Sequence record: PQ850621.1
DNA: 43,746 nucleotides
Source of the DNA: Escherichia phage NicoleGrasset_Bas72
Reading direction: 5' to 3' (one strand)
Part shown: piece after piece, positions 1-43,746 of the stretch
Position numbering within the stretch: position 1 is the stretch's first letter
How the letters are laid out: each line of letters opens with the position of its first letter
The notes under the pieces: model-generated
The model's input: only the letters and a program-made list of their open reading frames with translations
What the model was told of the DNA's origin: nothing
The model's database searches: none
Position numbers and translations under genes: made by a program

Positions 1-549
1 GTGCGCTCTGATGGTCAGACGCATATGCAAGGGGATTCTATGAAGCTGAAACTTAAGCAGCCATCGCCAGAGGTGGTACAAGCTGCACATGAAGAAGCTG
101 TTAGCGCAAACCGTCGCCGTAAACGACCGCGCGGTAAACAGAGCCTTTATCAATCATCCCGTAATTCCGCCGCGTTGTGGGACCCGGGCTATTGCGATGC
201 ACTAATCGAGTTCTTCGACCGCACGTCGTGGGAGCTTGTGCCTACGTCTAAGGGTGACGAACGCCCGCTGATTCAGGATAAACCACCGTCACTGGCCCGC
301 TTCGCCTTACACATCGGAGTCACTATCCCGATTATTAAGCTTTGGCTGCGTGAGATTCCCGCATTTGCAGAAGCCTATGAAACGGCGCAGGCGCTGGAAG
401 AGGCGTACTTCACCGAGACAGGGGCCGCAGGTATCTCTGCTACGTTTGCTGCTGCGAAACTGGGGTTGAATAAAACAGTTGTCGCCGAAGAAGTACGCGA
501 CGAGCCAATCAGCGAAGTAACAATTAAGGTGGTGTCCGGTGAACGTTAA
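1..549 (+). CDS. putative terminase small subunit; ORF is open to the window edge, likely ATG start at 25 or 40
   Basis: ORF directly upstream of and overlapping the large terminase; basic stretch RRRKRPRGK; call is by position, no diagnostic motif recognised. Confidence 0.45.
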   Translation: MRSDGQTHMQGDSMKLKLKQPSPEVVQAAHEEAVSANRRRKRPRGKQSLYQSSRNSAALWDPGYCDALIEFFDRTSWELVPTSKGDERPLIQDKPPSLARFALHIGVTIPIIKLWLREIPAFAEAYETAQALEEAYFTETGAAGISATFAAAKLGLNKTVVAEEVRDEPISEVTIKVVSGER

Positions 550-1810
550 TATCACGGCAACGGAGCCGCAAGGCGCGTTTCTCGGTATGCATTGCAAGTT
601 TCCGGCATTCGTAGCTGGCTTCGGTACGGGTAAATCCGAAGTTATGTGCAACTCTGCACTACTCGACAGCATGGAAGGTGGTAGCGATTCTATCATCGCC
701 ATGTATGAGCCGACTTATGACCTGGTGCGCCTCATCCTTGCACCGCGTATGGAAGAAAAGCTCACCGACTGGGGTATCCGGTACAAATACAACAAGTCTG
801 ACAACATAATCTATACGTCTTCCGGACAATTTGGGGATTTTGTTCTGCGTACACTTGATAATCCAGCACGAATCGTTGGCTACGAATCGTTTCGTGCGAA
901 AATCGACGAGTTGGACACACTTAACATGGAGCACGCCGAGCACGCGTGGAACAAAGTCATCGCCCGTAACCGCCAGTTGCCGCGGACATATAAACCTATT
1001 ACACCGAAACCTGCTAATACCGTTTCCGTGTTCACTACCCCGGAAGGATTCCGTTTCGTACATGACCGCTGGGTAGTCAAAAAGAATCCAGGCTACGAGA
1101 TGATTCAGGCGTCCACCCTGTCTAACCCGTTCCTGCCAGAAGATTATGTGCAGTCGTTACGCGACACATACCCAGGTCAGTTGATTGACGCCTACATCAA
1201 CGGCGAGTTCGTCAACCTGACGGCGGGGACTGTCTATTACGCCTATGACCGCAGGAAAAACAGCAGCCGCGAAACAATAAAACCAGGCGAGACTCTGTAT
1301 ATCGGGCAGGACTTTAACGTAGGCCACATGGCTAGTACAGTTTACGTGCAACGTGGCAAAGTCTGGCATGCAGTCGCCGAGTTGGTGGATATGTTCGATA
1401 CGCCCGATGTGGTGAGAGCCGTAACAGAGCGCTGGAAAAGTAAGGGCCACTATATCGTTATGTACCCCGACGCAAGCGGTAAAAACCGTAAAAGTAACAA
1501 CGCCAGCACATCTGATATTGCCCAGTTACAGCAGGCCGGCTTCGAAGTGCGCGCTAAATCGACAAACCCACCGGTTAAAGACCGCGTAGCGGCGATGAAT
1601 AAGGCGCTTGAATCTGGTATGGTCATGATTAATGAACAGGCTTGCCCTGTTACCGCACGATGCCTGGAGCAACAGGCTTACGACAAGAACGGCGAACCGG
1701 ATAAATCAGGCGGTGTGGACCACCAGAATGATGGAACCACATACCCTATCGCGTATGAAATGCCGATTCGCAAACCAGTTATTAACGTCCCGGTGACTTT
1801 CGCACTTTAA
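539..1810 (+). CDS. terL: terminase large subunit
   Basis: 423 aa; GTG start with AAGGTGG SD 8 nt upstream; Walker A-like GFGTGKS near N-terminus; followed by portal-sized ORF. Confidence 0.8.
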   Translation: MNVNITATEPQGAFLGMHCKFPAFVAGFGTGKSEVMCNSALLDSMEGGSDSIIAMYEPTYDLVRLILAPRMEEKLTDWGIRYKYNKSDNIIYTSSGQFGDFVLRTLDNPARIVGYESFRAKIDELDTLNMEHAEHAWNKVIARNRQLPRTYKPITPKPANTVSVFTTPEGFRFVHDRWVVKKNPGYEMIQASTLSNPFLPEDYVQSLRDTYPGQLIDAYINGEFVNLTAGTVYYAYDRRKNSSRETIKPGETLYIGQDFNVGHMASTVYVQRGKVWHAVAELVDMFDTPDVVRAVTERWKSKGHYIVMYPDASGKNRKSNNASTSDIAQLQQAGFEVRAKSTNPPVKDRVAAMNKALESGMVMINEQACPVTARCLEQQAYDKNGEPDKSGGVDHQNDGTTYPIAYEMPIRKPVINVPVTFAL

Positions 1811-1822
1811 GAGGATTATTCA

Positions 1823-3304
1823 ATGTTAACTATGAACGGTCAGAATCAGGGTGTTAAGACAAAACACCGGGAATGGCTGCATCACTTCGATAAATGGCAG
1901 AAGGTACGCCACGCTCTTGAAGGCGACCTTATCCGCTATCTGCGCAACGTCGGGAAGAACGAGCCTGACCAGACCTACGCAGCACAGCGACAGGAAGAAT
2001 ACGAGAACGGCGCTATCTGCTACAATTTCACCAAACGCACGCTGGCGGGGATGACGGGGTCAGTGATGCGCAAAGACCCTGAGCAGATTATCCCGCCTGA
2101 ACTTGAGTACCTGTTGCACAACGCTGACGGTTCAGGTGTCGGGCTGTGGCAGCACGCGCAGGATACGCTGATGGAGATTAACTCGATAGGCCGTGGCGGG
2201 TTGCTGGTGGACGCCCCGGAAACAGCCGCAGCAACGGCGGCAGAGCAGAACGCGGGATTATTAAACCCGGTAATCGCATTCTATACCGCGGAGAACATTA
2301 TCAACTGGAGACTCACCCGCATCGGTTCAGTGAACCGCGTGACGATGGTTGTATTGCGTGAGGCATGGGAATACTCGGAACCAGGCGCTGAGTTTGAAAC
2401 AAAATTCGGCGAGCAATACCGCGTCCTTGACCTGATTGACGGTCGCTACCGCCAGCGCATCTACCGCTTCGATGCCGAAGGTGGCGCACAGGATGAAGTA
2501 ATCGAAATCTTCCCGGAACTCGGCGAACAGTTGCGCGGTAAAATCCCGTTCACGTTCATTGGCGCAAGCAACAACGACGCCACTATAGACGATGCGCCTT
2601 TACTGCCGTTATCTGAGCTAAATATAGGACACTTCAGAAATTCGGCCGATGTGGAAGAGGCCAGCTTTATAGTAGGTCAACCGACACTGTTCATTGCCCC
2701 CGGCGAGAACATGAGCATGGAGCAGTGGAAAGAAGCCAACCCACACGGCATACGCATGGGGTCGCGTTCAGGCCACAACATCGGCTCCGGCGGAAATGCG
2801 TTTCTGGTTCAGGCGGCGGAAACTAACCTCGCCAAACAGAACATGCTGGATAAAGAGAATCAGGCCATCCAGATTGGCGCGCAGCTTATCACCCCGACGC
2901 AGCAAATCACCGCGGAATCGGCCCGCCTGCAACGCGGCGCCGACACGTCAGTCATGGCAACAATAGCACGTAATGTAAGCATGGCGTATACCGATGCGTT
3001 GCGCTGGGTTGCGGGTATGCTTGGGCTTAGTGAAGATACTGAGATTGAGTTCAAGCTGAATATGGAATTCTTCCTGCAACCTATGACAGCTCAGGACCGC
3101 GCTCAGTGGATGGCGGATATTAACGCTGGCCTGCTACCCGCCACCGCTTACTATGCTGCGTTGCGCAAGGCAGGTGTGACTGACTGGACAGATGAGGACA
3201 TTCAGAACGCTATTGAAGACGCACCTCTGCCGTTGGGTTCTGTTGCTCAGGTAGCGGGAGAGATTCCGCAGTCGGCGCAGCAACAGGACACCACTCAGCA
3301 GTAA
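1823..3304 (+). CDS. portal protein
   Basis: 493 aa ORF immediately after terminase, AAGAGG SD; acidic Q-rich C-terminus; canonical gene order. Confidence 0.7.
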   Translation: MLTMNGQNQGVKTKHREWLHHFDKWQKVRHALEGDLIRYLRNVGKNEPDQTYAAQRQEEYENGAICYNFTKRTLAGMTGSVMRKDPEQIIPPELEYLLHNADGSGVGLWQHAQDTLMEINSIGRGGLLVDAPETAAATAAEQNAGLLNPVIAFYTAENIINWRLTRIGSVNRVTMVVLREAWEYSEPGAEFETKFGEQYRVLDLIDGRYRQRIYRFDAEGGAQDEVIEIFPELGEQLRGKIPFTFIGASNNDATIDDAPLLPLSELNIGHFRNSADVEEASFIVGQPTLFIAPGENMSMEQWKEANPHGIRMGSRSGHNIGSGGNAFLVQAAETNLAKQNMLDKENQAIQIGAQLITPTQQITAESARLQRGADTSVMATIARNVSMAYTDALRWVAGMLGLSEDTEIEFKLNMEFFLQPMTAQDRAQWMADINAGLLPATAYYAALRKAGVTDWTDEDIQNAIEDAPLPLGSVAQVAGEIPQSAQQQDTTQQ

Positions 3305-3312
3305 GTTCACCT

Positions 3313-3336
3313 ATAGCCCCGAAAGGGGCTTTCTTA
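3313..3336 (+). terminator. hairpin plus short T-tract between portal and head-morphogenesis genes (attenuator-like)
   Basis: AGCCCC gaaa GGGGCT then TTCTT. Confidence 0.35.
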
Positions 3337-3340
3337 TAGT

Positions 3341-4417
3341 ATGCTATTAACTTTAGCGCCACAGGGTTTATCTATGAGCTTACTTACATCCCTAATCAGC
3401 CATCAGATATGGCTGCAACGCACCGCATCCGGTGAAGTGAAAGACCTCACGCCGTTCATTCAGGAGATAAGGGATGAAATCAAACGGCAGGTGCTGTTAT
3501 TCGGTGACGACGGTCGCAGCACTGCGCGACTGAATAAACTGTTACGCGACCTGGAAGAAGCACTAACCGGTATTACGGGTGACTGGCAAACAAAGCTAAC
3601 AGACGACCTTAAGGAACTGGCGGCGTACGAGGCTGAGTGGAACGTAAAGACACTGACCGCCAACGTAGACGCGGAATTTGTTACGCCTACCGCTGAGCAG
3701 GTATGGGCCGCTGCCGAGTTTCAACCATTATCATTGAGCGACAAGCCCGTTGATTTCACCAAGCTGATGTCTGGATGGGGCGAAACGGAAGTAGCACGTC
3801 TTGTAACTGGAGTTAAGATGGGCTTTGTGCAAGGTCAAACCACACGGCAGATTGTTAAGAATGTTGTTGGCGCTGGTGGACTAGCCGACATCTCAGAACG
3901 TAACGCGACTACGGTAATCCGCACCGCGCTGTCCCACGTATCCAACGAGGCCCGTAACGAGACGTACCGCCAGAACGACGACATCATCGAGAAGTACGAG
4001 TGGGTGTCAACGCTTGACAGCCGCACCAGTACGATTTGCAGGGTCAGAGACGGGATGACGTGGGAAATTGGTAAGGGGCCGATGCCCCCAGCCCATCCGA
4101 ACTGCCGGTCGTGCACGGCTCCGGTAATCAGTTCCGAGTTCGACTTCCTCGATAAAGGCGCAAAACGCGCGGCTAAAGGCGCGGAAGGTGGCACTCAGGT
4201 AAGCGCAGACACCACTTACTACGAGTTCCTTAAACAACAACCGGCGTGGTTTCAGGACCAGGCGCTCGGCCCGGTGCGAGGTAAGATTTTCCGTAACAGC
4301 GGTATATCGCCGGAAGAGTTTCGCGTAATATCTGTAGATGGTTTCGGGAATCCGCTCACGCTTAAGCAGATGGCGGAACTCGATAAACGTGTTGCTGATT
4401 ATCTGAAAGGGGAATAA
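3341..4417 (+). CDS. head morphogenesis protein (Mu F / SPP1 gp7-like)
   Basis: 358 aa ORF after portal; canonical position; family assignment from memory of this module, not from a search. Confidence 0.6.
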   Translation: MLLTLAPQGLSMSLLTSLISHQIWLQRTASGEVKDLTPFIQEIRDEIKRQVLLFGDDGRSTARLNKLLRDLEEALTGITGDWQTKLTDDLKELAAYEAEWNVKTLTANVDAEFVTPTAEQVWAAAEFQPLSLSDKPVDFTKLMSGWGETEVARLVTGVKMGFVQGQTTRQIVKNVVGAGGLADISERNATTVIRTALSHVSNEARNETYRQNDDIIEKYEWVSTLDSRTSTICRVRDGMTWEIGKGPMPPAHPNCRSCTAPVISSEFDFLDKGAKRAAKGAEGGTQVSADTTYYEFLKQQPAWFQDQALGPVRGKIFRNSGISPEEFRVISVDGFGNPLTLKQMAELDKRVADYLKGE

Positions 4418-4878
4418 TGATGGGCTTTTTCAAAGTAACTGACGTACCGTCTCGTCGCGTAGTCCAGTACGCCCGCGTGTCTGGCTCTGGCGAGAACGTG
4501 GTATTTATTGAGGACGAAAGTGTACTCGGTACACCGGTAGATGATATGCCGTTTGCAGATAAAACCGGTATTGCGTTGCCCGCCGCCGGTATGCTTTATG
4601 AAATTCCGTATCTGGCGGACGCTGGCGACGTGTATTTCTCTGCGCAACCGCAGGACGCTGAACTGGCGGGCGGCAGCGCAACCATCACTGTCGAGGTTAA
4701 GGCAGGCAAAGCGCCGTATTCTCTGACCTGGTACAAAGACGGTAAGGAAGTGGTGAATGCGCCTGAGGAGGCTCTGTCTCTGACGGTTAATGCGGTCGGC
4801 GAATACTTCGTTAAAGTTACTGATGCCGATGGAGTAGAGGCGGTAAGCAAAGCGGCGAAGGTTACTAAGCCAGAATGA
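4417..4878 (+). CDS. Ig-like domain protein (head-associated)
   Basis: ATGA overlap with upstream gene; C-terminal segment PYSLTWYKDGKEV...GEYFVKVTDADG resembles Ig-like (Big/I-set) fold and is paralogous to 8190-8540. Confidence 0.55.
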   Translation: MMGFFKVTDVPSRRVVQYARVSGSGENVVFIEDESVLGTPVDDMPFADKTGIALPAAGMLYEIPYLADAGDVYFSAQPQDAELAGGSATITVEVKAGKAPYSLTWYKDGKEVVNAPEEALSLTVNAVGEYFVKVTDADGVEAVSKAAKVTKPE

Positions 4879-4880
4879 TA

Positions 4881-4909
4881 AAAGGCCCCATTATGGGGCC
4901 TTAGTTTTC
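4881..4909. terminator. rho-independent terminator, likely bidirectional
   Basis: AGGCCCCA tta TGGGGCCT then TAGTTTT; A-run on the other side; between convergent genes. Confidence 0.6.
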
Positions 4910-5111
4910 AACGGAATCTTGTGTTTAAATCCTGCTCATGGACAACCCTCAGAACAGTGTCATAATCCCCGTATCTTCCAGGTTCAAATATATCTAATGC
5001 CTTGTAAGCAGACATTGCGTCAGGGAAAACCTGCAGAACCTTTTTAACCCGGCACAAGTCACCGTCGAACTCTTCATCGAACTCTTGAACTACTTCGCAA
5101 ATTGCATACAT
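4908..5111 (-). CDS. hypothetical protein, 67 aa, acidic
   Basis: ATG with AGGAGGTG SD; sits between bidirectional terminator 4881-4909 and minus-strand promoter 5139-5167. Confidence 0.5.
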   Translation of the reverse strand: MYAICEVVQEFDEEFDGDLCRVKKVLQVFPDAMSAYKALDIFEPGRYGDYDTVLRVVHEQDLNTRFR

Positions 5112-5138
5112 TTTTCACCTCCTGTTTAAGTTAACTGA

Positions 5139-5167
5139 ATAGTACCCTATTATATTGGGGTGTGCAA
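5139..5167 (-). promoter_or_regulatory. promoter, TTGCAC-N17-TACTAT family
   Basis: On minus strand: TTGCAC, 17-nt spacer accccaatataataggg, TACTAT; drives 4908-5111. Confidence 0.55.
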
Positions 5168-5242
5168 ACTATTTATTTACGTATTCCATTTATTCCACTA
5201 AATTGTAAATATTGGAATAAACTATTCGAATAGTTGACTTTT

Positions 5243-5271
5243 CACTGAAAATGTGCTAAGCTCCACCTGAG
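5243..5271 (+). promoter_or_regulatory. promoter candidate TTGACT-N17-TAAGCT overlapped by a 16-bp palindrome
   Basis: -35 TTGACT at 5243-5248, -10 TAAGCT at 5266-5271; palindrome AACTATTCGAATAGTT at 5229-5244 overlaps the -35. Confidence 0.35.
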
Positions 5272-5439
5272 CTTGTGAAGTATGAACAAGCGACCGCGGC
5301 GCGGGCAGGTAACGGAGCGGGACGTAAGTCCTGAGTGTAGTTACGCTGACGCGTTCGGAAGGGCCATACTCTATTGCTTGTGTAAAAAGTAACAGGTTTA
5401 CTTAGATTACGCCGTTTCTATGTTTAAATGATAAGGACT

Positions 5440-5470
5440 AGCGCCCTGCTTTAAGGCAGGGCTTTACTTA
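5440..5470 (+). terminator. terminator-like hairpin upstream of the spanin genes
   Basis: GCCCTGC tttaag GCAGGGC then TTTACTTA. Confidence 0.4.
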
Positions 5471-5486
5471 TCGAGAAAGGAGAAAC

Positions 5487-5873
5487 ATGAATCTTAAAGC
5501 AACTGTCGTAGCGGGAGCATGTTTCATCATCCTGGCTTACACACACGGCATCTACCAGTACCGCATCGGCTGGAACGAAGGCCGGGCGAATCTCGTTTCT
5601 CAGCAACAGCAGAAAGCACAGGCCGAGATGACTAAGAAAACACAACGGCAGCAGCAGGACGAATCAAAGGCCGCAGCCGCTGACAACGAAGGCAAGACGA
5701 AATCAGAGGTGATCACCCGTGAAGTCGTTAAGTACATTAAAACGCCTGGTCGCAGCGGGTGCACTTTTGACCCTGAGCGCGTGCAGCTCAAGTCCCGCGC
5801 CGTCGCAAACGCTAATTCCATTACCGGATACGACGATGATGCAGCCTCCGTGCAAACTGGCAGCGCCAAGTAG
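5487..5873 (+). CDS. putative i-spanin (Rz-like)
   Basis: AAGGAG SD; N-terminal TM segment ATVVAGACFIILAYTHGIY followed by Q/K/E-rich coiled-coil-like periplasmic region; contains an embedded lipoprotein ORF in another frame. Confidence 0.6.
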   Translation: MNLKATVVAGACFIILAYTHGIYQYRIGWNEGRANLVSQQQQKAQAEMTKKTQRQQQDESKAAAADNEGKTKSEVITREVVKYIKTPGRSGCTFDPERVQLKSRAVANANSITGYDDDAASVQTGSAK

Positions 5874-5982
5874 CGATGCTGACGAGGATTTGGCTATAGA
5901 CGTTCAGAACGCCGAATGCGTGCGGCAACTGCGTCTGAAAGTATTCCAGTTGCAGGATTATGTGAGGAATATTCTGGAATAG
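5719..5982 (+). CDS. putative o-spanin (Rz1-like outer-membrane lipoprotein), GTG start
   Basis: Signal peptide with lipobox LSAC (MKSLSTLKRLVAAGALLTLSAC), Pro-rich mature region; starts inside 5487-5873 in a different frame and extends past it. Confidence 0.55.
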   Translation: MKSLSTLKRLVAAGALLTLSACSSSPAPSQTLIPLPDTTMMQPPCKLAAPSSDADEDLAIDVQNAECVRQLRLKVFQLQDYVRNILE

Positions 5983-6064
5983 TTGCCTTGCATGTTGGAA
6001 TAATTTATTCTTGACATGTAAATCCGGGTGGCCCGGGTTCCAACGTCCAGGGGACATACTGACT

Positions 6065-6766
6065 ATGAATCGTTTTTTACGTTATCCGTTCCAGGAAGAA
6101 GCTGGGGCAGAAGATAAAGCTGGTGGCGGTGACGCGCCGAAAATGTTCACCGCTGAAGAAGTTCAGGCGCTGATTGAGAAAGAAGTTGCCGGGCTTAAGG
6201 CTAATCAGGAAGCATTGTTGGCGGAGAAGAAAGAAGCCGCTCGCAAAGCAAAAGAGGCCGAAGAAGAACGGCAGCGCGCGCACCAGGAGGCGTTAAAAGC
6301 CGCTGGTAAGATGGATGAGTTCGAAAAGACGATTCGTAGCCAGTATGACCCGGTGTTAGCCGAGAAAGACGGTCGCATCTCCAGAATGGCAGAGCGTATC
6401 CTCGGCAGCGAACGTAAAGCGGTGCTAGGCTCTTTCGCGGGTGACTTTATTACCCCAGAAGCAGTGGACATTCTTGCGCCGTTCGTTAAGACTGAGTTCG
6501 AAGGCGATGATGTGGTTACTAAGTTTGTTGGTGCAGACGGTAACGTAATCACGACTGACCCGGAACAGTTCCGCAAATACCTGCGCGAACACAAGGCGTT
6601 TTCGCATTTGATCAAAGCAAATGCAGCTTCCGGCGGCGGGGCTTCCGGTAGCAAAGGCGGCGGGGCCGCACCAGCGTTTAAAGACATGAGTGAAGCAGAG
6701 CGTTTAGCCCTGTATAAATCGAACCCTGCCGAATTTGAACGGCAACTTAAAGCCCTGAGGAAATAA
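6065..6766 (+). CDS. putative capsid scaffolding protein
   Basis: A/E/K-rich helical sequence (EALLAEKKEAARKAKEAEEERQRAHQEALKAAGK) directly upstream of major capsid gene; first in-frame ATG is at 6065. Confidence 0.6.
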   Translation: MNRFLRYPFQEEAGAEDKAGGGDAPKMFTAEEVQALIEKEVAGLKANQEALLAEKKEAARKAKEAEEERQRAHQEALKAAGKMDEFEKTIRSQYDPVLAEKDGRISRMAERILGSERKAVLGSFAGDFITPEAVDILAPFVKTEFEGDDVVTKFVGADGNVITTDPEQFRKYLREHKAFSHLIKANAASGGGASGSKGGGAAPAFKDMSEAERLALYKSNPAEFERQLKALRK

Positions 6767-6768
6767 TA

Positions 6769-7818
6769 ATGGCAATTACCACTATCGGCGATATCGTAAC
6801 TGGCAACATCCCGGTCCTGGCGTCTTATATGACCGAGGACCCGGTAGAAAAAACCGCGTTCTTCCAGTCTGGTATTCTGACCCCGACCCCATACGCCGCC
6901 GAGATTGCCCGCGGCCCGTCCAACGTCGCTAATATTCCTTTCTGGAAAGCGATTGATACCTCTATCGAGCCGAACTACTCGAACGACGTATACCAGGACA
7001 TCGCCACCCCGCGTAACGTGCAGACCGGCGAGATGATGGCCCGCGTTGCATACCTGAACGAAGGTTTCGGTCAGGCGGATTTGACTGTCGAACTGACCAG
7101 CCAGAACCCGCTGCAATCCGTAGCGTCCCGTCTGGATAACTTCTGGCAGCGCCAGGCACAACGCCGTCTGATTGCTACCGCGCTCGGTCTGTACAACGAC
7201 AACGTAGCTGCTACCGATGCTTACCACGAGCAGAACGACATGGTTATCGACGTGTCTGCTACTCTGGGCTTCGATGTGGGCGCGTTCATCGACGCTACCC
7301 AGACTATGGGCGATGCTCTGATGGGCAACGGCGGTGAAGTGCTGGGGGCTATCGCGATGCATAGCTTCGTTTATGCGCAGGCACGTAAGCAGCAGCTTAT
7401 CGACTTCATCCGTGACGCGGACAACAACACCATGTTCGCCACCTACCAGGGCTACCGCGTGATTGTTGACGACAGCATGACCGTAGTCGGCACTGGCCCG
7501 ACCCGTAAGTTCATCTCCATCATCTTCGGCAACGGCGCTATCGGTTACGGTGAAGGTTCTCCGTCCAACCCGCTGGAATACGAGCGCGAAGCGTCCCGCG
7601 GCAACGGCGGCGGCGTTGAAACCCTGTGGACCCGTAAGACCTGGTTGCTACATCCGTTTGGTTACAGCTTCACCAGCGCAGTAATCACCGGTAACGGCAC
7701 CGAGACTGTCGCACGTTCTGCTTCCTGGCAGGACCTGGCGAACGCCTCTAACTGGAGCCGTGTTGTTGACCGTAAGCACGTACCGATTGCCTTCCTGGTA
7801 ACTGGTGTCGGTGCTTAA
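6769..7818 (+). CDS. major capsid protein
   Basis: 349 aa ORF with AGGAA SD after scaffold gene; followed by strong terminator 7834-7863, typical of a highly expressed capsid gene. Confidence 0.7.
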   Translation: MAITTIGDIVTGNIPVLASYMTEDPVEKTAFFQSGILTPTPYAAEIARGPSNVANIPFWKAIDTSIEPNYSNDVYQDIATPRNVQTGEMMARVAYLNEGFGQADLTVELTSQNPLQSVASRLDNFWQRQAQRRLIATALGLYNDNVAATDAYHEQNDMVIDVSATLGFDVGAFIDATQTMGDALMGNGGEVLGAIAMHSFVYAQARKQQLIDFIRDADNNTMFATYQGYRVIVDDSMTVVGTGPTRKFISIIFGNGAIGYGEGSPSNPLEYEREASRGNGGGVETLWTRKTWLLHPFGYSFTSAVITGNGTETVARSASWQDLANASNWSRVVDRKHVPIAFLVTGVGA

Positions 7819-7833
7819 GGTTAAGCTATAATC

Positions 7834-7863
7834 GAGAGGGACTTCGGTCCCTCTTTTCATTTA
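7834..7863 (+). terminator. rho-independent terminator after major capsid gene
   Basis: AGAGGGAC ttcg GTCCCTCT then TTTTCATTT. Confidence 0.7.
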
Positions 7864-7877
7864 CTAAGAGGTAAATT

Positions 7878-8177
7878 ATGGTCAAGACCGGAAAAGGCTT
7901 GCCGCGCAGCCTTCAGAATGTCGATTTCGGCGACTTTGATATCCCAGTCGCGCCTGCTACTACCAGCGTAGTTGGTGGGGTTAAAAAGTCAGCTACTGTA
8001 GCCGCACCTGCGGCGGTTACCGCTGGTAAAGGAGCGCAGTCCGCCGCGGCACCGACTAAGGGAGAGTTCGACGCCCTTGTAGCGGAGTACAACAAACTCC
8101 GAACCGATGTTACCGCGCTGCGCACTACCGTAGCAAATCTGTTGACTGCGCTTAAAAACGCAGGAACCGTAAGCTAA
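7878..8177 (+). CDS. hypothetical Ala-rich head-module protein
   Basis: AAGAGG SD; 99 aa; Ala/Thr/Val-rich with C-terminal helical segment. Confidence 0.55.
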   Translation: MVKTGKGLPRSLQNVDFGDFDIPVAPATTSVVGGVKKSATVAAPAAVTAGKGAQSAAAPTKGEFDALVAEYNKLRTDVTALRTTVANLLTALKNAGTVS

Positions 8178-8189
8178 AGGAGCTTAAAA

Positions 8190-8540
8190 ATGGTTGATGT
8201 AATCAAACGTCGTATTACCGGTGTTTCTGATGATTCTCCTGCCGATGGTCAGGTTGAAATCGATATGGCGAATATCTCGCCAGCGTCTTTTTCTACCGCG
8301 CTTGCGGCTACCACCGCAGTTACGGTGGGGCAGACTATGACTCTTACCGTAGTGGTAACTGGCGGTCTGGAGCCGTATTCCTACCAGTGGTACAAAGATA
8401 ACAACGCCATCGACGGAGCCACCGCAGCTACCTATGCGAAGGCGTCCACTACTACCGCAGATTCAGGCACGTATAAAGTGGTTGTTCACGATGTGTATGG
8501 TAATATTATCTCCAGCAGCACCGTAGCAACTGTGTCTTAA
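8190..8540 (+). CDS. Ig-like domain protein
   Basis: AAGGAG SD; segment PYSYQWYKDNNAIDGATAATY...SGTYKVVVHDVYG matches Ig-like pattern; paralog of 4417-4878. Confidence 0.6.
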   Translation: MVDVIKRRITGVSDDSPADGQVEIDMANISPASFSTALAATTAVTVGQTMTLTVVVTGGLEPYSYQWYKDNNAIDGATAATYAKASTTTADSGTYKVVVHDVYGNIISSSTVATVS

Positions 8541-8576
8541 TACAACGGCCCTTCGGGGCCGTAATAAGGAAAGGTC

Positions 8577-8756
8577 ATGGCAGATAATTACGTAATCCGC
8601 GAAAAGTATACCCACGTTGATATCGTTGACGGACAGGTGATGCCTGTTCGCGGTGTGGTAGAAGCGGATGAACTGGTTGCAACCCAACCAGACAATGAAG
8701 AAGCGCACAACAACGGCGGTGGTACTAAGCGTCGTCGCCGTAAGTCAGAGGAATAA
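8577..8756 (+). CDS. small hypothetical protein (59 aa)
   Basis: ATG with AAGGAAAGG SD; basic C-terminus GGGTKRRRRKSEE; not in the supplied ORF track (below length cutoff). Confidence 0.4.
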   Translation: MADNYVIREKYTHVDIVDGQVMPVRGVVEADELVATQPDNEEAHNNGGGTKRRRRKSEE

Positions 8757-8759
8757 TTT

Positions 8760-9272
8760 ATGCCGCTAATCGTGGAAACTGGGGTGATCGTCCCAAATGC
8801 CGACAGTTACATTAGTCTGGCTGACGCCCGCGCGTTAGCGGCTAATTATGGCCTTGAGCTGCCGGAAGACGATACCGCAGCAGAGGTGGCCTTACGCAAC
8901 GGTGCTACTTATGTAGGGCTTGCAGAACCGCAGATGTGCGGTCGTCGAGTATCCGCCGAACAGTCTCTTGCATACCCCCGCACCGGCGTTACGTTAAACG
9001 GGTTCCCGGTGGTCAACAACGCCATTCCGAAACAGGTGATTCTTGCGCAGGTAATCGCTGCCGCTACATATGGCGAGGGCACCGAAGTCCGGGCTAACTC
9101 AGACGGTCGCGCCGTGCAGACTGAGCGTGTCGAGGGTGCAGTAACAGTGACCTACTTCAACAATGGCAACAGTGGCGCTACGACCGCGATTACCGCTGCT
9201 GACGACGCTTTACGCCCGTTATTGTGTGGCGGTCTTAACAATGGTTTCTCGTTTAACGTGTACCGGGGTTAA
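8760..9272 (+). CDS. head-tail connector / head completion protein (putative)
   Basis: 170 aa ORF in head-to-tail junction position; tightly packed with neighbours. Confidence 0.5.
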   Translation: MPLIVETGVIVPNADSYISLADARALAANYGLELPEDDTAAEVALRNGATYVGLAEPQMCGRRVSAEQSLAYPRTGVTLNGFPVVNNAIPKQVILAQVIAAATYGEGTEVRANSDGRAVQTERVEGAVTVTYFNNGNSGATTAITAADDALRPLLCGGLNNGFSFNVYRG

Positions 9273-9274
9273 AA

Positions 9275-9889
9275 ATGGCGAAGACTAAATCAGAGATATT
9301 CACGCTAATCGGTTCCGAGCTACCGGACAACACGACCGGACTTATTACGCCTGCGAAGTTGCGCGGGGTATTAACCCAGATGGCTGACTCACCTATTTAC
9401 GCCACTCCGGGTGTTAAAGAGGTTGAAGTTCTCCGCGCTGCGTCGACAGTAGCGCAAGCGCCTACCGCAGTAGATACGGCGTTGCAGGTATCGTTCGGCT
9501 CTGCTCAGGGTAGTGCATCTGACCCGGTAATGATTAATGCTGCGGGGCTGGTTACATTCAACACCGCGGGTAACTATGCCGTTCGCATCAAGTTACAGGC
9601 CGGTCGCTCCGGCGCTAGCGGAACGTCTATCCTGTTGTCGCGTATCCTCATTAACGGCGCTCAGTACGGCTCACCAGCAGCTACGAAACTTGTTAGCTCG
9701 GAAACCACCATCCCTATTGAATCCCGTGTAGTGATTAACCCAACCGCCGGGCAAACATTCGCCGTTCAGATTATGCGAGATAGCGCCGGGACTAACTTCG
9801 GAGGCGTATACCCGCAGGTGGCTACTGTAACTGCATGGGGCACGGCACCGTCCGCGCTACTGGTTATTTCGAGACTGGAGGCTGCCTGA
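9275..9889 (+). CDS. structural protein (head-tail joining region)
   Basis: 204 aa ORF, 2-nt gap from upstream gene, co-oriented structural operon. Confidence 0.5.
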   Translation: MAKTKSEIFTLIGSELPDNTTGLITPAKLRGVLTQMADSPIYATPGVKEVEVLRAASTVAQAPTAVDTALQVSFGSAQGSASDPVMINAAGLVTFNTAGNYAVRIKLQAGRSGASGTSILLSRILINGAQYGSPAATKLVSSETTIPIESRVVINPTAGQTFAVQIMRDSAGTNFGGVYPQVATVTAWGTAPSALLVISRLEAA

Positions 9890-10248
9890 TGAGCACTGCT
9901 TTCAGTAAACGTATGCAAGGCGTGGGTACACGCCTGCTAACCAAATTCGGTAGCACGGTATCTCTGATTCGCGCTGGCTCGAAAGTGTGGGATGAAGTTC
10001 TCGGTGAGTACGTCTGGTCTGCGGACGAAGTGTTGCCGTTGAAGGCCGTTCCGGTTCCTGTTAATGCGGGTCTGGTGAACGGTACGACGATTCAGGCTGG
10101 TGACATGATTGTTAAAGCCGATTACAGCGTCGTTCCTAAGATGGAAGACAAAGTGCAATTCGGCGGCGAGCAATGGTCCGTCGTAGCCATTGAGAAGAAG
10201 GTGGTTAACGATGATGTTGTGGCCTACTTTATTCAGGTGAGAAAATGA
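9889..10248 (+). CDS. structural protein (head-tail joining region)
   Basis: ATGA start/stop overlap, GGAGG SD. Confidence 0.5.
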   Translation: MSTAFSKRMQGVGTRLLTKFGSTVSLIRAGSKVWDEVLGEYVWSADEVLPLKAVPVPVNAGLVNGTTIQAGDMIVKADYSVVPKMEDKVQFGGEQWSVVAIEKKVVNDDVVAYFIQVRK

Positions 10249-10745
10249 GTTTCGCGCTGGACGTCTCTAAGTTCGTGGAAAAGGCGAAGAAGAACCCAGA
10301 GAAGGTGATGCGTCAGGTGTCTATCAAGCTGTTTTCCGCTATTATAAAGGCGAGTCCGGTAGATACAGGCCGATTCCGAATGAACTGGATGGCCTCTGGC
10401 AGTACCCCCGCTTCCGGTACAAGCCGCGGTACTGACCCTAGCGGGGCGAACGCAATAAGTGCCATGGTTTCTACCGTGTCTGGTTTACCCGACTGGAGCG
10501 AGTTCACCCTGACAAATAATCTGCCGTATGCGGAAGTTATAGAGTTCGGGGGTTACGCTACCGGCTTCCATGGCCCTAAGCGTCCTTCTAACTTAGGCTC
10601 TAAATTTGTTGGCCCATTGAGGCCGAAAGCGCCCAGCAGAACAACCACAGACGGATATTCCCTTCAGGCTCCGCAAGGTGTTGTCCGGGTTAACGTTCAG
10701 CGATTCAATAAACTGCTCGAAGAAGAAGCGAGGAAGTATAAATAA
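10245..10745 (+). CDS. structural protein (tail completion region)
   Basis: 4-nt overlap with upstream gene; 166 aa. Confidence 0.5.
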   Translation: MSFALDVSKFVEKAKKNPEKVMRQVSIKLFSAIIKASPVDTGRFRMNWMASGSTPASGTSRGTDPSGANAISAMVSTVSGLPDWSEFTLTNNLPYAEVIEFGGYATGFHGPKRPSNLGSKFVGPLRPKAPSRTTTDGYSLQAPQGVVRVNVQRFNKLLEEEARKYK

Positions 10746-11158
10746 TGGGCTACTTTGAGGACTTAACAAAAGCGTTCGATGTTCCGCTGGTAGCCTTCGG
10801 AACCGCCAACGGCATCAAGGTTGCGCTTGAAAACATCGACGCGCCGACGTCAACCGATACGCCGTATCTGGCGAGTTACATGCTACTGGCAGATACCGAG
10901 CAGGCGGATTTGTTCTTCACTGAGCAACGCTCTGGTATTTATCAGGTAGACATTAACTACGCATCGGTGAAAGGTAGCGCGCCAATCAATAAAATGGCAG
11001 ACTTACTTAACACGGCGTTTAAAGCAGGTAAGTCATTTTCGCGTAACGACATCTGCGCCGAGGTTCAATCGGTTAGCCTGGGGCCGCTGATTGTAGAAAA
11101 CGGATGGGCCAAACGACCATTGTCAATTAACTTTATTGCATTCACCAAGAGGCTGTGA
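10745..11158 (+). CDS. structural protein (tail region)
   Basis: 1-nt overlap with upstream stop; 137 aa. Confidence 0.5.
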   Translation: MGYFEDLTKAFDVPLVAFGTANGIKVALENIDAPTSTDTPYLASYMLLADTEQADLFFTEQRSGIYQVDINYASVKGSAPINKMADLLNTAFKAGKSFSRNDICAEVQSVSLGPLIVENGWAKRPLSINFIAFTKRL

Positions 11159-12327
11159 ATATGGCTACAACTCCTTTTAAGGGCGCGAATACCGCGCAAT
11201 TCTATGTGGCGGAAACTACCCCTGGCGTAACACCGACTAACCCGGTATGGTCGCCGTTGCGTAACACGGGCGGCGTTCCCGCTGTAACCCGCGATGCACT
11301 GACTTCCAACGAACTGGACGGCAGCCGTGAAACTACATCCATCCGAACCGGTAACAAGCAGGTTAGCGGGGAGTATGCCATCGAACTTAGCTCTCGTAGC
11401 CAGGATGATTTCCTTGCGGGAGCGATGACTTCTACGTGGCAAGCTGGGGTAGAGATTACTGGCGCCGAAATTACGGTCGCCCCAGCAGGTAAAACATTCA
11501 CCCGCGCTGCCGGTAGCTTCATTACTGACGGTGTAGAAGTTGGCGACCTTATTGCGTTCACCGACTTAACCGGCGACAACGCAAAACCGTTTATCGTGAC
11601 CGCGGTTTCCGCTCTGGTAGTTACGGGCGCAGGTATTCAGCACACGCTGACAGCAGAGACAGTAACCACTGACGCAAAAACTGGCGACAAGCTGGAAACC
11701 GGTAACGCGTGTAAGACGTTCTCCATCCTGACGTGGTTCAAGGGCCAGTGTGGTAACCCGGACGCGTACATGCTGACCAAAGGTGTGGAAATCTCTGGCT
11801 TTACCGTAGAGCAGGCGGTTAACGCCATGGTCACCGGCAGCTTCCCGTTCATCGGCCTGAGTCAGGAGATTCTTACCGCGCCGCCGTCTGGCTCTGATTT
11901 CTCTCAGGTTACGTTCACCGATGAGCCGTTCTCGTCGGTAGATGTGTCGGTGTTCGATGGCTCCACGCCGTTGCGTTGCGATACTCTCACCATCACCAAC
12001 GACAACGGAGCTTCCGCGCAGTTCGAACTCGGTAACAGTAGCGTGGCGTTCGTCGAACGTGGACGCGCAGCTAACACATTCTCTATCTCTGGCAAGCTGT
12101 ACGACATGGCGATGATTCAGAAGTTTATCAACGAGCAGCAGGTAGAGATTAACTCTATTCTGGCAGGGGTAAACGGGGCTATGTCTTTCAGTTTGAAACG
12201 CGCAGAGCTTACGGCGGTTACACCTGAGATTGGTGGGCCTGAGTCAATCACTCAGTCCATTGAAGGCCAGGCTACCGGCAATCAGTACCAGTCGTCTATC
12301 GTAATTCAACGTATCACCTACGCATAA
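11155..12327 (+). CDS. putative major tail protein
   Basis: 390 aa ORF upstream of chaperone/tape-measure genes; followed by strong terminator at 12329-12356. Confidence 0.45.
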   Translation: MNMATTPFKGANTAQFYVAETTPGVTPTNPVWSPLRNTGGVPAVTRDALTSNELDGSRETTSIRTGNKQVSGEYAIELSSRSQDDFLAGAMTSTWQAGVEITGAEITVAPAGKTFTRAAGSFITDGVEVGDLIAFTDLTGDNAKPFIVTAVSALVVTGAGIQHTLTAETVTTDAKTGDKLETGNACKTFSILTWFKGQCGNPDAYMLTKGVEISGFTVEQAVNAMVTGSFPFIGLSQEILTAPPSGSDFSQVTFTDEPFSSVDVSVFDGSTPLRCDTLTITNDNGASAQFELGNSSVAFVERGRAANTFSISGKLYDMAMIQKFINEQQVEINSILAGVNGAMSFSLKRAELTAVTPEIGGPESITQSIEGQATGNQYQSSIVIQRITYA

Positions 12328-12328
12328 A

Positions 12329-12356
12329 ACTAAGGCCCCTTTCGGGGCCTTTTTCT
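12329..12356. terminator. bidirectional rho-independent terminator
   Basis: AGGCCCC tttc GGGGCCT then TTTTT; convergent genes on both sides. Confidence 0.75.
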
Positions 12357-12586
12357 CACTCATCAATATTACTTCGATACTCCCGTAACTTCTCCAGACT
12401 TTCAATTGCTTCTGCTAAGTCGGTTCCGGTGTCCTTATGCCCGCGAAGACCCATGCACAATAACTTCTTCAATGCGTGCTGTAGTGCGGGGTCACGGATG
12501 TCGAAGGCACGGAGAACATCGTAAACGTCTACGGTCATAGTGCTGCCGTGAGTGTTTGTCATTGTTCGGTTGTATTTTGAAGTCAT
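12356..12586 (-). CDS. hypothetical protein (76 aa)
   Basis: Last gene of minus-strand cassette; start overlaps stop of 12583-13713. Confidence 0.45.
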   Translation of the reverse strand: MTSKYNRTMTNTHGSTMTVDVYDVLRAFDIRDPALQHALKKLLCMGLRGHKDTGTDLAEAIESLEKLREYRSNIDE

Positions 12587-13713
12587 CCCAGCATCTCCGG
12601 TGAAATAGTTAAACGTGCGACCTCGCCATATTCGGCGCTATAAGTAATTACATTTGCACTACGGCCTGACATCCACCCGCCGCGGGAGGCATAGGCGTCT
12701 TTAGCCGCTAAGGTGCGGTGTTGCTCAACAATCATGTTACGGCTTTCTACAATCTTCTGGTGGTGCAGGTGGCCTACGTGGGCGTAGCTATAGACACTCT
12801 CACCGAACGCTTTGCGGAATTTGGCAATCATAACCGGTTCGATAGCATCGAATCGCGCCTTATGCCCGTGGTGAAAGAACAACGTCGTTTTTCCGTGTTG
12901 CACCATCTTGTAAACATCCGGCGACGTATCGACAATCACTCGGCTGTCGTTCGAATATAAAACTGTGAACATTTCAGCCAGCCATACAGAGCCTACAGGG
13001 TCATGGTTCCCCTGTACGATAAGCAAGCGAACATTTTTATGTTTAACCAGTGCCATATCTACAACACGGCGTACCATACGAATCATGTAGCGGACGAGTT
13101 TCTGGTAGCGAGTGTCTGCGTCCAACACGTGACGCGACTCAGGTGTAACGGCATCCAGACTATCGAAGTGCGCGAAATCACCCAGCAGGTTAATAACTCC
13201 TGTTCCTGCATCCGGTGCTTTCTGAAACGCCGCGTCGAACCAACGAGAGAACAGGTCTTCCGCAATCTTTATATCCCAGTCGTCGCCGCTCTCGTCGGCC
13301 CAGGCAAGCATACCGAGATGGAAATCAGATACCGTGTAAAGATTGAGTAGCTTGTCGTCGCGTTTGGCTCGAGTCGCTTTAGCCGGCGCAACTGGCGTAA
13401 TCTCTGACTTCATGCCTTCAATCACGGCTTTCATCAACTCGACCTGACGTTCAGCGTCGGTGTCTGTCTTAACCCATTGCAACTTAGTATTGCCGAACTC
13501 GTCTACCAGAGACGACGTCCCTTTAATCTTGTAGCCGTCTGGGACAAGGTGGCTAACGTCACGCCCGTGGCCTACACCTTTCTTAGCCAGCTTCGCTTTA
13601 CGGATACGAATAACTCGGTCTGAGATGCCGTATTTACGGGCGATGTCTACATTCTTCATCCCGGCGTTCAATTCTTCCTGTAACTGTTCGTCGGTTATTT
13701 TCTTCTGGGCCAT
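12583..13713 (-). CDS. HTH domain fused to calcineurin-like metallophosphoesterase
   Basis: Metallophosphoesterase motifs visible in order: SDFHLG (D-x-H), GDFAHFD (GD), GNHD, HHGH, GHLHH; N-terminal HTH-like segment VDIARKYGISDRVIRIRKAKL. Confidence 0.7.
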   Translation of the reverse strand: MAQKKITDEQLQEELNAGMKNVDIARKYGISDRVIRIRKAKLAKKGVGHGRDVSHLVPDGYKIKGTSSLVDEFGNTKLQWVKTDTDAERQVELMKAVIEGMKSEITPVAPAKATRAKRDDKLLNLYTVSDFHLGMLAWADESGDDWDIKIAEDLFSRWFDAAFQKAPDAGTGVINLLGDFAHFDSLDAVTPESRHVLDADTRYQKLVRYMIRMVRRVVDMALVKHKNVRLLIVQGNHDPVGSVWLAEMFTVLYSNDSRVIVDTSPDVYKMVQHGKTTLFFHHGHKARFDAIEPVMIAKFRKAFGESVYSYAHVGHLHHQKIVESRNMIVEQHRTLAAKDAYASRGGWMSGRSANVITYSAEYGEVARLTISPEMLG

Positions 13714-13778
13714 GCTTACTTCCTCGTGTTTAGGATTTGTCCTATTTAACCACAGTGGATTCCTTTAAATAAAGGCAA

Positions 13779-14105
13779 CTATTTACTTTCTGCGCCTATC
13801 GCCCACCCTGTCATTACCATTTGCAGACGGGTGGCTGTCAGTAGGCTATAGAAAGCATCTCCGTTTTTCTCTACCGAACGTATCACTGTGTAGGTTACGG
13901 CCTGCGGGGGTAGGCCCGATTTACCAACCTCCACGGCGGCCTCACACTCGCGAACTGTAGAGTCCTTGAACGCCTTTACAATAGTAGGGTCGGCTTTATC
14001 AAGCACACCAGAAGTCATAAGAACAGATTCACTAAATACCTGTTCGCACGGGGCTCCAAAAGTAGCAAAAGACATAAACCCCAGAGCTAATACTAATTTA
14101 CGCAT
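13779..14105 (-). CDS. small secreted protein (signal peptide)
   Basis: N-terminus MRKLVLALGFMSFATFGA is a signal-peptide-like n/h/c region; first gene downstream of promoter 14134-14162. Confidence 0.55.
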   Translation of the reverse strand: MRKLVLALGFMSFATFGAPCEQVFSESVLMTSGVLDKADPTIVKAFKDSTVRECEAAVEVGKSGLPPQAVTYTVIRSVEKNGDAFYSLLTATRLQMVMTGWAIGAESK

Positions 14106-14133
14106 AATTATACCCTCAGTAAGTTACTGGTGA

Positions 14134-14162
14134 ATAGTACCCTATTATATTGGGGCGCGCAA
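14134..14162 (-). promoter_or_regulatory. promoter, TTGCGC-N17-TACTAT family
   Basis: On minus strand: TTGCGC, spacer gccccaatataataggg, TACTAT; drives cassette 13779-14105 onward. Confidence 0.55.
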
Positions 14163-14269
14163 GTAGTGTGTTAGAATAAGTTTGCGCCTAGTGTCGCACA
14201 CGAAAAGCGGGTGGTTCCCGCCTGGCGCATTAACCATAACCAGTAACCTCTTAACCAAAGGACTAAAGA

Positions 14270-14686
14270 ATGAAACTTTCTGATTTCTATTTTGCCGACC
14301 GCCACGCCGCCGGTACTAAAATGCCTATCCTTCTGCCCAGTGGTAAAGATTCCGGTGAATGGTTGCAGGTCATCGGCCCCGATTGTGACGCTGGTGTTCG
14401 TGCGGGCCGTGCCTACACAACGGCAATTCGACGCCTTACGGAAGAACTTGCGCCATTAGATAAAGAGTGCGAGGCGCTGAATAACTGGGCGCGCTATAAT
14501 GATGAGAAGGGCTGGCGGGTGATGGACCTGAACAAGCAGCTTGCCGTGGAAATCGTCACCGGTTGGTCATTCGACGAACCATTCAGCAAAGAGGCGCTTG
14601 CTAACCTGTTCGACCAGTACAGTGGGTTGGCAGAGGCCGTAGTTAAGCATCACACCGATAGCCGTGAGAAACTCTCGGAAAAGTAA
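14270..14686 (+). CDS. tail assembly chaperone (G-like)
   Basis: 138 aa ORF immediately upstream of tape measure gene; downstream -1 frame ORF overlaps by 16 nt. Confidence 0.55.
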   Translation: MKLSDFYFADRHAAGTKMPILLPSGKDSGEWLQVIGPDCDAGVRAGRAYTTAIRRLTEELAPLDKECEALNNWARYNDEKGWRVMDLNKQLAVEIVTGWSFDEPFSKEALANLFDQYSGLAEAVVKHHTDSREKLSEK

Positions 14687-15048
14687 AAGCGCTGTATGAA
14701 TTTGCGCAATGGTGCTTTGTCGACCGCCACAAACGTAAGCAATTCGACGACATCGCGGCGGGCCACCAGGCGGCTTTGATTGCAATGGGCGTGATTAAAG
14801 AACCGCAGATGAAAGAAGCGACGGGGCCGGAATGCCCCGTTTCTCTTATCGACGTGTTCGAGAAATACCGTGCCATTAAATTCCTACAGCGCGAAACAGA
14901 TGATACTATCGTTATAATCCCGCGCGATGCGCTCAAATGGCAAGATTTGGTAGCGTTTCGTGATGTCGCCGGTTACGGCATAAGTTTGTTCGAAGCCGAG
15001 GTTATCATGGGCTTAGACGGAATATTTGAGGGCAGAGAAGATGGCTGA
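14668..15048 (+). CDS. -1 frame extension of tail chaperone (GT-like frameshift product), putative
   Basis: Frame -1 relative to 14270-14686 opens at 14668 with no in-frame ATG before 14785; ends overlapping the tape measure ATG; GAAAAG run at 14678-14683 lies in the overlap. Confidence 0.4.
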   Translation, partial: ETLGKVKALYEFAQWCFVDRHKRKQFDDIAAGHQAALIAMGVIKEPQMKEATGPECPVSLIDVFEKYRAIKFLQRETDDTIVIIPRDALKWQDLVAFRDVAGYGISLFEAEVIMGLDGIFEGREDG

Positions 15049-17353
15049 TACGGCTTCCCTAATTGCCAGAGTAAAAACAGAAGGCGCTGATGTAGCCGCT
15101 AAACAGCTTGACGCTATGGCGGCATCCGCAGACCGTGCGGACACATCCGTAAACAAACTAACGCCGGATGTTAATAAAGTAAACTCCGCTACGTCTAAAG
15201 CGGCTTCTGACGGTTTCGCTAAATTCCGTAACGCCGCCGGGCAGGTAGGCTTCCAGGTGCAGGACATGGTCGTCCAGTTGCAGTCCGGCACGTCTGCATT
15301 CGTAGCAATCGGGCAACAAGGCTCTCAGCTTGCGGGTGCTTTCGGCCCTGGTGGCGCGGTGCTTGGGGCCGTAATTGCTCTTGCGTCAGCAATCGGTGGT
15401 GTCCTGTATAAATCGTTAACCGAAGCAGAAGGCAGTTCAAAAGACCTCGAAGCCGCACAGAAACAGCTAAAAGATACTTTCCAGCAAACGGCGTCCGGCT
15501 CTCTCGAACTGACAGACGGCCTTATCCAGCTTACCCAAATCAGCAGAGAAGCGGCGGAGACTCAGCTTGCGCTGGCTAAGGCTAACGCGGACCTTATCGC
15601 ACAGCAAACAGCTAAAGCTGTTCGTGAGGACGCAGAATCATGGGAGACATGGAAGGCATCCACAGCATCAGCTATCAGCCAGTACGATGCATTGGCCTCT
15701 AAAGGTGCGGATGTAGGCGACACGTTAGAAAAACTCGGTGGCACTTACGAGGGTAACATCGTAGGCGTCAACATGCTGGCGCAGAATATCGCAGAGCTTA
15801 GCAGTAAGTTTGGGGTTAACCGTGACCAGGCGCTGGAGATGATAGCGGCGCAGAGTGCGTTTAACAAAGAGCCAACCGCCGAGAATGCCCGTCGCATCGC
15901 CGATGTGTTTACCGACTGGCTCGGTAATACAAAACAGTTGAACCCGGAACTTATCCGCCTGACCGACAATGCCAACAAGAACGCCACGGCACTGGAGAAC
16001 GCGGAGAAGTCCGCAAACGCGGCGGCGGAGGCCCAAAAGAATCTTGGTCGTAACGTCAACTCAACAACGCAGAGATTCCAGGAACAGAACGAAGCTATCG
16101 TCAAAAACCAGCAAATCGCTATCTTAAGTGACCGCGAGCGTATCCGTGCGCAAGCTGAACTGGATAAGCAGGCGTTCGCTAAACGTGAAGCTGTCACCAA
16201 AGAACAGATCGCCGCGTATAATGCTGCGCGTGACACGGAAGCACAACAAGACATCGCTCGCATCGACGCTACCGAAAAAGCGAAGGCCGACCGCGAGGCC
16301 AAATCGAACGAGAAACGGCTGGCGGCACAAGCCAAACGCGAAGAAACGGCGGCTGAACGACAGAAAAAAGCGGCGGAAGATTTCCTGGCTACTGTCGACC
16401 GCACAACCGGAGATGAGATTTCGCGCATTACCGCTGCGGAAGAACAGAAACTGGCGAAACTGGAGGAGTTCAACCGCGCCGGAACGATAAGCCAGCAGCA
16501 GTATGAAAACGCCAAAACTCAAATTATGCTCACAGCCGAGCAGGCCAGACAGGAAGAACTGGATAAGAAAAGAAAAGAGCAGCAGGAAAAGCAGCAGAAA
16601 GGCGAGGACTTCATGGCACAGATTATGGGTCAGAACGCTACTGAGCTTGAGCTTCTCGACATCCAGGAACAGCAGAAACTGGAGGTAGCGGATAAGTACC
16701 GTGAGCAGGGGCTTATTAGTGAGAAGCAGTACCAGGCGGCGCTTAACGCCATCAATGAGCAGTATGCTACGAAGCGTGCCGACGCAACGGCAACCGCCTT
16801 CGGTAACATGGCTTCAAACATCGGTTCGGCTTTGGGCGAGGCTTCTGGCGCGTATAAGGCATTCGCTATCGTACAGGCCACTATCGCCACGTACACCGCG
16901 GCTATCGAGGCGTACAAGTCCACAGCGGCTATCCCTGTAGTTGGTCCGTTCCTGGCTCCTGTAGCTGCCGCCGCTGCCGTTGGGGCGGGTATGGCGCAGA
17001 TTTCCGCTATCAGGTCCGCACGTGAACAGGGCGGACAGTTATCAGCCGGGCAGGCTTCCACCATCGCTGAACGTGGTAAACCAGAAGTTATCATGCCCGC
17101 TGGTGCGTCACGTGTACGCACCGCACAGCAGATGAAAGAAATTATGGGGCAAAACGGGTCTTCTTCCGGCCCATCTAATGTTACCATTGTAAATAATACA
17201 TCGAGTCAGATTGGCAACGTATCCACCGAGCAGGATGATGAAGGCCGTCTGCGTATCATCATAGAAGAGCAAGTTGCTGCATCTTTGCAGAACAGCAACA
17301 GTAAGATTAGCAAGGCCCGCAAGGCCACAAGAAACGCGCCGGGGTTTAAATAA
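15041..17353 (+). CDS. tail tape measure protein
   Basis: About 770 aa, highly A/E/K/Q-rich helical protein with low-complexity repeats; position after chaperone pair. Confidence 0.75.
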   Translation: MADTASLIARVKTEGADVAAKQLDAMAASADRADTSVNKLTPDVNKVNSATSKAASDGFAKFRNAAGQVGFQVQDMVVQLQSGTSAFVAIGQQGSQLAGAFGPGGAVLGAVIALASAIGGVLYKSLTEAEGSSKDLEAAQKQLKDTFQQTASGSLELTDGLIQLTQISREAAETQLALAKANADLIAQQTAKAVREDAESWETWKASTASAISQYDALASKGADVGDTLEKLGGTYEGNIVGVNMLAQNIAELSSKFGVNRDQALEMIAAQSAFNKEPTAENARRIADVFTDWLGNTKQLNPELIRLTDNANKNATALENAEKSANAAAEAQKNLGRNVNSTTQRFQEQNEAIVKNQQIAILSDRERIRAQAELDKQAFAKREAVTKEQIAAYNAARDTEAQQDIARIDATEKAKADREAKSNEKRLAAQAKREETAAERQKKAAEDFLATVDRTTGDEISRITAAEEQKLAKLEEFNRAGTISQQQYENAKTQIMLTAEQARQEELDKKRKEQQEKQQKGEDFMAQIMGQNATELELLDIQEQQKLEVADKYREQGLISEKQYQAALNAINEQYATKRADATATAFGNMASNIGSALGEASGAYKAFAIVQATIATYTAAIEAYKSTAAIPVVGPFLAPVAAAAAVGAGMAQISAIRSAREQGGQLSAGQASTIAERGKPEVIMPAGASRVRTAQQMKEIMGQNGSSSGPSNVTIVNNTSSQIGNVSTEQDDEGRLRIIIEEQVAASLQNSNSKISKARKATRNAPGFK

Positions 17354-18753
17354 TGAGCGACTTATATTTCCCACGTAGCCTTAAGCCGGTGGTATCGAAA
17401 GGCTACTCAATGACCAGACGCAACAACGTCTGGAGTGTAGATTTAGCCGGTGGCGGAGTGCGTCAAGGCCGTGACACGTATTATGATGTGTTCCCAATAA
17501 GCGTAACCCTGATTACATCTGCACTAGGGCGACAGGCGTTCCTGTCGTTCCTTGAGAAAGTGGACGGCGGCGCGTCAAGTTTCTGGATGGCGCATGACTT
17601 CGGCATGGGTATTGAAGATTATCAGGTAACCATCACGTCCACCATCGCGGAGTCCACCGAAGACGGCATTAACTGGACGATTACTTTCACGGCAACCGCC
17701 GAGAAATCCCCGTTCCAGGACCAAGAGAACCAGTGCCTGATTAACAATCTTCCAGATTTGTACGGTTGTTACGGGGATTGTCTGGGTAGTTTCCTGAAAA
17801 TATACGCGAACTACGAGACTACGTTCCCGCGCATCTGGAGCAATGAAGGGCCTGCCGGGCATCCACCGATTAACCTTCTGGCGTCGACTCTTGATAGCCG
17901 CATTGTTTACGACGGGCCACAGGTTTACTACATCAACCGAAATGGCAATCTTGTGCAGTCCGCCACTAATGAATGGCCTCTTACGTTTATCGATGGAGTT
18001 GCTGTTGGGCGTGTACCACCGGAAAAGGCGGCTACCAATGTGGTAGAACATTCTAACAACTTACTATCTACATCATTTTCACGTACCAGAACAACAACCA
18101 CGGCGAGTTCTTTGGCGTTATTCCAAGAAACTTATGCTGCTAAATTAACCGCAACGTCGGTATCAGGTAACCATTATATAAACCAGATGGTGGCTCCCGC
18201 ACCGGGAACAAGGTATTCTCTTAGCGCTATCATGAAAGCAGATGAGTACCAGTCGGCAGCGGTAGTCATCGGCAACCGAGCCGCTTTAGATAATTTCCAG
18301 TATGCCTATGTTGACTTAGCCTCCGGCTATTTGATATCAGGCGACACCTCAAGGTCGTTCGTAAGCAATCTTGGTGGTGGGTGGTATCACGTTTCAATGT
18401 CAGCGGACACTAACGACTCCGGCGGATTGATTTATTCGCAGATAAACATGTTGTCGCCGTCTAACTCCCTCACCTTCACAGGGGATGATGTCAGTGGGTT
18501 CAATGTGGCTCTAATTCAATCGGAGGCATCGCCATTTGCCACATCGCCAATAGTAACCGATGCGTCACCGGTAACCAGACACACGGCATCGGCAAAAGTA
18601 GCAATGAACGGCGCAACAAGCATCGACATTACCTATTCAGACGGCTCCGTGATAAACGTTCAGGCTGTTGACGGTTACGCCTCCATACCCCAAGCGGATT
18701 CGGCGTGGGGTAGTAAGTACATCACTCGTATTGATTTTAATGTGGACGGTTAA
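17353..18753 (+). CDS. minor tail protein
   Basis: 466 aa ORF; ATG overlaps tape measure stop (TAATG). Confidence 0.55.
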   Translation: MSDLYFPRSLKPVVSKGYSMTRRNNVWSVDLAGGGVRQGRDTYYDVFPISVTLITSALGRQAFLSFLEKVDGGASSFWMAHDFGMGIEDYQVTITSTIAESTEDGINWTITFTATAEKSPFQDQENQCLINNLPDLYGCYGDCLGSFLKIYANYETTFPRIWSNEGPAGHPPINLLASTLDSRIVYDGPQVYYINRNGNLVQSATNEWPLTFIDGVAVGRVPPEKAATNVVEHSNNLLSTSFSRTRTTTTASSLALFQETYAAKLTATSVSGNHYINQMVAPAPGTRYSLSAIMKADEYQSAAVVIGNRAALDNFQYAYVDLASGYLISGDTSRSFVSNLGGGWYHVSMSADTNDSGGLIYSQINMLSPSNSLTFTGDDVSGFNVALIQSEASPFATSPIVTDASPVTRHTASAKVAMNGATSIDITYSDGSVINVQAVDGYASIPQADSAWGSKYITRIDFNVDG

Positions 18754-18756
18754 TTT

Positions 18757-19272
18757 ATGAGCCAGGAATCTGTAGAAGCCGCCTATCGCCGTAAGCTGGC
18801 CTCAAATCCCGACGGCGAGATGGACTACATCACGTTGCAAATCAGCCACCCGTTGTTGTCAAAGACGTACTATCTTGTTCGTGGGCTACAGGAACTTACG
18901 GCGACACTGGAAACCGGCGAAACTATCACATTCGAACCCACCCCGATGGAGGCGTCGGGGGCCGCTAACAACAGTGATATGGACCAGACGACCACGTTTA
19001 CTTTACCGGATATCCTCAATCAACTTGATGATGAGATGGATAAAATCCCAATGGGCAATACGGAGTTGCCGAAGTTCGTATTTCGCCGTTACGTCAGCAC
19101 CGACCTGTCTTATCCGGCGGACGGCCCTGTCGTGTACGAGTTACAGGCCATCAACCAGGAGAAGGGCGAGTTCTCTGCGGATGTCGGTACACCTATGCTG
19201 AACCAACGAAGCACTGGTATACTGATGACACCTAAAGAGATACCGTTATTACGCGGCCTGTTGACTACATGA
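18757..19272 (+). CDS. minor tail protein
   Basis: 171 aa ORF in tail-tip gene block. Confidence 0.5.
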   Translation: MSQESVEAAYRRKLASNPDGEMDYITLQISHPLLSKTYYLVRGLQELTATLETGETITFEPTPMEASGAANNSDMDQTTTFTLPDILNQLDDEMDKIPMGNTELPKFVFRRYVSTDLSYPADGPVVYELQAINQEKGEFSADVGTPMLNQRSTGILMTPKEIPLLRGLLTT

Positions 19273-19634
19273 ATATTAACGACTACACGGGAATACCTTA
19301 CGACTTTCGCAAACGTAATTGCTGGCATCACGTGCGCATTGTCCGCGCGGATGCCGGGTTAGAAACCCCAGCGTTCGACGTTGCAAGCCCAACGGCGATT
19401 AACGAAGCGTTCGACGAAGGACATCGCAACACGAAGGGACTTACAAAAATTGATAAGCCTGAAAACTTCTGTGCGGTGCTTATGGGGTATCGCCGCGGCG
19501 GTCGTATCGTGTGGCACGCAGGAGTTTACTTCGACGGGATGGTGAGCCATTGCGAGCTTGCTTCCCGTCAGGTACGGCTTGACAGGCTGGCGGATCTCAG
19601 AGACACGTACACGGAGATTGAATTTTGGCGATAA
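19269..19634 (+). CDS. tail assembly protein with NlpC/P60-like Cys/His motif (lambda K-like)
   Basis: 121 aa; Cys then two His residues spaced as in NlpC/P60 peptidases (NCWHH...H...H); position before large tail-tip gene. Confidence 0.5.
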   Translation: MNINDYTGIPYDFRKRNCWHHVRIVRADAGLETPAFDVASPTAINEAFDEGHRNTKGLTKIDKPENFCAVLMGYRRGGRIVWHAGVYFDGMVSHCELASRQVRLDRLADLRDTYTEIEFWR

Positions 19635-19692
19635 TCCTGCACTACACGCGAAACGCTGATGGCGCTTTCAACCGTACAAAACACGTCGGGAT

Positions 19693-22192
19693 GCCGATGG
19701 AGTTTGTCGTTAACCGTATCCCGGACGGCGTTCCGGTACGCGTCTATCTTGGCGAGATTGGTGATGATACTGATGTTACAGACGACTTCGACGCGCTCAA
19801 AGACGAGGACGCCGTGTACCACATTATTGAGGGCGCTGGCGGCGGCATTGGCGACGCCATCGGGAGTGTATTCAGTTTCATCCTTAAGCCAATCGCCAAA
19901 TTGTTCGGGCTAAACACAGCGGCTAACGCTAATTATTCCGCTACCAACAATCAGGCTACGTCGCCTAACAACAGTCTCACCGACCGCTCAAACAAACCGC
20001 GACCTTATGAGCGTTCTTATGACATCTGCGGGACAGTGCAGACTATCCCCAATGACCTGATGCAGACGTATAAGGTGTTCAATGCCGCAGGTGCACTTAT
20101 TGAGTACGCGTATTATGACGCCGGGCGCGGGCATCTGCATATCGAAGCAGACGGTGTAACCGAGGCAGATACCAGAATCAGCGAGATAACAGGTTCGTCG
20201 GTTACGGTGTATGCGCCATACACATCACCCAATAACACCAGTACGCCGCAACTCCACATCGGGGACCCGATAGACCAGAAGTTGTACGTTACATTTAAAA
20301 ATGCCGATGTCGATGGGGCAGTTCTCCCCGCCCCCAACGATATCGCTATAGACGTGCAGGACTACACCGTCCAGCGGCAGGGAACAACCGGCGTTGTAGT
20401 AGGCGATGACGCTGGTTTCGATGAGTTTTTGGCTGTCGGAGACCTGGCATATTTCGATAACGTATACGCGGACACAACCCCAGGGTCTTTGGGTAATGAG
20501 GTTAACCTGGACGGCCGGTACACGGTTCTTTCGGTTAGTGAAACTACCCTTATTGTGGACGTCAGCACAAATCAATCAGTATGGAACCAGCTAGGGACGT
20601 CTGTGTGGTTTATAGGTGAAGAGGGTAACCATCTTATAGGCCCGGCGGACACTTACGCGGCTTCCCTCTCTGAATGGGCGTACATCACCCGCGGTACTGT
20701 CGACCGTGTTGTAGCCAATGTTGCCGCCAGCAACGGCATGTATAAATACAACGGTGACTATAACCGCGCTTCTGTGACAGTAGAACTGCAATACCAGATG
20801 GTTGATGAGTTGAAACGGCCCGTAGGTGATATATTCACCGTACAAGGAACTTTAACAGGCAGGAACACGGATTACACTGGGATAACTCTTTACGGAAGTT
20901 TACCAACTGCTTCCCGATTCCGCGCCCGTATGCGTCGTGTTTCTGACACCGATAAAGATTTTGAGGGTACTGTTAGTGACGAGGTTACTTTCACTAATCT
21001 GTACGGGCAGTCACCGGATACAACCCCGCACTACGGCAACCGCACTACCGTACACTGCGCTCGTAAACAAACGCCACGTGCCGCGGAGGTGTCCGAACCG
21101 GAACTACGCATGATTGCTACCGAGATGTGCTACAAATACTTAGGTAACGGCGTATTCGATACGGTAATGACCCCTAATACGCAGGCGGTGCAATCGCTAA
21201 TTCGACTGGCTCGCGACCCGGCGGTAGGTAATCTGGAACTGACAACGGCAAACATGGACAAGTTACTCGCCGTGCAGGAAGAAATTGAGTCATATTTCGG
21301 AAGTGAATTAGCGGGGCAGTTCTGCTACACGTTCGACGACTACGGCACCACAATGCAGGACATTGTTCAGACTATAGCTGAAGCCGTGTTCTGTACTGCG
21401 TACCGTAAAGGCGCGGATATTATGCTGCGATTCGACCGTCCGGTTGCTGGGCCTGAAATGGTGTTCACCCACCGCAGTAAGACGACCGGTACGGAGAAAT
21501 GGACGCGCACGTTCAACGATTCGACAACCTACGATAGCCTGTCGTTCTCGTACATTGACCCAGATACAAACGTACAGGAGACAATTTACATCCCGGAAGA
21601 ACTCGGTGCAAACACTGAGGAATACGAATCAAAGGGTGTGCGTAACTATCAGCAGGCGTACTGGCTGGCGTGGCGTCGCTACCAGCGCAACGCGTTAAGT
21701 AAAGTTGTCGTAGAGTTCGAAGCTACAGAAGAAGGTGCGCTCGCTACCCCCGGCGGGGTAATCAGCGTGGTTAAAGGCTCTCGCATTGCGCCGCAAGATG
21801 GTTATGTTGTTGCCGTTAATGGGCTTACGCTGACGCTGTCGCAGCCGGTTATGTTCACCCCCGGCGACGACCACTCCATCATCCTCAAGAAGCGCGATGG
21901 CTCGGTGCAGAGTATCTCCGTTATCAAAGGAAGCCACGACCGCGAAGTGATTATGCTCTCCGCACCTGAGGAGGCAATTTACACAGGGAATAGCGCGCTA
22001 AAAACTGAGTTTTCATTCGGCAACGAAGCAAGGCATAATGCTCAGAAGATAGTTGTTTCTTCAATCGACCCGGGCGACGACCGCACGGTAAAGATTACTG
22101 GATACAACTATGACGACGGATTCTATAAATACGACGGCGTCGCGCCATACGGCAGCGGTTTCTCCGACGGATTCAGCAATGGTTTTAATTAA
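19693..22192 (+). CDS. tail tip / host specificity protein (I/J-like fusion); alternative upstream start at 19625
   Basis: About 830 aa ORF; N-terminal segment with GAGGGIGDAIGSVFSFILKPIAKLF resembles tail assembly protein I-type proteins; large downstream domain. Confidence 0.55.
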
Positions 22193-22204
22193 AGAGGACT
22201 CTAT

Positions 22205-24136
22205 ATGTCAAGCGGATGCGGTGACGTTTTAAGCCTGGCGGATTTACAGACCGCCAAGAAGCACCAGATTTTTGAAGCCGAGGTTATCACAGGTAAATCC
22301 GGCGGAGTATCTACGGGTGCTGATATCGATTACGCGACAAATCAGGTTACAGGGCAGACTCAGAAGACGCTCCCGGCCGTGTTGCGTGACGCCGGGTTCA
22401 GACCTGCGCCATTCACATTCGAAACAGGTGGGACTTTGGGCGTTAACGACGCTGACCTGGCGGTGTTGTGGCCAGGGCCATCAGGCGACGGCAACTATTA
22501 TGCATGGAAAGGTGCCCTGCCAAAAACCATCCCGGCATCTTCAACCCCGGCGTCTACGGGCGGAGTAGGCCAGACCGCATGGGTTGCCGTTAGTGAAGCT
22601 GCATTGCGCCGTGATTTGGCCCTAAGCACTGGCGCAGGGCTAGTTGGTACGTCTTCGGGTCGCACAGTGCAAGGCGAGGTTGACCATTTCAAAATAGGGT
22701 ATATGACACCCGATGATTTCGGCGCGGTGGGTGATGGTGCCACCGACGACACCACGCCTTTGCAACAGGCTATTGACTATTGTTCAAGCAACGGTATCGC
22801 GTTAAGAATCCCCGCAAAATCTTATGTTTGGAATGGCGGTATTATAACTTCACCCATAACAATAATCGGTGACAGACGTCCAGATTACAATTTTAGCTCC
22901 AATTCTATGTCTAACGGGTCTGTCATAATTGGCAATTTAAGATTTTCCGCAAGCCAGGTGATTATTAAGTCACTTGGTGTGCGTAGGCCTACAGGCTCCC
23001 CCGGAGATTGTCTGGTGTTATCGACCGATAACTATGCTGGTGGGTCTTGTATTGTTCAAGATGTAGTTGCCGCGGGCCTTTCCGGTTCGGACACGTACCA
23101 CAGCGTTCTTGTTGAAGGCTACGATTCCGCGCATGTATCTCAAATAACTGGCGGTTATAATCTTTTTGGCCTCGCGATTAAGTCAAGAAACGTTGTTGCC
23201 AGAGGCGTAATAACCGTAAGCTGTGATACTGGCGTTATCATTAAATCTGATAGTGAGTTCAGCACGGCAAAAAATGTGGTGCTGGACGGGCACATTAATG
23301 TCGGTAATGGTGTTTCTAGTCAAGGTGTTTGGATTTACAGCACAACCGCACAACTTGAGCGTATTACCTGCGCAAACTTACAAAGCATCGATTCCGCTAT
23401 ACATATGCGGATTAAGTCCGAAAACGTAGCTAATGACGTGCAAATTGTTGGGGCAAATTATTCAGGATCTACTTATGCGGATGTGCTCGTCGAAGGCACT
23501 TCGGCTGGCACATTGTACAATGTTAGTTTAGATAGTATAACAGCAGTAGATAGCCAGAAATTTATGGCTGCAGGTTTCTGTGAACAACTGATGGTAACAG
23601 GATTCTATGGGTCCCTGAAACCTGGCGCTCCCGCCGATGCTGCGTTTGAGGTTAGCGCCGCCGTAGGGCTTTTTAGCGGGTCAAATATCCAACTAGTCCG
23701 TCAATACGGCAGTGACCTAATGACAATGAATCTCGGTAACAGTTATCTTAATAATAGATTATCATCTGTTAAGGCGAAAGTAATAGGAGACGGCAAACCT
23801 AGACCGGGGTATAAAGAACAGAATCTTAGCGGCGCTGCGGCTTCAATGATTGTCGGCGACAGTTTGGGTCCCTCTGGGGTTGTGTCTGTCACCGCGTTAT
23901 CCACCGGCAGTTCATTCAGCAGTATTTCTATTAATGACGACTATGGTCAGCCGGTTAAGCCAGGTTTTCTTCTAATAATCCGAAACGCATCCACTATCCC
24001 GTTCGTTATGAACCATAATCCAGGGTCTGGTGGAATCGCAAATAACAGGGCGGTGGGTAAGACCATTGCGGGCGGAGACACTATAATGTACGTTTTTGAC
24101 GGGGCGAATTGGCGTCAGACTCCATCAATAACATAA
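22205..24136 (+). CDS. tailspike with right-handed beta-helix (pectate-lyase-like) domain; candidate depolymerase
   Basis: 643 aa; motif FGAVGDGATDDTTPLQQAIDYCSSNG typical of pectate lyase superfamily beta-helix; Gly/Thr-rich N-terminal anchor region; last structural gene before terminator. Confidence 0.65.
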   Translation: MSSGCGDVLSLADLQTAKKHQIFEAEVITGKSGGVSTGADIDYATNQVTGQTQKTLPAVLRDAGFRPAPFTFETGGTLGVNDADLAVLWPGPSGDGNYYAWKGALPKTIPASSTPASTGGVGQTAWVAVSEAALRRDLALSTGAGLVGTSSGRTVQGEVDHFKIGYMTPDDFGAVGDGATDDTTPLQQAIDYCSSNGIALRIPAKSYVWNGGIITSPITIIGDRRPDYNFSSNSMSNGSVIIGNLRFSASQVIIKSLGVRRPTGSPGDCLVLSTDNYAGGSCIVQDVVAAGLSGSDTYHSVLVEGYDSAHVSQITGGYNLFGLAIKSRNVVARGVITVSCDTGVIIKSDSEFSTAKNVVLDGHINVGNGVSSQGVWIYSTTAQLERITCANLQSIDSAIHMRIKSENVANDVQIVGANYSGSTYADVLVEGTSAGTLYNVSLDSITAVDSQKFMAAGFCEQLMVTGFYGSLKPGAPADAAFEVSAAVGLFSGSNIQLVRQYGSDLMTMNLGNSYLNNRLSSVKAKVIGDGKPRPGYKEQNLSGAAASMIVGDSLGPSGVVSVTALSTGSSFSSISINDDYGQPVKPGFLLIIRNASTIPFVMNHNPGSGGIANNRAVGKTIAGGDTIMYVFDGANWRQTPSIT

Positions 24137-24137
24137 A

Positions 24138-24166
24138 ACTAAGGCCCCGTTTGGGGCCTTTTCTCT
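24138..24166. terminator. bidirectional rho-independent terminator at structural/replication module junction
   Basis: AGGCCCC gttt GGGGCCT then TTTTCT; near-identical to terminator at 12329. Confidence 0.75.
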
Positions 24167-24302
24167 ACTCTTCCGATAACTTCTCCAGCACAAACGCCAG
24201 TTGCGCATTAGCGGCATCTCTCTGCTGACGTAGTCGTAGAACCTCTTCTTCGAGTTCCTTGATACGTTTTTGCAATGCTGGAATCGGGGCTATGATGTTC
24301 AT
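24165..24302 (-). CDS. small coiled-coil peptide (45 aa), putative
   Basis: ATGA overlap with upstream gene stop; sequence MNIIAPIPALQKRIKELEEEVLRLRQQRDAANAQLAFVLEKLSEE; not in ORF track (short). Confidence 0.35.
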   Translation of the reverse strand: MNIIAPIPALQKRIKELEEEVLRLRQQRDAANAQLAFVLEKLSEE

Positions 24303-24484
24303 TTCTCACCTTCGCTTTTCTTGAAGCTGCGCTTTATGTCCGGCAGCGTGTAACATCGTGACTTTTCATATTTACCGTTCGAGCTTACTAAAACAAAGCT
24401 GTTGCCGTCTTTTGATATGTACTCGATGGTGAAAGTATTGAATGAGCGTATGCTGTATATTTCATCGCCAACATTAAGTTTCAT
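24299..24484 (-). CDS. hypothetical protein (61 aa)
   Basis: Overlaps helicase stop; co-oriented with replication operon. Confidence 0.45.
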   Translation of the reverse strand: MKLNVGDEIYSIRSFNTFTIEYISKDGNSFVLVSSNGKYEKSRCYTLPDIKRSFKKSEGEK

Positions 24485-25905
24485 TTCTTACCTCGTCTCT
24501 TCATGTAATTAAGCAACTCTTCCTGTACCGATTTTTTCTCGTCCGTACGCGCGGCAACAACCTCGTCCAGCGTGTCTTTAGCGACGATATGATAGAGGAA
24601 CACCGGGCGCTCGTGTCCCGCCTGTTTCTGGCGGACCGGGCCTATGCGCTCAACAACCTGTAAATAGTGCTCAAGGTTCCACCCTTGCGAAATAAACGCC
24701 AGATGATGTCCGCCGTCCTGTAAATTCAAACCATGACCAGCTGACGCAGGATGCACGCATAAGATCTCAATTTCACCACGGTTCCACGCTTCCATCTGCT
24801 TATTACCCTTAACTCCTTTGGCAAACGCCTGTGCCTGCGGGAATCGCTTAAGGATGCGCTCCAGTTCGTGCTTGAACTGATAAGCCACCAGTAACGGCGC
24901 ACCTTGTAGCTCCTCAACAATTGACTCGAGCGCATCCAGTTTCGTGTCGTGCACTTTCTCCCAGTCTTTGGTTGCTTCTCCGTCGTCACCCGTCACATAC
25001 ACAGCACCGGAAGCAATCTGCAAACACTTAGACGTCTTCGCTGCCGCGTTAGCCGCTTCAACTTCCCCGCTCTCCAGTTCCGCGAATAACTTTTCCTCCA
25101 TATCGATGTACGCCTGACGCGCTTTCTTCGGCAGGTCGATTTCAACAGGTACGATAACCGGCGCTTCGCATCCGAACCACTCAGCGGCGTCAATCGTGAG
25201 ACTGATGTCCTTCATCTTCTGGTGGATTTCAGTATCCGCACCCGGGCGGGCGTGGTATTCGCGCGCCATAGCAGATTTGCCTTTCTGCACCGAGTTAAAC
25301 CAGCGGTCGGTGAATGCCGTGTACGAAGAACCGAGGCGCTCGCCCGCGTCGATAAACCAGTTCTGTCCCCACAAGTCCTTGAGGCCGTTAGGCGATGGTG
25401 TACCTGTCAGGTTGATAAAACGCTTAACCTTTCCGAACGCCACTCTACTAAGCGCCTTCGCCCGCTTGCTGCCGCCTGAACGGCTGCGGAATGACTTCAG
25501 TTTCGTGCTTTCATCGGCAACGATAACGGTAAAAGGCCAGTCGTCTTTGCCGTAGTAGTCAATCAACCACTCTATTACCTCATAGTTCGTGCACACCACG
25601 TTAGCGTCCGACTCCAGCGCCGCGATGCGGCGCTTCTCTGAACCGGTCGCGTCTACGACACGCAGACATGGGAAATTCCACTTAGTTTGTTCCGCCGGCC
25701 ATGTGCCTGATGCAACGCGCAACGGGGCGAGGATTAACACGCGGTCCTCTTCTGTAAGCTGCCCGTTGCGGAACAGTCGGTTTAATGTCCACAGTACGCT
25801 GCCAGTCTTCCCGGCGCCCATGCTCGCCCAAATATTACAGCGATGGTGCCGCAACATGAACGAAGTCATTAGCTTCTGGTATTCGCGCCTTTGAAACTTA
25901 CTCAT
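24481..25905 (-). CDS. SNF2/DEAD-like helicase
   Basis: Walker A MGAGKTGS, DExx box VIVADESTKLK, helicase C-terminal region. Confidence 0.7.
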   Translation of the reverse strand: MSKFQRREYQKLMTSFMLRHHRCNIWASMGAGKTGSVLWTLNRLFRNGQLTEEDRVLILAPLRVASGTWPAEQTKWNFPCLRVVDATGSEKRRIAALESDANVVCTNYEVIEWLIDYYGKDDWPFTVIVADESTKLKSFRSRSGGSKRAKALSRVAFGKVKRFINLTGTPSPNGLKDLWGQNWFIDAGERLGSSYTAFTDRWFNSVQKGKSAMAREYHARPGADTEIHQKMKDISLTIDAAEWFGCEAPVIVPVEIDLPKKARQAYIDMEEKLFAELESGEVEAANAAAKTSKCLQIASGAVYVTGDDGEATKDWEKVHDTKLDALESIVEELQGAPLLVAYQFKHELERILKRFPQAQAFAKGVKGNKQMEAWNRGEIEILCVHPASAGHGLNLQDGGHHLAFISQGWNLEHYLQVVERIGPVRQKQAGHERPVFLYHIVAKDTLDEVVAARTDEKKSVQEELLNYMKRRGKK

Positions 25906-26692
25906 TTACGGCCCCCATGAACGCCTTTATAAATTCAGCGGCTACTTGCGGGACGATAGCATTGCCGTAACCGCGCAATCGTCCCACTCTGGCGGGTACC
26001 CCATTAGCCAGCGGGAATGTGCTGGGTTCAACTGGCCTGAATTTTCCATCCCGGCATCCGAGCCAGTCAGCATCTGACCAGAACCCGTTAGGCGGATTGG
26101 CTGTGTCAGAGATGCCTCTGTTTGCAGATTGTGGCCCCCGTTCCTGCCCTGATGGCCTGCTCCCGCCGAGTTGTTCGCACACGGTGTTGGCCAGTTGCTG
26201 CGCTCCGAAGAACAATCGATTCCTTTTGTGCGGTGCGCCGACGCTACAAGCTGGGAGTACGGCAAACCCGACGGCGTAGTCTTCTCTTTCCAGGTGAGTT
26301 TGTAAATCGCACATCCACGATTTTGCAATTGCTGCCGCAACCTGCTCCCCAAAGATGACTGGAGGGTGGCACTCGCTGATGAGGTCGAGGAGCACAGGTG
26401 CGAGGTGTCTCTGGTCGAACTGTCCGAGTTGCTTTCCTGCCGTGCTAAACGGTTGGCAAGGCGGACTTCCCGTCCATATAGGCGTATCTTCAGAAACTCC
26501 CGCAAGTCTGAGCGCGAGAGGCCAGCCGCCGATACCCGCGAAAAAATGACACTGGGTGAACCCGTCAAGGTCTTCTGGCTTAACTTCGGTAATGCTTCTT
26601 TCATCTACAACTCCAAAAGGTATGTGACCCTGTTTTATCAACTCACGCAGCCACGCGGCTGCGCCTTTATCCCATTCATTGTAATAGTTCAT
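25898..26692 (-). CDS. compact C5-cytosine DNA methyltransferase
   Basis: Motif I FFAGIGG, motif [11 protein letters not shown] (catalytic PCQ), motif VIII-like KRNRLFF, motif X-like [11 protein letters not shown]; only 264 aa, so the target recognition region is short. Confidence 0.7.
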
Positions 26693-26880
26693 TTCGCCAC
26701 CAGCACCAGCTCTTTACGCCCGAACGCCGTAACGTTACCCGTTACATCTTCGATAACCAGTTTACCGTTCGACTCGACGAACACCGTATCAACGGCAACA
26801 GGTTGACGTGTCTTAACGTTGAAAATCATGTCACCCGGTACGATGTCACGTGCTGGTTTGCGGTCGTATTCGTGTTTCAT
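26689..26880 (-). CDS. hypothetical protein (63 aa)
   Basis: AAGGAA SD; first gene downstream of promoter 26914-26942. Confidence 0.45.
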   Translation of the reverse strand: MKHEYDRKPARDIVPGDMIFNVKTRQPVAVDTVFVESNGKLVIEDVTGNVTAFGRKELVLVAK

Positions 26881-26910
26881 TTCTCAATTCCTTATATTGT
26901 TGGTGTGTGA

Positions 26911-27198
26911 TTAACTATAATAGCCCGCTATTAGGTCGTCAACCTGTTTAAACGAACCAACGACAAAAACATTTGCACCACGTTTACGCATCCGCTCGTG
27001 CTCTCGTAACTGGTGCGGGTCCGGCTTCGTGTTTTCGTCTTTCTTAACCTCGACGAACCAGATGATGCCACCAGGGAGAATTACCAGCAGGTCGGGGGCG
27101 CCGGAGCGCCCCTCATAAGACAGCTTACGAACGAGGCCACCAATGGCCTCGAATCGCTCTTTTGCGTATTTCTGCACGCGCCCCTCAGGCGTACTCAT
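26911..27198 (-). CDS. VRR-NUC domain nuclease (PD-(D/E)xK)
   Basis: 95 aa; GAPDLLVI...VEVKK pattern matches the D...E-x-K core of VRR-NUC; GAGGGG SD. Confidence 0.6.
   Translation of the reverse strand: MSTPEGRVQKYAKERFEAIGGLVRKLSYEGRSGAPDLLVILPGGIIWFVEVKKDENTKPDPHQLREHERMRKRGANVFVVGSFKQVDDLIAGYYS
26914..26942 (-). promoter_or_regulatory. sigma70-like promoter TTGACG-N17-TATAGT
   Basis: On minus strand; within the 3' end of the VRR-NUC gene; upstream of 26689-26880 and the methyltransferase. Confidence 0.5.
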
Positions 27199-27279
27199 CT
27201 ATACACCCCTCACGTTTCGTATGTTCAGTACCGCAGCGCGGACAGATTCGACAGTCTTCTTCATAAAACCAGTAGATTT

Positions 27280-27411
27280 TCATTCCAGCACCCACAGATA
27301 AATTGCGATGAACATGCCCAATATGGCAACCATCATGCCGTATTGACCCTCGTGACAGTAGACACCGGCAGCAAATCCCGCCAGTACCGCGATAATCAGT
27401 TTACTTGGCAT
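27280..27411 (-). CDS. small hydrophobic membrane peptide (43 aa), putative
   Basis: AAGGAG SD 9 nt upstream; MPSKLIIAVLAGFAAGVYCHEGQYGMMVAILGMFIAIYLWVLE; not in ORF track. Confidence 0.35.
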   Translation of the reverse strand: MPSKLIIAVLAGFAAGVYCHEGQYGMMVAILGMFIAIYLWVLE

Positions 27412-28096
27412 CTCTACATTCTCCTTCAGGCCACCTATTAGGAAAAGACGGTATATGTGAAACTTCTCTCGCCGCTTTTATTCTTTTAATGGCGGGACCT
27501 ATCTCCGTAACCATTTCAATGAATGTAAACCGGTGTCCTCTGGTAAGATTACATGTCTGACAACAAGAAACGCAGTTAGATACTATGTGCCCGCTTGTAT
27601 TATCTATGCGGTCTACCCCGACTTTTGTAGTGCTTCCGCAATAATGGCATGGCTGTGATATTAGTTTAATAACGCTTTCCAGTGTTAAATCGCAGATAAG
27701 CCCTTTTCCTGAATCTGCTCTTTTGTATCCTAACAAAAGCGCGTACGCCCGCGTCCTTTGGTCCTTATTCACCAGTTCCCTGCGTTGCTTGTTGAGACAC
27801 TCCCGGCAATCTTTCCTGATATGAGAGCCATTACTTTTATTTCCTTTCCTGAAGTTTTCCTCTGTTAAAGGTTTTACCTCCCCACACTTTCTGCATTTAA
27901 CAGGCTTCCCAGTGAAAACATACCAAGGGCTTTCTCGTCTGGATTTACCTTGTAATTTAAGTTTTTCGTCATACTTTTCCTTCCTGTTAGCATTTACACA
28001 CTCTTTACACCAGCGTTGCAGCCCGAGGCGCGTTGACTTTGAAAAATACTCTGTAGTCGCCGGTTTATCTTCGCCGCATCTTGAACACTTTTTCAT
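27401..28096 (-). CDS. HNH endonuclease with N-terminal zinc-binding Cys pairs
   Basis: CxxC pairs (CSRCG, CKEC, CRKCG) and HNH core HYCGSTTKVGVDRIDNTSGHIVSNCVSCCQTCN; ATG at 28096 with GGAG SD. Confidence 0.7.
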   Translation of the reverse strand: MKKCSRCGEDKPATTEYFSKSTRLGLQRWCKECVNANRKEKYDEKLKLQGKSRRESPWYVFTGKPVKCRKCGEVKPLTEENFRKGNKSNGSHIRKDCRECLNKQRRELVNKDQRTRAYALLLGYKRADSGKGLICDLTLESVIKLISQPCHYCGSTTKVGVDRIDNTSGHIVSNCVSCCQTCNLTRGHRFTFIEMVTEIGPAIKRIKAAREVSHIPSFPNRWPEGECRDAK

Positions 28097-28106
28097 TAAT
28101 AACTCC

Positions 28107-28141
28107 AAAAAAAAATACCGACATAGCCATTATATCGGTAT
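28107..28141 (-). terminator. rho-independent terminator (minus strand) between DNA polymerase and HNH genes
   Basis: On minus strand: stem ATACCGA/TCGGTAT with 13-nt loop, followed by a 9-nt U-run. Confidence 0.6.
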
Positions 28142-28173
28142 TTACATTTTCTACAACGTATTTCCTAAATCTA

Positions 28174-30354
28174 CTACTTGGCGTATCTGTACATTTCGCT
28201 ACCTTCTGCTACAAGAGGGAACCCCTCCGCCCATTCTGGTAATTCGCACATCAATCGCTCAAGCTCTGCGACATTGTATTCCGGCGTATCTGGAGTTTCG
28301 CAGATAATCTCATCGTGGACATGAAGTACAATTGGATAACCGTTTGCTTCTACGTTCAGCAGCGCGTTGGCCAGCAAATCACGGCACAACGCCTGAGTGC
28401 AGTTTTCCACCAGTTTACCAGAGTAGGTGTACTGGAAGCCCCACTGCCGGGTTAACTGGTTTTCGCCCTGGTACTTGATGCGCACGTTAGTAGACACCTT
28501 TCCATCTTCGTCTGTCTCTTTCGACACACTTAATCCGACGCCCGGGTATGACATAACGCGACCCGACGGCAACGTCATGCGCAACCACCAGCCCGCGACT
28601 TTGTCGCCGTTGTTGTCTGTCTCTATGTTACGCGAAAACTTAACGCCTCGCGGTCCTGCGGTGAACTCTTTACCTGGATTGCGGATAGCGGCCATAGCTG
28701 CGTCTTCAATATCTCGCCAGAAAGCTACTGTTTCAGGGTGTGACTCTCGCCACATACGCTTGATAGCGTCACAGGTACGCCACACTTTCTTATCAAGAAT
28801 ATACGATGGTCGGTCATCCTTCTCCCCGGGTCGCGGCGGTCGCTTGGCTTCCTGAATACGTGCCCATTCATAGCCGCGTGCAGTAGCCGCCCAGATGTGG
28901 TCCGGGAAAGTACCGTCCATTGTTTTTGACATATCAACAAGGTCAAGTCCGAGGTTCTTAGCAAACTGAACGAAAGCGCCAACACCACCAGCGTAGCCGA
29001 GGCCAAGCTCGCAGGCTTTACCAATCTGGCGCAAGTCTTTGCGTTCCTTCTTAATGTAATCCGGCTCCATGCCGAACATCTTACCCGCGGTTACACAGTA
29101 AATGTCCAGCCCGGCGCGGAACGTATCTAGCGCGGTTTCTTCACCCGCCAGCCACGCAAGACCGCGGCCTTCGACGTTAGAGTAATCGGCGACGACAAAC
29201 TTATGCCCAGCTTCCGGTATAATGCAGCTACGAACGGTAGATGCCGTCAGCTTGGCTACGTCAAATCGGCGGTGCGCCCGGCCCTTAAGTAACGCTGAAA
29301 TGCCTTTATCCAGTTCATCATCGTGATAGTACCCACGCGCCAGGTTCTGTGGCTGGAAGCCTTTACCCGCGAACCGTAACGTACGCTTTGCCCCACCGTA
29401 CTGGATACAACCGCGGCGTCGGTCGTCCGACGAGCGGCCTAACAGCAGCGGGTTATATTTCGTGGACGCTGTTGACGCGGCCCCGAGGCGCATTTCGATA
29501 ATCATCCGGGCGTCGTCCGGTAAATCATCATCTGCCAACAGGTCGTTAAGCGTCGACTTCTGTGCATTGTGTATGCGGTGCGCGGGCGCAAGTTCACGCA
29601 GAATCGGAAGGAAGTCTTTACCGGTAAGCGAGCCGCCGTATTTACGTTGAGCTTCTTCCTGTAACTGTGCCTTGTGCTTCTCTACGGCTTCAATCGCGGC
29701 TTCCGCCAGTGCGACGTCAACCTTAAATCCGCGGTCGTTGATTAACTGGTCAAGTTCCAGTACACGGTCTTCGAACTCGGAGTTACCCCAACGCGGCAGC
29801 TTATGGAACACTTCACGCATCGCTGTGATGTCACTCACGGCATACTTGATAAACAGCGCCCACTCATCCGGGTGCGTTTCCGCGGTATAGCGGCGGATTT
29901 TGTAGTTCTTTGGCGTAGGTTTAGAAAAACGCTGAATCAGCGCCTTGCCGCGTTTGTCTTTCGCGTTGTCTGCAGACACGCCCAGCACTTCGCACAGCGC
30001 ATCGAGTGACCCCGGCAGCGCGTGACGAAACGCCCAAATCATCGTATCAATGGTGTTGCTTACGGGAATATCAAAGCCCCAGCAGTGTTTCATGATGAGC
30101 CTGTCGAACATTGAGCCGTTGTGCCACACCATCTTAATACGACTGTTCGGCTTAACCAGGCGGCGCAGTGCGCGGTGCAAATCACCCGGCATGTCGCTGC
30201 CGTCGGTGCAATCCCATACCCGCACAGGCTCGTCGTCAAAAGCATATGTGCAGATAAGCACTTCGGTAGTCGGGTGTTCGGCGTAAGCGTAGGAGCCGAC
30301 TTTCTTTAAATCGGCTTCGGAGAATGTTTCAAAGTCCAGGTATAAGTAGCTCAT
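28174..30354 (-). CDS. family A DNA polymerase with 3'-5' exonuclease domain
   Basis: Exo I-like YLDFETFS near N-terminus and motif C-like LHVHDEIICE near C-terminus; start at internal ATG 30354 with AAGGA SD. Confidence 0.75.
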   Translation of the reverse strand: MSYLYLDFETFSEADLKKVGSYAYAEHPTTEVLICTYAFDDEPVRVWDCTDGSDMPGDLHRALRRLVKPNSRIKMVWHNGSMFDRLIMKHCWGFDIPVSNTIDTMIWAFRHALPGSLDALCEVLGVSADNAKDKRGKALIQRFSKPTPKNYKIRRYTAETHPDEWALFIKYAVSDITAMREVFHKLPRWGNSEFEDRVLELDQLINDRGFKVDVALAEAAIEAVEKHKAQLQEEAQRKYGGSLTGKDFLPILRELAPAHRIHNAQKSTLNDLLADDDLPDDARMIIEMRLGAASTASTKYNPLLLGRSSDDRRRGCIQYGGAKRTLRFAGKGFQPQNLARGYYHDDELDKGISALLKGRAHRRFDVAKLTASTVRSCIIPEAGHKFVVADYSNVEGRGLAWLAGEETALDTFRAGLDIYCVTAGKMFGMEPDYIKKERKDLRQIGKACELGLGYAGGVGAFVQFAKNLGLDLVDMSKTMDGTFPDHIWAATARGYEWARIQEAKRPPRPGEKDDRPSYILDKKVWRTCDAIKRMWRESHPETVAFWRDIEDAAMAAIRNPGKEFTAGPRGVKFSRNIETDNNGDKVAGWWLRMTLPSGRVMSYPGVGLSVSKETDEDGKVSTNVRIKYQGENQLTRQWGFQYTYSGKLVENCTQALCRDLLANALLNVEANGYPIVLHVHDEIICETPDTPEYNVAELERLMCELPEWAEGFPLVAEGSEMYRYAK

Positions 30355-30506
30355 TTCTTTTTCCTTAAATCCAGTGCCTTCGTTTCGCTGAGTCTTATTT
30401 TCATACAATCACGGCAAATCCACACATGCCTGTACCCGGCGCGGTACTCATCCGCGTACCACGGAAGCGGTTTCATATATCGGTATACGTGCTTACAGAA
30501 AAACAT
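30351..30506 (-). CDS. small zinc-ribbon-like protein (51 aa), putative
   Basis: Cys pairs (MFFCKHV...ICRDC); stop overlaps polymerase ATG (ATGA); not in ORF track. Confidence 0.35.
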   Translation of the reverse strand: MFFCKHVYRYMKPLPWYADEYRAGYRHVWICRDCMKIRLSETKALDLRKKK

Positions 30507-30519
30507 GATTTTCGACCCT

Positions 30520-30548
30520 TAGTAAAAAGGCCCAATGAAGGGCCTTAG
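30520..30548 (-). terminator. terminator (minus strand) after DUF2815-like gene
   Basis: On minus strand: AAGGCCC ttcattg GGGCCTT then TTTTTAC. Confidence 0.5.
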
Positions 30549-30565
30549 TTAAATTGATTCAGATA

Positions 30566-31192
30566 TTAACGGCGGCGACGTTCGCGGCGCGGTGCTTCAT
30601 CTTCTTCGTCGTCTTCCAGGTCGTCGACGCTTGCAGCAACTTTAGAGCCTCCAAACGCTTTACCTTCGCCAACGTACTTAATTGCCAGCAGGTTAACGCC
30701 GAGTACTTTATATTTCTGGCTGAACCAGATTTCAACGCTTACGTTAGCGACGCAGCCACTGTACACCTGTTCACCTTCAATCTGTTCGCCTTCTACATTG
30801 AAGTCTGGTTCTACCTGAGTTTCGCCTTTTTTAGATGTTACAATCAGAGGTTGTTTCTGCGCTTTCGCTTTGAAGTAGAAACCTTCCGGGAAGTCTTCAA
30901 ACGGATTGTCGCGCTCGGCGATGTCCTTAATCGCGCATTTATCCATGTGCTTGCCTTCGCCGTAGTTTGACTTCATCCATTTCTCTGCGGCGGCTGCACC
31001 CAACGCTTCTTCAACCACAGCGTAAACGGTGTCGTAGAGCGCGTCGATTTGAGCATGGTCAGACGGCAGGATGATAGTTGCGCTGTACTGGCCTTTAGTG
31101 ATTGAGCCGTCGTCGTTTTCACGGTCTTTTTCGCGTTCGAATACGTTAACCCATGCAGTGTTTACTTTACGCAGATTCAGTTTAATGCCCAT
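30566..31192 (-). CDS. DUF2815-like putative ssDNA-binding protein
   Basis: 208 aa with acidic DD/EE-rich then basic RRERRRR C-terminus; sits between nuclease and polymerase as in DUF2800/DUF2815/PolA modules; followed by terminator. Confidence 0.5.
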   Translation of the reverse strand: MGIKLNLRKVNTAWVNVFEREKDRENDDGSITKGQYSATIILPSDHAQIDALYDTVYAVVEEALGAAAAEKWMKSNYGEGKHMDKCAIKDIAERDNPFEDFPEGFYFKAKAQKQPLIVTSKKGETQVEPDFNVEGEQIEGEQVYSGCVANVSVEIWFSQKYKVLGVNLLAIKYVGEGKAFGGSKVAASVDDLEDDEEDEAPRRERRRR

Positions 31193-31245
31193 CTTGATTT
31201 CTCGCTTTTAAGTTTACTCCGGGAGCTGCCCGGCCAGTGATTAGA

Positions 31246-31274
31246 ACTATAATAGCTAACTATTCAGGTGTCAA
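31246..31274 (-). promoter_or_regulatory. sigma70-like promoter TTGACA-N17-TATAGT
   Basis: On minus strand; partly within the 3' end of 31260-31463; upstream of DUF2815-like gene. Confidence 0.55.
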
Positions 31275-31463
31275 ATAAAATTTCGCAATACGGACTATGT
31301 TCTCGAAATCATTCATATCAACGGGTTCGAATTCATCCTCCACATGGTTGTATCGCACCATCGTGCCGTTCAGGAACGTAAACGATTCCGAATGGATATA
31401 ACCGCCCCAGCGCCATATCATCACAAAATCTTTATCTGTGGGCATTTCATTTACTTGAATCAT
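31260..31463 (-). CDS. hypothetical protein (67 aa)
   Basis: ATG overlaps stop of upstream nuclease gene (ATGA); SD AGAGGAGGA lies within the upstream coding sequence. Confidence 0.45.
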   Translation of the reverse strand: MIQVNEMPTDKDFVMIWRWGGYIHSESFTFLNGTMVRYNHVEDEFEPVDMNDFENIVRIAKFYLTPE

Positions 31464-32740
31464 TCCAAATCCTCCTCTGTTACCTGATTCCACTCAGGAC
31501 GTTTGTCGTCTGCCGTTGCGACACATGGTGCGCCTGGCTTACGGGTAATGAAGTCTTTCAGTTCTTCTTCCGGTATGACTTTAACAGCTTCGGTAGGTGA
31601 CATGAGCACTTCTTTAGTCAGCTTGTCGCCGTAGAGTTCTGTTACTTTCTCCGCGTCTTTCCATGCACGATTACCCGGGCGGCCTTCAACCAACTTGTAA
31701 CCAGGAACTTTCTTACCTGAATGCAACGCGGCCGCCATAGCTTTCTCAACCTTGTCGATGTGCTGGCGCAACAGCGGCAACTTCTCATACTCAGCTACGA
31801 GTTGCTCCGGCGTCAGTTCCAGCACAAAGTCGTCTTCCAGTTCTTCCGCCAGTACAGAATTAACCGTCTTTGTACGCGCAGCGCATTGTTCAGAGAACCG
31901 GCACCACTGACAACCATCTACCGATGGCTTGAAGTCCGACGCTTTCAGGTTCTTCTTGCCACGGAAATACGCATCAAGCGCTAACAGCGCGCGTTTCTGT
32001 GCGAACTTAGCGAACAGTTCCAGTCCTTCAACCGAGATGTCCCACTCTGTCGCGCCCCCAGCGTAAGGCTGGAAGATGACCAGACGAACGGTTGTTATGT
32101 TATAACGTCTCTTGAGTCGACGATAAACACCGAGAGCGTAAAGCATAAGCTGCTTGTTTTCTTTCGCTTCGACGCGATGCCGTCCTGTTTTAAGGTCGCC
32201 GATAATGAGCATCGCGGAGTTACTTTCACCTGTAAAGCCTTCTATAACCGCCACTAAGTCGGCTGTCCCGAATGTCTCTAAATCATCCTCCTTACCTTCT
32301 TCACTCTCAGCAGGTACTTTGTAGCCCGGATGCAATACCTCAGTAAGATTGACACGCATTTCCAGCTTGGCGTAAGTCGCTACATCGATAATCGCTTTGC
32401 AGTAGTCGGTGTACTTGCGAACCTGTTCAATCATGTCAGCCGTAATCAGTACCGCGCCTTTCATAGGGCTGATTAACGCCTTAATCTGGCCTTTTCCTTC
32501 GTCCAGTACATAAGCGCCGACTTCACGTTCTAATGGCAACGCAGTGCCTTTGATGTACTGGTTAAGGTGTATCTCGGCTATGGTGTGCATTGCCGTGCCT
32601 AATATCGCAGCTTTACCGGACGTGTCAGGAATATCCTTTTCACAGGCCAGTGATGCGGCGCAGGTTAACCACTTTTTAGCACCTGACGGTGACAGTAAGG
32701 CGTGTACGTCGTTATTGCCGCCGCGTTCTTTTAGAATCAT
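31460..32740 (-). CDS. DUF2800-like PD-(D/E)xK (Cas4-like) nuclease
   Basis: N-terminal HALLSPSGAKKWLTCAAS signature; C-terminal Cys cluster VDGCQWCRFSEQCAAR consistent with Fe-S Cas4-like nucleases; ends with VTEEDLE. Confidence 0.6.
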   Translation of the reverse strand: MILKERGGNNDVHALLSPSGAKKWLTCAASLACEKDIPDTSGKAAILGTAMHTIAEIHLNQYIKGTALPLEREVGAYVLDEGKGQIKALISPMKGAVLITADMIEQVRKYTDYCKAIIDVATYAKLEMRVNLTEVLHPGYKVPAESEEGKEDDLETFGTADLVAVIEGFTGESNSAMLIIGDLKTGRHRVEAKENKQLMLYALGVYRRLKRRYNITTVRLVIFQPYAGGATEWDISVEGLELFAKFAQKRALLALDAYFRGKKNLKASDFKPSVDGCQWCRFSEQCAARTKTVNSVLAEELEDDFVLELTPEQLVAEYEKLPLLRQHIDKVEKAMAAALHSGKKVPGYKLVEGRPGNRAWKDAEKVTELYGDKLTKEVLMSPTEAVKVIPEEELKDFITRKPGAPCVATADDKRPEWNQVTEEDLE

Positions 32741-33099
32741 CGTAAACTCTCCAAATACAAGTTTAATGCCTGTAGCTGTTCTTCTGTGGGGATGAAAGAA
32801 TCATCACGATGTAAGTCGCTTAACTGTTGCAGCATTCCTGCGAACTTACGTCTTGCGTCAACAGTGGCCATGTGATGCTTTTCGCTTTTGTATATTAATG
32901 TTTTCGGGTAATCCTCAAGTCTTCCAGACGATTTATTCACGCGGAGTGCTCGAGCTTCATGCGCAATGTGGATGTACTTTTTGCCGTTTTGTAGCACAGT
33001 AGCTACGCCGCTGTTCTTTCTGCGGTCACCGACGGTGTAAACCTTGTCACCACTACGCAGATTAAGCCACCATTTATCCGTCATACCCGGTTCTCCCAC
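32737..33099 (-). CDS. hypothetical protein (120 aa)
   Basis: Co-oriented, overlapping start/stop in early-left operon. Confidence 0.45.
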   Translation of the reverse strand: MGEPGMTDKWWLNLRSGDKVYTVGDRRKNSGVATVLQNGKKYIHIAHEARALRVNKSSGRLEDYPKTLIYKSEKHHMATVDARRKFAGMLQQLSDLHRDDSFIPTEEQLQALNLYLESLR

Positions 33100-33353
33100 T
33101 GGTCAATTAAATGTCGTGTCTTGTGGTCACAATGCATCGCCCAGCTATACATCGACTCGAAGACATAAAAGTCACTTTTAACGAATGTCGTGCGCTTAAT
33201 CTGCGACAGGTGACGGCCTATATCTTTCGGCTTCGGTACTTTGCCGAGGTAGGCCATCTCTTCCATCTGGTGCGCGCCGGACGGCGCACGCAACAGCCAC
33301 AACGCCTCTGTGTTATCCCGTCGGTCAATACCTCGGTAGAGTTGGTAAATCAT
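33081..33353 (-). CDS. hypothetical protein (90 aa)
   Basis: Co-oriented ORF in early-left operon. Confidence 0.45.
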   Translation of the reverse strand: MIYQLYRGIDRRDNTEALWLLRAPSGAHQMEEMAYLGKVPKPKDIGRHLSQIKRTTFVKSDFYVFESMYSWAMHCDHKTRHLIDQWENRV

Positions 33354-33396
33354 ATTACGACCCTCTGTTAAAGCGGCCCGGAGGCCGCCAGATAAA

Positions 33397-33897
33397 TTAT
33401 TCTTCTTCGAAATACTTGTTCTTAATCGCCGTCAGGCGTTTCAGGTATTCAGCCAGGTCTTCGTCTTTAATCGCGGCAATCTTCATTTTCTTACCGGTGA
33501 ACTCCTCCAGCAGTTCATCGGAATCGTCGCACGCAGCATCGCTAGGACCTTCGTTAATTGCATCGTCGATAGCCTGAATCTGGTCACGAAGAGACTGGTA
33601 ATCGACCTCTTCTTTCTCTTCTTCTGGTTCTGGAGTCGGCTCCTCTACTTTAGCTTTACGCGGCTTGCGTTTCGGCTTCTCTTCTTCTGCTGGTTTAGCG
33701 TCAACGATGTCTTCACCTTCAACAGGGATTTCTTTTGTTGCTTCTTTTTCGCACTCAGCTACCGCTTCTTTGGTATACACTACCGTCTCTACTTCTAACG
33801 GCGCTGCAACTTGTGCTGACTGTTTCGCACTGTTCGCAGCAATCAGTTCATGTGCAACTACGAAACGTTCCAGTAATTTTAAGAATTGTTCTAACAT
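33397..33897 (-). CDS. highly acidic protein, first gene of early-left operon
   Basis: GAGGAGAG SD; E/D-rich (EPTPEPEEEKEEVDYQ, DDSDELLEEF); directly downstream of strong promoter 33929-33957. Confidence 0.55.
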   Translation of the reverse strand: MLEQFLKLLERFVVAHELIAANSAKQSAQVAAPLEVETVVYTKEAVAECEKEATKEIPVEGEDIVDAKPAEEEKPKRKPRKAKVEEPTPEPEEEKEEVDYQSLRDQIQAIDDAINEGPSDAACDDSDELLEEFTGKKMKIAAIKDEDLAEYLKRLTAIKNKYFEEE

Positions 33898-33928
33898 TTG
33901 TTTCTCTCCTCTCGTTTGGTATGGGCTA

Positions 33929-33957
33929 ACTATAATAGCGAACTATTCACATGTCAA
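33929..33957 (-). promoter_or_regulatory. sigma70-like promoter TTGACA-N17-TATAGT
   Basis: On minus strand; upstream of acidic-protein gene 33397-33897. Confidence 0.6.
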
Positions 33958-33961
33958 TGGG

Positions 33962-33990
33962 CTTTTCTAAAATAATTAATATGGTACTAT
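33962..33990 (+). promoter_or_regulatory. weak promoter candidate for HTH regulator gene
   Basis: TACTAT -10 at 33985-33990 with AT-rich upstream region; -35 poor (CTTTTC). Confidence 0.3.
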
Positions 33991-34021
33991 TCACATATCA
34001 ACTGACTAAGGAGTAATTGAC

Positions 34022-34237
34022 ATGCGACCATCTGAACTAGGCATCCGTGTAGAACAACGCCGCAAAGAACTCGGCATCTCCCAGCGCCGTTTGGCGGCCC
34101 TGACCGGCGTTTCCCAGGGCGCGATTAACCAACTGGCACTTGGAGTAACTCAGGACGTCCGCCCGGCAACGCTGTTCAAACTGGCGGAAGTTCTGGAAGT
34201 AGACGCCAAGTGGCTGGCGTTAGGTGAAGGGGCTTAA
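34022..34237 (+). CDS. XRE-family HTH transcriptional regulator (Cro/CI-like)
   Basis: 71 aa; classic HTH LGISQRRLAALTGVSQGAINQL; AAGGAG SD; own terminator 34227-34252. Confidence 0.7.
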   Translation: MRPSELGIRVEQRRKELGISQRRLAALTGVSQGAINQLALGVTQDVRPATLFKLAEVLEVDAKWLALGEGA

Positions 34238-34252
34238 AGCCCCTTTCTTTTT
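34227..34252 (+). terminator. rho-independent terminator after HTH regulator gene
   Basis: GGGGC ttaaa GCCCC then TTTCTTTTT. Confidence 0.6.
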
Positions 34253-34254
34253 AC

Positions 34255-36489
34255 CTATTCCAAATCCTCCTCTGTCACCACCAGCATCTCATTTGGTTCG
34301 TATAGTGTCTTCGGCCTTAATCTATCCCCTATTCTTTCGGGTATACGATATGTTCTCGGTACTACTTCGCCGTTAGCATCGCAACCAAGCATTAGTTCTC
34401 CATCTTTCAACATTTTATCAAGATGGGTGTTAGTCACAGAGAAGTCACCGGAACGAGCCACTATCTGCTGCTGAGTAAAACCGCGACCTGTGTCATCTGA
34501 CTGTTGCAGGTCTTCCAGTGCCGAAAGTATTGACTCCTTCCTTACTTCATCCCTGCCGCGTTTAACTTCTTCCTTTACTTTTTGCTTACCTTCTTTCGTC
34601 AACCCTTCTTCCCGCTCTTTCTCCTCGTCAGTTTTGAACGGCTCGAAACCCCACGGCATCAACACAAGCGCCTTGTGTGGTTCAGGAAGGTCCAGGTTTA
34701 CGATTGTGCCGTATTCTTCTGTGCCCCCCAGGAACTCAACCGCACGGTACTCTTTCGGCGGCGGAGCTTCGCGGAACTGCACAGACTCCAGCACCATGCC
34801 AACCGTTTTCTGTTGAGGACCGTGCTTAAATTTCGAGTGGTATACGTTTATTTGACGGTCGGTTGCACGTTCGATTGTCAGTTCCACGTCAACACCCGCA
34901 TACAGCGCCCCACTGCCGCGTGCTTTCTTTCCACCCTTCGGCGTATGGTGGACAACGCCTACTGCGGCTTTAGTTGCATCGCGTACTTCTTTCAGAATGG
35001 CGATAACTTTACCCATGCCGATTGCTGTTGATGAACTGTTCTCGTCGAACTTATCAATCGTCAGTGCCAGGGTCTGGTTAAGGGTGTCGAACGCAACCAT
35101 GCCAATTGGCTCGTCGCCAGCAGTTTCGCGCATTAACTTAATCAGGCTTTTAAGTTTGCCGACTTCGCCCATATCGATGACGTGTACATAATCTTTACCT
35201 TCCCCGCCATATTTAGCCGCTAGTGCATCAATACGGGTGCGTGTAGCTGCGCCACCCTCACCATCAATATAGAAATGGTGGCAACGCTGGGTATCCGCCC
35301 CCGCAAACCTGTACCCGGCGGCGCTGAGGTACATCATCCCCAGCGTATAGAACGATTTGTACGTGCCAGATTCCCCGACGATATCCCAGATACAATCCGA
35401 CGGCATGTACCCCTCAACGACGAAATCAGCCTTTACCGGCTCCGGTAACTCGTCCCCCTCTGAGTCCTCCTCTGAGTCCTCGTCGTCTTCCAGGTCGTCG
35501 AGGCTGCAAGTTACTGGGTCCTCGTTCTCTGTGCGGTGTAGTTCTTCAATCTCTTCTTCCGGTAAATCAGGCAGAGCCGCACGAATGCTGTTAATGCTGA
35601 TAGGTTGCTTGTCTACGTTAAGCTCGTCTGGCAGGCCGCACATACGCAGGGCCAAATGCTGTCGGCGGTTAAGCTCGGTGCAAGCGCCGTTGTTTGTATG
35701 CTGGCAGACAAAGCGCACTTCTTTACCGTCGAGCATTATGCTGGTGGAGCCCTTGCCTGTATGCAGATGTTCGTTAGGGCATGGCACTTCGTACCCGCGC
35801 CCGGAAGATAAAGCGTCAAGGCCAAGCTCGGCTTCGCAGAAGTGTGCTATATCCGCGTTAAGCCCATGCTCATCAGCGGCAAGTGTTTTAGCCTCACGCT
35901 TACGCAACCCCATCTCTTCGGCTTTCTTGATGTACCGCTCGGCACGGATAACACGCCCTTCTGTAACCGTTATCTTCGACTCTTTGTGCGGCAGGTAGAT
36001 AAGGCGGTTGCCATCTTCCGTGCAGTGGTCGCGCAACGCTTCGTCTATTTCTAACTCTGCACAAATAGCACGTTGCACCATCCACGCGTCGTTAGAGTTA
36101 AACGGCGTGCGAGCTGGAACCAGAACGCGGAAAGCGTAATCTCCGTTTTTACACACATGCTGATGCGATGCCGTTGTATGCAGAATATTGAAGAACGGTG
36201 CGTTCTTGAATTTGCGGGTAAGGTCGCGGTACTGAGTACGGTTGAGATGGTCAAAATCGAACTTAACCACACTGTCTTCCAGAATAGCGTTCTTACGGCG
36301 ACCGCCAACAGGCGCAATAGCTTTCTGTTTAATCTTGGCCGCGTCGTACTCTTCCTTAGTCCATGACGGGTCCACGGATAAACGCTTCGATGTATCGCAG
36401 ACATACTCCACAAACTGCTCGAGCGGCATCTCACGCGCTACAGGGTTTTTATCGAATGTGTTACGCAGCGTTGCAAAAACAATATTCAT
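34255..36489 (-). CDS. primase-helicase (N-terminal primase-like region, C-terminal RecA-like ATPase)
   Basis: Walker A GESGTYKS in C-terminal half; 744 aa; position in replication module; ends with VTEEDLE. Confidence 0.6.
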   Translation of the reverse strand: MNIVFATLRNTFDKNPVAREMPLEQFVEYVCDTSKRLSVDPSWTKEEYDAAKIKQKAIAPVGGRRKNAILEDSVVKFDFDHLNRTQYRDLTRKFKNAPFFNILHTTASHQHVCKNGDYAFRVLVPARTPFNSNDAWMVQRAICAELEIDEALRDHCTEDGNRLIYLPHKESKITVTEGRVIRAERYIKKAEEMGLRKREAKTLAADEHGLNADIAHFCEAELGLDALSSGRGYEVPCPNEHLHTGKGSTSIMLDGKEVRFVCQHTNNGACTELNRRQHLALRMCGLPDELNVDKQPISINSIRAALPDLPEEEIEELHRTENEDPVTCSLDDLEDDEDSEEDSEGDELPEPVKADFVVEGYMPSDCIWDIVGESGTYKSFYTLGMMYLSAAGYRFAGADTQRCHHFYIDGEGGAATRTRIDALAAKYGGEGKDYVHVIDMGEVGKLKSLIKLMRETAGDEPIGMVAFDTLNQTLALTIDKFDENSSSTAIGMGKVIAILKEVRDATKAAVGVVHHTPKGGKKARGSGALYAGVDVELTIERATDRQINVYHSKFKHGPQQKTVGMVLESVQFREAPPPKEYRAVEFLGGTEEYGTIVNLDLPEPHKALVLMPWGFEPFKTDEEKEREEGLTKEGKQKVKEEVKRGRDEVRKESILSALEDLQQSDDTGRGFTQQQIVARSGDFSVTNTHLDKMLKDGELMLGCDANGEVVPRTYRIPERIGDRLRPKTLYEPNEMLVVTEEDLE

Positions 36490-36614
36490 TTCTTTTTCTC
36501 CGCACGTTCTAAGGCTTCCTGCATACGGCGCATTGCGCGGTTCATCTTTACCGGTGCGAAGAAGTCAGCGCCGTGTTTCTGGCGGCGTAGCTGTGGAACT
36601 ATTAACTTTGTCAT
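36486..36614 (-). CDS. small basic peptide (42 aa), putative
   Basis: Stop overlaps primase ATG (ATGA); MTKLIVPQLRRQKHGADFFAPVKMNRAMRRMQEALERAEKKK; not in ORF track. Confidence 0.3.
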   Translation of the reverse strand: MTKLIVPQLRRQKHGADFFAPVKMNRAMRRMQEALERAEKKK

Positions 36615-36653
36615 TGTATAATCCTTATGCTTACTTTGATGATTTGTACTTTA

Positions 36654-36686
36654 GCCCCGACGTTCTGGCGTTGGGGTTTCTTTTTA
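36654..36686 (+). terminator. plus-strand terminator-like hairpin inside minus-strand operon
   Basis: CCCCGACG ttctgg CGTTGGGG (one G-U pair) then TTTCTTTTT. Confidence 0.4.
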
Positions 36687-36974
36687 CCGTTTAGCCAACC
36701 CTTCCAGCAAATTTTTATACTCTTCAAAATATTCCTCGACCAAATCATCGCCGAAATAGAAGTCGATATACTCGAGATTATCTCTTACGTTAAGCGATGC
36801 CGACATGGTGCTTAGTTGGCGTAAGCTAATTAGCTTCATTTCTGTTTCTACGCAGAAAGGCCGGTAGGTATCAAGATGGCAAGAGATATTGAAGCATAAA
36901 GCGAACTCTCCGGCCACGGAGTGAACCATATACACTTCGTTTTCTGCTTTATTGTGGAAAATTACGCCTTTCAT
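36684..36974 (-). CDS. hypothetical protein (96 aa)
   Basis: Co-oriented ORF; overlaps upstream gene stop. Confidence 0.45.
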   Translation of the reverse strand: MKGVIFHNKAENEVYMVHSVAGEFALCFNISCHLDTYRPFCVETEMKLISLRQLSTMSASLNVRDNLEYIDFYFGDDLVEEYFEEYKNLLEGLAKR

Positions 36975-37155
36975 TTCACGTTCTCCTTAATCCATGCTTC
37001 GACTTTATTACGGTCAAATGTTCCCGGTAAACGGCGGCCCATAACCTTAATACAGCAGTCAGGGAATTTGCCGCTGCGCAACCAGTTATTAATGGTCTGA
37101 CGTGTCACCCCGATACGCTCGGCTACCTCATTCTGTGTCATGTAATGTTGCATTT
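36971..37155 (-). CDS. small HTH DNA-binding protein (AlpA/excisionase-like fold), start at internal ATG
   Basis: HTH MTQNEVAERIGVTRQTINNWL; ATG at 37155 with AGGGGA SD; track ORF extends to 37267 but upstream part lacks SD. Confidence 0.55.
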
Positions 37156-37250
37156 TTATATCCCCTGTTTGTTTAGTGAAACCGAGTATAGGATAGCGGG
37201 AATGTAAAAGCAACCAACCCCTGCAATATTTAATCTTTACAAAAAAGTTA

Positions 37251-37280
37251 TTGAAAGTTCTTGACACATGTTTGTATAAT
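37251..37280 (+). promoter_or_regulatory. sigma70-like promoter candidate TTGAAA-N18-TATAAT
   Basis: In divergent control region; would transcribe through palindrome 37307-37347 toward hairpin 37482-37510. Confidence 0.35.
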
Positions 37281-37306
37281 GGTTTTGGGACTTGTATATA
37301 TATTAC

Positions 37307-37347
37307 GGAGTTGACGAACCCTCCCCGAGGGATTCGTCAACCCCTCC
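37307..37347. promoter_or_regulatory. long imperfect palindrome (operator or RNA stem candidate)
   Basis: GTTGACGAACCCTC ... GAGGGATTCGTCAAC, arms about 14 bp with a short central spacer and one bulge. Confidence 0.4.
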
Positions 37348-37481
37348 CAGACAGCTGAGATGCTTGCCTTGTGGTTTAAGGATAAGTGTATCTAAATCTC
37401 ATTTAAAGAAGTAACCCGCTGAAATATCTACTGTTTCTTAATGTGCCGTAGATTCGCAACCGTAAAAATGTAACGATTATT

Positions 37482-37510
37482 GGGCAGGCTTAGGGCCTGC
37501 CCTTTAGTTA
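37482..37510 (+). terminator. terminator-like hairpin in divergent control region
   Basis: GGGCAGGC ttagg GCCTGCCC then TTTAGTT. Confidence 0.4.
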
Positions 37511-37574
37511 CCAAGTAATAAGAATAAAGGCACAACAGTTTCGAAAGAATCACAACGGCAACGTAACTATTCTC

Positions 37575-37603
37575 TTGCACACCCCAACATAATAGGATAC
37601 TAT
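37575..37603 (+). promoter_or_regulatory. promoter, TTGCAC-N17-TACTAT family
   Basis: TTGCAC, spacer accccaacataatagga, TACTAT; about 35 nt upstream of gene at 37638. Confidence 0.55.
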
Positions 37604-37637
37604 TCACTTATCGAAACGAGACAGAGGAGTGAGGGTT

Positions 37638-37829
37638 ATGTTTAAGAAGGGTCAGTTGGTTAAAACTAAACGCGGAGGGCAATATGTATTAGTGTTGCAG
37701 GACGAGAGCGAGTATGACGAGGATAATCTGGTTGACGTATGGGGTCTGGTAAGAAAGAAAACTGGGTTCGCCTCCCGCGATAATTTAGAACTCATCGGCA
37801 ACAATTTTAAATTCAAAGGGACGAAGTGA
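37638..37829 (+). CDS. small early protein
   Basis: GAGGAG SD 8 nt before ATG 37638; downstream of promoter 37575-37603. Confidence 0.5.
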   Translation: MFKKGQLVKTKRGGQYVLVLQDESEYDEDNLVDVWGLVRKKTGFASRDNLELIGNNFKFKGTK

Positions 37830-38065
37830 TGCAAATCATAATTACGGATAACACAGTTGCCTACGAAAAAGGTGGCGACAATACTCTGGAAAGAATAGGC
37901 GTAAATATAGGTGACGTTTTTGATGTGCTTGGTACTGTATCAGGCGGTTGGTGGATTAAGGTTGGACGCAACAAAGTGCCAGTAACTAAGGCCGAAGCGG
38001 AAATATACACAACGGCATCGAATCATGATGCTCGTGCCAACGACTCTGAGGGAGGTTGCCGTTAA
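37829..38065 (+). CDS. small early protein (ITD...GD...F.V family)
   Basis: ATG overlapping upstream stop; paralog pattern shared with 38065-38256. Confidence 0.5.
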   Translation: MQIIITDNTVAYEKGGDNTLERIGVNIGDVFDVLGTVSGGWWIKVGRNKVPVTKAEAEIYTTASNHDARANDSEGGCR

Positions 38066-38256
38066 TGAGAATTCGTATAACTGATGTTGATTATGTGGAC
38101 CCGCGCGATGGTGACGATTTGTCGCTTAGTTACTGGGGAGTTTCGGTAGGTGATGAGTTTGAGGTTTCCCTTGCTGGTTCCGATATGTTCATTATCGAAT
38201 GTGACGCCGGATATGTGGTTGTGCACTCCTGTGAGTGTGAGGTTCTGGAGGACTAA
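38065..38256 (+). CDS. small early protein (ITD...GD...F.V family)
   Basis: GGGAGG SD; paralogous to 37829-38065. Confidence 0.5.
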   Translation: MRIRITDVDYVDPRDGDDLSLSYWGVSVGDEFEVSLAGSDMFIIECDAGYVVVHSCECEVLED

Positions 38257-38259
38257 GTT

Positions 38260-38403
38260 ATGAGAGGAGCATTTGAACGGTGGGCCGTAGTCGAGGGTCT
38301 GCCGGTTAACAAGGGTTCGAAGAAAGAGTACCTGAACGTTAAGACGCGTCTCGCGTGGCGGGCGTGGAAAGCTGGTGTGCAAACGGTGGTGAATACGAGG
38401 TGA
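38260..38403 (+). CDS. small basic protein (47 aa), putative
   Basis: ATG 3 nt after upstream stop; not in ORF track. Confidence 0.35.
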   Translation: MRGAFERWAVVEGLPVNKGSKKEYLNVKTRLAWRAWKAGVQTVVNTR

Positions 38404-38406
38404 GAT

Positions 38407-38631
38407 ATGAGCGAGTGGATTAAGTGTAGCGAGCGGATGCCGGAGCCTTATGAATACGTTCTTGTAACTGATGGTTTTGTCGGTTGTGAGGTTATGCGTG
38501 TTAATTCAGATGGCTACTGGGGACCAGCGAAGAGTTTATACCACGGTGATATCTCCCACTGGATGCCGTTACCCGAGCCGCCAGAAGTGTTATGTTATAC
38601 TGTAACAATAGTTTGGGATTTTACTGAGTGA
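38407..38631 (+). CDS. DUF551-like small protein
   Basis: N-terminus MSEWIKCSERMPEPYEYVLV matches the recurrent W-x-x-C-x-E-R-x-P-E pattern of DUF551 phage proteins. Confidence 0.5.
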   Translation: MSEWIKCSERMPEPYEYVLVTDGFVGCEVMRVNSDGYWGPAKSLYHGDISHWMPLPEPPEVLCYTVTIVWDFTE

Positions 38632-38748
38632 CCTACGCTGCTACACAGCAGCGTATCATTTTTCTCATTTTTGTTCTATTTCACCAAACGCAACAATCGA
38701 AGCGACTATTGCAGGAGACGCAACAATACAAACACCAATAAAATTTAC

Positions 38749-38777
38749 TTGCACACTAATATAGAATAGGCTACTAT
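38749..38777 (+). promoter_or_regulatory. promoter, TTGCAC-N17-TACTAT family
   Basis: TTGCAC, spacer actaatatagaataggc, TACTAT; upstream of 38809. Confidence 0.5.
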
Positions 38778-38808
38778 TCATTTACACAAACGAGAGGAGA
38801 GACAGAAT

Positions 38809-38958
38809 ATGGTTACTTTGATGATTATGGAATTCGAAAACAGCGCCGCAACTTATCGCGAGATGACTATGGCGCAGGCGTACCGCCTGGCCTCGAACGG
38901 CAACTTCTACAAGGCTCAAATCATCAATGAGTTCGGGGTAATTGACTATGAATTTTAG
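38809..38958 (+). CDS. small hypothetical protein (49 aa)
   Basis: GAGGAGAG SD; downstream of promoter 38749-38777; not in ORF track. Confidence 0.4.
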   Translation: MVTLMIMEFENSAATYREMTMAQAYRLASNGNFYKAQIINEFGVIDYEF

Positions 38959-39220
38959 AAGCTACACCGTGACCGTTGATTTTGAGGGGCTGGAGTTGCC
39001 CCTCCCTAACAACTACAGGTATATAACTCGTGACCGTTTCGGGTTTATTCAGGGGTGGCGGAACAAACCTACAGACACTGAGTTCGGGATGTCTGGCGGC
39101 GAAGAGTTGCCGATCACTTTCGGGCATCAGAGTAGTCACGAAGAGCTTAAAACGGTGATTCGTAAGTATCGCCGCCGCGGTAACACGGGGCTTATAGCAA
39201 TAACAGGCGCTGTTGAATAA
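38948..39220 (+). CDS. hypothetical protein
   Basis: ATG at 38948 overlapping upstream gene end. Confidence 0.45.
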   Translation: MNFRSYTVTVDFEGLELPLPNNYRYITRDRFGFIQGWRNKPTDTEFGMSGGEELPITFGHQSSHEELKTVIRKYRRRGNTGLIAITGAVE

Positions 39221-39237
39221 ACGAGAGGAGAGACAGA

Positions 39238-39651
39238 GTGAACACTAAAAACGAAGTATTCGAGTACCTGATTGACCAGCTACGGCAGCAGGTAAATAAC
39301 AACCAGTGCGAAGACCTGGCGCATGAGGTGCAGTCACTTAAAAACCAGTTACGTGATGCTTCGTCGCAGATTAAGGATTTGCATCTGGCGCTGGTTCGGG
39401 CTACGGGTGACGCGGAAGCGTACAAACTTATCCGCAAACAGGAGCAATCCGGTTGCTGTAAAGAGGATACCCAGGAATGCGAGCATGATTGGGTGCTAGA
39501 TGAAAAAGGGGACTACTTCATTTGCGCTAAATGCGGTAAGCAAGAATCGGAATTGAGCGATTGCCAACACGCTAATACCGTCGGTTTGCGCAAAGGCTTT
39601 GCGCAGGGTTTTACTAAAAAGTGTCTTGATTGCGGGGCTAAACTGAAATGA
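39238..39651 (+). CDS. zinc-finger / coiled-coil protein
   Basis: GTG start with GAGGAGAG SD; C-terminal Cys pairs (CAKCGK...CQH...CLDCG). Confidence 0.5.
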   Translation: MNTKNEVFEYLIDQLRQQVNNNQCEDLAHEVQSLKNQLRDASSQIKDLHLALVRATGDAEAYKLIRKQEQSGCCKEDTQECEHDWVLDEKGDYFICAKCGKQESELSDCQHANTVGLRKGFAQGFTKKCLDCGAKLK

Positions 39652-39851
39652 CCAGCATCTTATTTATCTGGGTACTGTCCGCAGGCCAGATGCACCTGGC
39701 GGCATCAGAAACGTTTTACTCGATGGAGGCGTGCCAGTCAGCGGCACGCGCCGCTGAGAACGCGCACTTTCTGTTTCAGGGTGACAAGCCCAACGATTCA
39801 GAGGTACGCGCTATCTGCTCACCTAAGCGACTTGGAAAACAGGAGAAATAA
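39648..39851 (+). CDS. small protein with N-terminal hydrophobic segment (possible secreted or membrane protein)
   Basis: MTSILFIWVLSAGQMHLAASE hydrophobic N-terminus; overlapping start/stop. Confidence 0.45.
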   Translation: MTSILFIWVLSAGQMHLAASETFYSMEACQSAARAAENAHFLFQGDKPNDSEVRAICSPKRLGKQEK

Positions 39852-39852
39852 C

Positions 39853-40056
39853 ATGGTACAGAGATATTCTAAGTATGGGTCCGACAACCATTTCATTGAC
39901 CGCCACGGGAAGTGGGTTAAGTTTGAGGACTACCAGAATCTTGACCTAAAGCTGTTGGAAGTTGAAGCCGAGTTACAGAAATACAAGGACCAGTTCCCGG
40001 ATTACGTCGAGTGCGCGAACTGTGGGTCAGTTACACATGTGGGAGGGGTGGAGTAA
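39853..40056 (+). CDS. small protein, MVQRY paralog 1
   Basis: AGGAGA SD; first 15 nt identical to start of 40056-40250. Confidence 0.5.
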   Translation: MVQRYSKYGSDNHFIDRHGKWVKFEDYQNLDLKLLEVEAELQKYKDQFPDYVECANCGSVTHVGGVE

Positions 40057-40250
40057 TGGTACAGAGATATGAGGTAAAAGCGTGGGGCCTGCCAGAGCCT
40101 GAGATGGCTGAGTACGCATACGGCGATTATGTAGAATATGACGCTTATCTGAAACTTGAAGCAAAGTTACGTGAATTCGCTAAGCAGGTGCTAGATAGCC
40201 CGTGTGACTGGAAGACAAATGAATTAGCGCGCGAGATTCTTGGAATATGA
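40056..40250 (+). CDS. small protein, MVQRY paralog 2
   Basis: GGGAGGGG SD; ATG overlaps upstream stop; shares YxxYxxLxLKLxE pattern. Confidence 0.5.
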   Translation: MVQRYEVKAWGLPEPEMAEYAYGDYVEYDAYLKLEAKLREFAKQVLDSPCDWKTNELAREILGI

Positions 40251-40540
40251 GCCTTGCAACTGACATCCTGAAACGAAGCGGCCTTGCGCCGCTGTCACCG
40301 AGAGCGAAGACACGTATACACAAGCGTCGCCGTAACGTGCTGTACCCAGAGATACAAGAACGGCGTAAAGCTATCCGCGCCTGTGGATTCCAGAACGGAA
40401 AGGCCGTGAATCTAGGAGAGTTTAAAACACAGGAACGCGCGGCAATCGCTAATCGGTTATTTAATTACTGGAAATCGCTCGGATACGATGATATTCCATC
40501 GAAACCGCAGAGACGACAATACATCTGGCGTCATAAATAA
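40247..40540 (+). CDS. small basic hypothetical protein
   Basis: 97 aa; R/K-rich; overlapping start. Confidence 0.45.
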   Translation: MSLATDILKRSGLAPLSPRAKTRIHKRRRNVLYPEIQERRKAIRACGFQNGKAVNLGEFKTQERAAIANRLFNYWKSLGYDDIPSKPQRRQYIWRHK

Positions 40541-40570
40541 ACCGTTATTAAGATAATTCCTAACCGTGCT

Positions 40571-40610
40571 ATCCTCCAGTTACTGCATACTTAATACGCA
40601 CCTGGAGGAT
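40571..40610 (+). promoter_or_regulatory. RNA hairpin sequestering the holin ribosome-binding site
   Basis: Perfect 9-bp inverted repeat ATCCTCCAG (40571-40579) / CTGGAGGAT (40602-40610); the second arm contains the GGAGGA SD of the TTG-start holin. Confidence 0.45.
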
Positions 40611-40615
40611 TCATC

Positions 40616-40924
40616 TTGGATAAATTTACTGAAACAGTGACGGGGTGGCTTCTCGCTGCCGCATTAGCTGGTGGGGTAATAGGCTTACGGCAACACAAAG
40701 CCACTATTACCGGCCCTGTCGATGCTCTCTGTTTTCTCGCCACTGGCTTTGCGTGCGCCGTATTCGGTGCGCCTCTCGCCGCTCAATGGTTCGGTATCGC
40801 AGGTGAACGCGAAATAGCGGGCCTTGGATTCATCATTGCTATTCTCTGGATGCCAATTTATTCCCGTCTCTCTGGCATTGTCGCCGGAGAATACATCGCA
40901 CGTCGCGGAGGTGGTAATGAATGA
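40616..40924 (+). CDS. putative holin (TTG start)
   Basis: Multiple TM-like hydrophobic segments, charged C-terminus RRGGGNE; GGAGGA SD 7 nt before TTG; directly upstream of endolysin. Confidence 0.55.
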   Translation: MDKFTETVTGWLLAAALAGGVIGLRQHKATITGPVDALCFLATGFACAVFGAPLAAQWFGIAGEREIAGLGFIIAILWMPIYSRLSGIVAGEYIARRGGGNE

Positions 40925-41189
40925 GTTATTCTGGTTCGGTGGTATGCTGGCAATCGGGGGCACATCGCTGTTTAATGTGTATCATCCCAGCGTGGACGAC
41001 GGATTATTTGGCCGGGTGCTCTATATCCTGACTGCCATCGTCTGTGCTGCCGGATGTATCCACCTGTTACAGGGCAGCATGTCACCAACGCTGCCTGAGA
41101 CGTTAATCACATTAGTTGCGCTGCGTCAGATTCGCCAGGTGTGGCTGTCATACGGAGGACATAAGCGTGTCTCGAAATATTTCAGATAA
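40917..41189 (+). CDS. second membrane protein of lysis cassette (holin/antiholin-like)
   Basis: Hydrophobic segments FWFGGMLAIGGTSLF and VLYILTAIVCAAGCIHLL; overlaps both neighbours. Confidence 0.5.
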   Translation: MNELFWFGGMLAIGGTSLFNVYHPSVDDGLFGRVLYILTAIVCAAGCIHLLQGSMSPTLPETLITLVALRQIRQVWLSYGGHKRVSKYFR

Positions 41190-41655
41190 TGGATTGCATT
41201 TTACCGCCGCGTTCGAGGGATTCCGAGGAACTGCGTATCGTGCTACGCCAAATGAGAAGTACATGACTATTGGGTACGGTCATTATGGGCCAGACGTAAC
41301 GCCAGGCAAGACCATCACCCCGGGACAAGGCCTCCTGTTACTGAATCGTGATATGGCTAAGGCCGTAGCTGCGGTTGACGCAGCAGCACACCATTCATTG
41401 ACACAGGCACAGTTCGATGCAGTGTGCGACCTGGTATACAACGCAGGTGCTGGTGTGATTGCTGCTACTACCGGCACGGGTAAGGCACTGCGTTCTGGTG
41501 ATATTGCAACGCTGCGGGCTAAGCTGACACTGTTCATCAACCAGAACGGCAGACCGTTACTTGGACTGCGTCGTCGTACCGCCGGTCGTCTGGCGCTGTT
41601 CGACGGTAAACCGTGGCAAGAGGCAGAGGCTATCGGGCGCGCGGTGAAAGGTTGA
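41167..41655 (+). CDS. endolysin, phage lysozyme (GH24, T4-lysozyme-like)
   Basis: GTG start with GGAGG SD; motifs FEGFRGTAYRATPNEKYMTIGYGH characteristic of GH24 lysozymes. Confidence 0.7.
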   Translation: MSRNISDNGLHFTAAFEGFRGTAYRATPNEKYMTIGYGHYGPDVTPGKTITPGQGLLLLNRDMAKAVAAVDAAAHHSLTQAQFDAVCDLVYNAGAGVIAATTGTGKALRSGDIATLRAKLTLFINQNGRPLLGLRRRTAGRLALFDGKPWQEAEAIGRAVKG

Positions 41656-41719
41656 CACCTGAGACTAATCCGACGATACTTAAATCACCTCCTGTTCCAT
41701 ACCTCTGCTCTCCAGTTTT

Positions 41720-41752
41720 ATCCCGGCCCTGACCCAGCCGGGATTTTTTTTA
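41720..41752 (+). terminator. rho-independent terminator after endolysin
   Basis: CCCGGC cctgaccca GCCGGG then 8 T. Confidence 0.75.
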
Positions 41753-41773
41753 TCTATTTTCTGCAATGACTAG

Positions 41774-41802
41774 TTGACTATTACCTACGACCCTATTATA
41801 TT
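41774..41802 (+). promoter_or_regulatory. sigma70-like promoter TTGACT-N17-TATATT
   Basis: Canonical spacing; follows terminator 41720-41752; precedes 41836. Confidence 0.55.
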
Positions 41803-41835
41803 TACTCCATCGACAACGAGAACGGAGTAGAGAAG

Positions 41836-42084
41836 ATGAGTAACGTACAGACAATCGCAATAACCGAGGAACTTGAAGCCAAATGTATCGCATGGACTAT
41901 GGGTAATGACCCGGTTGCTATGCGTAAATTTCCAATGAAAATCACAGATACCGAAGCATTCAAAGACGCACAACTGATGGCGCGTATCGCCGTTAGTAAC
42001 CTGAGCCGCAATATCCCTGCGGATGCGTTCTGGTTCGCTGCTATGCAGACACTGAAAGCAGCTTATGCAGGAGAGAAGAAATGA
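41836..42084 (+). CDS. hypothetical protein
   Basis: GGAG SD; downstream of promoter 41774-41802. Confidence 0.45.
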   Translation: MSNVQTIAITEELEAKCIAWTMGNDPVAMRKFPMKITDTEAFKDAQLMARIAVSNLSRNIPADAFWFAAMQTLKAAYAGEKK

Positions 42085-42278
42085 AAGTTAAAGCCGCTAA
42101 AATTCTCTGGTTAGCCGCCCTTGACTATGTCACAGAGGGTAAAGTGTATGATGTATACAACCCGACAGCTACTGGTTTCGGTTATATAGACTCCGACGAC
42201 GACTGCCATATTTTCATAGACTTTGGTAACGATGACGGTGATGGTTTCCACGGCGTTAAATGGGAGGTTGTAGAATGA
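42081..42278 (+). CDS. hypothetical acidic protein
   Basis: ATGA overlap with upstream gene. Confidence 0.45.
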   Translation: MKVKAAKILWLAALDYVTEGKVYDVYNPTATGFGYIDSDDDCHIFIDFGNDDGDGFHGVKWEVVE

Positions 42279-42436
42279 GCGAACAAGGTCAAGTAAGCCA
42301 GCCATTACGAGTAGGCCGTAAGGTGAGTCACACCCCGTTCCCGACACGCGAGGAACTGATGAAACGTAACAGTTTCCCTGGGCCGGACAAGAACAAGTAT
42401 CTCAACCGCATGTGGGGAGAGCGTAAAAATGACTGA
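42275..42436 (+). CDS. small hypothetical protein (53 aa)
   Basis: GGGAGG SD; ATGA overlap; not in ORF track. Confidence 0.35.
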   Translation: MSEQGQVSQPLRVGRKVSHTPFPTREELMKRNSFPGPDKNKYLNRMWGERKND

Positions 42437-42614
42437 CCGTGAATATGAAAAGATGATGGTAGAGGCCGTTAACGGCGGCGTAGACATTAGCCACGTGATG
42501 TGCGTCCTGAATAATAAAATCGCGGTAGCCGAGCAAATGGTGGAGTCGCTTTATGAGACGCGCCGCGAACTGATTAACCGCTTCAACCTGAACAAAGGTG
42601 ACACCAATGCCTAA
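42429..42614 (+). CDS. hypothetical protein
   Basis: 61 aa; overlapping gene chain. Confidence 0.45.
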   Translation: MTDREYEKMMVEAVNGGVDISHVMCVLNNKIAVAEQMVESLYETRRELINRFNLNKGDTNA

Positions 42615-42906
42615 AATCACAATTGCATCGCTCGAGCGCCGTATTATGGTGCTTGAGTCGGAGAAACAGACGTTAGGCGGGCAACTGTCAATTAACGGTG
42701 AGTTTCAACTGGAGGCGTATAAAGAACTTCTAGAGGCGTTTAAAGAGCTACAAGCCATCGCGTCTGACATAGAAAATATGATTGGATTGTTGCAATCCGG
42801 GGAGTGGGCCGAACACTGCACTAAATCGGCGTTAGGAAAACGGCTTGAGACGGAGATTACTGACATGCTGAGTTGTCTTGTTGAGGCGCCAGATGAGCAC
42901 GCCTGA
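42607..42906 (+). CDS. hypothetical coiled-coil protein
   Basis: ATG at 42607 overlapping upstream stop. Confidence 0.45.
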   Translation: MPKITIASLERRIMVLESEKQTLGGQLSINGEFQLEAYKELLEAFKELQAIASDIENMIGLLQSGEWAEHCTKSALGKRLETEITDMLSCLVEAPDEHA

Positions 42907-43075
42907 GCCGGTAGTTATCGATGGCGTCCTGTGGAAACCTTACTCGGTTAACCACGTCGACGCCGATGGGAAGAAGTTCAGTTTCTACATTTTTGCGATT
43001 AGCCGCGAGCACGCTGCGTGTGTAGTAGACGATATACGAGAAACGGCGTGGCTTGGCGATGAGATAGTGGGGTGA
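42893..43075 (+). CDS. hypothetical protein
   Basis: ATG 42893 in frame of track ORF 42878-43075. Confidence 0.4.
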   Translation: MSTPEPVVIDGVLWKPYSVNHVDADGKKFSFYIFAISREHAACVVDDIRETAWLGDEIVG

Positions 43076-43162
43076 GAGCATGAGTCTTGAGGTTGTTATA
43101 AGTCTGGTTGGTCTTAGTTACTTCATTGGGCTATTGGTCGGTTTTCTGTGGGGTAGATACTA

Positions 43163-43334
43163 ATGTTCAGCGACATCAACGCAGCAATCGAAGAAGCAAT
43201 CTGGCGCCGTTACAACGGCGAGCAACAGCGTCACTTCTGCCTGGTGCAACGTGGTAACATGGTCGCCGTGGTGCAGGACCGCGATAACAAATATCCGAAT
43301 GCGATGTGGACAACGAGGAATTTCTTAGGATGAT
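43163..43334 (+). CDS. small hypothetical protein (56 aa)
   Basis: ATG immediately after upstream stop; not in ORF track. Confidence 0.3.
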
Positions 43335-43566
43335 TACCAGCATTCCTAACCTGATTAAAGAATATGGCACGATGGCCGAGACATGCCGACAAACCGGCAT
43401 CAACGAAATGACTATTGCTAAGTACAGCAAAGATGTTAACTGCGATCGCCACGTAATTTTTAACAACCGTCTGATGACGCACGTTAAGACAAGCCCGGTG
43501 TTATTCACGCGCCGGGGTATCACTAAAACAGAGCAACGCATTGCTAAAGAGGAGAGTGGGGGATGA
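43331..43566 (+). CDS. hypothetical protein with possible HTH
   Basis: ATG 43331 overlapping upstream stop; segment AETCRQTGINEMTIAKY is HTH-like. Confidence 0.4.
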
Positions 43567-43667
43567 GACTACTAGTCTTTCCGAATTCCTGGGCTATCGC
43601 CGTAGCTAACGACCATTACGGCGGCGACGGTAAACGAGCGCCACGCCACGGCCTATATAACTGATAC

Positions 43668-43692
43668 AAGCCCTCTACGGAGGGCTTTTCTG
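43668..43692 (+). terminator. rho-independent terminator at end of early gene block
   Basis: GCCCTC tacg GAGGGC then TTTTC. Confidence 0.6.
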
Positions 43693-43746
43693 TACATCCC
43701 GCCCAATCCCCTTATATAATCCCTTTAGACGCGTAGGGCGCGTCTG

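Follow-up and report, generated by a model that had tools for sequence, protein, structure and literature searches.

A short acidic peptide motif at the ends and in the flexible parts of three predicted replisome proteins of Escherichia phage NicoleGrasset_Bas72

Two predicted replication proteins of Escherichia phage NicoleGrasset_Bas72, a Cas4-like nuclease and a primase-helicase, end in the same seven residues, VTEEDLE. Judged by sequence, one short linear peptide motif with the core (S/T)-x-(D/E)-D-L-(D/E) occurs four times in three replisome proteins, and these ends account for two of the copies. The shared acidic tail is probably a common docking peptide of the replication machinery like that of T7, a reading which draws on tail conservation and on analogy. 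The window that was analyzed (PQ850621.1, 43,746 nt) is the near-complete genome of a Kagunavirus-like coliphage.

Replication genes and the four motif copies

The nuclease, a small gene, the SSB and the polymerase follow one another on the minus strand, which corresponds in content and order to the duf2800-gp2.5-polA replication/recombination module, the gene neighbourhood of which is described in the searched passages of Steczkiewicz et al. 2021 (PMC8093625). The nuclease matched Pfam PF10926 with 219.7 bits (cutoff 21), its AF2 model (pLDDT 91) gave Foldseek matches to Cas4-family ACE1, AdnAB, AddAB and Dna2, and its cluster of four cysteines, C27, C277, C280 and C286, was invariant in 71 sequences. 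The SSB matched PF10991 (E=2.2e-15, 57.2 bits, cutoff 26), is annotated as Gp2.5-like in relatives and has the build of the DUF2815/Enc34 type, an OB fold and after it a long acidic tail, the composition of which was read directly. Homologues of the primase-helicase are annotated as replicative helicase-primase in relatives. For the 67-aa gene no Pfam match was found, while its homologue is annotated in the relative Bas74 (204-nt CDS Bas74_0044).

Table 1. Positions of the replication genes, motif copies and associated signals in the window
Feature	Position	Strand	Remarks
Family A DNA polymerase with 3'-5' exonuclease	28174-30354	-	PF00476 and PF01612; without the tail motif
T7 gp2.5-type SSB / annealing protein (DUF2815, Enc34_ssDNA-bd), 208 aa	30566-31192	-	PF10991
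SSB copy, S188-E193 (SVDDLE)	30614-30631	-	Start of C-terminal tail; DDEEDE next, then basic end APRRERRRR
67-aa gene	31260-31463	-	ATG overlaps nuclease stop as ATGA
DUF2800 / Cas4-AddB-type PD-(D/E)XK nuclease, 426 aa	31460-32740	-	PF10926 (E=8.6e-65), PF12705; ends VTEEDLE
Nuclease tail codons, T421-E426 (TEEDLE)	31463-31480	-	With the stop-codon T (31462), 19-nt repeat copy 1
GGAGG Shine-Dalgarno core inside nuclease tail codons	31471-31475	-	7 nt upstream of ATG (31461-31463)
Hairpin and T-run just past primase-helicase stop	34226-34246	+	Scores as terminator
Primase-helicase, 744 aa	34255-36489	-	PF13481 (E=4.6e-17); AAA_25 helicase core residues 349-520; ends VTEEDLE
Primase-helicase tail codons, T739-E744 (TEEDLE)	34258-34275	-	With the T of the TAG stop (34257), 19-nt repeat copy 2
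Linker copy, S329-E334 (SLDDLE)	35488-35505	-	Between primase and helicase domains; C328, D332 and L333 invariant

Reading of the minus strand gave ...NQVTEEDLE-TGA for the end of the nuclease and ...LVVTEEDLE-TAG for that of the primase-helicase, confirming what a sequence-only reading had claimed, that both proteins end in VTEEDLE by way of the same 19 nt. The exact 19-mer common to both gene ends, ACAGAGGAGGATTTGGAAT, is located at 31462-31480 and 34257-34275; the coordinates first given for it (31461-31479 and 34252-34270) were off by 1 and 5 nt. When all six-frame stop-to-stop ORFs of at least 40 aa in the window (n=521) were scanned for the C-terminal pattern [ST][DE][DEG]DL.{0,3}$, only the nuclease and the primase-helicase were recovered (2/521).

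The linker motif has the consensus C-T-D-E-D-L-E-D-E-P over all groups of relatives. The tail of the SSB, which begins SVDDLEDDEEDE, is a similar acidic tail on the gp2.5-type SSB of the same phage, and each of the five groups has an xDDL/DEDL motif directly after the OB fold. The sequence-only reading had overlooked these two copies, in linker and SSB.

The four copies are situated in flexible parts of the proteins: at the C-terminus of the nuclease, where the SSB tail starts, and, in the primase-helicase, both at the C-terminus and in the linker. In the AF2 model of the primase-helicase the pLDDT was below 50 at residues 719-744, and a low-confidence linker segment extended over residues 323-361. 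The last six residues of the nuclease were modeled as a short helix with a pLDDT of 84; this tail may therefore be packed against the nuclease itself instead of being free.

Conservation of the tails in close and distant relatives

Absence of the tail from homologs had been named beforehand as a refuting outcome; the tail was found on both proteins, written in different codons. Both end x-D/E-x-D-L-x(0-3) in five genus-level groups (Kagunavirus, Jerseyvirus, two further IMG/VR groups and Eiauvirus). The replicative helicase-primase has its acidic C-terminal tail (...VVTEEDLE-COOH in the window) in all five, and keeps it where the primase-helicases are 30-35% identical and encoded on the other strand. 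The tails of primase-helicase and nuclease were paired as VTEEDLE/V[TS]EEDLE, TTEGDLE/VTEDDLEA, ASDEDLNS/SDEDLS, ATDDDLKD/ATDEDLSNE and TNSDLED/KDDDLVD. D742 and L743 were invariant in seven primase-helicases with identity down to 30%, and D-L was invariant in both copies of this protein, tail and linker. Among the nuclease cluster representatives, 19 of 20 (34-60% identity) had the x-D/E-x-D-L-x(0-3) tail, ending D-L-x(0-3); DDFEDL-type tails were found in more distant representatives and DDFDD[VIL]-type tails in distant family members. At one locus (L002) the motif was retained although helicase and C-terminal domain had been replaced in their entirety (~36% identity, last 150 aa). On this comparative evidence, selection acts on the peptide and not on the DNA, and the 19-nt identity is secondary.

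The DUF2800-DUF2815-PolA module is very widespread and its replisome has hardly been studied. The nuclease alone accounted for 10,903 cluster representatives at E<=0.001, and the module occurs in phages of Enterobacterales, Firmicutes, Bacteroides, Actinobacteria, and alpha- and beta-proteobacteria. Distant phages with this module were found to have shared tails of their own (WDDEV, WDDDEI, DDFDEL, DDDDxL). In YSD1 these are GEWDDEV, GAWDDEDDDEV, EWEDEV and GVWDDEE, in phi2958PVL AEDDFDKL and AEDDFDEL, and in LAh_7 the ending DD[DE]EI is found on four proteins, in three of which W or Y immediately precedes the acidic stretch. The same pattern was observed in Carmen17, RcWata, BS162P3, SNUABM08 and RHph_X2_30. 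Some of the distant lineages carry F or W within the tail, and in some an SNF2-type helicase carries the shared tail as well. The primases of BS162P3 and RcWata have no such tail, which counts against docking.

Tail similarity was assessed by permutation, using one genome per lineage and comparing same-genome with cross-genome tails. Tails of the same genome were more alike than tails of different genomes, most strongly for nuclease and SSB (p=2e-5), followed by primase and SSB (p=6e-5 to 2e-4) and by nuclease and primase (p=0.015), while the polymerase control gave p=0.83. The polymerase C-terminus (...EMYRYAK) was of a conserved type in the lineages examined, never acidic and never with the tail motif. 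Part of the within-genome similarity could come from shared composition or from DNA exchange between tails.

Probable common docking, candidate receptors and alternatives

In the docking explanation, the motif would bring nuclease, primase-helicase and SSB, in turn or competitively, onto one common replisome site, much as T7 DNA polymerase is docked onto by gp4 and gp2.5 through their acidic tails. As in T7, similar acidic peptides are found at the C-termini of the helicase-primase and the gp2.5-type SSB within one phage, the polymerase is without such a tail, and the SSB is of the same structural class (PF10991, T7-type; PMC5686142). The T7 tails, ending ...SNDTDF in gp4 and ...DEDGDF in gp2.5, serve a common partner, gp5/thioredoxin (PMC5997990, PMC12339929), the gp4 tail binding basic patches of the polymerase (PMC5997990) and the gp2.5 tail its front basic patch (PMC12339929). 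DUF2815 SSBs are T7-type proteins with disordered acidic tails (PMC5686142).

The differences from T7 are also clear. The tip of the peptide is D-L-E rather than the D-F of gp4 and gp2.5, without a C-terminal Phe; the third carrier is a Cas4-like nuclease, whereas the T7 gp6 exonuclease is without such a tail; the primase-helicase has a second, internal copy; and in the SSB further acidic residues and then a conserved basic end (PRRERRRR) come after the motif. Nor was an evident front basic patch recognized in the polymerase of the window: in a low-identity MAFFT alignment with T7 gp5, no conserved basic cluster was found opposite K587-R591. The same alignment, at the same low identity, gave no thioredoxin-binding-domain (TBD) insertion. 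Both results were counted against docking, as were the L-E ends, which lack the aromatic tip of the T7 and E. coli SSB tails, and the AF2 helix of the nuclease tail.

The C-terminal tip of E. coli SSB (...DFDDDIPF) is an interaction hub, and in bacteria one SSB tail has many receptors. The phage motif is similar in being an acidic-plus-hydrophobic short linear motif of a disordered tail which organises, or in the phage would organise, genome-maintenance proteins. However, the polarity is reversed: the tail is shared by many proteins of the phage, which points to a single receptor. A terminal Pro-Phe is lacking, and instead of a hydrophobic-Pro-Phe sequence at the extreme C-terminus, the motif of the SSB is internal and the protein ends ...APRRERRRR. 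The principle of shared docking is already known from T7; no prior description of the present variant was found in the literature searched, and the searched passages of PMC8093625 yielded no mention of a tail motif shared across the module.

The family A polymerase would be the first candidate for the receptor, because of the T7 precedent and by elimination, and the DNA-binding groove of the SSB the second. The docking motif suggested by the sequence-only reading is borne out as far as the tail is conserved, recurs on the SSB and in the linker, and, in more distant lineages, co-varies between the proteins of a genome; its binding and its partner are what we infer. The shared peptide offers a reason for the presence of a recombination-type nuclease in a replication operon, is a possible specificity determinant between related phages, and gives a cheap, concrete handle (peptides, truncations, tail swaps) for mapping replisome assembly.

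Of the alternatives, the best supported is that the receptor is the SSB and not the polymerase, which we consider possible, if rather unlikely. The enzyme tails would occupy the ssDNA groove of unbound gp2.5-type SSB as its own tail does, handing SSB to the nascent single strand or, for the nuclease, loading the annealing protein. This is favored by crystals of Enc34 ORF6, two other DUF2815 proteins and T7 gp2.5, in which the acidic C-terminus occupies the concave beta-sheet groove of the adjacent molecule (PMC5686142), although such contacts may be packing artefacts. The tail carriers are generators of ssDNA (helicase-primase, 5'-3' nuclease and, in some lineages, an SNF2 helicase) and the polymerase is not among them; the genes for nuclease and SSB lie close together in the known module (PMC8093625), and their tails gave the strongest statistic. 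The want of a T7-like basic patch in the polymerase, at the low identity of that alignment, points the same way, but the documented common receptor of both T7 tails is the polymerase. A broader version, which must be considered doubtful, is a tail code in which every enzyme that makes ssDNA ends in a lineage-specific, co-evolving, SSB-like peptide that plugs the ssDNA groove of unbound SSB, so that SSB or annealing protein would be delivered exactly where ssDNA emerges. If true, this would be an SSB hub with its polarity reversed relative to bacteria, and differences in dialect would insulate the replisomes of co-infecting phages from each other.

It is improbable that the tails act separately in cis, as fold-back DNA mimics, autoinhibitors or structural elements, and are alike through shared chemistry. 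The modeled helix of the nuclease tail would fit this, and in T7 gp2.5, as in other SSBs, the acidic tail binds to the DNA-binding surface of the same protein (Marintcheva 2008, cited in PMC5686142). Chemistry alone, however, explains neither the permutation results nor the same-genome dialects on unrelated folds (WDDEV, WDDDEI, DDFDEL, TEEDLE), and the tail and linker of the primase-helicase are low-confidence AF2 segments.

The DNA identity and the Shine-Dalgarno overlap

A DNA-level origin, in which recombination, gene conversion, duplication or a module-exchange junction made the repeat and the peptide is a passenger, is very unlikely as the main cause. An exact 19-mer is indeed improbable by chance, since by our own calculation about 0.0035 such pairs are expected in 43.7 kb; the window has four distinct exact direct repeats of at least 19 nt in all. 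Allowing one mismatch extended the match to 23 nt (repeat family D10), and a second island joins the SSB and linker copies, which have 27 of 29 nt in common (exact run of 22; 35477-35505 in the linker copy). Helicase-domain alleles have been swapped in the segment bounded by linker motif and tail, varied genes start just past the primase-helicase tail in relatives, and the phage has its own nuclease and annealing protein. On the other hand, the peptide is conserved with different codons across deep divergence, and its conservation was largely shown to be independent of nucleotide identity. The in-register identity of the two tails ranged from 5 to 19 nt in 37 relatives, and reached 19 nt in only five of them. 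The Leu codons of the two tails did not covary (p=0.42), and the flanks of the repeat were without similarity (local score 21, against a shuffled mean of 8.8 and maximum of 14). The recombination footprint offered by the sequence-only reading is thus unsupported as the main cause, the codons instead tracking a downstream start, although DNA exchange may contribute locally. Short DNA identities at gene ends are not necessarily recombination scars.

What the coupled-junction logic accounts for is the codons of the tail and not its residues. The nuclease junction is of the translationally coupled type, with a conserved downstream ORF, and the earlier statement that its nucleotides double as the Shine-Dalgarno sequence of the next gene proved correct (GGAGG 7 nt before the ATG, ATGA overlap). 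Among the nuclease tails of relatives, GAGGAG was present in 26/26 with an adjacent ATG and in 0/22 without (Fisher p=4e-14); since it tracks the downstream start at the stop codon, these codons serve as the Shine-Dalgarno sequence of that gene. GAG-GAG-GAT-TTG-GAA supplies Shine-Dalgarno and spacer for a gene starting at the stop codon, which is the likely reason why the same six residues are written in the same codons. The same nucleotides can thus encode a peptide motif and act as a ribosome-binding site. That Glu-Glu is a mere by-product of the GAGGAGG needed by the next gene is hardly credible, although GAGGAG and an adjacent ATG always go together at the nuclease end. Where there is no next gene the residues persist (VSEEDLE) and the codons switch to GAAGAA, which contradicts it; the invariant D-L lies outside the Shine-Dalgarno sequence; and no start follows the linker copy or the SSB copy.

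At the primase-helicase end in the window the stop is TAG (ATAG), and no downstream start or ORF of a coupled junction was found there. In 16 relatives this end has ATGA, and different small genes (36-191 aa) start exactly at it. The hairpin with T-run just past the primase-helicase stop was scored as terminator for a convergent plus-strand HTH gene (34022-34237).

An acidic peptide common to three replication proteins

The window spans 43.7 kb and amounts to an essentially complete genome of a Kagunavirus-like coliphage (Guernseyvirinae). When 6.1 kb around the tail region served as query, 446 phage records matched, the best being Escherichia phage vB_Ec_DUEC01 (96.6% identity across 92% of the query), and from the terminase onwards the gene order is that of the annotated relative Bas74. 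The positions of the replication genes and of the repeats are collected in the table below.

Replication genes, repeats and other elements of the window
Feature	Coordinates	Strand	Remarks
SF2 helicase	24481-25905		
Family A polymerase	28174-30354	-	
gp2.5-type SSB	30566-31192	-	
SSB C-terminus	30566-30613	-	conserved basic stretch APRRERRRR
67-aa gene	31260-31463	-	
DUF2800 nuclease	31460-32740	-	
Small gene, 120 aa	32737-33099	-	between primase-helicase and nuclease
Small gene	33081-33353	-	between primase-helicase and nuclease
Small gene, 166 aa	33397-33897	-	between primase-helicase and nuclease
HTH_3 gene, 71 aa	34022-34237	+	convergent to primase-helicase
Hairpin	34226-34246		
Primase-helicase	34255-36489	-	
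Exact 19-mer ACAGAGGAGGATTTGGAAT	31462-31480; 34257-34275		nuclease and primase-helicase tails
29-nt island	30603-30631; 35477-35505		SSB tail and primase-helicase linker
30-nt promoter-like element	26913-26942; 31245-31274; 33928-33957; 37585-37614	-	TTGACA-17 nt-TATAGT
Related 32-nt pair	5136-5167; 14131-14162	+	common core GAATAGT...CTATTATA
Exact 19-nt direct repeat AAACGAGAGGAGAGACAGA	38788-38806; 39219-39237		
42-nt repeat	12323-12364; 24132-24173		83% identity

Both the Cas4-like DUF2800 nuclease (PF10926) and the primase-helicase were confirmed to end in V-T-E-E-D-L-E, as the sequence-only reading had proposed. Based on an alignment of seven primase-helicases, a second copy was identified in the linker that joins the primase domain to the helicase domain (VTCSLDDLEDDE in the window; consensus C-T-D-E-D-L-E-D-E-P), with C328, D332 and L333 of the linker and D742 and L743 of the tail invariant. 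A profile search with this protein recovered almost only close relatives, and all four new sequences carried both copies. The gp2.5-type SSB (DUF2815, PF10991) has the motif directly after the OB fold in every group. As peptides, the four copies in the window are LVVTEEDLE, NQVTEEDLE, TCSLDDLEDDED and ASVDDLEDDEEDE.

Seventy-four related IMG/VR loci were retrieved and the ends of both genes were read in each. Within Kagunavirus and Jerseyvirus the primase-helicase ended in xTE[EGD]DLE in every case; identity over its last 150 residues falls to about 36% in some phages, owing to exchange of the entire helicase and C-terminal domain, yet the end stays the same. Six such Kagunavirus loci (L002, L005, L010, L014, L033 and L036) have a primase domain near-identical to that of the window and last 150 aa about 36% identical (compared with 34255-35500); the exchanged stretch reaches from the linker motif to the YEPNEMLxVTEEDLE terminus, itself conserved, and so forms a swappable module with a motif copy on either side.

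In three further groups, in which the primase-helicases are 30-35% identical to that of the window and are encoded on the other strand from the nuclease, both proteins again end alike, with codons differing throughout. The comparison of homologs found the tail kept in both proteins in different codons. One representative per 50% cluster was taken for nucleases at 34-60% identity, and 19 of 20 end in D-L-x(0-3); more distant representatives have acidic-hydrophobic ends of the type DKRPA...DDF(E/D)D(L/V/I).

Protein ends and SSB motifs in the window and related phages
Source	Primase-helicase end	Nuclease end	SSB motif
Window	VTEEDLE	VTEEDLE	AASVDDLEDDEEDE
L051-L057 (SSB of L051)	ASDEDLNS	SDEDLS	ANEDDLDDGGE
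L058-L072, Dhillonvirus-like (SSB of L058)	ATDDDLKD	ATDEDLSNE	CSDEDLGDDDEDE
L073	ATDDDLAD	ATDEDLE	ATDDDLGDDDD
Edwardsiella phage eiAU-183	TNSDLED	KDDDLVD	ATDDDLSDDDD

Several acidic/basic repeats follow the SSB motif in the L051-L072 groups and eiAU-183, and the SSB terminus is PR(R/K)xRRRR-like in the L051-L072 groups and L073. The window SSB ends basic, whereas the T7 SSB ends acidic/aromatic.

Taxon was the criterion by which fourteen distant DUF2800-encoding lineages were selected from an evenly spaced tblastn list, with the tails unseen. Chi-like YSD1 has the ends ...GEWDDEV (primase), ...GAWDDEDDDEV (nuclease), ...EWEDEV (SSB) and ...GVWDDEE (SNF2 helicase), while Erwinia SNUABM08 has ...DDDDAL (SSB), ...DDDDML (primase) and ...DEDDLL (helicase). 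Staphylococcus phi2958PVL has ...AEDDFDKL in the nuclease and ...AEDDFDEL... in the SSB. Alike ends were also found in Aeromonas LAh_7 (...GYWDDDEI, ...SDWDDDEI, ...EEYDDEEI, ...DGDDDEI), Bacillus Carmen17 (...SDFEDEEFDV, ...NDFEDEDFDI...), Rhodobacter RcWata (...MDDFDDLD, ...DDDFDELED...) and APSE-1 (NDFDDVT, EEFDDLS). The polymerase had no such end in any sampled lineage.

Likeness was measured by summing the best local BLOSUM62 scores of tail pairs from the same genome and comparing the sum with label permutations, using 15 lineages with one genome each. An excess within genomes was obtained for nuclease and SSB (p=2e-5), primase and SSB (p=6e-5 to 2e-4, 10 lineages) and nuclease and primase (p=0.015); the control pair, polymerase and SSB, had none (p=0.83). 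The exceptions were two primases without a tail, and Javan8, Stiles and APSE-1, which rank poorly for the nuclease.

Candidate receptors of the peptide

Phage T7, with its acidic tails, offers the nearest precedent, to which work by Hamdan et al. reportedly belongs, judging by its title. On these precedents the motif is read as a putative docking peptide shared by the replication proteins. The polymerase would be the first candidate receptor, since it is the one large protein of the module without the tail. The conservation and co-variation of the tails support docking, as the sequence-only reading had suggested, but do not prove it. The T7 polymerase has basic patches to which the acidic gp4 tail binds (PMC5997990) and a front basic patch to which that of gp2.5 binds (PMC12339929). 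In a low-identity alignment of the window polymerase with T7 gp5, neither a thioredoxin-binding domain insertion nor a clear equivalent of this front patch was found. The T7 tails have a terminal aromatic residue, which the window tails lack.

A serious alternative is that the receptor is the groove of the SSB itself, in which case the enzymes that produce single-stranded DNA would hand the SSB/annealing protein to the nascent strand. DUF2815 proteins belong to the T7-type SSBs and have disordered acidic tails; acidic C-termini occupy the SSB groove in crystals of Enc34 ORF6, two other DUF2815 proteins and T7 gp2.5 (PMC5686142).

Confidence in the nuclease model is high (pLDDT 91); it shows a Cas4/AdnAB/AddAB/Dna2 nuclease fold and four invariant cysteines. 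Its last six residues form a one-turn helix with a mean pLDDT of 84, so the tail may rest on its own protein body. With a shallow alignment behind it, the AF2 model of the primase-helicase has poor quality overall (pLDDT 55) and was used for the relative confidence of segments only; a winged-helix-like domain (650-718) reaches about 75-82, and the linker (323-361) and tail (719-744) fall below 50, as would be expected of flexible segments.

Shared acidic tails as replisome connectors are an already known principle in T7 and bacterial SSB. The present case differs in four respects: the defined D-L motif lacks an aromatic residue at its end, a Cas4-like nuclease also carries it (T7 gp6 does not have one), the primase-helicase contains it a second time internally, and lineage-specific dialects are common to up to four proteins of a very widespread module. 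The DUF2800-gp2.5-PolA module itself is already described (PMC8093625). The literature searches turned up the module and the T7/Enc34 precedents, with no account of the shared tail; this is an absence of evidence and no more.

Nucleotide identity of the two tails

The exact 19-nt identity of the two tails was verified. The positions first assigned to its copies were wrong by 1 and 5 nt; with one mismatch the match reaches 23 nt. The Shine-Dalgarno (SD) sequence proposed at the nuclease end was likewise found, as GGAGG 7 nt upstream of the ATG of the 67-aa gene, which overlaps the nuclease stop as ATGA. Nuclease ends occur in two forms. One is GTA-ACA-GAG-GAG-GAT-TTR-GAA-TGA, with an overlapping downstream ATG in every case; the other is GTT-AGT-GAA-GAA-GAT-TTR-GAA-TAA, directly followed by a promoter-like TTGAC and with no overlapping gene. 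All 26 nuclease tails with a neighboring ATG had a GGAG core, vs none of the 22 without (Fisher p=4e-14). The codons therefore follow the SD need. The residues are kept with or without the ATG, only the codons differing, and an SD requirement was rejected as their sole explanation.

At the primase-helicase end, ATGA is present in 16 relatives; the remaining relatives, like the window, have no gene start there and show scattered synonymous changes. In the window copy, TAG follows and then the hairpin. The sites just downstream of both stops are hypervariable insertion slots (L003-L048), in which unrelated small ORFs of 36-191 aa begin exactly at ATGA in relatives; none does so after the window primase-helicase.

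The tail pair was compared in 37 relatives in which both proteins end in DLE. In-register identity ranged from 5 to 19 nt, with the full 19 nt in only five, and the Leu codons of the two tails did not covary (p=0.42, 37 genomes); ongoing gene conversion was rejected on this test. One peptide, one SD requirement and similar choice of codons therefore coincide locally to give the 19-nt identity, which is not a conserved element and offers no evidence for ongoing conversion. With dissimilar flanks as well, its reading as a recombination footprint was not supported.

A second near-identical island (27/29 nt, exact run 22) links the SSB tail and the linker and encodes S-V/L-D-D-L-E-D-D-E; its codons are not the ones used in the two C-terminal copies. 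A larger duplication was rejected, there being no flanking similarity at either repeat and identity islands of just 23 and 29 nt. Chance was rejected as the cause of the shared tails after the repeat and ORF-end counts: about 0.0035 such exact 19-mer pairs are expected for a sequence of this length (own calculation), only four distinct exact repeats of at least 19 nt occur, and 2 of 521 six-frame ORFs of at least 40 aa, the nuclease and primase-helicase, end in the motif.

Neighboring genes and other repeats

The product of the 166-aa gene is very acidic and without a Pfam match, and is kept between primase-helicase and nuclease in relatives. The 120-aa gene, found in some relatives only, encodes a borderline phage ProQ C-terminal-like domain (PF24203, E=1.1e-5, 26.5 bits vs a cutoff of 27). 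The HTH_3 gene (Cro/CI-type, Pfam E=3.9e-13) lies within the minus-strand replication region; the hairpin scores as its terminator, and the terminator T-run overlaps the primase-helicase stop codon.

Upstream of the SSB gene, as well as the 166-aa gene and further units of the minus strand, lies the conserved 30-nt promoter-like element, two copies of which have 11/12 consensus matches. The direct repeat AAACGAGAGGAGAGACAGA has the look of a pair of ribosome-binding regions belonging to small early genes. The 42-nt repeat forms a GC-rich hairpin (AAGGCCCC-loop-GGGGCCTT) followed by a T-run, and its copies are probably a terminator pair at the ends of structural gene blocks.

Follow-up and report, generated by a model that had tools for sequence, protein, structure and literature searches.

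A 71-aa helix-turn-helix (HTH) protein of Escherichia phage NicoleGrasset_Bas72 (PQ850621.1) is rather likely to be a Cro-like, autoregulated repressor that acts genome-wide through a 14-bp inverted repeat embedded in promoters of this lytic phage. Such a protein would probably time lytic transcription rather than set up lysogeny. The window analyzed here is the whole 43,746-nucleotide stretch of that record. Because its first gene encodes the terminase, as in phage LotteLoewe_Bas71, and because it matches the Bas71 map gene for gene, the window is a complete Kagunavirus genome (∼43.7 kb). The region from 33000 to 37500 is 96 to 99% identical to that of Kagunavirus (Guernseyvirinae) Escherichia phages such as LotteLoewe_Bas71 and 590B.

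The initial annotation had recognized a 71-aa Cro/CI-type XRE-family HTH gene from the letters of the sequence, and this assignment was borne out. The product of the open reading frame at 34022..34237 on the plus strand matched Pfam family HTH_3 (PF01381) over profile positions 2 to 55 of 55, with a score of 49.7 bits (cutoff, 23; E=3.9e-13). The best PDB sequence matches, aligned from end to end, were 434 Cro and the N-terminal domain of the 434 repressor; P22 C2, HipB, and HigA scored lower. A single-sequence AF2 model (pLDDT, 81.7) predicted a compact, all-helical 434-Cro-like fold, in which DSSP merged helices 4 and 5. Foldseek matched the model to HipB, 434 Cro, the 434 repressor, P22 c2, and SinR (probability, 1.00; TM, 0.6 to 0.69), C proteins were also among the fold matches, and the rmsd to 434 Cro was 1.7 Å over 54 columns. 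The recognition helix, as aligned on 434, reads S31-Q-G-A-I-N-Q37. By these comparisons, the protein is a member of the XRE/HTH_3 family, with 434 Cro as its closest known relative.

The gene was matched in 536 phage records in a tblastn search, ∼470 of which were Guernseyvirinae, and a similar number of records was obtained with the major capsid gene, so that its spread in the subfamily is about the same. The 35 distinct Kagunavirus alleles contained no internal stop codons, had a pN/pS of 0.12, and were invariant at residues 31 to 38 except for two states at G33. As judged from these alleles, the gene is evidently real, functional, and maintained under purifying selection rather than being a chance open reading frame, and its distribution marks it as a core gene of the Guernseyvirinae. 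It is named repressor, DicA, or cro in some GenBank records and is missed altogether by some annotation pipelines. For example, the Bas71 record (PQ850615) omits it and carries in its place a 31-aa open reading frame on the opposite strand (32664-32759), the counterpart of which lies at 34037..34132 on the minus strand of the window. In RNA-seq of the Kagunavirus K1B4, the orthologue (gene 004) was transcribed and was placed in the middle class of a coarse classification (PMC12645636). This assignment fits a weak, delayed promoter.

A weak promoter and a terminator of its own had been attributed to the gene within positions 33962 to 34252, and candidates for both were found. The match from the consensus scan, promoter candidate (i), begins 16 nt to the left of that interval. 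Its −35 box abuts the −35 box of the strong leftward early promoter P_L and differs among relatives at positions 5 and 6. When the Jerseyvirus orthologue is aligned, candidate (ii) falls on a TTGCGT-17-TACTAT promoter, and the TGn-TACTAT element of candidate (ii) is present in 36 of 36 distinct Kagunavirus sequences. The ribosome-binding site AAGGAG is kept upstream of the orthologues in Kaguna-, Jersey-, and Cornellvirus. At the 3′ end of the gene, a hairpin at 34226-34246 (dG, −17.7 kcal/mol; z=−3.4) is followed by CTTTTT, and a terminator-like hairpin likewise lies 3′ of the orthologue in the Cornellvirus-type phage VSiA. Since the minus-strand reading of the hairpin has no U-tract, leftward transcription of the helicase-primase operon may run antisense through the HTH gene.

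Coordinates of genes, candidate operators, and predicted transcription signals in the window (IR, inverted repeat AATAG-N4-CTATT)
Feature	Position	Strand	Basis or associated repeat
71-aa HTH_3 (434-Cro-like) gene	34022..34237	+	ORF, Pfam, structure model, allele comparison
AAGGAG ribosome-binding site, 8 nt 5′ of ATG	34008..34013	+	Read from sequence
HTH-gene promoter candidate (i), TTCACA-16-TAAAAT, 10/12	33946..33973	+	Consensus scan
HTH-gene promoter candidate (ii), extended −10 TGgTACTAT, without good −35	33982..33990	+	Read from sequence
Intrinsic terminator, 9-bp stem and T-run	34226..34256	+	Overlaps HTH stop codon
Candidate leftward early promoter P_L, TTGACA-17-TATAGT, 11/12, for 33397..33897 and nuclease genes	33929..33957	-	Consensus scan
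IR1 AATAGCGAACTATT, perfect candidate operator in P_L spacer	33934..33947	.	Repeat scan
IR2 AATATGGTACTATT, one-mismatch (AATAT) candidate operator over −10 and TSS region of HTH gene	33978..33991	.	Repeat scan
Promoter TTGACA-17-TATAGT for SSB/DNA polymerase genes	31246..31274	-	Perfect IR 31251-31264 in spacer
Promoter TTGACG-17-TATAGT	26914..26942	-	Perfect IR 26919-26932 in spacer
Early-right promoter TTGCAC-17-TACTAT, operon from ∼37629-37638	37575..37604	+	Perfect IR 37591-37604 over −10
Second rightward early promoter, TTGC(A/G)C-17-TACTAT type	38749..38778	+	Perfect IR 38765-38778 over −10
Leftward promoter TTGCAC-17-TACTAT for small gene 4908..5111	5138..5167	-	Perfect IR 5138-5151 over −10
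Leftward promoter TTGCGC-17-TACTAT for 13779..14105	14133..14162	-	Perfect IR 14133-14146 over −10
Promoter TTGACT-17-TATATT ahead of late-region genes	41769..41802	+	One-mismatch IR 41769-41782 over −35
Promoter TTGACT-17-TAAGCT ahead of late-region genes	5229..5262	+	One-mismatch IR 5229-5242 over −35
60-aa HTH_17 (excisionase/MerR-like) protein, first helicase-primase operon gene	36971..37153	-	Pfam

The intergenic region upstream of the HTH gene contains a 25-nt direct repeat with a spacing of 44 bp, the conserved core of which is the palindrome AATAG-N4-CTATT. Two copies of the palindrome (IR1 and IR2; centers 44 bp apart) lie between the gene and the divergent promoter. In an unbiased scan that covered every 5- or 6-mer inverted repeat having a spacer of 0 to 12, this palindrome ranked first in the genome, with 7 perfect copies versus 0.04 expected. 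With up to one mismatch allowed, there were 12 copies (7 perfect and 5 with one mismatch) versus a mean of 1.05, and none of 100 shuffles reached 12. Ten of the 12 copies are in promoter-like regions, oriented with the downstream genes. The other two have one mismatch each: the copy at 36316 is inside the helicase gene and is probably a chance match, and the copy at 3335, located in a short gap between genes, has no promoter. The position of the repeat relative to the −35 box varies: it lies 4, 7, or 10 nt away or over the box itself. Because the register differs in this way, the repeat is an element separate from the polymerase contacts. The TTGCAC/TACTAT promoters match the sigma-70 consensus at only 7 of 12 positions. 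Two leftward promoters, at 5138 and 14133, serve small genes embedded in the structural module, and the site at 41769 has counterparts at syntenic positions in Jersey (40891) and Cornell (40827).

The initial annotation suggested that the HTH protein may regulate the flanking promoters rather than lysogeny. Half of that suggestion gained ground, because candidate operators are present in the adjacent P_L as well as in the promoter of the gene itself; the restriction to flanking promoters did not, as sites are found at ∼10 promoters throughout the genome. For the primase-helicase side, the suggestion gained no backing: no convincing repeat-bearing promoter was found for that operon, and the sole candidate promoter found for it and its HTH_17 gene (TTGCTT-17-TATACT, 37213..37185) does not have the repeat. 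Two palindromes had also been proposed as binding targets. The first, at 5229-5244, belongs to the operator family as an imperfect copy, but the other is an unrelated hairpin (37307-37347) with a 14-bp stem (dG, −24 on the plus strand and −28 on the minus strand). A 16-mer direct repeat, ACTATTCACATRTCAA, consisting of two abutting −35 boxes, was considered as an operator and rejected because its CACAT part varies in relatives; the conserved unit within that region is the AATAG/CTATT palindrome.

Two further features of the repeat-bearing sites were observed. A promoter cassette of ∼32 bp, TTGC(A/G)C(A/G)CCCCAA(T/C)ATAATAGG(G/A)TACTATTCA, is highly identical at 5138-5167, 14133-14162, and 37575-37604; a fourth copy, at 38749-38778, retains only the TTGCAC and AATAGG..TACTATTCA parts. 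Two of the cassette copies drive leftward small genes within the rightward structural module, against late transcription. An everted perfect palindrome at 5222-5233 (CTATTCGAATAG), in which these half-sites point outward, directly adjoins the imperfect copy at 5229-5242.

The repeat is conserved in related phages. In a set of 36 distinct Kagunavirus sequences, conservation extended to the half-sites and to both the −10 and the −35 box, while variation, indels included, was seen in the central N4 and in the stretch that separates the repeat from the −35 box. The Jerseyvirus Ent1 has four perfect copies of TAATAG-N4-CTATTA along with imperfect copies at syntenic promoters. No strict copies were found in the Cornellvirus-type phages VSiA and SE1, but the idea that Cornellvirus lacks the repeat altogether did not survive relaxed and de novo scans: each genome has, at syntenic positions, six perfect copies of TAWTA-N6-TAWTA (0 to 0.2 expected), a form that differs from the palindrome in that the inner G/C is relaxed. 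All six are intergenic in SE1; in VSiA, five are intergenic and the sixth is at the annotated 5′ end of a small coding sequence. In Ent1, the copy at 15735-15748 coincides with overlapping divergent promoters (TTGACG-17-TATTAA on the plus strand and TTGCAT-17-TATTAT on the minus strand), and a single dimer there could silence both directions.

We infer that the repeat is bound by the 71-aa protein, with repression as the outcome. A dimer would bind the 14-bp AATAG-N4-CTATT site within the spacer, −10 box, or −35 box of ∼10 sigma-70-type promoters and occlude RNA polymerase. The perfect IR1, in the strong P_L back to back with the HTH gene, would be occupied first. The imperfect IR2, over the TACTAT −10 box and the expected start of promoter (i), would provide autorepression at higher concentrations. 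With a perfect site in the strong P_L and an imperfect site over the gene's own weak promoter, the protein would be expected to accumulate slowly. Early and middle transcription would be shut down or tuned throughout the genome, and the protein's own synthesis would then be limited. Relative to the expected start of promoter (i), IR1 is centered ∼40 bp upstream; lambda CI acts from such a position when it activates PRM, so that self-activation is also conceivable.

Taken together, the weak promoter, the middle expression class, and the genome-wide sites suggest that early, middle, and antisense promoters are turned off progressively. It is possible, but considerably more tentative, that the protein is a master timer, with graded operators in nearly every promoter used by the host polymerase and a single-factor temporal program that operates across the Guernseyvirinae. 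According to this extended proposal, perfect operators would mark the early-left, early-right, and structural-module antisense promoters, and imperfect operators would mark the protein's own promoter and the promoters ahead of late genes. A rising protein level would switch the promoter classes off in order, and IR1 might activate the protein's own promoter.

Which protein occupies the repeat is central to these proposals, and on balance the 71-aa protein is favored. It is the only recognizable sequence-specific binder present in all three genera. In VSiA and SE1, the HTH_17 gene is missing, while the 71-aa gene and the degenerate repeat, at syntenic promoters, are both kept. Covariation between recognition helix and repeat across the three genera was ambiguous. 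The Jerseyvirus orthologue (46 to 48% identity) has the helix SQSLITH, which differs from that of Kagunavirus and is closer to the Cornellvirus helix TQSAISH, yet Jerseyvirus uses the same repeat as Kagunavirus.

More distant homologues were informative. Among 28 IMG/VR loci outside the Guernseyvirinae, all 6 with a helix of the form [ST]QG[ALT]I[GST]Q had one to three perfect AWTAG-N4/5-CTAWT repeats within 170 bp upstream (for example, ATTAGCTTCCTAAT, ATTAGCAGGCTAAT, and AATAGCAAATCTATT), and these repeats sit between divergent CI- and Cro-like genes in prophage switch regions. The same repeat was found upstream in none of the 22 loci with other recognition helices. At locus L057, the divergent Cro-like partner, as read from the DNA, also has TQGAISQ. 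A broad genome scan for Q-G-x-I-x-Q proteins yielded one clear new positive, L090, with three sites, whereas the motif was absent at L089 and L092 (QGLIGQ and QGTIGQ) and at actinobacterial QGLISQ proteins; the negatives were mostly distant proteins from high-GC genomes. These exceptions indicate that the association of helix and operator is not universal, and the positive loci may share ancestry, in which case they represent fewer independent observations than loci. Nevertheless, this operator type is associated with the Q-G-x-I-x-Q type of recognition helix.

Another phage protein might bind the repeat instead, most likely the early 60-aa HTH_17 protein, in which case the target of the 71-aa protein would be a different or more restricted one, such as its own region alone or a gene of the host. 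This alternative seems unlikely but deserves consideration. The Kaguna- and Jerseyvirus versions of the HTH_17 protein are 82 to 86% identical, the repeat is exactly the same in the two genera, and such conservation would suit a common operator; the 71-aa protein is only ∼47% identical between these genera, with the change in the recognition helix described above. Furthermore, the candidate promoter of the HTH_17 gene itself is free of the repeat. However, small excisionase/MerR-like winged-helix proteins usually recognize direct repeats or need a dimerization helix, and this binding habit counts against the HTH_17 protein as the binder. A 14-bp palindrome with an uncontacted center has the geometry of 434 and P22 operators, and in unrelated prophages, operators of this type go together with Q-G-x-I-x-Q XRE proteins. 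The retention of the degenerate repeat at syntenic promoters in the two Cornellvirus-type genomes without the HTH_17 gene also argues against this alternative. On the other side, the HTH_17 gene is among only four early genes in K1B4 (PMC12645636).

It is improbable that the repeat is intrinsic to the promoters, in the form of mirrored −10-like elements or bidirectional cores, or is the site of a host factor, with the HTH gene a leftover of a temperate ancestor that has little regulatory role. The half-sites do resemble −10 hexamers (TATTAT and TACTAT), and because a −10-like sequence is frequently matched by one of the two halves, the promoters themselves could account for some of the signal; at least one Jerseyvirus site (15735), with its two overlapping divergent promoters, and the failure, which went unnoticed, to call the HTH gene in the Bas71 annotation could be read in the same way. 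However, most sites have a −35 box on one side only, the half-site in the spacer is conserved while adjacent spacer bases vary, and the distance from the repeat to the −35 box differs among promoters. The same motif occurs upstream of related HTH genes in other hosts, and a gene that is near-universal in the subfamily, with the low pN/pS given above, does not have the appearance of a leftover.

The isolated orientation of the 71-aa gene has a simple explanation. It had been described as a lone plus-strand gene, and indeed no other plus-strand gene lies in the minus-strand block between 24165 and 37607. In VSiA and SE1, the orthologue is at the same divergent junction, and the helicase-primase gene (34354-37005 in VSiA) comes next on the same strand, with no HTH_17 gene. 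The helicase-primase module of Kaguna- and Jerseyvirus is inverted relative to that of Cornellvirus and has the HTH_17 gene at its head. The lone orientation thus results from the inversion of the helicase module, and the gene itself is an ancient, independent unit located where the early promoters diverge.

An absence of any integrase or repressor-sized partner had also been noted from the open reading frames, and further searches agreed. Pfam scans of 19 open reading frames (the neighbors and the unassigned larger frames) revealed no integrase and no CI-sized repressor, and neither is present in the annotations of the ∼98% identical phages Bas71 and 590B or in those of Ent1 and VSiA. The divergent neighbor encodes an acidic 166-aa protein with no Pfam family, rather than a repressor with an oligomerization or S24 domain. 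The only sign of an excision module in the scanned frames was the 60-aa "excisionase-like" HTH_17 protein. There is no adjacent cotranscribed toxin gene, as the HTH unit is monocistronic and bounded by the terminator and the convergent helicase gene. No restriction-modification operon was found beside the HTH gene; the nearest methylase gene (25898..26692) does not have an endonuclease partner nearby. The 71-aa gene therefore lacks the defining features of a lysogeny switch, of the antitoxin of a toxin-antitoxin pair, and of a restriction-modification controller.

There is very little likelihood that the protein is a true immunity repressor that permits a carrier state, pseudolysogeny, or superinfection immunity even without an integrase. 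Several GenBank records do call the gene repressor or DicA, and with sites in most promoters, silencing of the entire genome is conceivable in principle. However, the 71-aa protein is devoid of any domain for oligomerization or autocleavage, the Pfam-scanned frames and the Bas71 annotation yielded no genes for an integrase, for partition, or for plasmid maintenance, and Guernseyvirinae are treated as strictly lytic, which also weighs against immunity. Furthermore, the BASEL paper, in which Kagunaviruses were isolated and phenotyped via plaque efficiency, does not report lysogeny for the genus (PMC11990801).

Several other features of the genomes were noted. The gene for the very acidic 166-aa protein (33397-33897, minus strand) is the first gene of the leftward early operon; its product belongs to PHROG 3127, to which no function has been assigned, is conserved in all three genera, and is labeled "13.88 kDa late protein" in some records. 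Two minus-strand genes are absent from the Bas71 map: 32737-33099, whose 120-aa product falls just short of the cutoff for the phage ProQ C-terminal-like domain (26.5 bits; cutoff, 27), and 27401-28108, which encodes a 235-aa protein of no family. The HTH_17 operon and the rightward operon are separated by a gap of 474 bp (37154-37627), which holds the hairpin mentioned above, a strong promoter-like sequence on the plus strand (TTGAAA-18-TATAAT, 37251-37280, 11/12), and a plus-strand terminator at 37482-37502. This gap could encode a noncoding RNA of ∼230 nt, antisense to two annotated tiny open reading frames, or could be an origin region; Rfam had no match in the window, this gap included. 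Downstream of the helicase-primase gene in VSiA (37006-37295), there are G-rich repeats (GGGGGAGA-like units) and two copies of GTGAATAGTTAT, which look like replication-origin iterons.

The HTH gene is annotated in many records, but the set of promoter-embedded operators and its link to the gene were not found in the searchable literature. No description was found there of these promoters or of the function of the 71-aa protein, and one coarse Kagunavirus transcriptome was the only relevant paper found (PMC12645636); the timing of transcription in Kagunaviruses and Jerseyviruses was not addressed in the literature found. These phages are among those most frequently isolated for therapy and biocontrol, and they are small engineering chassis. 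If the 71-aa protein controls ∼10 promoters through one 14-bp site, then this control would offer a simple handle with which to tune or silence the phages, would supply defined promoter-operator parts for engineering, and would explain why "repressor" genes in these phages pose no lysogeny risk.

The closest known counterpart is phage 434. Its Cro protein (PDB 2CRO/3CRO) has the same length, 71 aa, and, like the N-terminal domain of the 434 repressor, the same HTH_3 fold, with ∼37 to 40% identity in the aligned core. The 434 operator is ACAA-N6-TTGT, and the candidate operator resembles it in being 14 bp long with conserved outer half-sites and a variable center. The two differ in the recognition helix (QGAINQ here versus QQSIQL in 434) and in the half-site, which is AATAG here. 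Furthermore, the Bas72 gene has neither a CI partner nor a triplet of OR1-3 sites, and its sites lie over ∼10 promoters of a lytic phage. P22 C2, matched by the 71-aa protein in PDB entries 2R1J and 3JXB, is similar in another respect. P22 operators have four uncontacted central base pairs between ...AAG and CTT..., a geometry that AATAG-N4-CTATT shares. However, P22 C2 is a two-domain lysogeny repressor, whereas the 71-aa protein is a DNA-binding domain alone.

The many copies of one site throughout the genome recall mycobacteriophage L5, in which the repressor gp71 has multiple copies of one site, the "stoperators," across the phage genome. The stoperators are asymmetric, are located inside transcription units, and serve to silence the prophage, whereas the candidate sites described here are palindromic and lie inside the promoter cores of a lytic phage. 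Lambda Cro offers a likeness in lytic growth that is one of function rather than family: it too is a small repressor from a divergent early region, and the 71-aa protein is proposed to act similarly by lowering the early promoters and its own. Lambda Cro has a different fold and only two operator regions. The telomere phages PY54 and N15 are reported to have a Cro-type lytic repressor, a likeness in an enterobacterial siphophage, but that Cro is encoded within a CI/Cro immunity region and has a single operator site (PMC4488713).

The candidate operators upstream of the HTH gene also recall the arrangement of C proteins, which are small XRE dimers and structural matches to the 71-aa protein. 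The gene for a C protein is preceded by one strong operator and one weak one, and its expression is thereby delayed and self-limiting. Unlike C proteins, the 71-aa protein has no adjacent restriction-modification pair, and the phage methylase gene is 7 kb away. With IR1 near −40 of promoter (i) and IR2 over its start, however, the two sites would allow the 71-aa protein to follow a similar logic.

Follow-up and report, generated by a model that had tools for sequence, protein, structure and literature searches.

A conserved terminator hairpin upstream of the primase-helicase gene of Guernseyvirinae phages and a putative antisense RNA that it would complete

The DNA analyzed here, referred to below as the window, is a stretch of 43,746 nucleotides from Escherichia phage NicoleGrasset_Bas72 (PQ850621.1). 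It is a Kagunavirus (Guernseyvirinae) siphophage genome; in a 1-kb comparison, its identity to Escherichia phage Bas71 was 99.7%. The locus in question comprises the following features.

34022-34237, plus strand: Cro/DicA-like gene, the sole plus-strand gene upstream of the hairpin
34255-36489, minus strand: replicative primase-helicase, 744 aa (phrog_3228; AAA_25 domain)
36486-36614, minus strand: basic leader ORF of 42 aa (phrog_23061, E = 7e-34), with its Shine-Dalgarno (SD) sequence AAGGA at 36622-36626
36496-36505, minus strand: mRNA segment GUGCGGAGAA containing the primase SD, predicted to pair with 36554-36563
36554-36563, minus strand: mRNA segment UUCUUCGCAC, leader codons 18-21, the predicted partner sequestering the primase SD
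36594-36622, plus strand: candidate sigma-70 promoter TGGAAC-17-TATAAT (PWM score, 11.2)
36629-36686, plus strand: predicted cis-antisense RNA of ~58 nt, consisting of a 24-nt unstructured, U-rich 5' part and the terminator
36653-36678, plus strand: terminator stem-loop of 10 to 11 bp with 2 to 3 G·U pairs and a loop of 4 to 6 nt
36677-36686, plus strand: T-tract TTTCTTTTTA, conserved in all classes
36684-36974, minus strand: 96-aa ORF upstream of the element, a swappable module whose end coincides exactly with the terminator

No tRNA or tmRNA was found.

The stem at 36653-36678 reads AGCCCCGACGT/TCTG/GCGTTGGGGTT, with six G-C pairs and a 4-nt loop, and is directly followed on the plus strand by TTTCTTTTT; the minus strand has no U-tract. 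The tail TTTCTTTTTA runs to 36686, and its last three bases correspond, on the other strand, to the TAA stop codon of the 96-aa ORF. The plus-strand RNA folded at -17.4 kcal/mol (z = -3.1 versus shuffles) and the minus-strand RNA at -10.1 kcal/mol (z = -1.15), the latter fold being weaker because 2 to 3 of the hairpin pairs are G·U. Since the minus strand has both a weak fold and no U-tract, the hairpin is unidirectional. The initial annotation, which had placed here an intrinsic terminator acting on the plus strand only, inside the leftward primase-helicase operon, was thus borne out. It had also suggested an mRNA processing element; as a structure of the sense RNA this was not supported, because the G·U pairs turn into A·C mismatches on that strand, and RNA processing by way of antisense pairing could still occur. 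A sense-strand terminator or stabilizer was likewise ruled out by the fold energy and the A·C mismatches.

The consensus terminator scan as a whole returned about as many sites as shuffled sequence (9 found versus 5.5 expected and, in another scan, 22 versus 21.4), with the hairpin site among its two strongest. The reality of the terminator rests on its conservation. In most of the Guernseyvirinae phages checked, it was retained immediately upstream of the primase-helicase gene. A scan of the collection for the hairpin gave 42 loci, two of which (L042 and L060) were set aside as apparently unrelated generic terminators. The pairing analysis covered three phage classes and 17 distinct variants; two further variants, L003 and L049, each with one broken stem pair, lie outside this set. 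All 170 stem cells of the 17 variants paired on the plus strand, versus 76% on the minus strand, and slid controls gave 36 to 59% paired cells versus 100% for the real stem. Six of the ten stem pairs vary among these variants, always through G·U or compensatory changes, and three are altered on both sides. The plus-strand energy was -17.4 to -18.6 in 17 of 19 variants and -11.6 and -12.9 in the two with one broken pair; on the minus strand it ranged from -8 to -13 across the 19, except in phage fBC-Eco01 (-16.8), the stem of which contains no G·U pairs.

In all three classes the same hairpin stands directly upstream of the primase cistron, between flanks that are non-homologous on both sides. 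The neighbors of the element vary, with at least four different genes upstream and two forms of the primase 5' end; the element itself survives module swapping on either side, and homology stops exactly at its ends. Hairpins unrelated in sequence, in the same place and the same antisense orientation, were present in Serratia phage Otaku, Klebsiella phage 37P2, and Cornellvirus FSL SP-049, as well as in some 10 further IMG/VR lineages. None of these unrelated-hairpin lineages had a U-tract on the sense strand, and the T-tract was conserved in every lineage, those with unrelated stems included. In related Dhillonvirus phages, the primase is homologous and the element is absent. As judged from the conservation of sequence and pairing, we take the hairpin to be a genuine Rho-independent terminator acting on the plus strand.

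The same hairpin had been annotated at 36864-36910 of phage fBC-Eco01 (GenBank OM272052) as an ARNold-predicted terminator on both strands (PMC9825357). That annotation is a generic prediction that notes no promoter, RNA, or conservation, and the strand specificity is hidden in fBC-Eco01 because this phage has the sole variant without G·U pairs. New relative to the OM272052 annotation are the conservation across classes and the recurrent promoter-like site on the same strand. Where annotation software calls a hairpin on both strands, its G·U/A·C asymmetry can show to which of them it belongs.

Upstream of the hairpin, on its own strand, a promoter-like site was found in every lineage examined. 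In the window it has a perfect -10 hexamer (TATAAT, 36617-36622) and a weak -35 (3/6 match), its score with a home-made PWM lies at the 99.98th percentile of genome positions, and TTGTATAAT is common to it and to a strong promoter at 37272-37280. The window -10 sits in the SD-AUG spacer, which is A/T rich and could contain a hexamer of this kind by chance. Across the 14 distinct class A sequences, 27 copies altogether, the promoter sequence does not vary, within-class diversity being too low for conservation of the hexamers to be informative. From the end of the -10 to the hairpin the distance is 30 to 54 nt across lineages and 77 nt in L142. Compared with 11.2 in the window, the antisense sites scored 14.2 in SP-049, 14.0 in L147, 13.6 in 37P2, 12.7 in the K1H type, 12.6 in Jerseyvirus, 10.8 in L144, 9.0 in Otaku, and 7.9 in the L129 type. 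The chance of a score of at least 11.2 in a 39-nt slot is 0.015, and that of at least 13.6 is 0.004; these P values are not independent, as the antisense promoter may be a shared inheritance of the lineages and not have arisen anew in each. As a control, only 1 of the 55 gene starts of the window had an antisense site scoring at least 11 within 45 nt, and that one was a strong plus-strand promoter. That such a site recurs a short distance upstream suggests that site and hairpin form a short, dedicated unit of antisense transcription.

With the 5' end set at the -10 end plus 7 nt, the predicted RNAs are 58 to 73 nt long across lineages and consist of an unstructured 5' part and the terminator. 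In the window, the predicted RNA is complementary over its whole length to the intergenic 5' leader of the message for the leader ORF and the primase-helicase; the complementary stretch reaches from the preceding gene, the stop codon of which it includes, to a point 3 nt ahead of the SD sequence of the leader ORF. Counted from the nearest start codon downstream, the predicted 5' end lies at -15 in the window, +6 in the K1H and Jersey types, -17 in 37P2, and -4 in Otaku. In Cornellvirus-like lineages the predicted RNA does not reach the primase SD, stopping ~45 nt upstream of it, so blocking of the ribosome-binding site cannot be a universal mechanism. No strong sense promoter was found between the hairpin and the leader ORF, which suggests that transcription of the target region is that of the operon. 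A search of Rfam gave no family match at the gathering threshold and, at E ≤ 10, only weak terminator-like matches (≤16.6 bits) overlapping the element (36601-36692). Searches of the literature for work on antisense RNA or transcription in Guernseyvirinae yielded no relevant report.

The short basic ORF that the initial annotation had described as translationally coupled to the primase start is present in the sequence and conserved, and the TGA that ends it shares ATGA (36486-36489) with the primase ATG; its variable sites are distributed 2/1/7 over the three codon positions. The MFE and centroid folds both contained the predicted 10-bp stem between 36554-36563 and 36496-36505, in a region whose overall stability does not exceed that of shuffles (z = +0.65). 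Translation of the leader ORF may, on this folding model, unmask the primase ribosome-binding site. An overlap of the leader with the primase start is also present in Otaku, with no homology between the leader peptides of Otaku and the window; the leader ORF is missing in the K1H and Jersey types and frameshifted in Sciku.

Taking these features together, we propose, with a probability of roughly 0.55, that the terminator is the 3' end of a ~58-nt cis-antisense RNA controlling leader/primase-helicase expression; we infer that the RNA is synthesized, in which direction it acts, and by what mechanism. The RNA would start at the sigma-70 promoter whose -10 occupies the SD-AUG spacer of the leader ORF and, by pairing with the leader message, would hinder the loading of ribosomes on that ORF. 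Alternatively or in addition, the paired RNA may be a substrate of RNase III, or the convergent promoter may interfere with sense transcription. A decrease of leader translation would in turn decrease primase-helicase synthesis, because of the ATGA overlap and the predicted sequestration of the primase SD by codons 18 to 21. In the relative K1B4 (95.5% identity over the 1 kb compared), expression of the HTH gene has an early peak and the primase belongs to the middle class (gene-level classes only; PMC12645636), which fits control exerted between the HTH gene and the primase; that paper does not state the strandedness of its libraries and has no transcript-end mapping. A wider version, which we put forward tentatively and with more doubt than conviction, is that a subfamily-wide antisense RNA, not described before and scaled by genome copy number in analogy to CopA or RNAI, feeds back on primase-helicase synthesis, in the window by way of the coupled 42-aa leader.

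Other readings of the element were weighed against the one proposed. The initial annotation had the hairpin stop antisense read-through, and the terminator orientation fits this; it is nevertheless not the best reading, since the Cro-like gene is self-terminated (34226-34255, 2.4 kb upstream of the hairpin) and the stretch from 34255 to ~36590 yielded no strong plus-strand promoter. Read-through from the Cro-like gene itself is unlikely, as that gene carries its own terminator. More broadly, the element could be an insulator that blocks diffuse or read-through plus-strand transcription, arising in or beyond the primase gene, before it enters the early regulatory region, protecting the promoters there without any dedicated small RNA. 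The terminator, its orientation, and its conservation fit this equally well, and the 12-nt tail TTTCTTTTTACC, identical in the Cro-like gene terminator and in the hairpin, would suit a second barrier. The good terminator already present and the lack of a strong promoter in the intervening stretch speak against it, however, and it leaves unexplained why a promoter-like site recurs 30 to 54 nt (once, 77 nt) upstream in lineages unrelated in sequence; we consider it rather improbable.

Less probable still is that antisense initiation as such, rather than base pairing with the mRNA, is what matters, either through RNA polymerase collisions and local topology, as proposed for lambda pO, or through a transcript serving as an activator or primer of an origin. 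The geometry resembles that of lambda pO/oop, situated between a regulator and a replication gene and dampening transcription from pR (PMC3985674), and the Cornellvirus-like RNA that stops short of the SD favors a mechanism other than occlusion. Against this, no iterons, DnaA-box arrays, or origin-like repeats were found near the element, the GC skew does not switch locally there, and in five lineages the predicted 5' end falls between -17 and +6 of a start codon, as control of translation initiation would lead one to expect. The exact borders of homology and the sharing of the hairpin sequence by otherwise unrelated modules could also reflect a module recombination linker, a priming hairpin of single-stranded DNA, or a stem stabilizing or processing the mRNA, G·T pairs being tolerated in DNA hairpins too. 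We find this family of explanations very improbable, because the T-tract, a feature specific to transcription termination, is conserved in every lineage irrespective of the stem, and the A·C mismatches weaken the sense-strand stem; a role as a recombination hot spot is compatible with that of a terminator and does not replace it.

Few E. coli and Salmonella phages for therapy and biocontrol are isolated as often as those of the Guernseyvirinae (Kagunavirus, Jerseyvirus, Cornellvirus). To our knowledge, gene regulation in this subfamily is essentially unstudied. A passage of the BASEL paper citing CM001 mentions their use, owing to their small genomes, as small chassis for synthetic biology. 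The antisense RNA proposed here, if true, would be among the first regulatory RNAs proposed for the Guernseyvirinae and would offer a handle on the timing or dosage of replication; the copy-number version, if true, would mean plasmid-style control of replication dosage in a strictly virulent phage. The element also marks a module boundary that genome refactoring has to observe, where an "intergenic" deletion or move removes a candidate promoter together with a terminator.

Among known systems, lambda pO/oop offers one parallel: the predicted unit is likewise a short antisense unit with a sigma-70 promoter and an intrinsic terminator, convergent within an early operon, lying between a regulator and a replication gene, with the terminator end reaching the 3' end of the upstream gene. 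Lambda oop overlaps ~50 nt of cII and targets this lysogeny function; here, in contrast, only the stop codon of the upstream ORF is overlapped, the complement is the 5' leader of a replication gene, and the phage is virulent. The oop RNA acts via RNase III, and the pO promoter dampens sense transcription (PMC3985674). The present element is unrelated to oop in sequence and has no Rfam match. The ~70-nt sar RNA of phage P22, made from a promoter inside an operon, pairs with the intercistronic ant ribosome-binding region, and the predicted RNA would similarly be a small phage antisense RNA at an intercistronic ribosome-binding region; unlike it, sar belongs to the arc-ant immunity region, and the Rfam scan revealed no sequence similarity.

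In its layout the locus also resembles CopA/tap/repA of plasmid R1 (IncFII) and the RNAI-leader-rep systems of IncI, IncB, and IncI2, as the predicted antisense RNA, short and of constitutive type, complements the leader immediately upstream of the SD of a short leader ORF, the stop of that ORF overlaps the start of the replication gene (ATGA in the window), and the SD of the replication gene is predicted to be sequestered by leader-ORF sequence. Leader peptides of the plasmid systems are 19 to 29 aa long, compared with 42 aa in the window. Further differences are that the carrier is a virulent phage rather than a plasmid, that the controlled gene would encode a primase-helicase and not a RepA initiator, that CopA has two stem-loops and the predicted RNA one, that of the terminator, and that sister phages keep the antisense unit yet lack the leader ORF. 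Coupling of leader ORF translation to the replication gene through overlapping stop and start codons is described for the plasmid systems in the portion of PMC8053102 that cites Blomberg et al. 1992. No homology to the CopA, ctRNA, or RNAI families was seen at the Rfam gathering score; the element would work like the R1-type systems without belonging to their family.

The genome, 43.7 kb and complete or nearly so, is that of a Kagunavirus (subfamily Guernseyvirinae), a virulent siphophage of E. coli. Its plus strand carries the structural and late genes; on the minus strand, a leftward block (~37600 to 24481) comprises, among others, genes for an HTH regulator, a 96-aa ORF, a 42-aa leader ORF, and a 744-aa primase-helicase. 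In the 1-kb stretch around the hairpin, Escherichia phage LotteLoewe_Bas71 is 99.7% identical, and 433 phage records have a match to part of that stretch. The features concerned are as follows.

34022-34237, plus strand: Cro/DicA-like gene with its own promoter and terminator, the only plus-strand gene upstream of the hairpin
34226-34255, plus strand: terminator of that gene
34255-36489, minus strand: primase-helicase gene (744 aa), encoding a mosaic protein
36486-36614, minus strand: leader ORF (42 aa)
36594-36622, plus strand: predicted antisense promoter
36653-36686, plus strand: hairpin with T-tract

The hairpin lies where the initial annotation had put it (stem 36653-36678, loop TCTG, tail TTTCTTTTTA to 36686), and its tail ends in three bases complementary to the TAA stop codon that closes the 96-aa ORF. 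The claim that it terminates plus-strand transcription only is borne out by the predicted folds, -17.4 kcal/mol (z = -3.1) for the plus strand versus only -10.1 kcal/mol (z = -1.15) for the minus strand, the latter being weaker because two to three plus-strand G·U pairs become A·C mismatches; no U-rich stretch follows the minus-strand stem. The GenBank record of fBC-Eco01 carries the same hairpin, in the sole variant devoid of G·U pairs, as an ARNold-predicted terminator on both strands (PMC9825357). The hairpin and the Cro/DicA-like gene terminator have an identical 12-nt tail, TTTCTTTTTACC, at 36677-36688 (plus strand) in the hairpin.

The same hairpin is found in three classes of phages: class A (the window, Sciku, RP180, and others), which has the leader ORF; class B (K1H, fFiEco03, and phiEc3), which lacks it and has a different N-terminal half of the primase; and class C (Salmonella Jerseyviruses, for example Ent3). 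The limits of DNA homology coincide exactly with the two ends of the hairpin and T-tract, with at least four different genes to the right and two unrelated primase 5' regions to the left. Among 17 distinct variants (L003 and L049, with one broken pair each, left out), standard pairing holds for 170/170 stem cells on the plus strand versus 76% on the minus strand and 36 to 59% in slid controls; six of the ten pairs vary, via G·U intermediates or double changes. The plus-strand fold energy was between -17.4 and -18.6 kcal/mol for 17 of the 19 variants folded, and -11.6 and -12.9 kcal/mol for L003 and L049. More distant relatives (Serratia phage Otaku, Klebsiella phage 37P2, Cornellvirus FSL SP-049, and some ten other IMG/VR lineages, with primases 30 to 32% identical to that of the window) have the same architecture around a hairpin of unrelated sequence: each has a strong antisense-strand hairpin and T-run between the stop of the preceding gene and the start of the primase or leader, and none has a sense-strand U-tract. 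The element is absent from Dhillonvirus phages, in which the primase is homologous and the upstream gap is just 10 nt.

Directly upstream of the hairpin, a sigma-70-like site was present in every lineage examined.

Candidate antisense promoters, with scores from a home-made matrix (PWM)
Window: TGGAAC-17-TATAAT, plus strand, 11.2 (99.98th percentile)
K1H type: TTGCGA-17-TAAAAT, 12.7
Jerseyvirus: TTGCTA-17-TA(A/G)ATT, 12.6
37P2: TTGATT-17-TATATT, 13.6
SP-049 and locus L138: TTGACT-18-TATACT, 14.2
Locus L147: TTGATT-18-TATAAT, 14.0
Locus L144: 10.8
Otaku: 9.0
L129 type: TTGCAT-16-GATAAT, 7.9

The distance from the end of the -10 element to the hairpin is 30 to 54 nt in all lineages except L142 (77 nt), which has an extra stem. 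Random 39-nt slots reached scores of at least 11.2, 12.6, and 13.6 at rates of 0.015, 0.007, and 0.004, respectively, and only one of the 55 gene starts in the window had an antisense site scoring at least 11 within 45 nt, that site being itself a strong plus-strand promoter. Since the signal persists through complete sequence turnover, the comparison, in lineages that are not strictly independent, argues for its being under selection.

The predicted transcripts, 58 to 73 nt long, consist of a U-rich unstructured 5' part followed by the terminator, and their complementarity to the 5' leader of the primase mRNA would be perfect. In the window the predicted 5' end is at -15 relative to the AUG of the leader ORF, 3 nt upstream of its SD (AAGGA); it is at -17 in 37P2, at -4 in Otaku, and at +6 in the K1H and Jersey types, where AUG and SD are covered. 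The target in the window would be the ribosome-binding region of the leader ORF, whose stop overlaps the primase start, and the RNA would limit expression of both. A 10-bp stem between leader codons 18 to 21 and the primase SD is predicted (MFE and centroid folds of a single sequence, in a region no more stable than shuffles). The RNA predicted for Cornellvirus-like lineages does not reach the primase SD, leaving a gap of ~45 nt; therefore, the common denominator may be RNase III processing or promoter interference, not occlusion of the ribosome-binding site. We infer these functional steps from the sequence signals.

The leader ORF itself is real and basic, matching phrog_23061, and its proposed coupling to the primase is supported by the overlap of its TGA with the primase ATG (ATGA). 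In nine distinct DNA versions, the variable sites are distributed 2/1/7 over the codon positions, which suggests that it is translated. In Sciku (L063, 1377-1503), a 1-nt deletion gives a 34-aa product with a different C terminus and no ATGA overlap; unless this is a sequencing error, the C-terminal sequence and tight coupling are dispensable. Otaku (L065, 1313-1447) has, just downstream of the antisense terminator, a nonhomologous 44-aa basic ORF with an ATGA overlap with the primase start, which looks like an independently evolved leader of the same layout. The sense-strand 20-nt junction sequence TGCGGAGAAAAAGAAATGAA (SD plus ATGA overlap) occurs three times (36485-36504, 36835-36854, and 36970-36989); one of these, a 90% copy inside the 96-aa ORF, may reflect an internal start or a scar left by recombination. 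The C-terminal helicase half of the primase-helicase (aa ~350 to 744) is 73 to 94% identical to the K1H and Jerseyvirus proteins, while the N-terminal half is a different domain, common to Sciku (58.5% identity over the whole protein) and, distantly, to Dhillonvirus and Cornellvirus.

A pure insulator terminator would account for the hairpin but leaves the recurrent promoter unexplained, and we consider it unlikely. The suggestion that antisense read-through is stopped here is not the favored one: the Cro/DicA-like gene already terminates itself, and no strong plus-strand promoter was found within the primase gene. A replication-linked or promoter-interference role of the antisense unit is less probable still; neither origin-like repeats nor a skew switch was found. 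A role as sense RNA, including the mRNA processing element proposed initially, or as DNA only, is disfavored by the conserved T-tract and the sense-strand A·C mismatches and seems very improbable; the recombination junction observed at the hairpin is compatible with a terminator. In a coarse RNA-seq time course of K1B4 (PMC12645636), a relative with 95.5% identity across the 1 kb compared, the HTH gene was of the early class and the primase of the middle class, which is compatible with control between the two genes but no proof of it.

Elsewhere in the leftward early region (37251-37510, plus strand), a strong promoter, TTGAAA-18-TATAAT (PWM 15.3), whose -10 context TTGTATAAT is common to 36614-36622, precedes an inverted repeat (37307-37344) and, further on, a plus-strand terminator (37482-37510). 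The unit may specify another antisense or leader RNA, ~220 nt long, opposite two small ORFs annotated on the minus strand. The 16-nt palindromic motif AATAGTAnCCTATTAT, reported as the "phage promoter" consensus of fBC-Eco01, has eight copies in the window (0.26 expected), at 3335, 5138, and 14133 on the plus strand and at 31249, 33932, 33976, 37589, and 38763 on the minus strand. Its orientation largely tracks the transcription blocks, an exception being the minus-strand copy at 38763, which is surrounded by plus-strand genes. Several copies overlap TTGACA-17-TATAGT promoters, and the motif probably serves as an operator or promoter element.

The hairpin alone is ordinary and was once annotated as a predicted terminator. 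Its strand assignment, its subfamily-wide conservation at one position, and the associated promoter appear to be new, and hence so does the predicted oop/CopA-like small RNA gene before the primase-helicase; no published report of such an antisense RNA was found in the literature on antisense RNA or transcription in this subfamily. The predicted RNA would be a known kind of regulator but by sequence belongs to no known family, with no match in Rfam. We rank first, at a probability of roughly 0.55, a cis-antisense RNA that limits leader and primase expression, because the layout follows the logic of CopA/tap/repA of plasmid R1, common also to the IncI, IncB, and IncI2 systems (PMC8053102), and the placement of lambda pO/oop, likewise a convergent mini-unit between a regulator gene and a replication gene, in which oop RNA acts through RNase III and pO dampens sense transcription (PMC3985674).

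Follow-up and report, generated by a model that had tools for sequence, protein, structure and literature searches.

The locus described here lies at positions 37251-37510 of a stretch of phage DNA of 43,746 nucleotides, which we refer to as the window, and it raises the question of whether the gap between two divergent gene arrays acts as a DNA site or as an RNA. The initial annotation had recognized in this gap a promoter candidate, a long palindrome, and a terminator-like hairpin with no ORF, and had offered two explanations for them, namely, an operator controlling the early/replication switch and/or a noncoding RNA of roughly 200 nt. In our analysis, the promoter, the palindrome, and the terminator most likely yield one short, folded, noncoding RNA that would head the rightward genes of this lytic E. 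coli phage. Taken as a whole, the locus looks like an undescribed form of RNA-level control of phage transcription, not a repressor binding site.

The gap and its predicted transcript

The whole window belongs to a Kagunavirus (Guernseyvirinae), with approximately 99% identity to Bas71 in the cassette region; over the 480 bases that surround the finding, the identity to Escherichia phages LotteLoewe_Bas71 and vB-Eco-KMB35 is 99.4%. The stretch at the cassette matches, in parts, 389 phage records, and those fetched among the matches were all Guernseyvirinae, with Kagunavirus on E. coli and Jerseyvirus on Salmonella. No counterpart of the cassette was found by blastn at E <= 1e-5 in 5,426 complete E. 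coli genomes. On its left side, the gap is bordered by an HTH gene (Table 1), whose leftward replication operon includes a 744-aa AAA_25 helicase-primase; on its right side, the plus-strand genes beyond 37638 continue around the permuted genome and take in the lysis and structural genes. When nine neighboring proteins were scanned against Pfam and PHROG, the scans recognized just the HTH_17/excisionase-like protein, the AAA_25 helicase-primase, and a DUF551 protein, and a tRNA/tmRNA scan gave no match. Terminator-like hairpins were also observed in intergenic gaps of the plus-strand array, at 3315, 7834, and 38634.

Table 1. Features of the cassette locus and of the related late locus, with positions in the window.
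Feature	Position	Strand	Details
HTH_17/excisionase-like gene	36971-37153	-	60 aa; heads the leftward replication operon
Leftward promoter candidate, HTH/replication operon	37185-37213	-	-35 TTGCTT 37213-37208; 17-nt spacer; -10 TATACT 37190-37185
Gap holding the cassette			484 bp, from the HTH gene (-) to the first small rightward gene (+)
P1, sigma-70-type promoter (predicted)	37251-37280	+	TTGAAA-18-TATAAT; 11/12 consensus positions
5' domain of the predicted RNA	37287-37348	+	minimum-free-energy folds
Palindrome arms	37307-37321 and 37330-37344		repeat finder
Stem II, RNA hairpin	37307-37344	+	16 pairs, one A.C mismatch, one bulged A, CCC loop
Hypervariable patch within type W	37365-37377	+	variants GCCTTGTGG, GCCTTGGGG, GCCCAACGG, GTTTTAGGG (alignments)
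Conserved 3' module T1	37419-37540	+	common to type B cassettes of E. coli and Salmonella phages
Terminator-like hairpin	37482-37502	+	GGGCAGGCT-TAG-GGCCTGCCC, then TTTAGTT, to 37509
P2, conserved phage promoter motif	37575-37603	+	TTGCAC-17-TACTAT; found in all cassette types
First of many small rightward genes	ATG at 37638	+	
Type A paralogue, late locus	5234-5469	+	sequence search, covariance model R1, covariation
Late-locus promoter	5234-5262	+	TTGACT-17-TGnTAAGCT
Late-locus stem I	5271-5291	+	
Late-locus stem II	5294-5358	+	long, bulged
Late-locus terminator hairpin	5443-5462	+	hairpin and TTTACTT
Type A 5' module			four subtypes
Type B 5' module			five apical variants, one in Jerseyviruses such as SE2
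Type C 5' module			K1G group

The promoter candidate that opens the locus, P1, was confirmed: a promoter scan placed it as the top plus-strand sigma-70 match of the entire 43.7-kb window, with a predicted transcription start near G37287. Across seven phages carrying the same cassette type, which we call type W, P1 is unchanged except for two spacer bases. In the GenBank record OM272052 (fBC-Eco01), P1 is listed as a predicted host promoter and 37482-37509 as a terminator, both as software predictions without interpretation. Back-to-back with P1 lies a leftward promoter candidate for the HTH/replication operon, which was read from the sequence and is below the threshold of the scan tool; it is kept in type A relatives, and type B cassettes have an analogue of the form TTGATT-17-TATACT. 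At the other end of the gap, P2 is the predicted promoter of the first small rightward gene. P2 and the ribosome-binding region together make up the right end of the gap (37541-37640), which is present in essentially all the versions compared. Close copies of P2 occur on the minus strand at 5167-5136 and at 14155-14130 (a second scan puts the -35 start of the latter at 14162), and a further, more diverged copy occurs at 38749 on the plus strand.

The palindrome, which had been placed at 37307-37347, is real and its 14-bp arms are approximately right, although its right end had been set 3 nt beyond the hairpin, which closes at 37344. Read as RNA, this hairpin (stem II) has a folding energy of -24 kcal/mol compared with -9.8 +/- 2.5 for shuffled sequences (z -5.7, with none of 200 shuffles as good), and it occupies positions +21 to +58 of the predicted transcript. 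Its arms are invariant in the seven type W phages, the sole substitution being in the loop, and no second copy of the palindrome was found elsewhere in the genome. In the minimum-free-energy folds, the 5' domain is closed by a helix between GGGA (37287-37290) and UCCC (37345-37348) that encloses stem II together with stem I. The latter (37294-37306) is weak, with 3 bp, and AU-rich, being formed by a (TA)n tract that is one unit longer here than in the six other aligned type W sequences. Downstream of this domain, type W contains a hypervariable patch, of which the segment GCUUGCC could pair with the 5' arm of the terminator.

The terminator-like hairpin that had been noted at 37482-37510 was likewise substantiated, with its end at 37509. 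Its folding energy is -19.9 kcal/mol (z -3.7 against shuffles), and the stem of its relatives shows compensatory changes, which include a C-G to U-A replacement, with one mismatched intermediate, and an A-U to G.U change. The U-rich tail is specific to the plus strand, while the minus strand has no T-run after the hairpin. The U-tract of the type W terminator is short (UUUAGUU). The wider query that includes the 3' module T1 (Table 1) is 82-94% identical in Salmonella phages among the matches listed, and the module itself is present in Salmonella phages at 82-88% identity; there are 22 distinct sequences of T1. The core of T1, 35 nt long and with the sequence GCCGTAGATTCGCAACCGTAAAAATGTAACGATTA, is nearly invariant between E. 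coli and Salmonella phages and has no obvious structure. The end of the terminator lies approximately 65 nt upstream of the -35 box of P2.

These elements delimit a predicted RNA of approximately 223 nt, which would start at 37287 and end at about 37509. The W transcript is itself a prediction; nevertheless, the earlier suggestion of a noncoding RNA of about 200 nt gains support from a near-consensus promoter and a plus-strand terminator that enclose some 223 nt of predicted RNA without a conserved ORF, and further support from the fact that the layout of promoter, structured RNA, and terminator recurs in every relative examined. The statement that the region has no ORF holds in substance. Short ORFs are present, of 35 and 40 aa on the plus strand and of 30 and 59 aa on the minus strand, but none of them shows conservation: in the six other aligned type W sequences, a (TA) indel shifts the frame of the 40-aa ORF, and the 59-aa ORF, which overlaps the terminator and P2, is broken by a 1-nt indel in the Salmonella relatives. 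A coding role was therefore rejected for these ORFs, which are either frameshifted by indels or wholly replaced in relatives. The minus-strand ORFs are annotated in some GenBank records, and the "hypothetical proteins" annotated over the region in several records are very likely spurious.

Searches for a known RNA class gave negative results. At the gathering threshold, Rfam 15 returned no match in the whole window or in eight related loci; at E <= 10, the best sub-threshold match in 37100-37700 had E = 0.24 and reflected the terminator hairpin alone. We also considered and rejected a role as a CsrA sponge, given that the number of GGA motifs equals the random expectation, and a boxA-like motif after the stems, whose conserved core is CUAUUG and not GCUCUUUA. 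Within the phage itself, the W RNA has no antisense complementarity longer than 11 nt.

Cassette types at the locus and a paralogue at the late operon

Viral contigs and phage records supplied 38 distinct versions of the gap for comparison. At least four non-homologous cassette types, W (the one present here), A, B, and C, occupy the slot that runs from the HTH gene to P2. The left part of type W, with P1 and the palindrome, is present in 20 phage records only; elsewhere, it is replaced by unrelated sequence of similar length. The 3' modules number three (T1, T2, and T3), of which T1 is common to a subset of the versions. In spite of the lack of homology among cassette types, all 38 versions open with a strong promoter of the sigma-70-like type, continue with long stem-loops and a linker, and close, ahead of P2, with a terminator on the plus strand or a hairpin resembling one; stable stem-loops start within approximately 20 nt of the predicted start in every module combination. 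Types A and B keep their basal stems and have tips swapped for unrelated sequence that still pairs; the five type B variants have unrelated tips on one long-hairpin topology, with z values from -3.1 to -7.5. The C/U-rich stretches CCCCUCCC, CCUUCC, and CCCUCCUU were found after the big hairpin in types W, B, and C. The stem of type C, CCCCGC/GCGGGG, is identical to what we take to be the stem of the type I-E CRISPR repeat; a role as a CRISPR-repeat mimic (an RNA anti-CRISPR) was rejected on inspection, as the type C stem is located inside a longer, ordinary hairpin and its flanks differ.

Whole cassettes are exchanged among phages independently of their neighbors. The cassette type tracks neither the N-terminus of the helicase-primase nor the HTH protein: type A occurs with two helicase-primase N-termini, and phages with a 100% identical HTH protein carry a type A cassette, that is, a wholly different sequence at this position. 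Type W does co-occur with gp96, a 96-aa protein encoded two genes away, in 19 of its 20 records. Since gp96 is absent from UTI-CM001 and has no homologue in most type A, B, and C phages, we read this co-occurrence as linkage and not as a proven partnership. Judged from these sequence comparisons, type W is one allele of a mosaic locus.

When the type A module was used as a query, a second copy was found elsewhere in nearly all these genomes. In the window, this copy is located at the late locus (Table 1), where the covariance model built from type A sequences (R1) scores 137.6 bits at 5265-5381. The tail of the late cassette is separated by 17 nt from the i-spanin ATG (5487), and the scaffold, capsid, and tail genes come after the i-spanin gene. 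No promoter was seen between the hairpin of the late cassette and the i-spanin ATG. Upstream of the cassette, there is another terminator-like hairpin, at 4882-4902, which the scan calls on the minus strand and which is followed by AGTTTTC on the plus strand. On this reading, the late genes would be reached only by read-through, and the type A element would consequently be a cis-acting leader at the late locus. Of the 180 phage records that match the late copy, 65 of them from Salmonella phages, 169 show 95-99% identity, so that this copy is more conserved than the neighboring HTH gene, which is 76-80% identical between genera. A diverged type A member occupies the same late position in the Jerseyvirus Salmonella phage SE2 (E about 3e-9). 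Its hairpin there lacks any U-run, so such hairpins may not all be terminators.

The alignment of type A includes 29 distinct sequences from E. coli and Salmonella phages, and it was fitted to the structure and is hence favorable to it. In this alignment, 98% of the cells are paired and nine pairs are changed on both sides. The covariation score is 0.253 compared with 0.082 for shuffles (none of 500 as high) and with no more than 0.031 for slid partners; this slid-partner control and an independent RNAalifold result agree with the covariation. Type A also has two invariant G.U pairs. Given that a G.U pair on the plus strand corresponds to a C.A mismatch on the other strand, these indicate a plus-strand RNA. 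The compensatory changes and G.U wobbles in the stems of types A and B point to a constraint at the RNA level, and type A constitutes a well-supported RNA family that is absent from Rfam. A scan of viral contigs with a 15-nt pattern gave many chance loci, and only 12 loci were confirmed by the model.

Type W is too uniform for covariation analysis or model building. R1 has no match at 37251-37510, and the local alignment of the W RNA with the late-locus leader is not significant (36 versus 27.6 +/- 4.5 for shuffles). The 5' domains of W and A are nonetheless alike in topology: in both, the fold begins at about +1 and combines a closing helix with a stem I that is short and a stem II that is long. 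On present evidence, type W is a positional analogue of type A and not a member of its family.

Interpretations of the cassette

The interpretation that we tentatively favor, and that we consider plausible though somewhat short of probable, is that the locus is a promoter-proximal cassette of leader RNA and terminator that acts in cis, gives a small RNA upon termination, and presumably controls read-through. According to this model, host RNA polymerase would start at P1 near 37287, within a self-contained transcription unit. The first 62 nt would fold as a closed two-stem domain, with the palindrome as the long stem II; a linker of approximately 130 nt and the highly conserved 3' module would follow, and the RNA would end at 37482-37509. 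Early in infection, most transcripts from the strong P1 would stop at the terminator and measure about 223 nt. The degree to which polymerase reads through the cassette terminator and later terminators would depend on the folded 5' domain, and this read-through would feed the long array of small, lysis, and structural genes on the plus strand. The RNA may exert such control alone, in the manner of HK022 put, or together with a phage protein comparable to lambda N or Q.

Several observations count for the leader model: the elements are significant, the terminator covaries, the design is common to the alleles, the constraint is at the RNA level, types W and A agree in 5' topology, a type A paralogue stands ahead of the late genes, terminator-like hairpins recur in gaps of the plus-strand array, and there is no conserved ORF. 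Others count against it. First, the terminator is separated from the first gene by P2, which means that the downstream genes are not strictly dependent on read-through from P1, unlike the situation at the late locus. Second, the transfer of function from type A to type W draws on position and topology alone. Third, the non-homologous 5' modules fit poorly with a single polymerase-binding mechanism. Fourth, the short U-tract UUUAGUU is interrupted, and the late hairpin of SE2 has no U-run. Fifth, R1 has no match in HK022 putL or putR, and the scans of the nine neighboring proteins recognized no N- or Q-like protein.

The main rival, which we judge unlikely, is a free-standing, moron-like gene for a trans-acting sRNA. 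Its function would then lie in the RNA of about 223 nt itself, which would target mRNAs or proteins of the host or the phage, for example, through pairing by the C/U-rich linker or the conserved 3' module, or would titrate a host factor or a defense system as a decoy or sponge. A strong promoter and a terminator of its own, with the separate P2 for the next genes, would suit such a gene, as would the swapping of whole cassettes among phages in the manner of accessory modules. The nearly invariant 3' core without obvious structure is what would be expected of a seed or protein-binding site, and types W, B, and C have C/U-rich stretches downstream of their big hairpin. However, the type A cassette found in this slot in relatives has a paralogue that plainly serves the late operon as its 5' leader; stretches of the W RNA with a complement in the rest of the phage do not exceed 11 nt, and Rfam gave no match; its U-tail is short and interrupted, which is atypical for Hfq-dependent sRNAs; and no blastn match at E <= 1e-5 was obtained in the 5,426 E. 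coli genomes, a search by which short seeds are not assessable. We favor the cis-acting leader over the free-standing sRNA because of the mosaic nature of the locus and because of the paralogue that heads the late operon.

We regard as improbable an element of RNA processing or stability, whose hairpins would serve as RNase III-type sites or as 5' protection and would tune the stability or translation of the downstream message. RNase III acts in such positions in other phages, as at the R0.3 site behind the T7 early promoters and at the site in the lambda N leader. Our cassettes have long hairpins of the type that this enzyme takes as substrate, with 16-20 bp or more of almost uninterrupted pairing and only minor internal defects; these hairpins stand directly after strong promoters at operon starts, and their sequence varies freely while the pairing stays. 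The 3' hairpin of the SE2 late locus, with no U-run, would also fit. Nevertheless, most cassettes possess a U-tract terminator, P2 intervenes before the genes at the present locus, and type A has conserved internal loops and flanks, which hint at something beyond a generic RNA duplex.

The operator proposed for the early/replication switch, in which the palindrome would be a DNA site bound by one of the phage HTH proteins and controlling the divergent promoters, is very unlikely in our estimation. In its favor are the strength of the inverted repeat, its place in a region of divergent promoters beside an HTH gene, and the co-occurrence of type W with the 96-aa protein encoded two genes away. 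This interpretation fails because the palindrome is inside the predicted transcript, is unique, and is uncoupled from the HTH protein. Its position is +21 to +58 relative to P1, and the leftward promoter has its -35 box approximately 95-130 bp away, with the palindrome on the upstream side of that promoter. It forms a continuous hairpin down to a 3-nt loop and not two spaced half-sites. Phages with an identical HTH protein carry the type A cassette, which has no such sequence, and the equivalent stems of other types use G.U pairs and compensatory changes. An array of operators was also rejected: the palindrome is a single copy, and its half-site, allowing one mismatch, was observed 20 times compared with 12 +/- 3.4 expected, with none of the occurrences clustered, so that it is neither enriched nor clustered in the genome. 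Scarcely credible as well is a replication origin in which P1 transcription and the hairpin would open or prime the DNA for the adjacent helicase-primase, since the cumulative GC-skew minimum near 37 kb, the adjoining replication module, and the AT-rich (TA)n tract with its strong promoter are set against a skew switch that coincides with the switch in gene strand and is thus confounded, no iterons found by the repeat finder, a cassette type uncoupled from the helicase-primase N-terminal type (type A has two), and a paralogous cassette in the late structural region.

Our literature searches on the transcriptomes and noncoding RNAs of Guernseyvirinae, Kagunavirus, and Jerseyvirus found no description of the RNA reported here; the only RNA-seq paper found, a time course of vB_Eco_K1B4, which is a type W Kagunavirus with about 97% identity in the cassette region (PMC12645636), addresses genes only and not intergenic transcripts. 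While the kind of element is known, the RNA family, its allelic mosaic, and the link with a late-operon leader appear to be undescribed. A broader proposal would be that Guernseyvirinae time their gene expression by promoter-proximal antiterminator or attenuator RNAs, with type A at the late operon and swappable alleles, structurally analogous but non-homologous and including W, at the early locus, each perhaps matched to a different partner from phage or host; we offer this as speculation that is unlikely to hold. If true, it would represent an RNA-based early-to-late switch in lytic siphoviruses. To our knowledge, no late regulator is known in these lytic siphoviruses, which time early and late transcription with the host polymerase only. 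If the cassettes govern read-through, the timing of the late genes in the subfamily would be explained, and the cassettes would constitute compact, interchangeable regulatory parts. Kagunavirus and Jerseyvirus phages are widely isolated and serve as chassis for therapy and engineering (for example, CM001 and the BASEL phages Bas70-76). The locus and its late paralogue provide concrete, mutable candidates for control elements, with strong host promoters, structured leaders, and terminators.

Comparison with known systems

The late control region of lambda consists of the PR' promoter, a 194-nt "6S" transcript, and the tR' terminator, with antitermination by Q. The present locus resembles the PR'-6S-tR' arrangement in its strong sigma-70 promoter, its predicted noncoding transcript of about 200 nt, its intrinsic terminator, and the array of lysis and structural genes beyond it, and the late-locus paralogue at 5234-5469 has exactly the PR'-tR' layout. 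An A/T-rich, -10-like tract early in the transcript (+8 to +21 in type W) is a further likeness. In contrast to lambda, the Pfam and PHROG scans found no N- or Q-like protein, and hence no Q homologue, among the nine neighboring proteins; a second promoter, P2, follows the terminator at the 37251-37510 locus; and the leader is highly structured and exists in non-homologous alleles, with no defined Q-binding element.

The put RNA of HK022, a processive antiterminator whose action depends on the beta' zinc-binding domain, makes RNA polymerase resistant to terminators without protein factors (PMC9378689). Like put, the cassettes have two adjacent stem-loops with bulges just after the promoter and ahead of terminators, which in type W correspond to the weak stem I and to stem II, with the closing helix starting at +1. 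Two related copies are present per genome in both cases (putL and putR in HK022, the early and late type A copies here), and in both the sequence diverges while the pairing is kept. The 5' domains described here measure 62-130 nt compared with about 70 nt for put, and their non-homologous alleles are hard to reconcile with one polymerase-binding surface. Homology between type A and put was rejected: R1 had no match at E <= 10 in the HK022 PL/PR region or in putL and putR, and inspection of the latter two showed no convincing similarity, the shared words being short and GC-rich.

Phage-encoded small RNAs and morons are autonomous modules of promoter, gene, and terminator. The cassette is like them in having its own promoter and terminator, in its location in an early mosaic region, and in being exchanged as a module. 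It differs from them in that no target, partner, or Hfq-type tail is evident and in that the cassette at the late locus is a leader. As regards the type A leader RNA, the stem II of type W is a near-perfect 16-bp hairpin, whereas that of type A is a long, bulged stem with conserved internal loops; the two types share the same slot, the same strand, and the same order of elements, namely, promoter, closing helix, stem I, stem II, linker, and terminator.

Structured leader upstream of the late operon

A conserved, structured leader RNA of type A, one of the non-homologous 5' cassette types, lies upstream of the late spanin/head operon (see the table), and related loci carry it as well (L064-L114; L120, at 1604-1706). 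Covariation is strong in this RNA, two of its G.U pairs are invariant, and 17 nt separate the end of its terminator hairpin from the start codon of the i-spanin gene. The late leader retains 95-99% identity in 169 of the 180 matching phage records, which come from phages of both E. coli and Salmonella, and it had no match in Rfam. Among type A cassettes that carry the T3 3' module (L004, L007, L008, L012, L015, and L021), a (CTCA)n microsatellite whose copy number varies was seen immediately 5' of an alternative terminator hairpin, GGTGCCTTCGGCACC.

Features located in the window
Feature	Position	Strand	Remarks
P2-type motif	37575-37603	+	P2
P2-type motif	38749-38777	+	
P2-type motif	5167-5139	-	
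P2-type motif	14162-14134	-	
Type A leader RNA	5234-5469	+	
Promoter candidate	within 33929-33973	-	TTGACA-17-TATAGT, 11/12
Promoter candidate	within 33929-33973	+	TTCACA-16-TAAAAT, 10/12
Promoter candidate	31274-31246	-	11/12
96-aa protein gene	36684-36974	-	
(TA)n tract	37294-37306		early transcribed region of type W
ORF, "hypothetical protein"	37428-37607	-	
ORF, "hypothetical protein"	37248-37340	-	

Companions of the type W cassette and overlapping annotations

Of the 20 phage records with the type W cassette, the type found in the window, 19 encode a 96-aa protein that is assigned to no Pfam or PHROG family, the exception being UTI-CM001; at an identity of at least 90%, this protein is absent from the records without this cassette. 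The HTH gene that lies between the two is common to type A phages too. This co-occurrence could reflect either linkage or a functional partner. Within type W, the (TA)n tract is one repeat longer in the window than in the six other aligned sequences; this A/T-rich, -10-like element might function as a site of sigma-dependent pausing.

Bas71, a phage about 99% identical across this region, and other records annotate the two minus-strand ORFs, which overlap P2, the terminator, and the palindrome; neither is conserved in relatives, and both are probably annotation artefacts. The conserved T1 3' module contains or adjoins the start or end of several Jerseyvirus GenBank records, namely those of the Salmonella phages NC_073219, NC_073171, NC_073173, and NC_073172, where it probably marks an arbitrary linearisation point.

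Recurring promoter motif

The promoter P2 belongs to a recurring motif of about 32 nt, TTGCACACCCCAAYATAATAGGRTACTATTCAC, which combines a TTGCAC -35 element, a conserved 17-nt spacer, and a TACTAT -10 element. The copy at 14162 has TTGCGC as its -35 element, and the one at 38749 is more diverged. The leftward replication region also contains a second divergent pair of strong promoter candidates, which overlap each other, and the table includes one further candidate. Small accessory genes sit downstream of the P2-type copies on both strands, and the conservation of the spacer itself hints at a phage-specific regulator or at a class of early promoters under strong selection.

Follow-up and report, generated by a model that had tools for sequence, protein, structure and literature searches.

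434 Cro, HipB, SinR, P22 c2 and the C proteins of restriction-modification systems are all dimers that bind palindromes, and the operator of phage 434 has the sequence ACAA-N6-TTGT. C proteins and HipB-type antitoxins bind palindromic boxes over their own promoter and autoregulate. The DNA analysed here, referred to as the window, is a stretch of 43,746 nucleotides from Escherichia phage NicoleGrasset_Bas72 (PQ850621.1), and is essentially the complete genome of a Kagunavirus (Guernseyvirinae), a virulent siphovirus of E. coli. A 14-bp palindrome, AATAG-N4-CTATT, recurs at its promoters, and the candidate regulator that we favour resembles 434 Cro in being a 71-aa, single-domain helix-turn-helix (HTH) protein of the XRE type, with 434 Cro as its closest solved relative. 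The likeness extends to the DNA: as in the 434 operators, the site is a 14-bp palindrome with conserved outer bases, a variable centre and a 4-N6-4 geometry; as in the 434/lambdoid switch, the putative operators overlap the −35 and −10 elements of divergent promoters, including the regulator's own; and as with lambdoid Cro, copies lie at several promoters and one protein could turn down early transcription.

The system also departs from these models. Unlike 434, the window phage is strictly virulent, its relatives have no reported integrase and no CI-like partner is evident; where 434 has three adjacent operators, two predicted ones, 44 bp apart, lie upstream of the XRE gene; copies of the operator are spread over at least eight promoters, including those of cassettes inside the structural module; and the half-site is AATAG rather than ACAAG, its binding by the XRE protein being a prediction. 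C proteins and HipB-type antitoxins are likewise small XRE dimers with the same fold as the window protein, but they control one local operon, whereas the operator set of the window is genome-wide.

The motif itself has been published under another name. In the Kagunavirus fBC-Eco01, seven sites found with PHIRE (PP1-PP7; consensus tgAATAGTa-ccTATTat-T) were labelled 'Phage RNAP promoter' (PMC9825357, Table S2). That motif is the palindrome motif read on the reverse strand, and sequence and position pair PP2-PP7, six of its seven sites, with the window copies at 5138, 14133, 26919, 33978, 37591 and 38765, whereas the list holds no counterparts of the window copies at 31251 and 33934. The fBC-Eco01 paper is silent on the palindrome, the sigma-70 hexamers, the two registers and the link to an HTH gene. 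The description of phage VB_EcoS-Golestan also reports seven PHIRE promoters, a likeness of count, and mentions neither the palindrome nor the sigma-70 hexamers nor an HTH link. Our literature search found no transcription-start mapping for Guernseyvirinae, nor footprint or genetic data. The one RNA-seq study found, of the Kagunavirus K1B4, sampled 5-120 min with phage reads never above 9%, and it gives gene-level peaks over several infection cycles and, in its text, no per-gene classes (PMC12645636); it is too coarse for temporal classes to be assigned to the palindrome promoters.

Genome organization and the question of a phage RNA polymerase

The first 25 kb of the window are colinear with phage LotteLoewe_Bas71 and ~97% identical to it. 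The plus strand carries the structural genes (~1-24 kb) and a set of small early and lysis genes (~37.6-43.7 kb), and the minus strand carries the replication module (24-37 kb) together with two short cassettes within the structural module. A scan of the window for known RNA families found none. Minus-strand hairpins at 4882-4902, 12332-12351 and 24141-24160 are terminators of shared sequence (AAGGCCCC-N4-GGGGCCTT); they close three minus-strand units, each of which borders plus-strand structural genes, and they may act bidirectionally.

This gene content bears directly on the published label. That the promoters serve a phage-encoded RNA polymerase, as proposed for fBC-Eco01, is a reading that draws on the flagging of the motif by PHIRE and its listing as PP1-PP7 (PMC9825357), and we give it almost no credence. 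No RNA polymerase gene is evident in the list of open reading frames of the window or in the annotation of the ~97% identical Bas71, and the four ORFs of ~740-860 aa correspond, through their colinear Bas71 counterparts, to the tape measure, a tail protein, the DNA polymerase and the primase-helicase. Every site, moreover, has sigma-70 hexamers with 17-bp spacing, and the motif is palindromic and used in both orientations. Because no RNA polymerase gene is evident, the label 'phage RNAP promoter' is untenable: the motif is already published but wrongly named, and its reading as an operator appears to be new.

A palindrome defines two classes of predicted promoters

A first-pass annotation of this DNA had proposed a promoter family, TTGCAC-N17-TACTAT (TTGCGC at one site), at four loci on both strands. 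An exact search for TTGCRC-N17-TACTAT returned those four sites and no others, with no match in 100 dinucleotide-preserving shuffles. The spacers, described as near-identical, are so at three sites (15-16 of 17 positions); the fourth, at 38749, agrees at only 11 of 17, and these matches cluster in the −10-proximal half. The weaker TACTAT site noted at 33962-33990 is also present, with TACTATTCA at 33985-33993. Relative to the sigma-70 consensus, TTGCAC-N17-TACTAT matches at 7 of 12 positions and keeps TTG and TA...T, and by this measure such promoters, here called class A, are predicted to be of mediocre strength.

The surroundings of the four sites suit a promoter function. The minus-strand site at 5139-5167, whose −10 is supplied by the palindrome AATAGGGTACTATT (5138-5151), precedes a 67-aa ORF on the same strand (4908-5111), and a terminator-like hairpin at 4882-4902 ends the unit. 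At 14134-14162, also on the minus strand, the TTGCGC variant with its palindrome at 14133-14146 precedes 13779-14105 (unknown function), 12583-13713 (DNA repair exonuclease) and 12356-12586, all on the minus strand, before a terminator-like hairpin at 12332-12351. Both minus-strand members thus head self-contained units within the structural module, each closed by a terminator-like hairpin, in agreement with their proposed role as drivers of opposite-strand accessory genes. On the plus strand, the site at 37575-37603 (palindrome 37591-37604) leads into a run of small genes from 37638 that is followed by a terminator-like hairpin at 38634-38655, and the site at 38749-38777 (palindrome 38765-38778) into small genes from 38809 (DUF7170). 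A start codon lies 28-35 nt downstream of each of the four sites on the correct strand, so that position, strand, start-codon spacing and downstream terminators all fit the interpretation of these sites as promoters.

Two other hexamer matches were considered at class A sites. The TATAAT contained in the spacer (CAATATAATAGGG) was rejected as the true −10: it is missing from two of the four sites, and no usable −35 was found by eye 17 nt upstream. Directly downstream of the class A site at 14134-14162, also on the minus strand, TTCACC-N16-TATAAT (14107-14134) has a −10 that ends 1 nt before the ATG at 14105; this match is probably incidental, because its TATAAT follows the ribosome-binding site (GAGGG) and precedes the start codon.

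The conserved part of the class A 'spacer' proved to be half of the 14-bp palindrome AATAG-N4-CTATT, with TACTAT forming the right half. An 18-mer core, ATAATAGGGTACTATTCA, has seven copies at three or fewer mismatches against 0.03 expected, two of them unlisted in the first-pass annotation. Perfect copies of the palindrome start at 5138, 14133, 26919, 31251, 33934, 37591 and 38765, and at one mismatch or fewer there are 12 copies in the window against 1.05 expected. At two mismatches, the 33 copies (~18 expected) are uninformative, as the excess is due to the sites with zero or one mismatch. AATAG-N4-CTATT is the commonest 5-N4-5 inverted repeat in the window, the runners-up being terminator stems with three copies. 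All seven perfect copies, and one copy with a single mismatch at 33978, sit at promoters. We conclude from these sequence patterns that the unit under selection is the palindrome and not the hexamers TTGCAC and TACTAT.

Defined in this way, the set takes in three promoters that the first-pass annotation had missed, all on the minus strand and directly upstream of three replication operons. At 33929-33957, TTGACA-N17-TATAGT (11 of 12 consensus positions) has its spacer filled by a palindrome at 33934-33947, designated O1; it heads an operon that begins with 33397-33897 and includes an exonuclease gene, divergent from the XRE gene. The same hexamers, again at 11 of 12, flank the palindrome at 31251-31264 in the promoter at 31246-31274, which precedes the genes for a ssDNA-binding/annealing protein (30566-31192) and the DNA polymerase. 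The third, TTGACG-N17-TATAGT at 26914-26942 (10 of 12; palindrome 26919-26932), falls inside the resolvase ORF, at its 3' end, and precedes 26689-26880 as well as the genes for the methyltransferase and the helicase. By their match to consensus, these class B promoters should be very strong. The family is consequently not one of four sites plus a weaker fifth defined by TTGCAC and TACTAT, but one of at least eight promoters in two registers, defined by the palindrome. Both classes have TTG, TA...T and a separation within 16-18 bp, with 7 of 12 consensus positions in class A and 10-11 of 12 in class B. The distance from the end of the −10 to the start codon is 28-35 nt at seven promoters and 54 nt at one, and Shine-Dalgarno sequences are visible.

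The registers differ in how the palindrome is fitted to the promoter. In class A, 10 nt separate the −35 from the palindrome downstream of it, whose right half-site is the −10, so that the palindrome spans ~−19 to −6; in class B, the −35 lies 4 nt upstream and the −10 starts at the last base of the palindrome, which then spans ~−25 to −12. A third register, with the −35 at 7 nt upstream, occurs in the Salmonella Jerseyvirus Ent3. The palindrome is thus used in either strand orientation and in several registers.

The remaining copies with one mismatch are less readily interpreted. Those at 3335 and 36316 look like chance matches, one spanning a start codon and the other lying inside the primase gene. 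The 14-mer AATAGTTGACTTTT at 5229-5242 overlaps the −35 of a plus-strand TTGACT-N17-TAAGCT found by eye, and is a possible, if uncertain, weak operator. The 14-mer ACTAGTTGACTATT at 41769-41782 overlaps the −35 of the plus-strand TTGACT-N17-TATATT (41774-41802), an arrangement shared by Ent3 at 40956; it too is an uncertain candidate operator. Adjoining the −35 of the plus-strand TTGACT-N17-TAAGCT is a perfect 16-bp palindrome, AACTATTCGAATAGTT (5222-5237), made up of the two operator half-sites with their order exchanged; it has no obvious counterpart in Ent3. No perfect copy of AATAG-N4-CTATT was found upstream of the structural gene clusters of the window.

Conservation in related genera

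The expectation that the spacer would be conserved at homologous positions of related phages holds in Kagunavirus and Jerseyvirus. AATAG-N4-CTATT is the top palindrome in Bas71 (seven copies) and in Ent3 (four perfect copies, plus others). Among loci from IMG/VR, it is the top palindrome in 20 of 20 from Kagunavirus and top or tied in 11 of 12 from Jerseyvirus, with two perfect copies at the remaining Jerseyvirus locus, L029. The 33 Kagunavirus and Jerseyvirus genomes or loci compared supplied 78 distinct sequences, 23 of class A and 55 of class B; in these, the half-sites carry ~1.6-2 bits per position, and the central 4 bp and the 4 bp beside the −35 carry ~0-0.6 bits. Sigma-70 makes no base-specific contacts at ~−25 to −21. 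The left half-site of class B occupies just this region and is nevertheless conserved, which argues for recognition by a dimeric protein and not by RNA polymerase alone. Conservation that is bipartite, symmetric and independent of register is the footprint to be expected of a dimeric DNA-binding protein, and the suggestion of a common factor, made earlier from conservation beyond the hexamers, is well taken.

Two explanations that dispense with a dedicated phage regulator have to be weighed against these data. In the first, a strong, portable sigma-70 module would have spread with gene cassettes by duplication and recombination, the palindrome being a by-product. Three of the four class A sites indeed share sequence beyond the palindrome (TTGCRCRCCCCAAT), as recent copies would; the headed cassettes vary between phages, fBC-Eco01 having an extra copy, PP1; and the TACTAT, TATAGT and TATTAT found in or beside the half-sites are −10-like. 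The A/T-rich, −10-like character of the half-sites also weighs against the operator interpretation in general, as class A conservation could partly reflect promoter function alone. Yet the left AATAG of class B equals the −10 in its conservation across two genera, with the flanking 4 bp free to vary, the motif occurs in three registers and both orientations, and copying alone would not keep an exact two-fold symmetry while the centre diverges. We therefore regard spread without a binding factor as improbable.

In the second, the binder of the palindrome would be a protein of the host, one that E. coli and Salmonella share, and this would account for a motif that is the same in genera infecting either host though both phage HTH candidates vary. 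Cornellvirus infects Salmonella too, yet lacks AATAG-N4-CTATT, and two phage HTH genes adjoin copies of the site; nor was a convincing match seen to the E. coli regulator consensus sequences considered (ArgR, Fur, CRP, TrpR and the mar box). A host binder is accordingly very unlikely.

In the Cornellvirus Shemara, AATAG-N4-CTATT is absent (0 copies); the orthologous promoters carry, in an unchanged register, ATTAG-N4-GTAT, with four copies where 0.38 would be expected. The symmetry of this motif is imperfect, and one shuffle in 100 gave as many copies.

The region around the plus-strand class A site at 37575-37603 has several features of its own. The non-coding block 37419-37616 is 84-88% identical even in Salmonella Jerseyviruses and is more conserved between Kagunavirus and Jerseyvirus than most coding DNA; in Ent3 it holds a decayed copy of the class A promoter, with an intact one ~90 bp further on. 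The minus-strand ORF 37428-37607, which is annotated across the class A site in Bas71, is probably no gene, stops interrupting its copy in Ent3. Just upstream, the plus-strand stretch 37251-37502 has a near-consensus promoter (TTGAAA-N18-TATAAT, 11 of 12) followed by a long hairpin (37310-37345) and is ended by a strong terminator (37482-37502); a length of 223 nt within it folds at z = −4.2 and has neither an Rfam match nor a conserved ORF. The stretch may represent an early non-coding RNA or leader.

Candidate binding proteins

Three DNA-binding candidates were recognizable among the scanned proteins: the XRE/Cro-type protein (34022-34237, plus strand), an HTH_17 (Xis/MerR-like) protein of 60 aa (36971-37153, minus strand) and a NinH-like protein (43306-43566), the last an unlikely binder.

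The XRE protein matches Pfam HTH_3 at E = 3.9e-13 (49.7 bits; cut-off 23), and phmmer aligns its residues 6-68 with 434 Cro, the closest solved relative by sequence (E = 8.9e-6), and also matches the 434 repressor at ~1e-5. Modelled with AF2 from its single sequence (pLDDT 82), the protein can be superposed on 434 Cro at 1.7 Å over 54 columns, with a TM-score of ~0.63-0.68. The model also matches HipB, SinR, P22 c2 and the C proteins of restriction-modification systems, with Foldseek E-values that are weak because the domain is small. Both the score above the HTH_3 threshold and the five-helix fold place the protein in the XRE family. Its gene is conserved in 487 phage records and can escape annotation: in Bas71, tblastn finds it 98.6% identical at 32649-32861 without a CDS in the deposited annotation, which has a 31-aa minus-strand ORF (32664-32759) there instead. 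In the window, its stop codon is part of a terminator-like hairpin (34226-34246).

The promoter assigned to the XRE gene (33962-33990, plus strand) is of the class A register, with TACTAT as the −10 and a poor −35, and over this −10 lies a second putative operator, O2 (AATATGGTACTATT, 33978-33991; one mismatch to the palindrome). An alternative promoter upstream, TTCACA-N16-TAAAAT (33946-33973), would put O2 at ~+1. Relative to the XRE start codon, O1 lies at −88 and O2 at −44, and this divergent promoter region is conserved in both Kagunavirus and Jerseyvirus. Putative operator pairs upstream of the XRE gene are also present in Ent3 (34451 and 34506) and Shemara (35221 and 35285). From centre to centre, O1 and O2 are separated by 44 bp in Kagunavirus, 55 bp in Jerseyvirus (longer than in Kagunavirus by a clean insertion of 11 bp) and 64 bp in Cornellvirus, values near whole numbers of helical turns; this suggests a preserved helical phase, which may serve cooperative binding.

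More distant XRE homologues offer a mixed picture. Upstream of those on three loci (L040-L042), TAAAG-N4-CTTTA occurs at −99 and −53, and another (L054) has TGTAG-N4-CTACA at −123, +279 and +308; all four loci lack an HTH_17 gene. L040-L042 belong to an unrelated, AT-rich family of viral contigs on which ATAAAG-N4-CTTTAT forms two pairs, 46 and 55 bp apart, ~100 bp upstream and ~2 kb downstream of a 45%-identical XRE gene, the same layout as at the XRE locus of the window with a different half-site. Like the altered motif of Cornellvirus, these differing palindromes would suit an operator that evolves together with the recognition helix of its regulator. Only two of ~10 more distant XRE lineages have a repeated, perfect 5-N4-5 palindrome upstream, and its lack in most of them counts against the XRE protein as the binder. 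So does a comparison within the subfamily: the XRE proteins of Kagunavirus and Jerseyvirus are 47% identical, and their putative recognition helices (SQGAINQ and SQSLITH) differ at four of seven positions, yet the operator core is the same. The exact motif, finally, is confined to Kagunavirus and Jerseyvirus, the genera that carry HTH_17, which also speaks against the XRE protein.

These objections lend weight to the HTH_17 protein as the binder at the same promoter-plus-operator architecture. Its gene opens the leftward operon to which the primase-helicase gene also belongs, and the protein would be made early, from a promoter without the palindrome, and act as a repressor or as an activator or antiterminator loaded onto RNA polymerase. 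A minus-strand TCGATA-N17-TATGTT at the 37591 palindrome is not supported as the driver of this operon, its hexamers not being kept in Jerseyvirus; TTGCTT-N17-TATACT at 37185-37213 on the minus strand (8 of 12, by eye) is a more plausible candidate. Kagunavirus and Jerseyvirus share 82% identity in HTH_17 and have almost the same HTH, in keeping with an operator that does not change between them; of the 442 phage records with the protein, practically all belong to these two genera, and no homologue could be detected in Cornellvirus, a genus likewise devoid of exact AATAG-N4-CTATT copies. The binding element of lambda Q lies between the −35 and −10 of PR', and the class B palindrome falls exactly between these elements. 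Short proteins of the HTH_17/Xis/Cox/Apl type, however, typically bind arrays of direct repeats and not 14-bp palindromes, which counts against this candidate. At two Kagunavirus loci (L009 and L022), a 70%-identical HTH_17 has its putative recognition helix changed non-conservatively from TRQTINN to STMTLNR, and each locus still has five perfect palindromes. Cornellvirus, in which the XRE protein is 39% identical and HTH_17 is missing, has a related motif that occupies its promoters in an unchanged register, and the 5-N4-5 palindromes at distant XRE loci likewise occur without HTH_17. An HTH gene that corresponds to the HTH_17 gene in its place in the gene order does appear among the four 'early' genes of K1B4 (PMC12645636), a mapping that we deduced from that order. 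On balance, we favour the XRE protein over HTH_17, which we consider a serious rival even if the odds are clearly against it.

A more specific version of the HTH_17 alternative deserves mention. The palindrome could be, instead of a repressor site, one at which HTH_17 is loaded or activates, so that host RNA polymerase is modified at all early and middle promoters, which might allow the polymerase to read through internal terminators of the long replication operons. If true, a virulent siphovirus would possess a Q-like or AlpA-like system in minimal form; we consider it distinctly improbable.

Proposed repression by the XRE protein

The interpretation that we prefer, and hold to be slightly better than an even bet, is that the sites are promoters for host sigma-70 into which an operator is built, and that the XRE protein binds this operator and represses them. 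The palindrome has the two-fold symmetry and conserved half-sites of an operator and overlaps the core of eight promoters, including that of the XRE gene itself. A dimer of the XRE protein centred at ~−12.5 (class A) or ~−18.5 (class B) would block RNA polymerase, and because this position overlaps the footprint of the polymerase, repression is the natural reading. Class B promoters, at 10-11 of 12 consensus positions, are moreover too near to consensus to need an activator, which favours repression and weighs against activation by HTH_17. With an operator on its own promoter, the XRE protein would limit its own synthesis (negative autoregulation) and, as it accumulated, would turn down the early and middle units: the small host-directed genes, the accessory cassettes and the replication genes. 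The motif and its symmetry, where it lies relative to hexamers and genes, how it is conserved and the family of the protein are observed directly; promoter activity, binding, the identity of the binder and the direction of control are what we infer from them.

Implications for Kagunavirus and Jerseyvirus

The palindrome system would be ordinary promoter/operator control of the textbook Cro type, in a virulent phage. If the proposal is true, a lambdoid-style circuit survives in a strictly lytic phage, without the mechanism being new. Our results correct the published label 'phage RNAP promoter' and flag a regulator gene that at least one annotation (Bas71) omits. Kagunavirus and Jerseyvirus comprise several hundred sequenced phages of E. 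coli and Salmonella, whose uses include therapy, biocontrol and phage engineering, where they act as scaffolds (CM001 and the BASEL phages Bas70-76 are examples), and engineers would gain defined early promoters of two strengths with a matching repressor. For the phages themselves, it would mean that one 14-bp site and one 71-aa protein time most of the non-structural transcription in both genera.

Follow-up and report, generated by a model that had tools for sequence, protein, structure and literature searches.

The window is a stretch of 43,746 nt from Escherichia phage NicoleGrasset_Bas72 (PQ850621.1), and its ORF map fits a whole Kagunavirus genome. The first 24 kb carry large ORFs on the + strand, presumably structural genes. 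A leftward block ends with a helicase-primase gene and a small HTH gene, and is followed by a rightward run of very small genes and then by the holin and lysin genes. Two adjacent small ORFs, here called A and B, belong to the operon U-A-B-g47-DUF551, which sits between the replication module and the lysis module. The 1.3 kb around A and B has matches in 204 phage records, the best being Escherichia phage vB-Eco-KMB35 (Guernseyvirinae, Kagunavirus) with 98.5% identity. The operon and its flanking signals are as follows.

37575..37603, + strand: promoter-like motif read from the sequence, TTGCAC, 17-nt spacer, TACTAT, 35 nt upstream of U
37638..37829, + strand: gene U, 63 aa, MFKKGQLV...LIGNNFKFKGTK, first gene of the operon, its TGA overlapping the ATG of A
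37829..38065, + strand: ORF A, 78 aa (ATG at 37829, TAA at 38065), with a predicted SH3-fold core at residues 1-60 and an 18-residue tail predicted to be disordered
38065..38256, + strand: ORF B, 63 aa (ATG at 38065, TAA at 38256), predicted SH3 fold, strongly acidic
38260..38403, + strand: g47, 47 aa, conserved, basic (pI 11), directly after B
38407..38631, + strand: DUF551 gene (Pfam PF04448, E 1.5e-15), last gene of the operon
38634..38655, + strand: terminator-like hairpin with a T-run, at the end of the operon

Both ORFs lie exactly where the earlier note had placed them, at 37829-38065 and 38065-38256. U and A overlap in TGATG, A and B overlap in TAATG, and the remaining gaps in the operon are 3 nt. 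Gene U matches phrog_12538 (E 2e-29) and g47 matches phrog_15836 (E 9e-34). The motif at 37575..37603 is a candidate promoter of the whole operon. The same TTGCAC/TACTAT motif with a similar leader is found again at 38749-38777, ahead of the next gene cluster, and the annotation of phage fBC-Eco01 lists 'phage promoters', predicted with PHIRE, at the equivalent sites. At the other end, phage Sciku has a terminator annotated at the place equivalent to the 38634..38655 hairpin. Judged by position, early expression of A and B is plausible, the operon being rightward and adjoining the leftward HTH and replication genes. In a time-course transcriptome of Kagunavirus K1B4 the HTH gene is the only one named among four early genes, and the gene calls are too sparse for mapping A and B (PMC12645636).

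Homology of A and B and the reach of their family

The earlier note had described A and B as products of a local duplication of a small domain, on the basis of a shared pattern I-x-I-T-D ... G-D ... G-V-x-x-G-D-x-F-x-V. This pattern is present in both proteins, as I3-x-I5-T6-D7, G16-D17 and G24-V-x-x-G28-D29-x-F31-x-V33 in A and as I3-x-I5-T6-D7, G16-D17 and G25-V-x-x-G29-D30-x-F32-x-V34 in B. BLASTP aligns the two proteins end to end with 21/60 identities (35%) and E = 3e-6. Their Smith-Waterman score of 58 compares with 22.8 +/- 4.1 for shuffled sequences, and none of 5000 shuffles in either direction reaches it. We gathered 63 orthologous proteins for A and 44 for B, most of them on contigs of 40-46 kb or on shorter fragments; the two orthologue profiles match in hhalign with a probability of 96.3% and E = 1.8e-9 over 56 columns. 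Both proteins also match phrog_5684 (A with E 2.5e-6 at residues 1-50, B with E 7.9e-4 at residues 1-44). Nine columns, M1, I3, I5, D7, L20, G28, D29, F31 and E56, are invariant across the two families. BLASTP, shuffles and profile comparison thus place the similarity well beyond chance, and the AlphaFold2 models of A and B present one shared five-stranded barrel, so that pairwise, profile-profile and structure-prediction results all bear out a paralogous small domain. A chance or compositional resemblance of unrelated ORFs, which could be argued from the shortness of the proteins, from the GD-box motif being common in small barrels and from the pairwise identity of only 35%, is effectively refuted by the 0/5000 shuffles, by the profile-profile E and by an end-to-end alignment with identical predicted secondary structure.

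The dN/dS values are 0.08-0.33 in the core of A and 0.08-0.22 in B, which identifies both as real coding genes under purifying selection. Each of them has its own well-separated orthologue set. At the DNA level no residual similarity between A and B is detected, the best local match being 19 nt. From the sequences alone, A and B are true but old paralogues with no nucleotide similarity left. They are same-strand neighbours with significant protein similarity, as tandem duplicates would be; residual DNA similarity or co-inheritance, the marks of a duplication in place, was not found. The proposed local duplication is thus borne out as paralogy but cannot be demonstrated as an in-place event, given the 35% identity, the absent DNA similarity, the separate orthologue sets and the independent assortment described below. 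An ancient duplication followed by independent shuffling and two separate acquisitions fit equally well.

Gene U was considered as a third paralogue on account of a weak SH3_2 match (E 0.04), but it shows no detectable relation to A and B: its Smith-Waterman score against them falls within the shuffles and its hhalign probability is 0.1-0.7%. A six-frame search of the window gave no further family copy beyond A and B.

When 1.84 billion representative proteins were searched exhaustively with an HMM, only 27 matches came back. All genuine matches come from phages and measure 36-93 aa, most of them about 60. Two large multi-repeat matches, P0145 and P0147, were rejected as spurious: only the short GD motif is matched, repeatedly, and on inspection they proved to be repeat proteins, one with ACGDVFTVAV inside an RCC1-like repeat and the other with a beta-sandwich unit that recurs. 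The remaining large multi-stretch matches were judged spurious by their short, repeated matched stretches alone. Among 185,579 species genomes a single locus was found, on a 6-kb contig of a MAG labelled Bacillota, which we suspect to be a mis-binned phage fragment. The family thus appears to occur only in phages. A Foldseek search of BFVD found similar small uncharacterised proteins in phages of Klebsiella, Enterobacter, Shigella, Hafnia and Pantoea with TM-scores up to 0.84; these SH3-like proteins from outside Kagunavirus have 17-27% sequence identity. The related phrog_5684, which matches A and B, as well as phrog_10916 and phrog_30395, are all labelled 'unknown function'. In the phage lineage L030/G8 a possible second, very diverged copy lies near the family member; the match is weak (hhalign P = 3e-4 and 0.01).

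Predicted fold

The AlphaFold2 models were built on a joint alignment of the A and B families. The model of A has a pLDDT of 80.6 overall, with values above 90 for residues 1-60 and of 52-58 in the tail, and the model of B has a pLDDT of 91.2. Strands are found at 2-5, 30-37, 40-45, 48-53 and 57-61. The order of elements is identical in A and B: b1, a long loop with a short helix, b2, b3, b4, a 3-10 turn and b5. The predicted models contain the five-stranded barrel, RT loop, n-Src loop, distal hairpin and 3-10 turn by which an SH3 fold is recognised. Foldseek against the PDB gave SH3 domains as all of the top 50 matches for A and likewise for B, with TM-scores of 0.40-0.65 (about 0.6 for B), probabilities of 0.75-1.0 (mostly at least 0.9) and E values of 0.007-0.2. 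These predicted models, with moderate TM-scores, assign A and B to the SH3 fold.

Sequence comparisons point in the same direction. The A-family profile has 41 weak matches among PDB sequences, of which 40 are canonical SH3 domains (best E 0.003), and these are in register at GDvxxVxxxxxGWW. In Pfam neither an SH3 model nor any other family reaches its gathering threshold for A or B; the sole match of A is SH3_2 with 13.3 bits vs a cut-off of 21.8, and B has no match. Among 55 family members the sub-threshold Pfam matches are to SH3_1 (8), FeoA (7), SH3_9 (6) and SH3_2 (5), with best E values for the three SH3 models of 0.016-0.029. NCBIfam and PADLOC gave nothing at threshold for A or B, and no hint of a catalytic domain was found in Pfam, PHROGs, NCBIfam or PADLOC.

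Canonical SH3 domains such as those of alpha-spectrin, CD2AP and p47phox have the topology of the A and B models, including the long RT-type loop and the n-Src and distal hairpins. With A they also have in common the signature hGDxhxVhxxxxxGWW in register and the Pro after strand 4. On the ligand face, the A family keeps G40-W41-W42, P51 and an invariant Y12, with I-T-D-N in place of ALYDY, while the B family is without the WW and P residues. The ALYDY tyrosines of canonical domains thus correspond to I-T-D-x in A and B. A further difference is that canonical SH3 domains are parts of signalling proteins, whereas A and B are free-standing phage proteins of about 60 aa. A and B are free-standing SH3-like phage proteins of a kind already known, and the finding is sound and fairly ordinary. 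They can be annotated "SH3-like domain protein". Recognising two hypothetical proteins as paralogues improves the annotation only slightly in itself.

Small bacterial barrels of other families were compared as well. The C-terminal SH3-like domains of FeoA and DtxR have a short helix before the GD-box strand, as A and B do, and show weak sub-threshold similarity to them. The GenBank note on FE2_055 of phage fFiEco02, an orthologue of A, reads 'SH3 superfamily, similar to FeoA of Clostridium thermocellum, HHpred 96%'. Pfam FeoA appears below threshold in 7 of the 55 family members (best E 0.013), and hhalign puts E. coli FeoA in register at the GD-box strand and at the strands after it. One could therefore think of A and B as FeoA mimics that bind the host ferrous-iron transporter FeoB. 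However, the hhalign comparison with E. coli K-12 FeoA is not significant, with a probability of 6.2% when the combined family is used and of 1.8% with the A family. No FeoA structure is among the top 50 Foldseek matches of either model, the closest being a DtxR-family protein at rank 45 for A, and the profiles, searched against PDB sequences, did not retrieve any FeoA either. A generic SH3 signal is no weaker than that of FeoA. A and B are phage-encoded, and no transporter gene such as feoB is found near them in this lytic-phage operon. Membership in FeoA (PF04023) was rejected on the sub-threshold Pfam matches and the two hhalign values, and we regard the mimicry of FeoA as very unlikely.

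It is still more doubtful, to a point close to dismissal, that A and B are swapped-hairpin (cradle-loop) domains of the AbrB/MazE type, that is, dimeric DNA-binding regulators or antitoxins and not SH3 barrels. Their L..GVsVGDxxEV does resemble the GD-box hairpin of cradle-loop barrels; the best PDB sequence matches of the combined profile are designed double-psi barrels with 'LGVSVGDYVEV' (E 0.007-0.04), and one family member has a very weak MazE_antitoxin match (E 0.22). Yet these PDB matches span only about 20 residues of a common supersecondary motif, AlphaFold2 confidently gives monomeric five-stranded SH3-like barrels for which Foldseek returns SH3 domains only, and the net charge of B, -13, does not allow for DNA binding. 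No significant family or fold match to AbrB/MazE was found for A or B.

The position between U and B in related phages

The position between U and B is occupied by A in some relatives and by unrelated small ORFs in others (11 annotated phages and 17 IMG/VR contigs). Nearly all of these ORFs end in a common tail, TASNHDARADDSEGGCR. The position of A is an exchangeable cassette slot that holds A, one of about 10 unrelated small ORFs or almost nothing. It is bordered by two conserved junctions.

37791..37831, + strand: left junction, 41 nt, comprising the 3' end of U and the start codon of the cassette gene
38012..38062, + strand: right junction, 51 nt, ACGGCATCGAATCATGATGCTCGTGCCAACGACTCTGAGGGAGGTTGCCGT, the last 17 codons of A
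38014-38019/38027-38032: small hairpin of the right junction, six pairs
38048-38055, + strand: Shine-Dalgarno of B, GAGGGAGG, inside the right junction

The core 22-mer of the left junction is present with at most three mismatches in 42 of 44 distinct Kagunavirus neighbourhoods. The distance from left to right junction ranges from 35 to 363 nt in at least 10 length classes, and in one neighbourhood, L016, the slot is reduced to 35 nt and is essentially empty. The right junction is conserved at the 3' end of at least eight unrelated upstream ORFs, with 36 invariant columns among 23 distinct sequences. It is single copy in the window genome, and its exact 21-mer was found in 31 IMG/VR contigs (5.9-45 kb, most about 41-45 kb). 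The dS is about 0 in the tail of A, which is the right junction, vs 0.5-0.7 in the core of A. In three phages the junction is read in another frame and contains an internal stop. The constraint on it is therefore at least partly on nucleotides. One common frame is used by 40 of 44 cassettes. Pairing in the hairpin persists in 98.6% of cells, and two compensatory pairs are seen in one of the sequences. Folded as a single sequence, the junction does not stand out (z = -0.52), and Rfam has no match anywhere in the window. The last 17 codons of A are best regarded as a shared junction element and not as part of the domain. For the alternative cassette proteins, Pfam and PHROGs gave nothing informative; links of most of them to phrog_30617 were discarded, being due only to the shared tail.

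A comparable arrangement is known from the PeSL cassettes of T4-type phages, in which conserved stem-loop motifs stand beside variable small non-essential ORFs, and genes are inserted, deleted or replaced at these sites between close relatives (PMC2839356, PMC4122927). The Kagunavirus junctions likewise combine a conserved stem-loop motif with variable small ORFs. They differ in other respects: PeSL elements are present in many copies per genome, whereas the Kagunavirus junctions are single-copy and lie inside coding sequence. PeSL elements carry a strong early promoter and a terminator; the right junction has a ribosome-binding site instead, and on the + strand it is free of overlapping promoter and terminator matches. 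Unlike in PeSL, exchange at the Kagunavirus junctions would need recombination between co-infecting genomes. The paired conserved junctions around an exchangeable slot, together with the common frame in 40/44 cassettes, are the most interesting by-product of this analysis, and they offer a way to study the swapping of accessory genes without breaking translational coupling.

The joint occurrence of A and B was counted in 40 informative distinct neighbourhoods of related phages, with the following result.

A and B adjacent: 4 of 40 neighbourhoods
A and B separated by other genes: 2 of 40
A without B: 3 of 40
B without A: 19 of 40
neither A nor B: 12 of 40

Overall, A is found in 9 and B in 25 of the 40 (roughly 60% for B), and both occur together in 6, vs 5.6 expected under independence. 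The adjacent pair is seen in KMB35, ST20 and one IMG/VR contig, and other genes stand between A and B in fFiEco02 and ORH_001. A without B is exemplified by fBC-Eco01, and B without A by Bas71, ULINTec2, Bas74, Sciku and RP180. Owing to this independent assortment, the adjacency of A and B is one of several cassette combinations; with joint occurrences equal to the chance expectation, it is no evidence for an in-situ duplication or for an obligate pair.

An obligate pair, for example a heterodimer kept adjacent after an in-situ tandem duplication, would agree with the TAATG overlap, which implies translational coupling and near-equal synthesis, with the adjacency being conserved in the three records named above, and with the possible second copy in L030/G8, weak as that match is. 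The counts speak against it: the observed 6 joint occurrences barely differ from the 5.6 expected, 19 neighbourhoods have B but not A and 3 have A but not B, and the intervening genes in fFiEco02 and ORH_001, as well as the absence of any remaining DNA similarity, fit it poorly. We consider such a pair quite unlikely. From the co-occurrence statistics of the 40 neighbourhoods we infer instead that A and B act independently.

Proposed function of A and B

Absence from relatives, the cassette behaviour and the emptied slot in L016 indicate that A and B are dispensable accessory genes. The two proteins differ in charge. B has a net charge of -13.4 and a pI of 4.05, with 16 Asp/Glu in 63 residues, and A is mildly acidic with a net charge of -3.4. 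We favour, with moderate confidence and on the strength of predicted models, a reading of A and B as anciently diverged SH3-fold paralogues that would serve as independent, dispensable accessory cassettes and as small cytoplasmic binding modules. A and B come from a single, tightly coupled operon with TGATG and TAATG overlaps, and each of the small, soluble proteins would work alone in the cytoplasm as a module that binds other proteins. A partner from the host or the phage would be held at the loop face of the SH3 barrel and thereby be modulated or blocked during infection. A may do so with the part of the classical ligand-face signature (GD...GWW...P) that it keeps, and B could be a highly acidic variant suited to a basic partner surface. 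B alleles vary chiefly in the RT loop and the n-Src region, and these loops evolve faster than the core (omega 0.47 vs 0.10). Positive selection on the loops was rejected, the omega of 0.47 being below 1. Among the alleles of B are some with a shortened RT loop or with 21-nt tandem repeats in that place. Homology, predicted fold, coding status, operon layout, cassette behaviour and independent assortment are shown here; that the two proteins bind other proteins, reside in the cytoplasm and have an accessory or host-directed role is what we infer.

If this is true, a slot whose content changes from one close relative to the next supplies kagunaviruses with a compact set of free-standing SH3-fold binders. 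These phages are small and tractable and are available in the BASEL collection, which makes them convenient for asking what very small phage proteins bind in E. coli.

The strong charge of B raises another reading, in which B, and possibly A as well, is a decoy of SH3 topology that mimics DNA. Its acidic surface would occupy the DNA-binding site of a host or phage protein, e.g. a repressor, a nucleoid protein or a nuclease. Such decoys exist: the CarS antirepressor of Myxococcus xanthus is a documented DNA mimic of SH3 topology, and it is small, acidic and free-standing and acts purely by protein binding (PMC2926617). CarS is our working analogy for B, which combines the 16 acidic residues, the net charge and the low pI given above with a predicted SH3 fold and is encoded in an accessory-gene slot adjoining the gene of an HTH regulator. 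On the other hand, a charge by itself counts for little as evidence, the acidity of A is mild, and no sequence relation to CarS or to known DNA mimics was detected; CarS also comes from another organism and acts in another regulatory setting. In particular, B is unlikely to counter restriction in the manner of Ocr. BASEL Kagunavirus isolates including Bas71 and Bas74 are reported to be highly sensitive to restriction-modification systems (PMC11990801). The B protein of Bas71 is identical to that of the window, and an anti-restriction role of B is disfavoured because kagunaviruses that carry B are reported to be sensitive. Taken together, we find a DNA-mimicking decoy unlikely, though worth keeping in mind for B.

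The modular binders favoured above can also be extended into a bolder and rather improbable proposal, in which kagunaviruses would use the head of this operon as a site dedicated to cassette exchange, with A and B as counter-defence or host-takeover decoys. If all parts of this proposal held together, the single-copy junctions of 41 nt and 51 nt would allow in-frame swaps of unrelated small genes between co-infecting phages. B would mimic a nucleic-acid surface, and the variability of its RT and n-Src loops would follow that of its host targets.

The right junction element and in-frame fusions at the slot

The right junction of the slot, the exchangeable cassette position that holds the SH3-fold gene A, is formed by a 51-nt element that is conserved at the nucleotide level and constitutes the 3' end of at least eight unrelated ORFs in related phages.

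38012-38062: 51-nt element, within which lie a short hairpin and the downstream gene's ribosome-binding site

The element is present as a single copy per locus in the window and in the related loci L001-L063. It is read in the same frame in 40 of 44 neighbourhoods, giving the translated tail TASNHDARADDSEGGCR, and the upstream ORF ends within it in three of the 44. Natural in-frame fusions and deletions are observed in this region. In protein P0048 an N-terminal portion of U, the gene preceding A, is followed by the last two thirds of A, and in P0063 a U-type protein is fused to the end of A. At locus L016 (2791-3060) the slot is only 35 nt long and U reads directly into the common tail.

Variation in U, B and the DUF551 gene

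The ends of U are invariant in the window (37638-37829) and in its orthologues in L001-L028, with MFKKGQLV... at the N-terminus and ...LIGNNFKFKGAK at the C-terminus. Its centre of about 40 residues diverges almost completely in an alignment of 13 variants. This pattern of conserved ends and a variable middle is common to U and B, the paralogue of A. A match of U to SH3_2 gives only a weak hint (E 0.04). A short-loop B allele, starting MRIRITDRRLIDFGISVGD..., has 21-nt repeats at the start of its gene, and the 7-residue unit they encode, RITDRRL(I/V), occurs two or three times in tandem (L024 3045-3257, L027 3045-3233, IMG/VR contigs; P0148). These repeats suggest replication slippage in the strand-1/RT-loop region.

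The DUF551 protein of the window (38407-38631) has 74 aa, compared with 57-66 aa in phages KMB35, fBC-Eco01, Bas71 and others; 13 extra residues, LCYTVTIVWDFTE, follow the ...PLPEPPEV terminus of these relatives. The usual stop codon may have been lost.

In a differently organised phage type (L010, Escherichia phage vB_Ec-G8, 1797-2683; L030, 2111-2529), an A-like SH3 gene is found without the Kagunavirus tail. A possible, very diverged second copy lies close to it (hhalign P = 0.01 and 3e-4), a hint that members of the A/B family may also be found repeated close to one another in phages other than kagunaviruses.

Promoter-like motifs and the divergent intergenic region

A repeated promoter-like motif, TTGCAC and TACTAT separated by 17 nt, lies upstream of two successive small-gene clusters.

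37575-37603: promoter-like motif
38749-38777: promoter-like motif
33974-33993: weaker copy of the 3' part of the motif

The leaders downstream of the two full motifs resemble each other (..AAACGAGA.AG..GGAG..ATG), and the counterparts of the motifs in fBC-Eco01 are annotated as PHIRE-predicted 'phage promoters'. The divergent intergenic region 37251-37502 (+) contains three features in order.

First, + strand: promoter-like site close to the sigma-70 consensus, TTGAAA and TATAAT separated by 18 nt (matches 11/12)
About 37309-37341, + strand: long perfect inverted repeat, GTTGACGAA...TTCGTCAAC
37482-37502, + strand: G+C-rich terminator-like hairpin

The region could give rise to an RNA some 200 nt long or act as a regulated leader; no Rfam match was found in it. 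Small minus-strand ORFs are annotated at the equivalent position in relatives.
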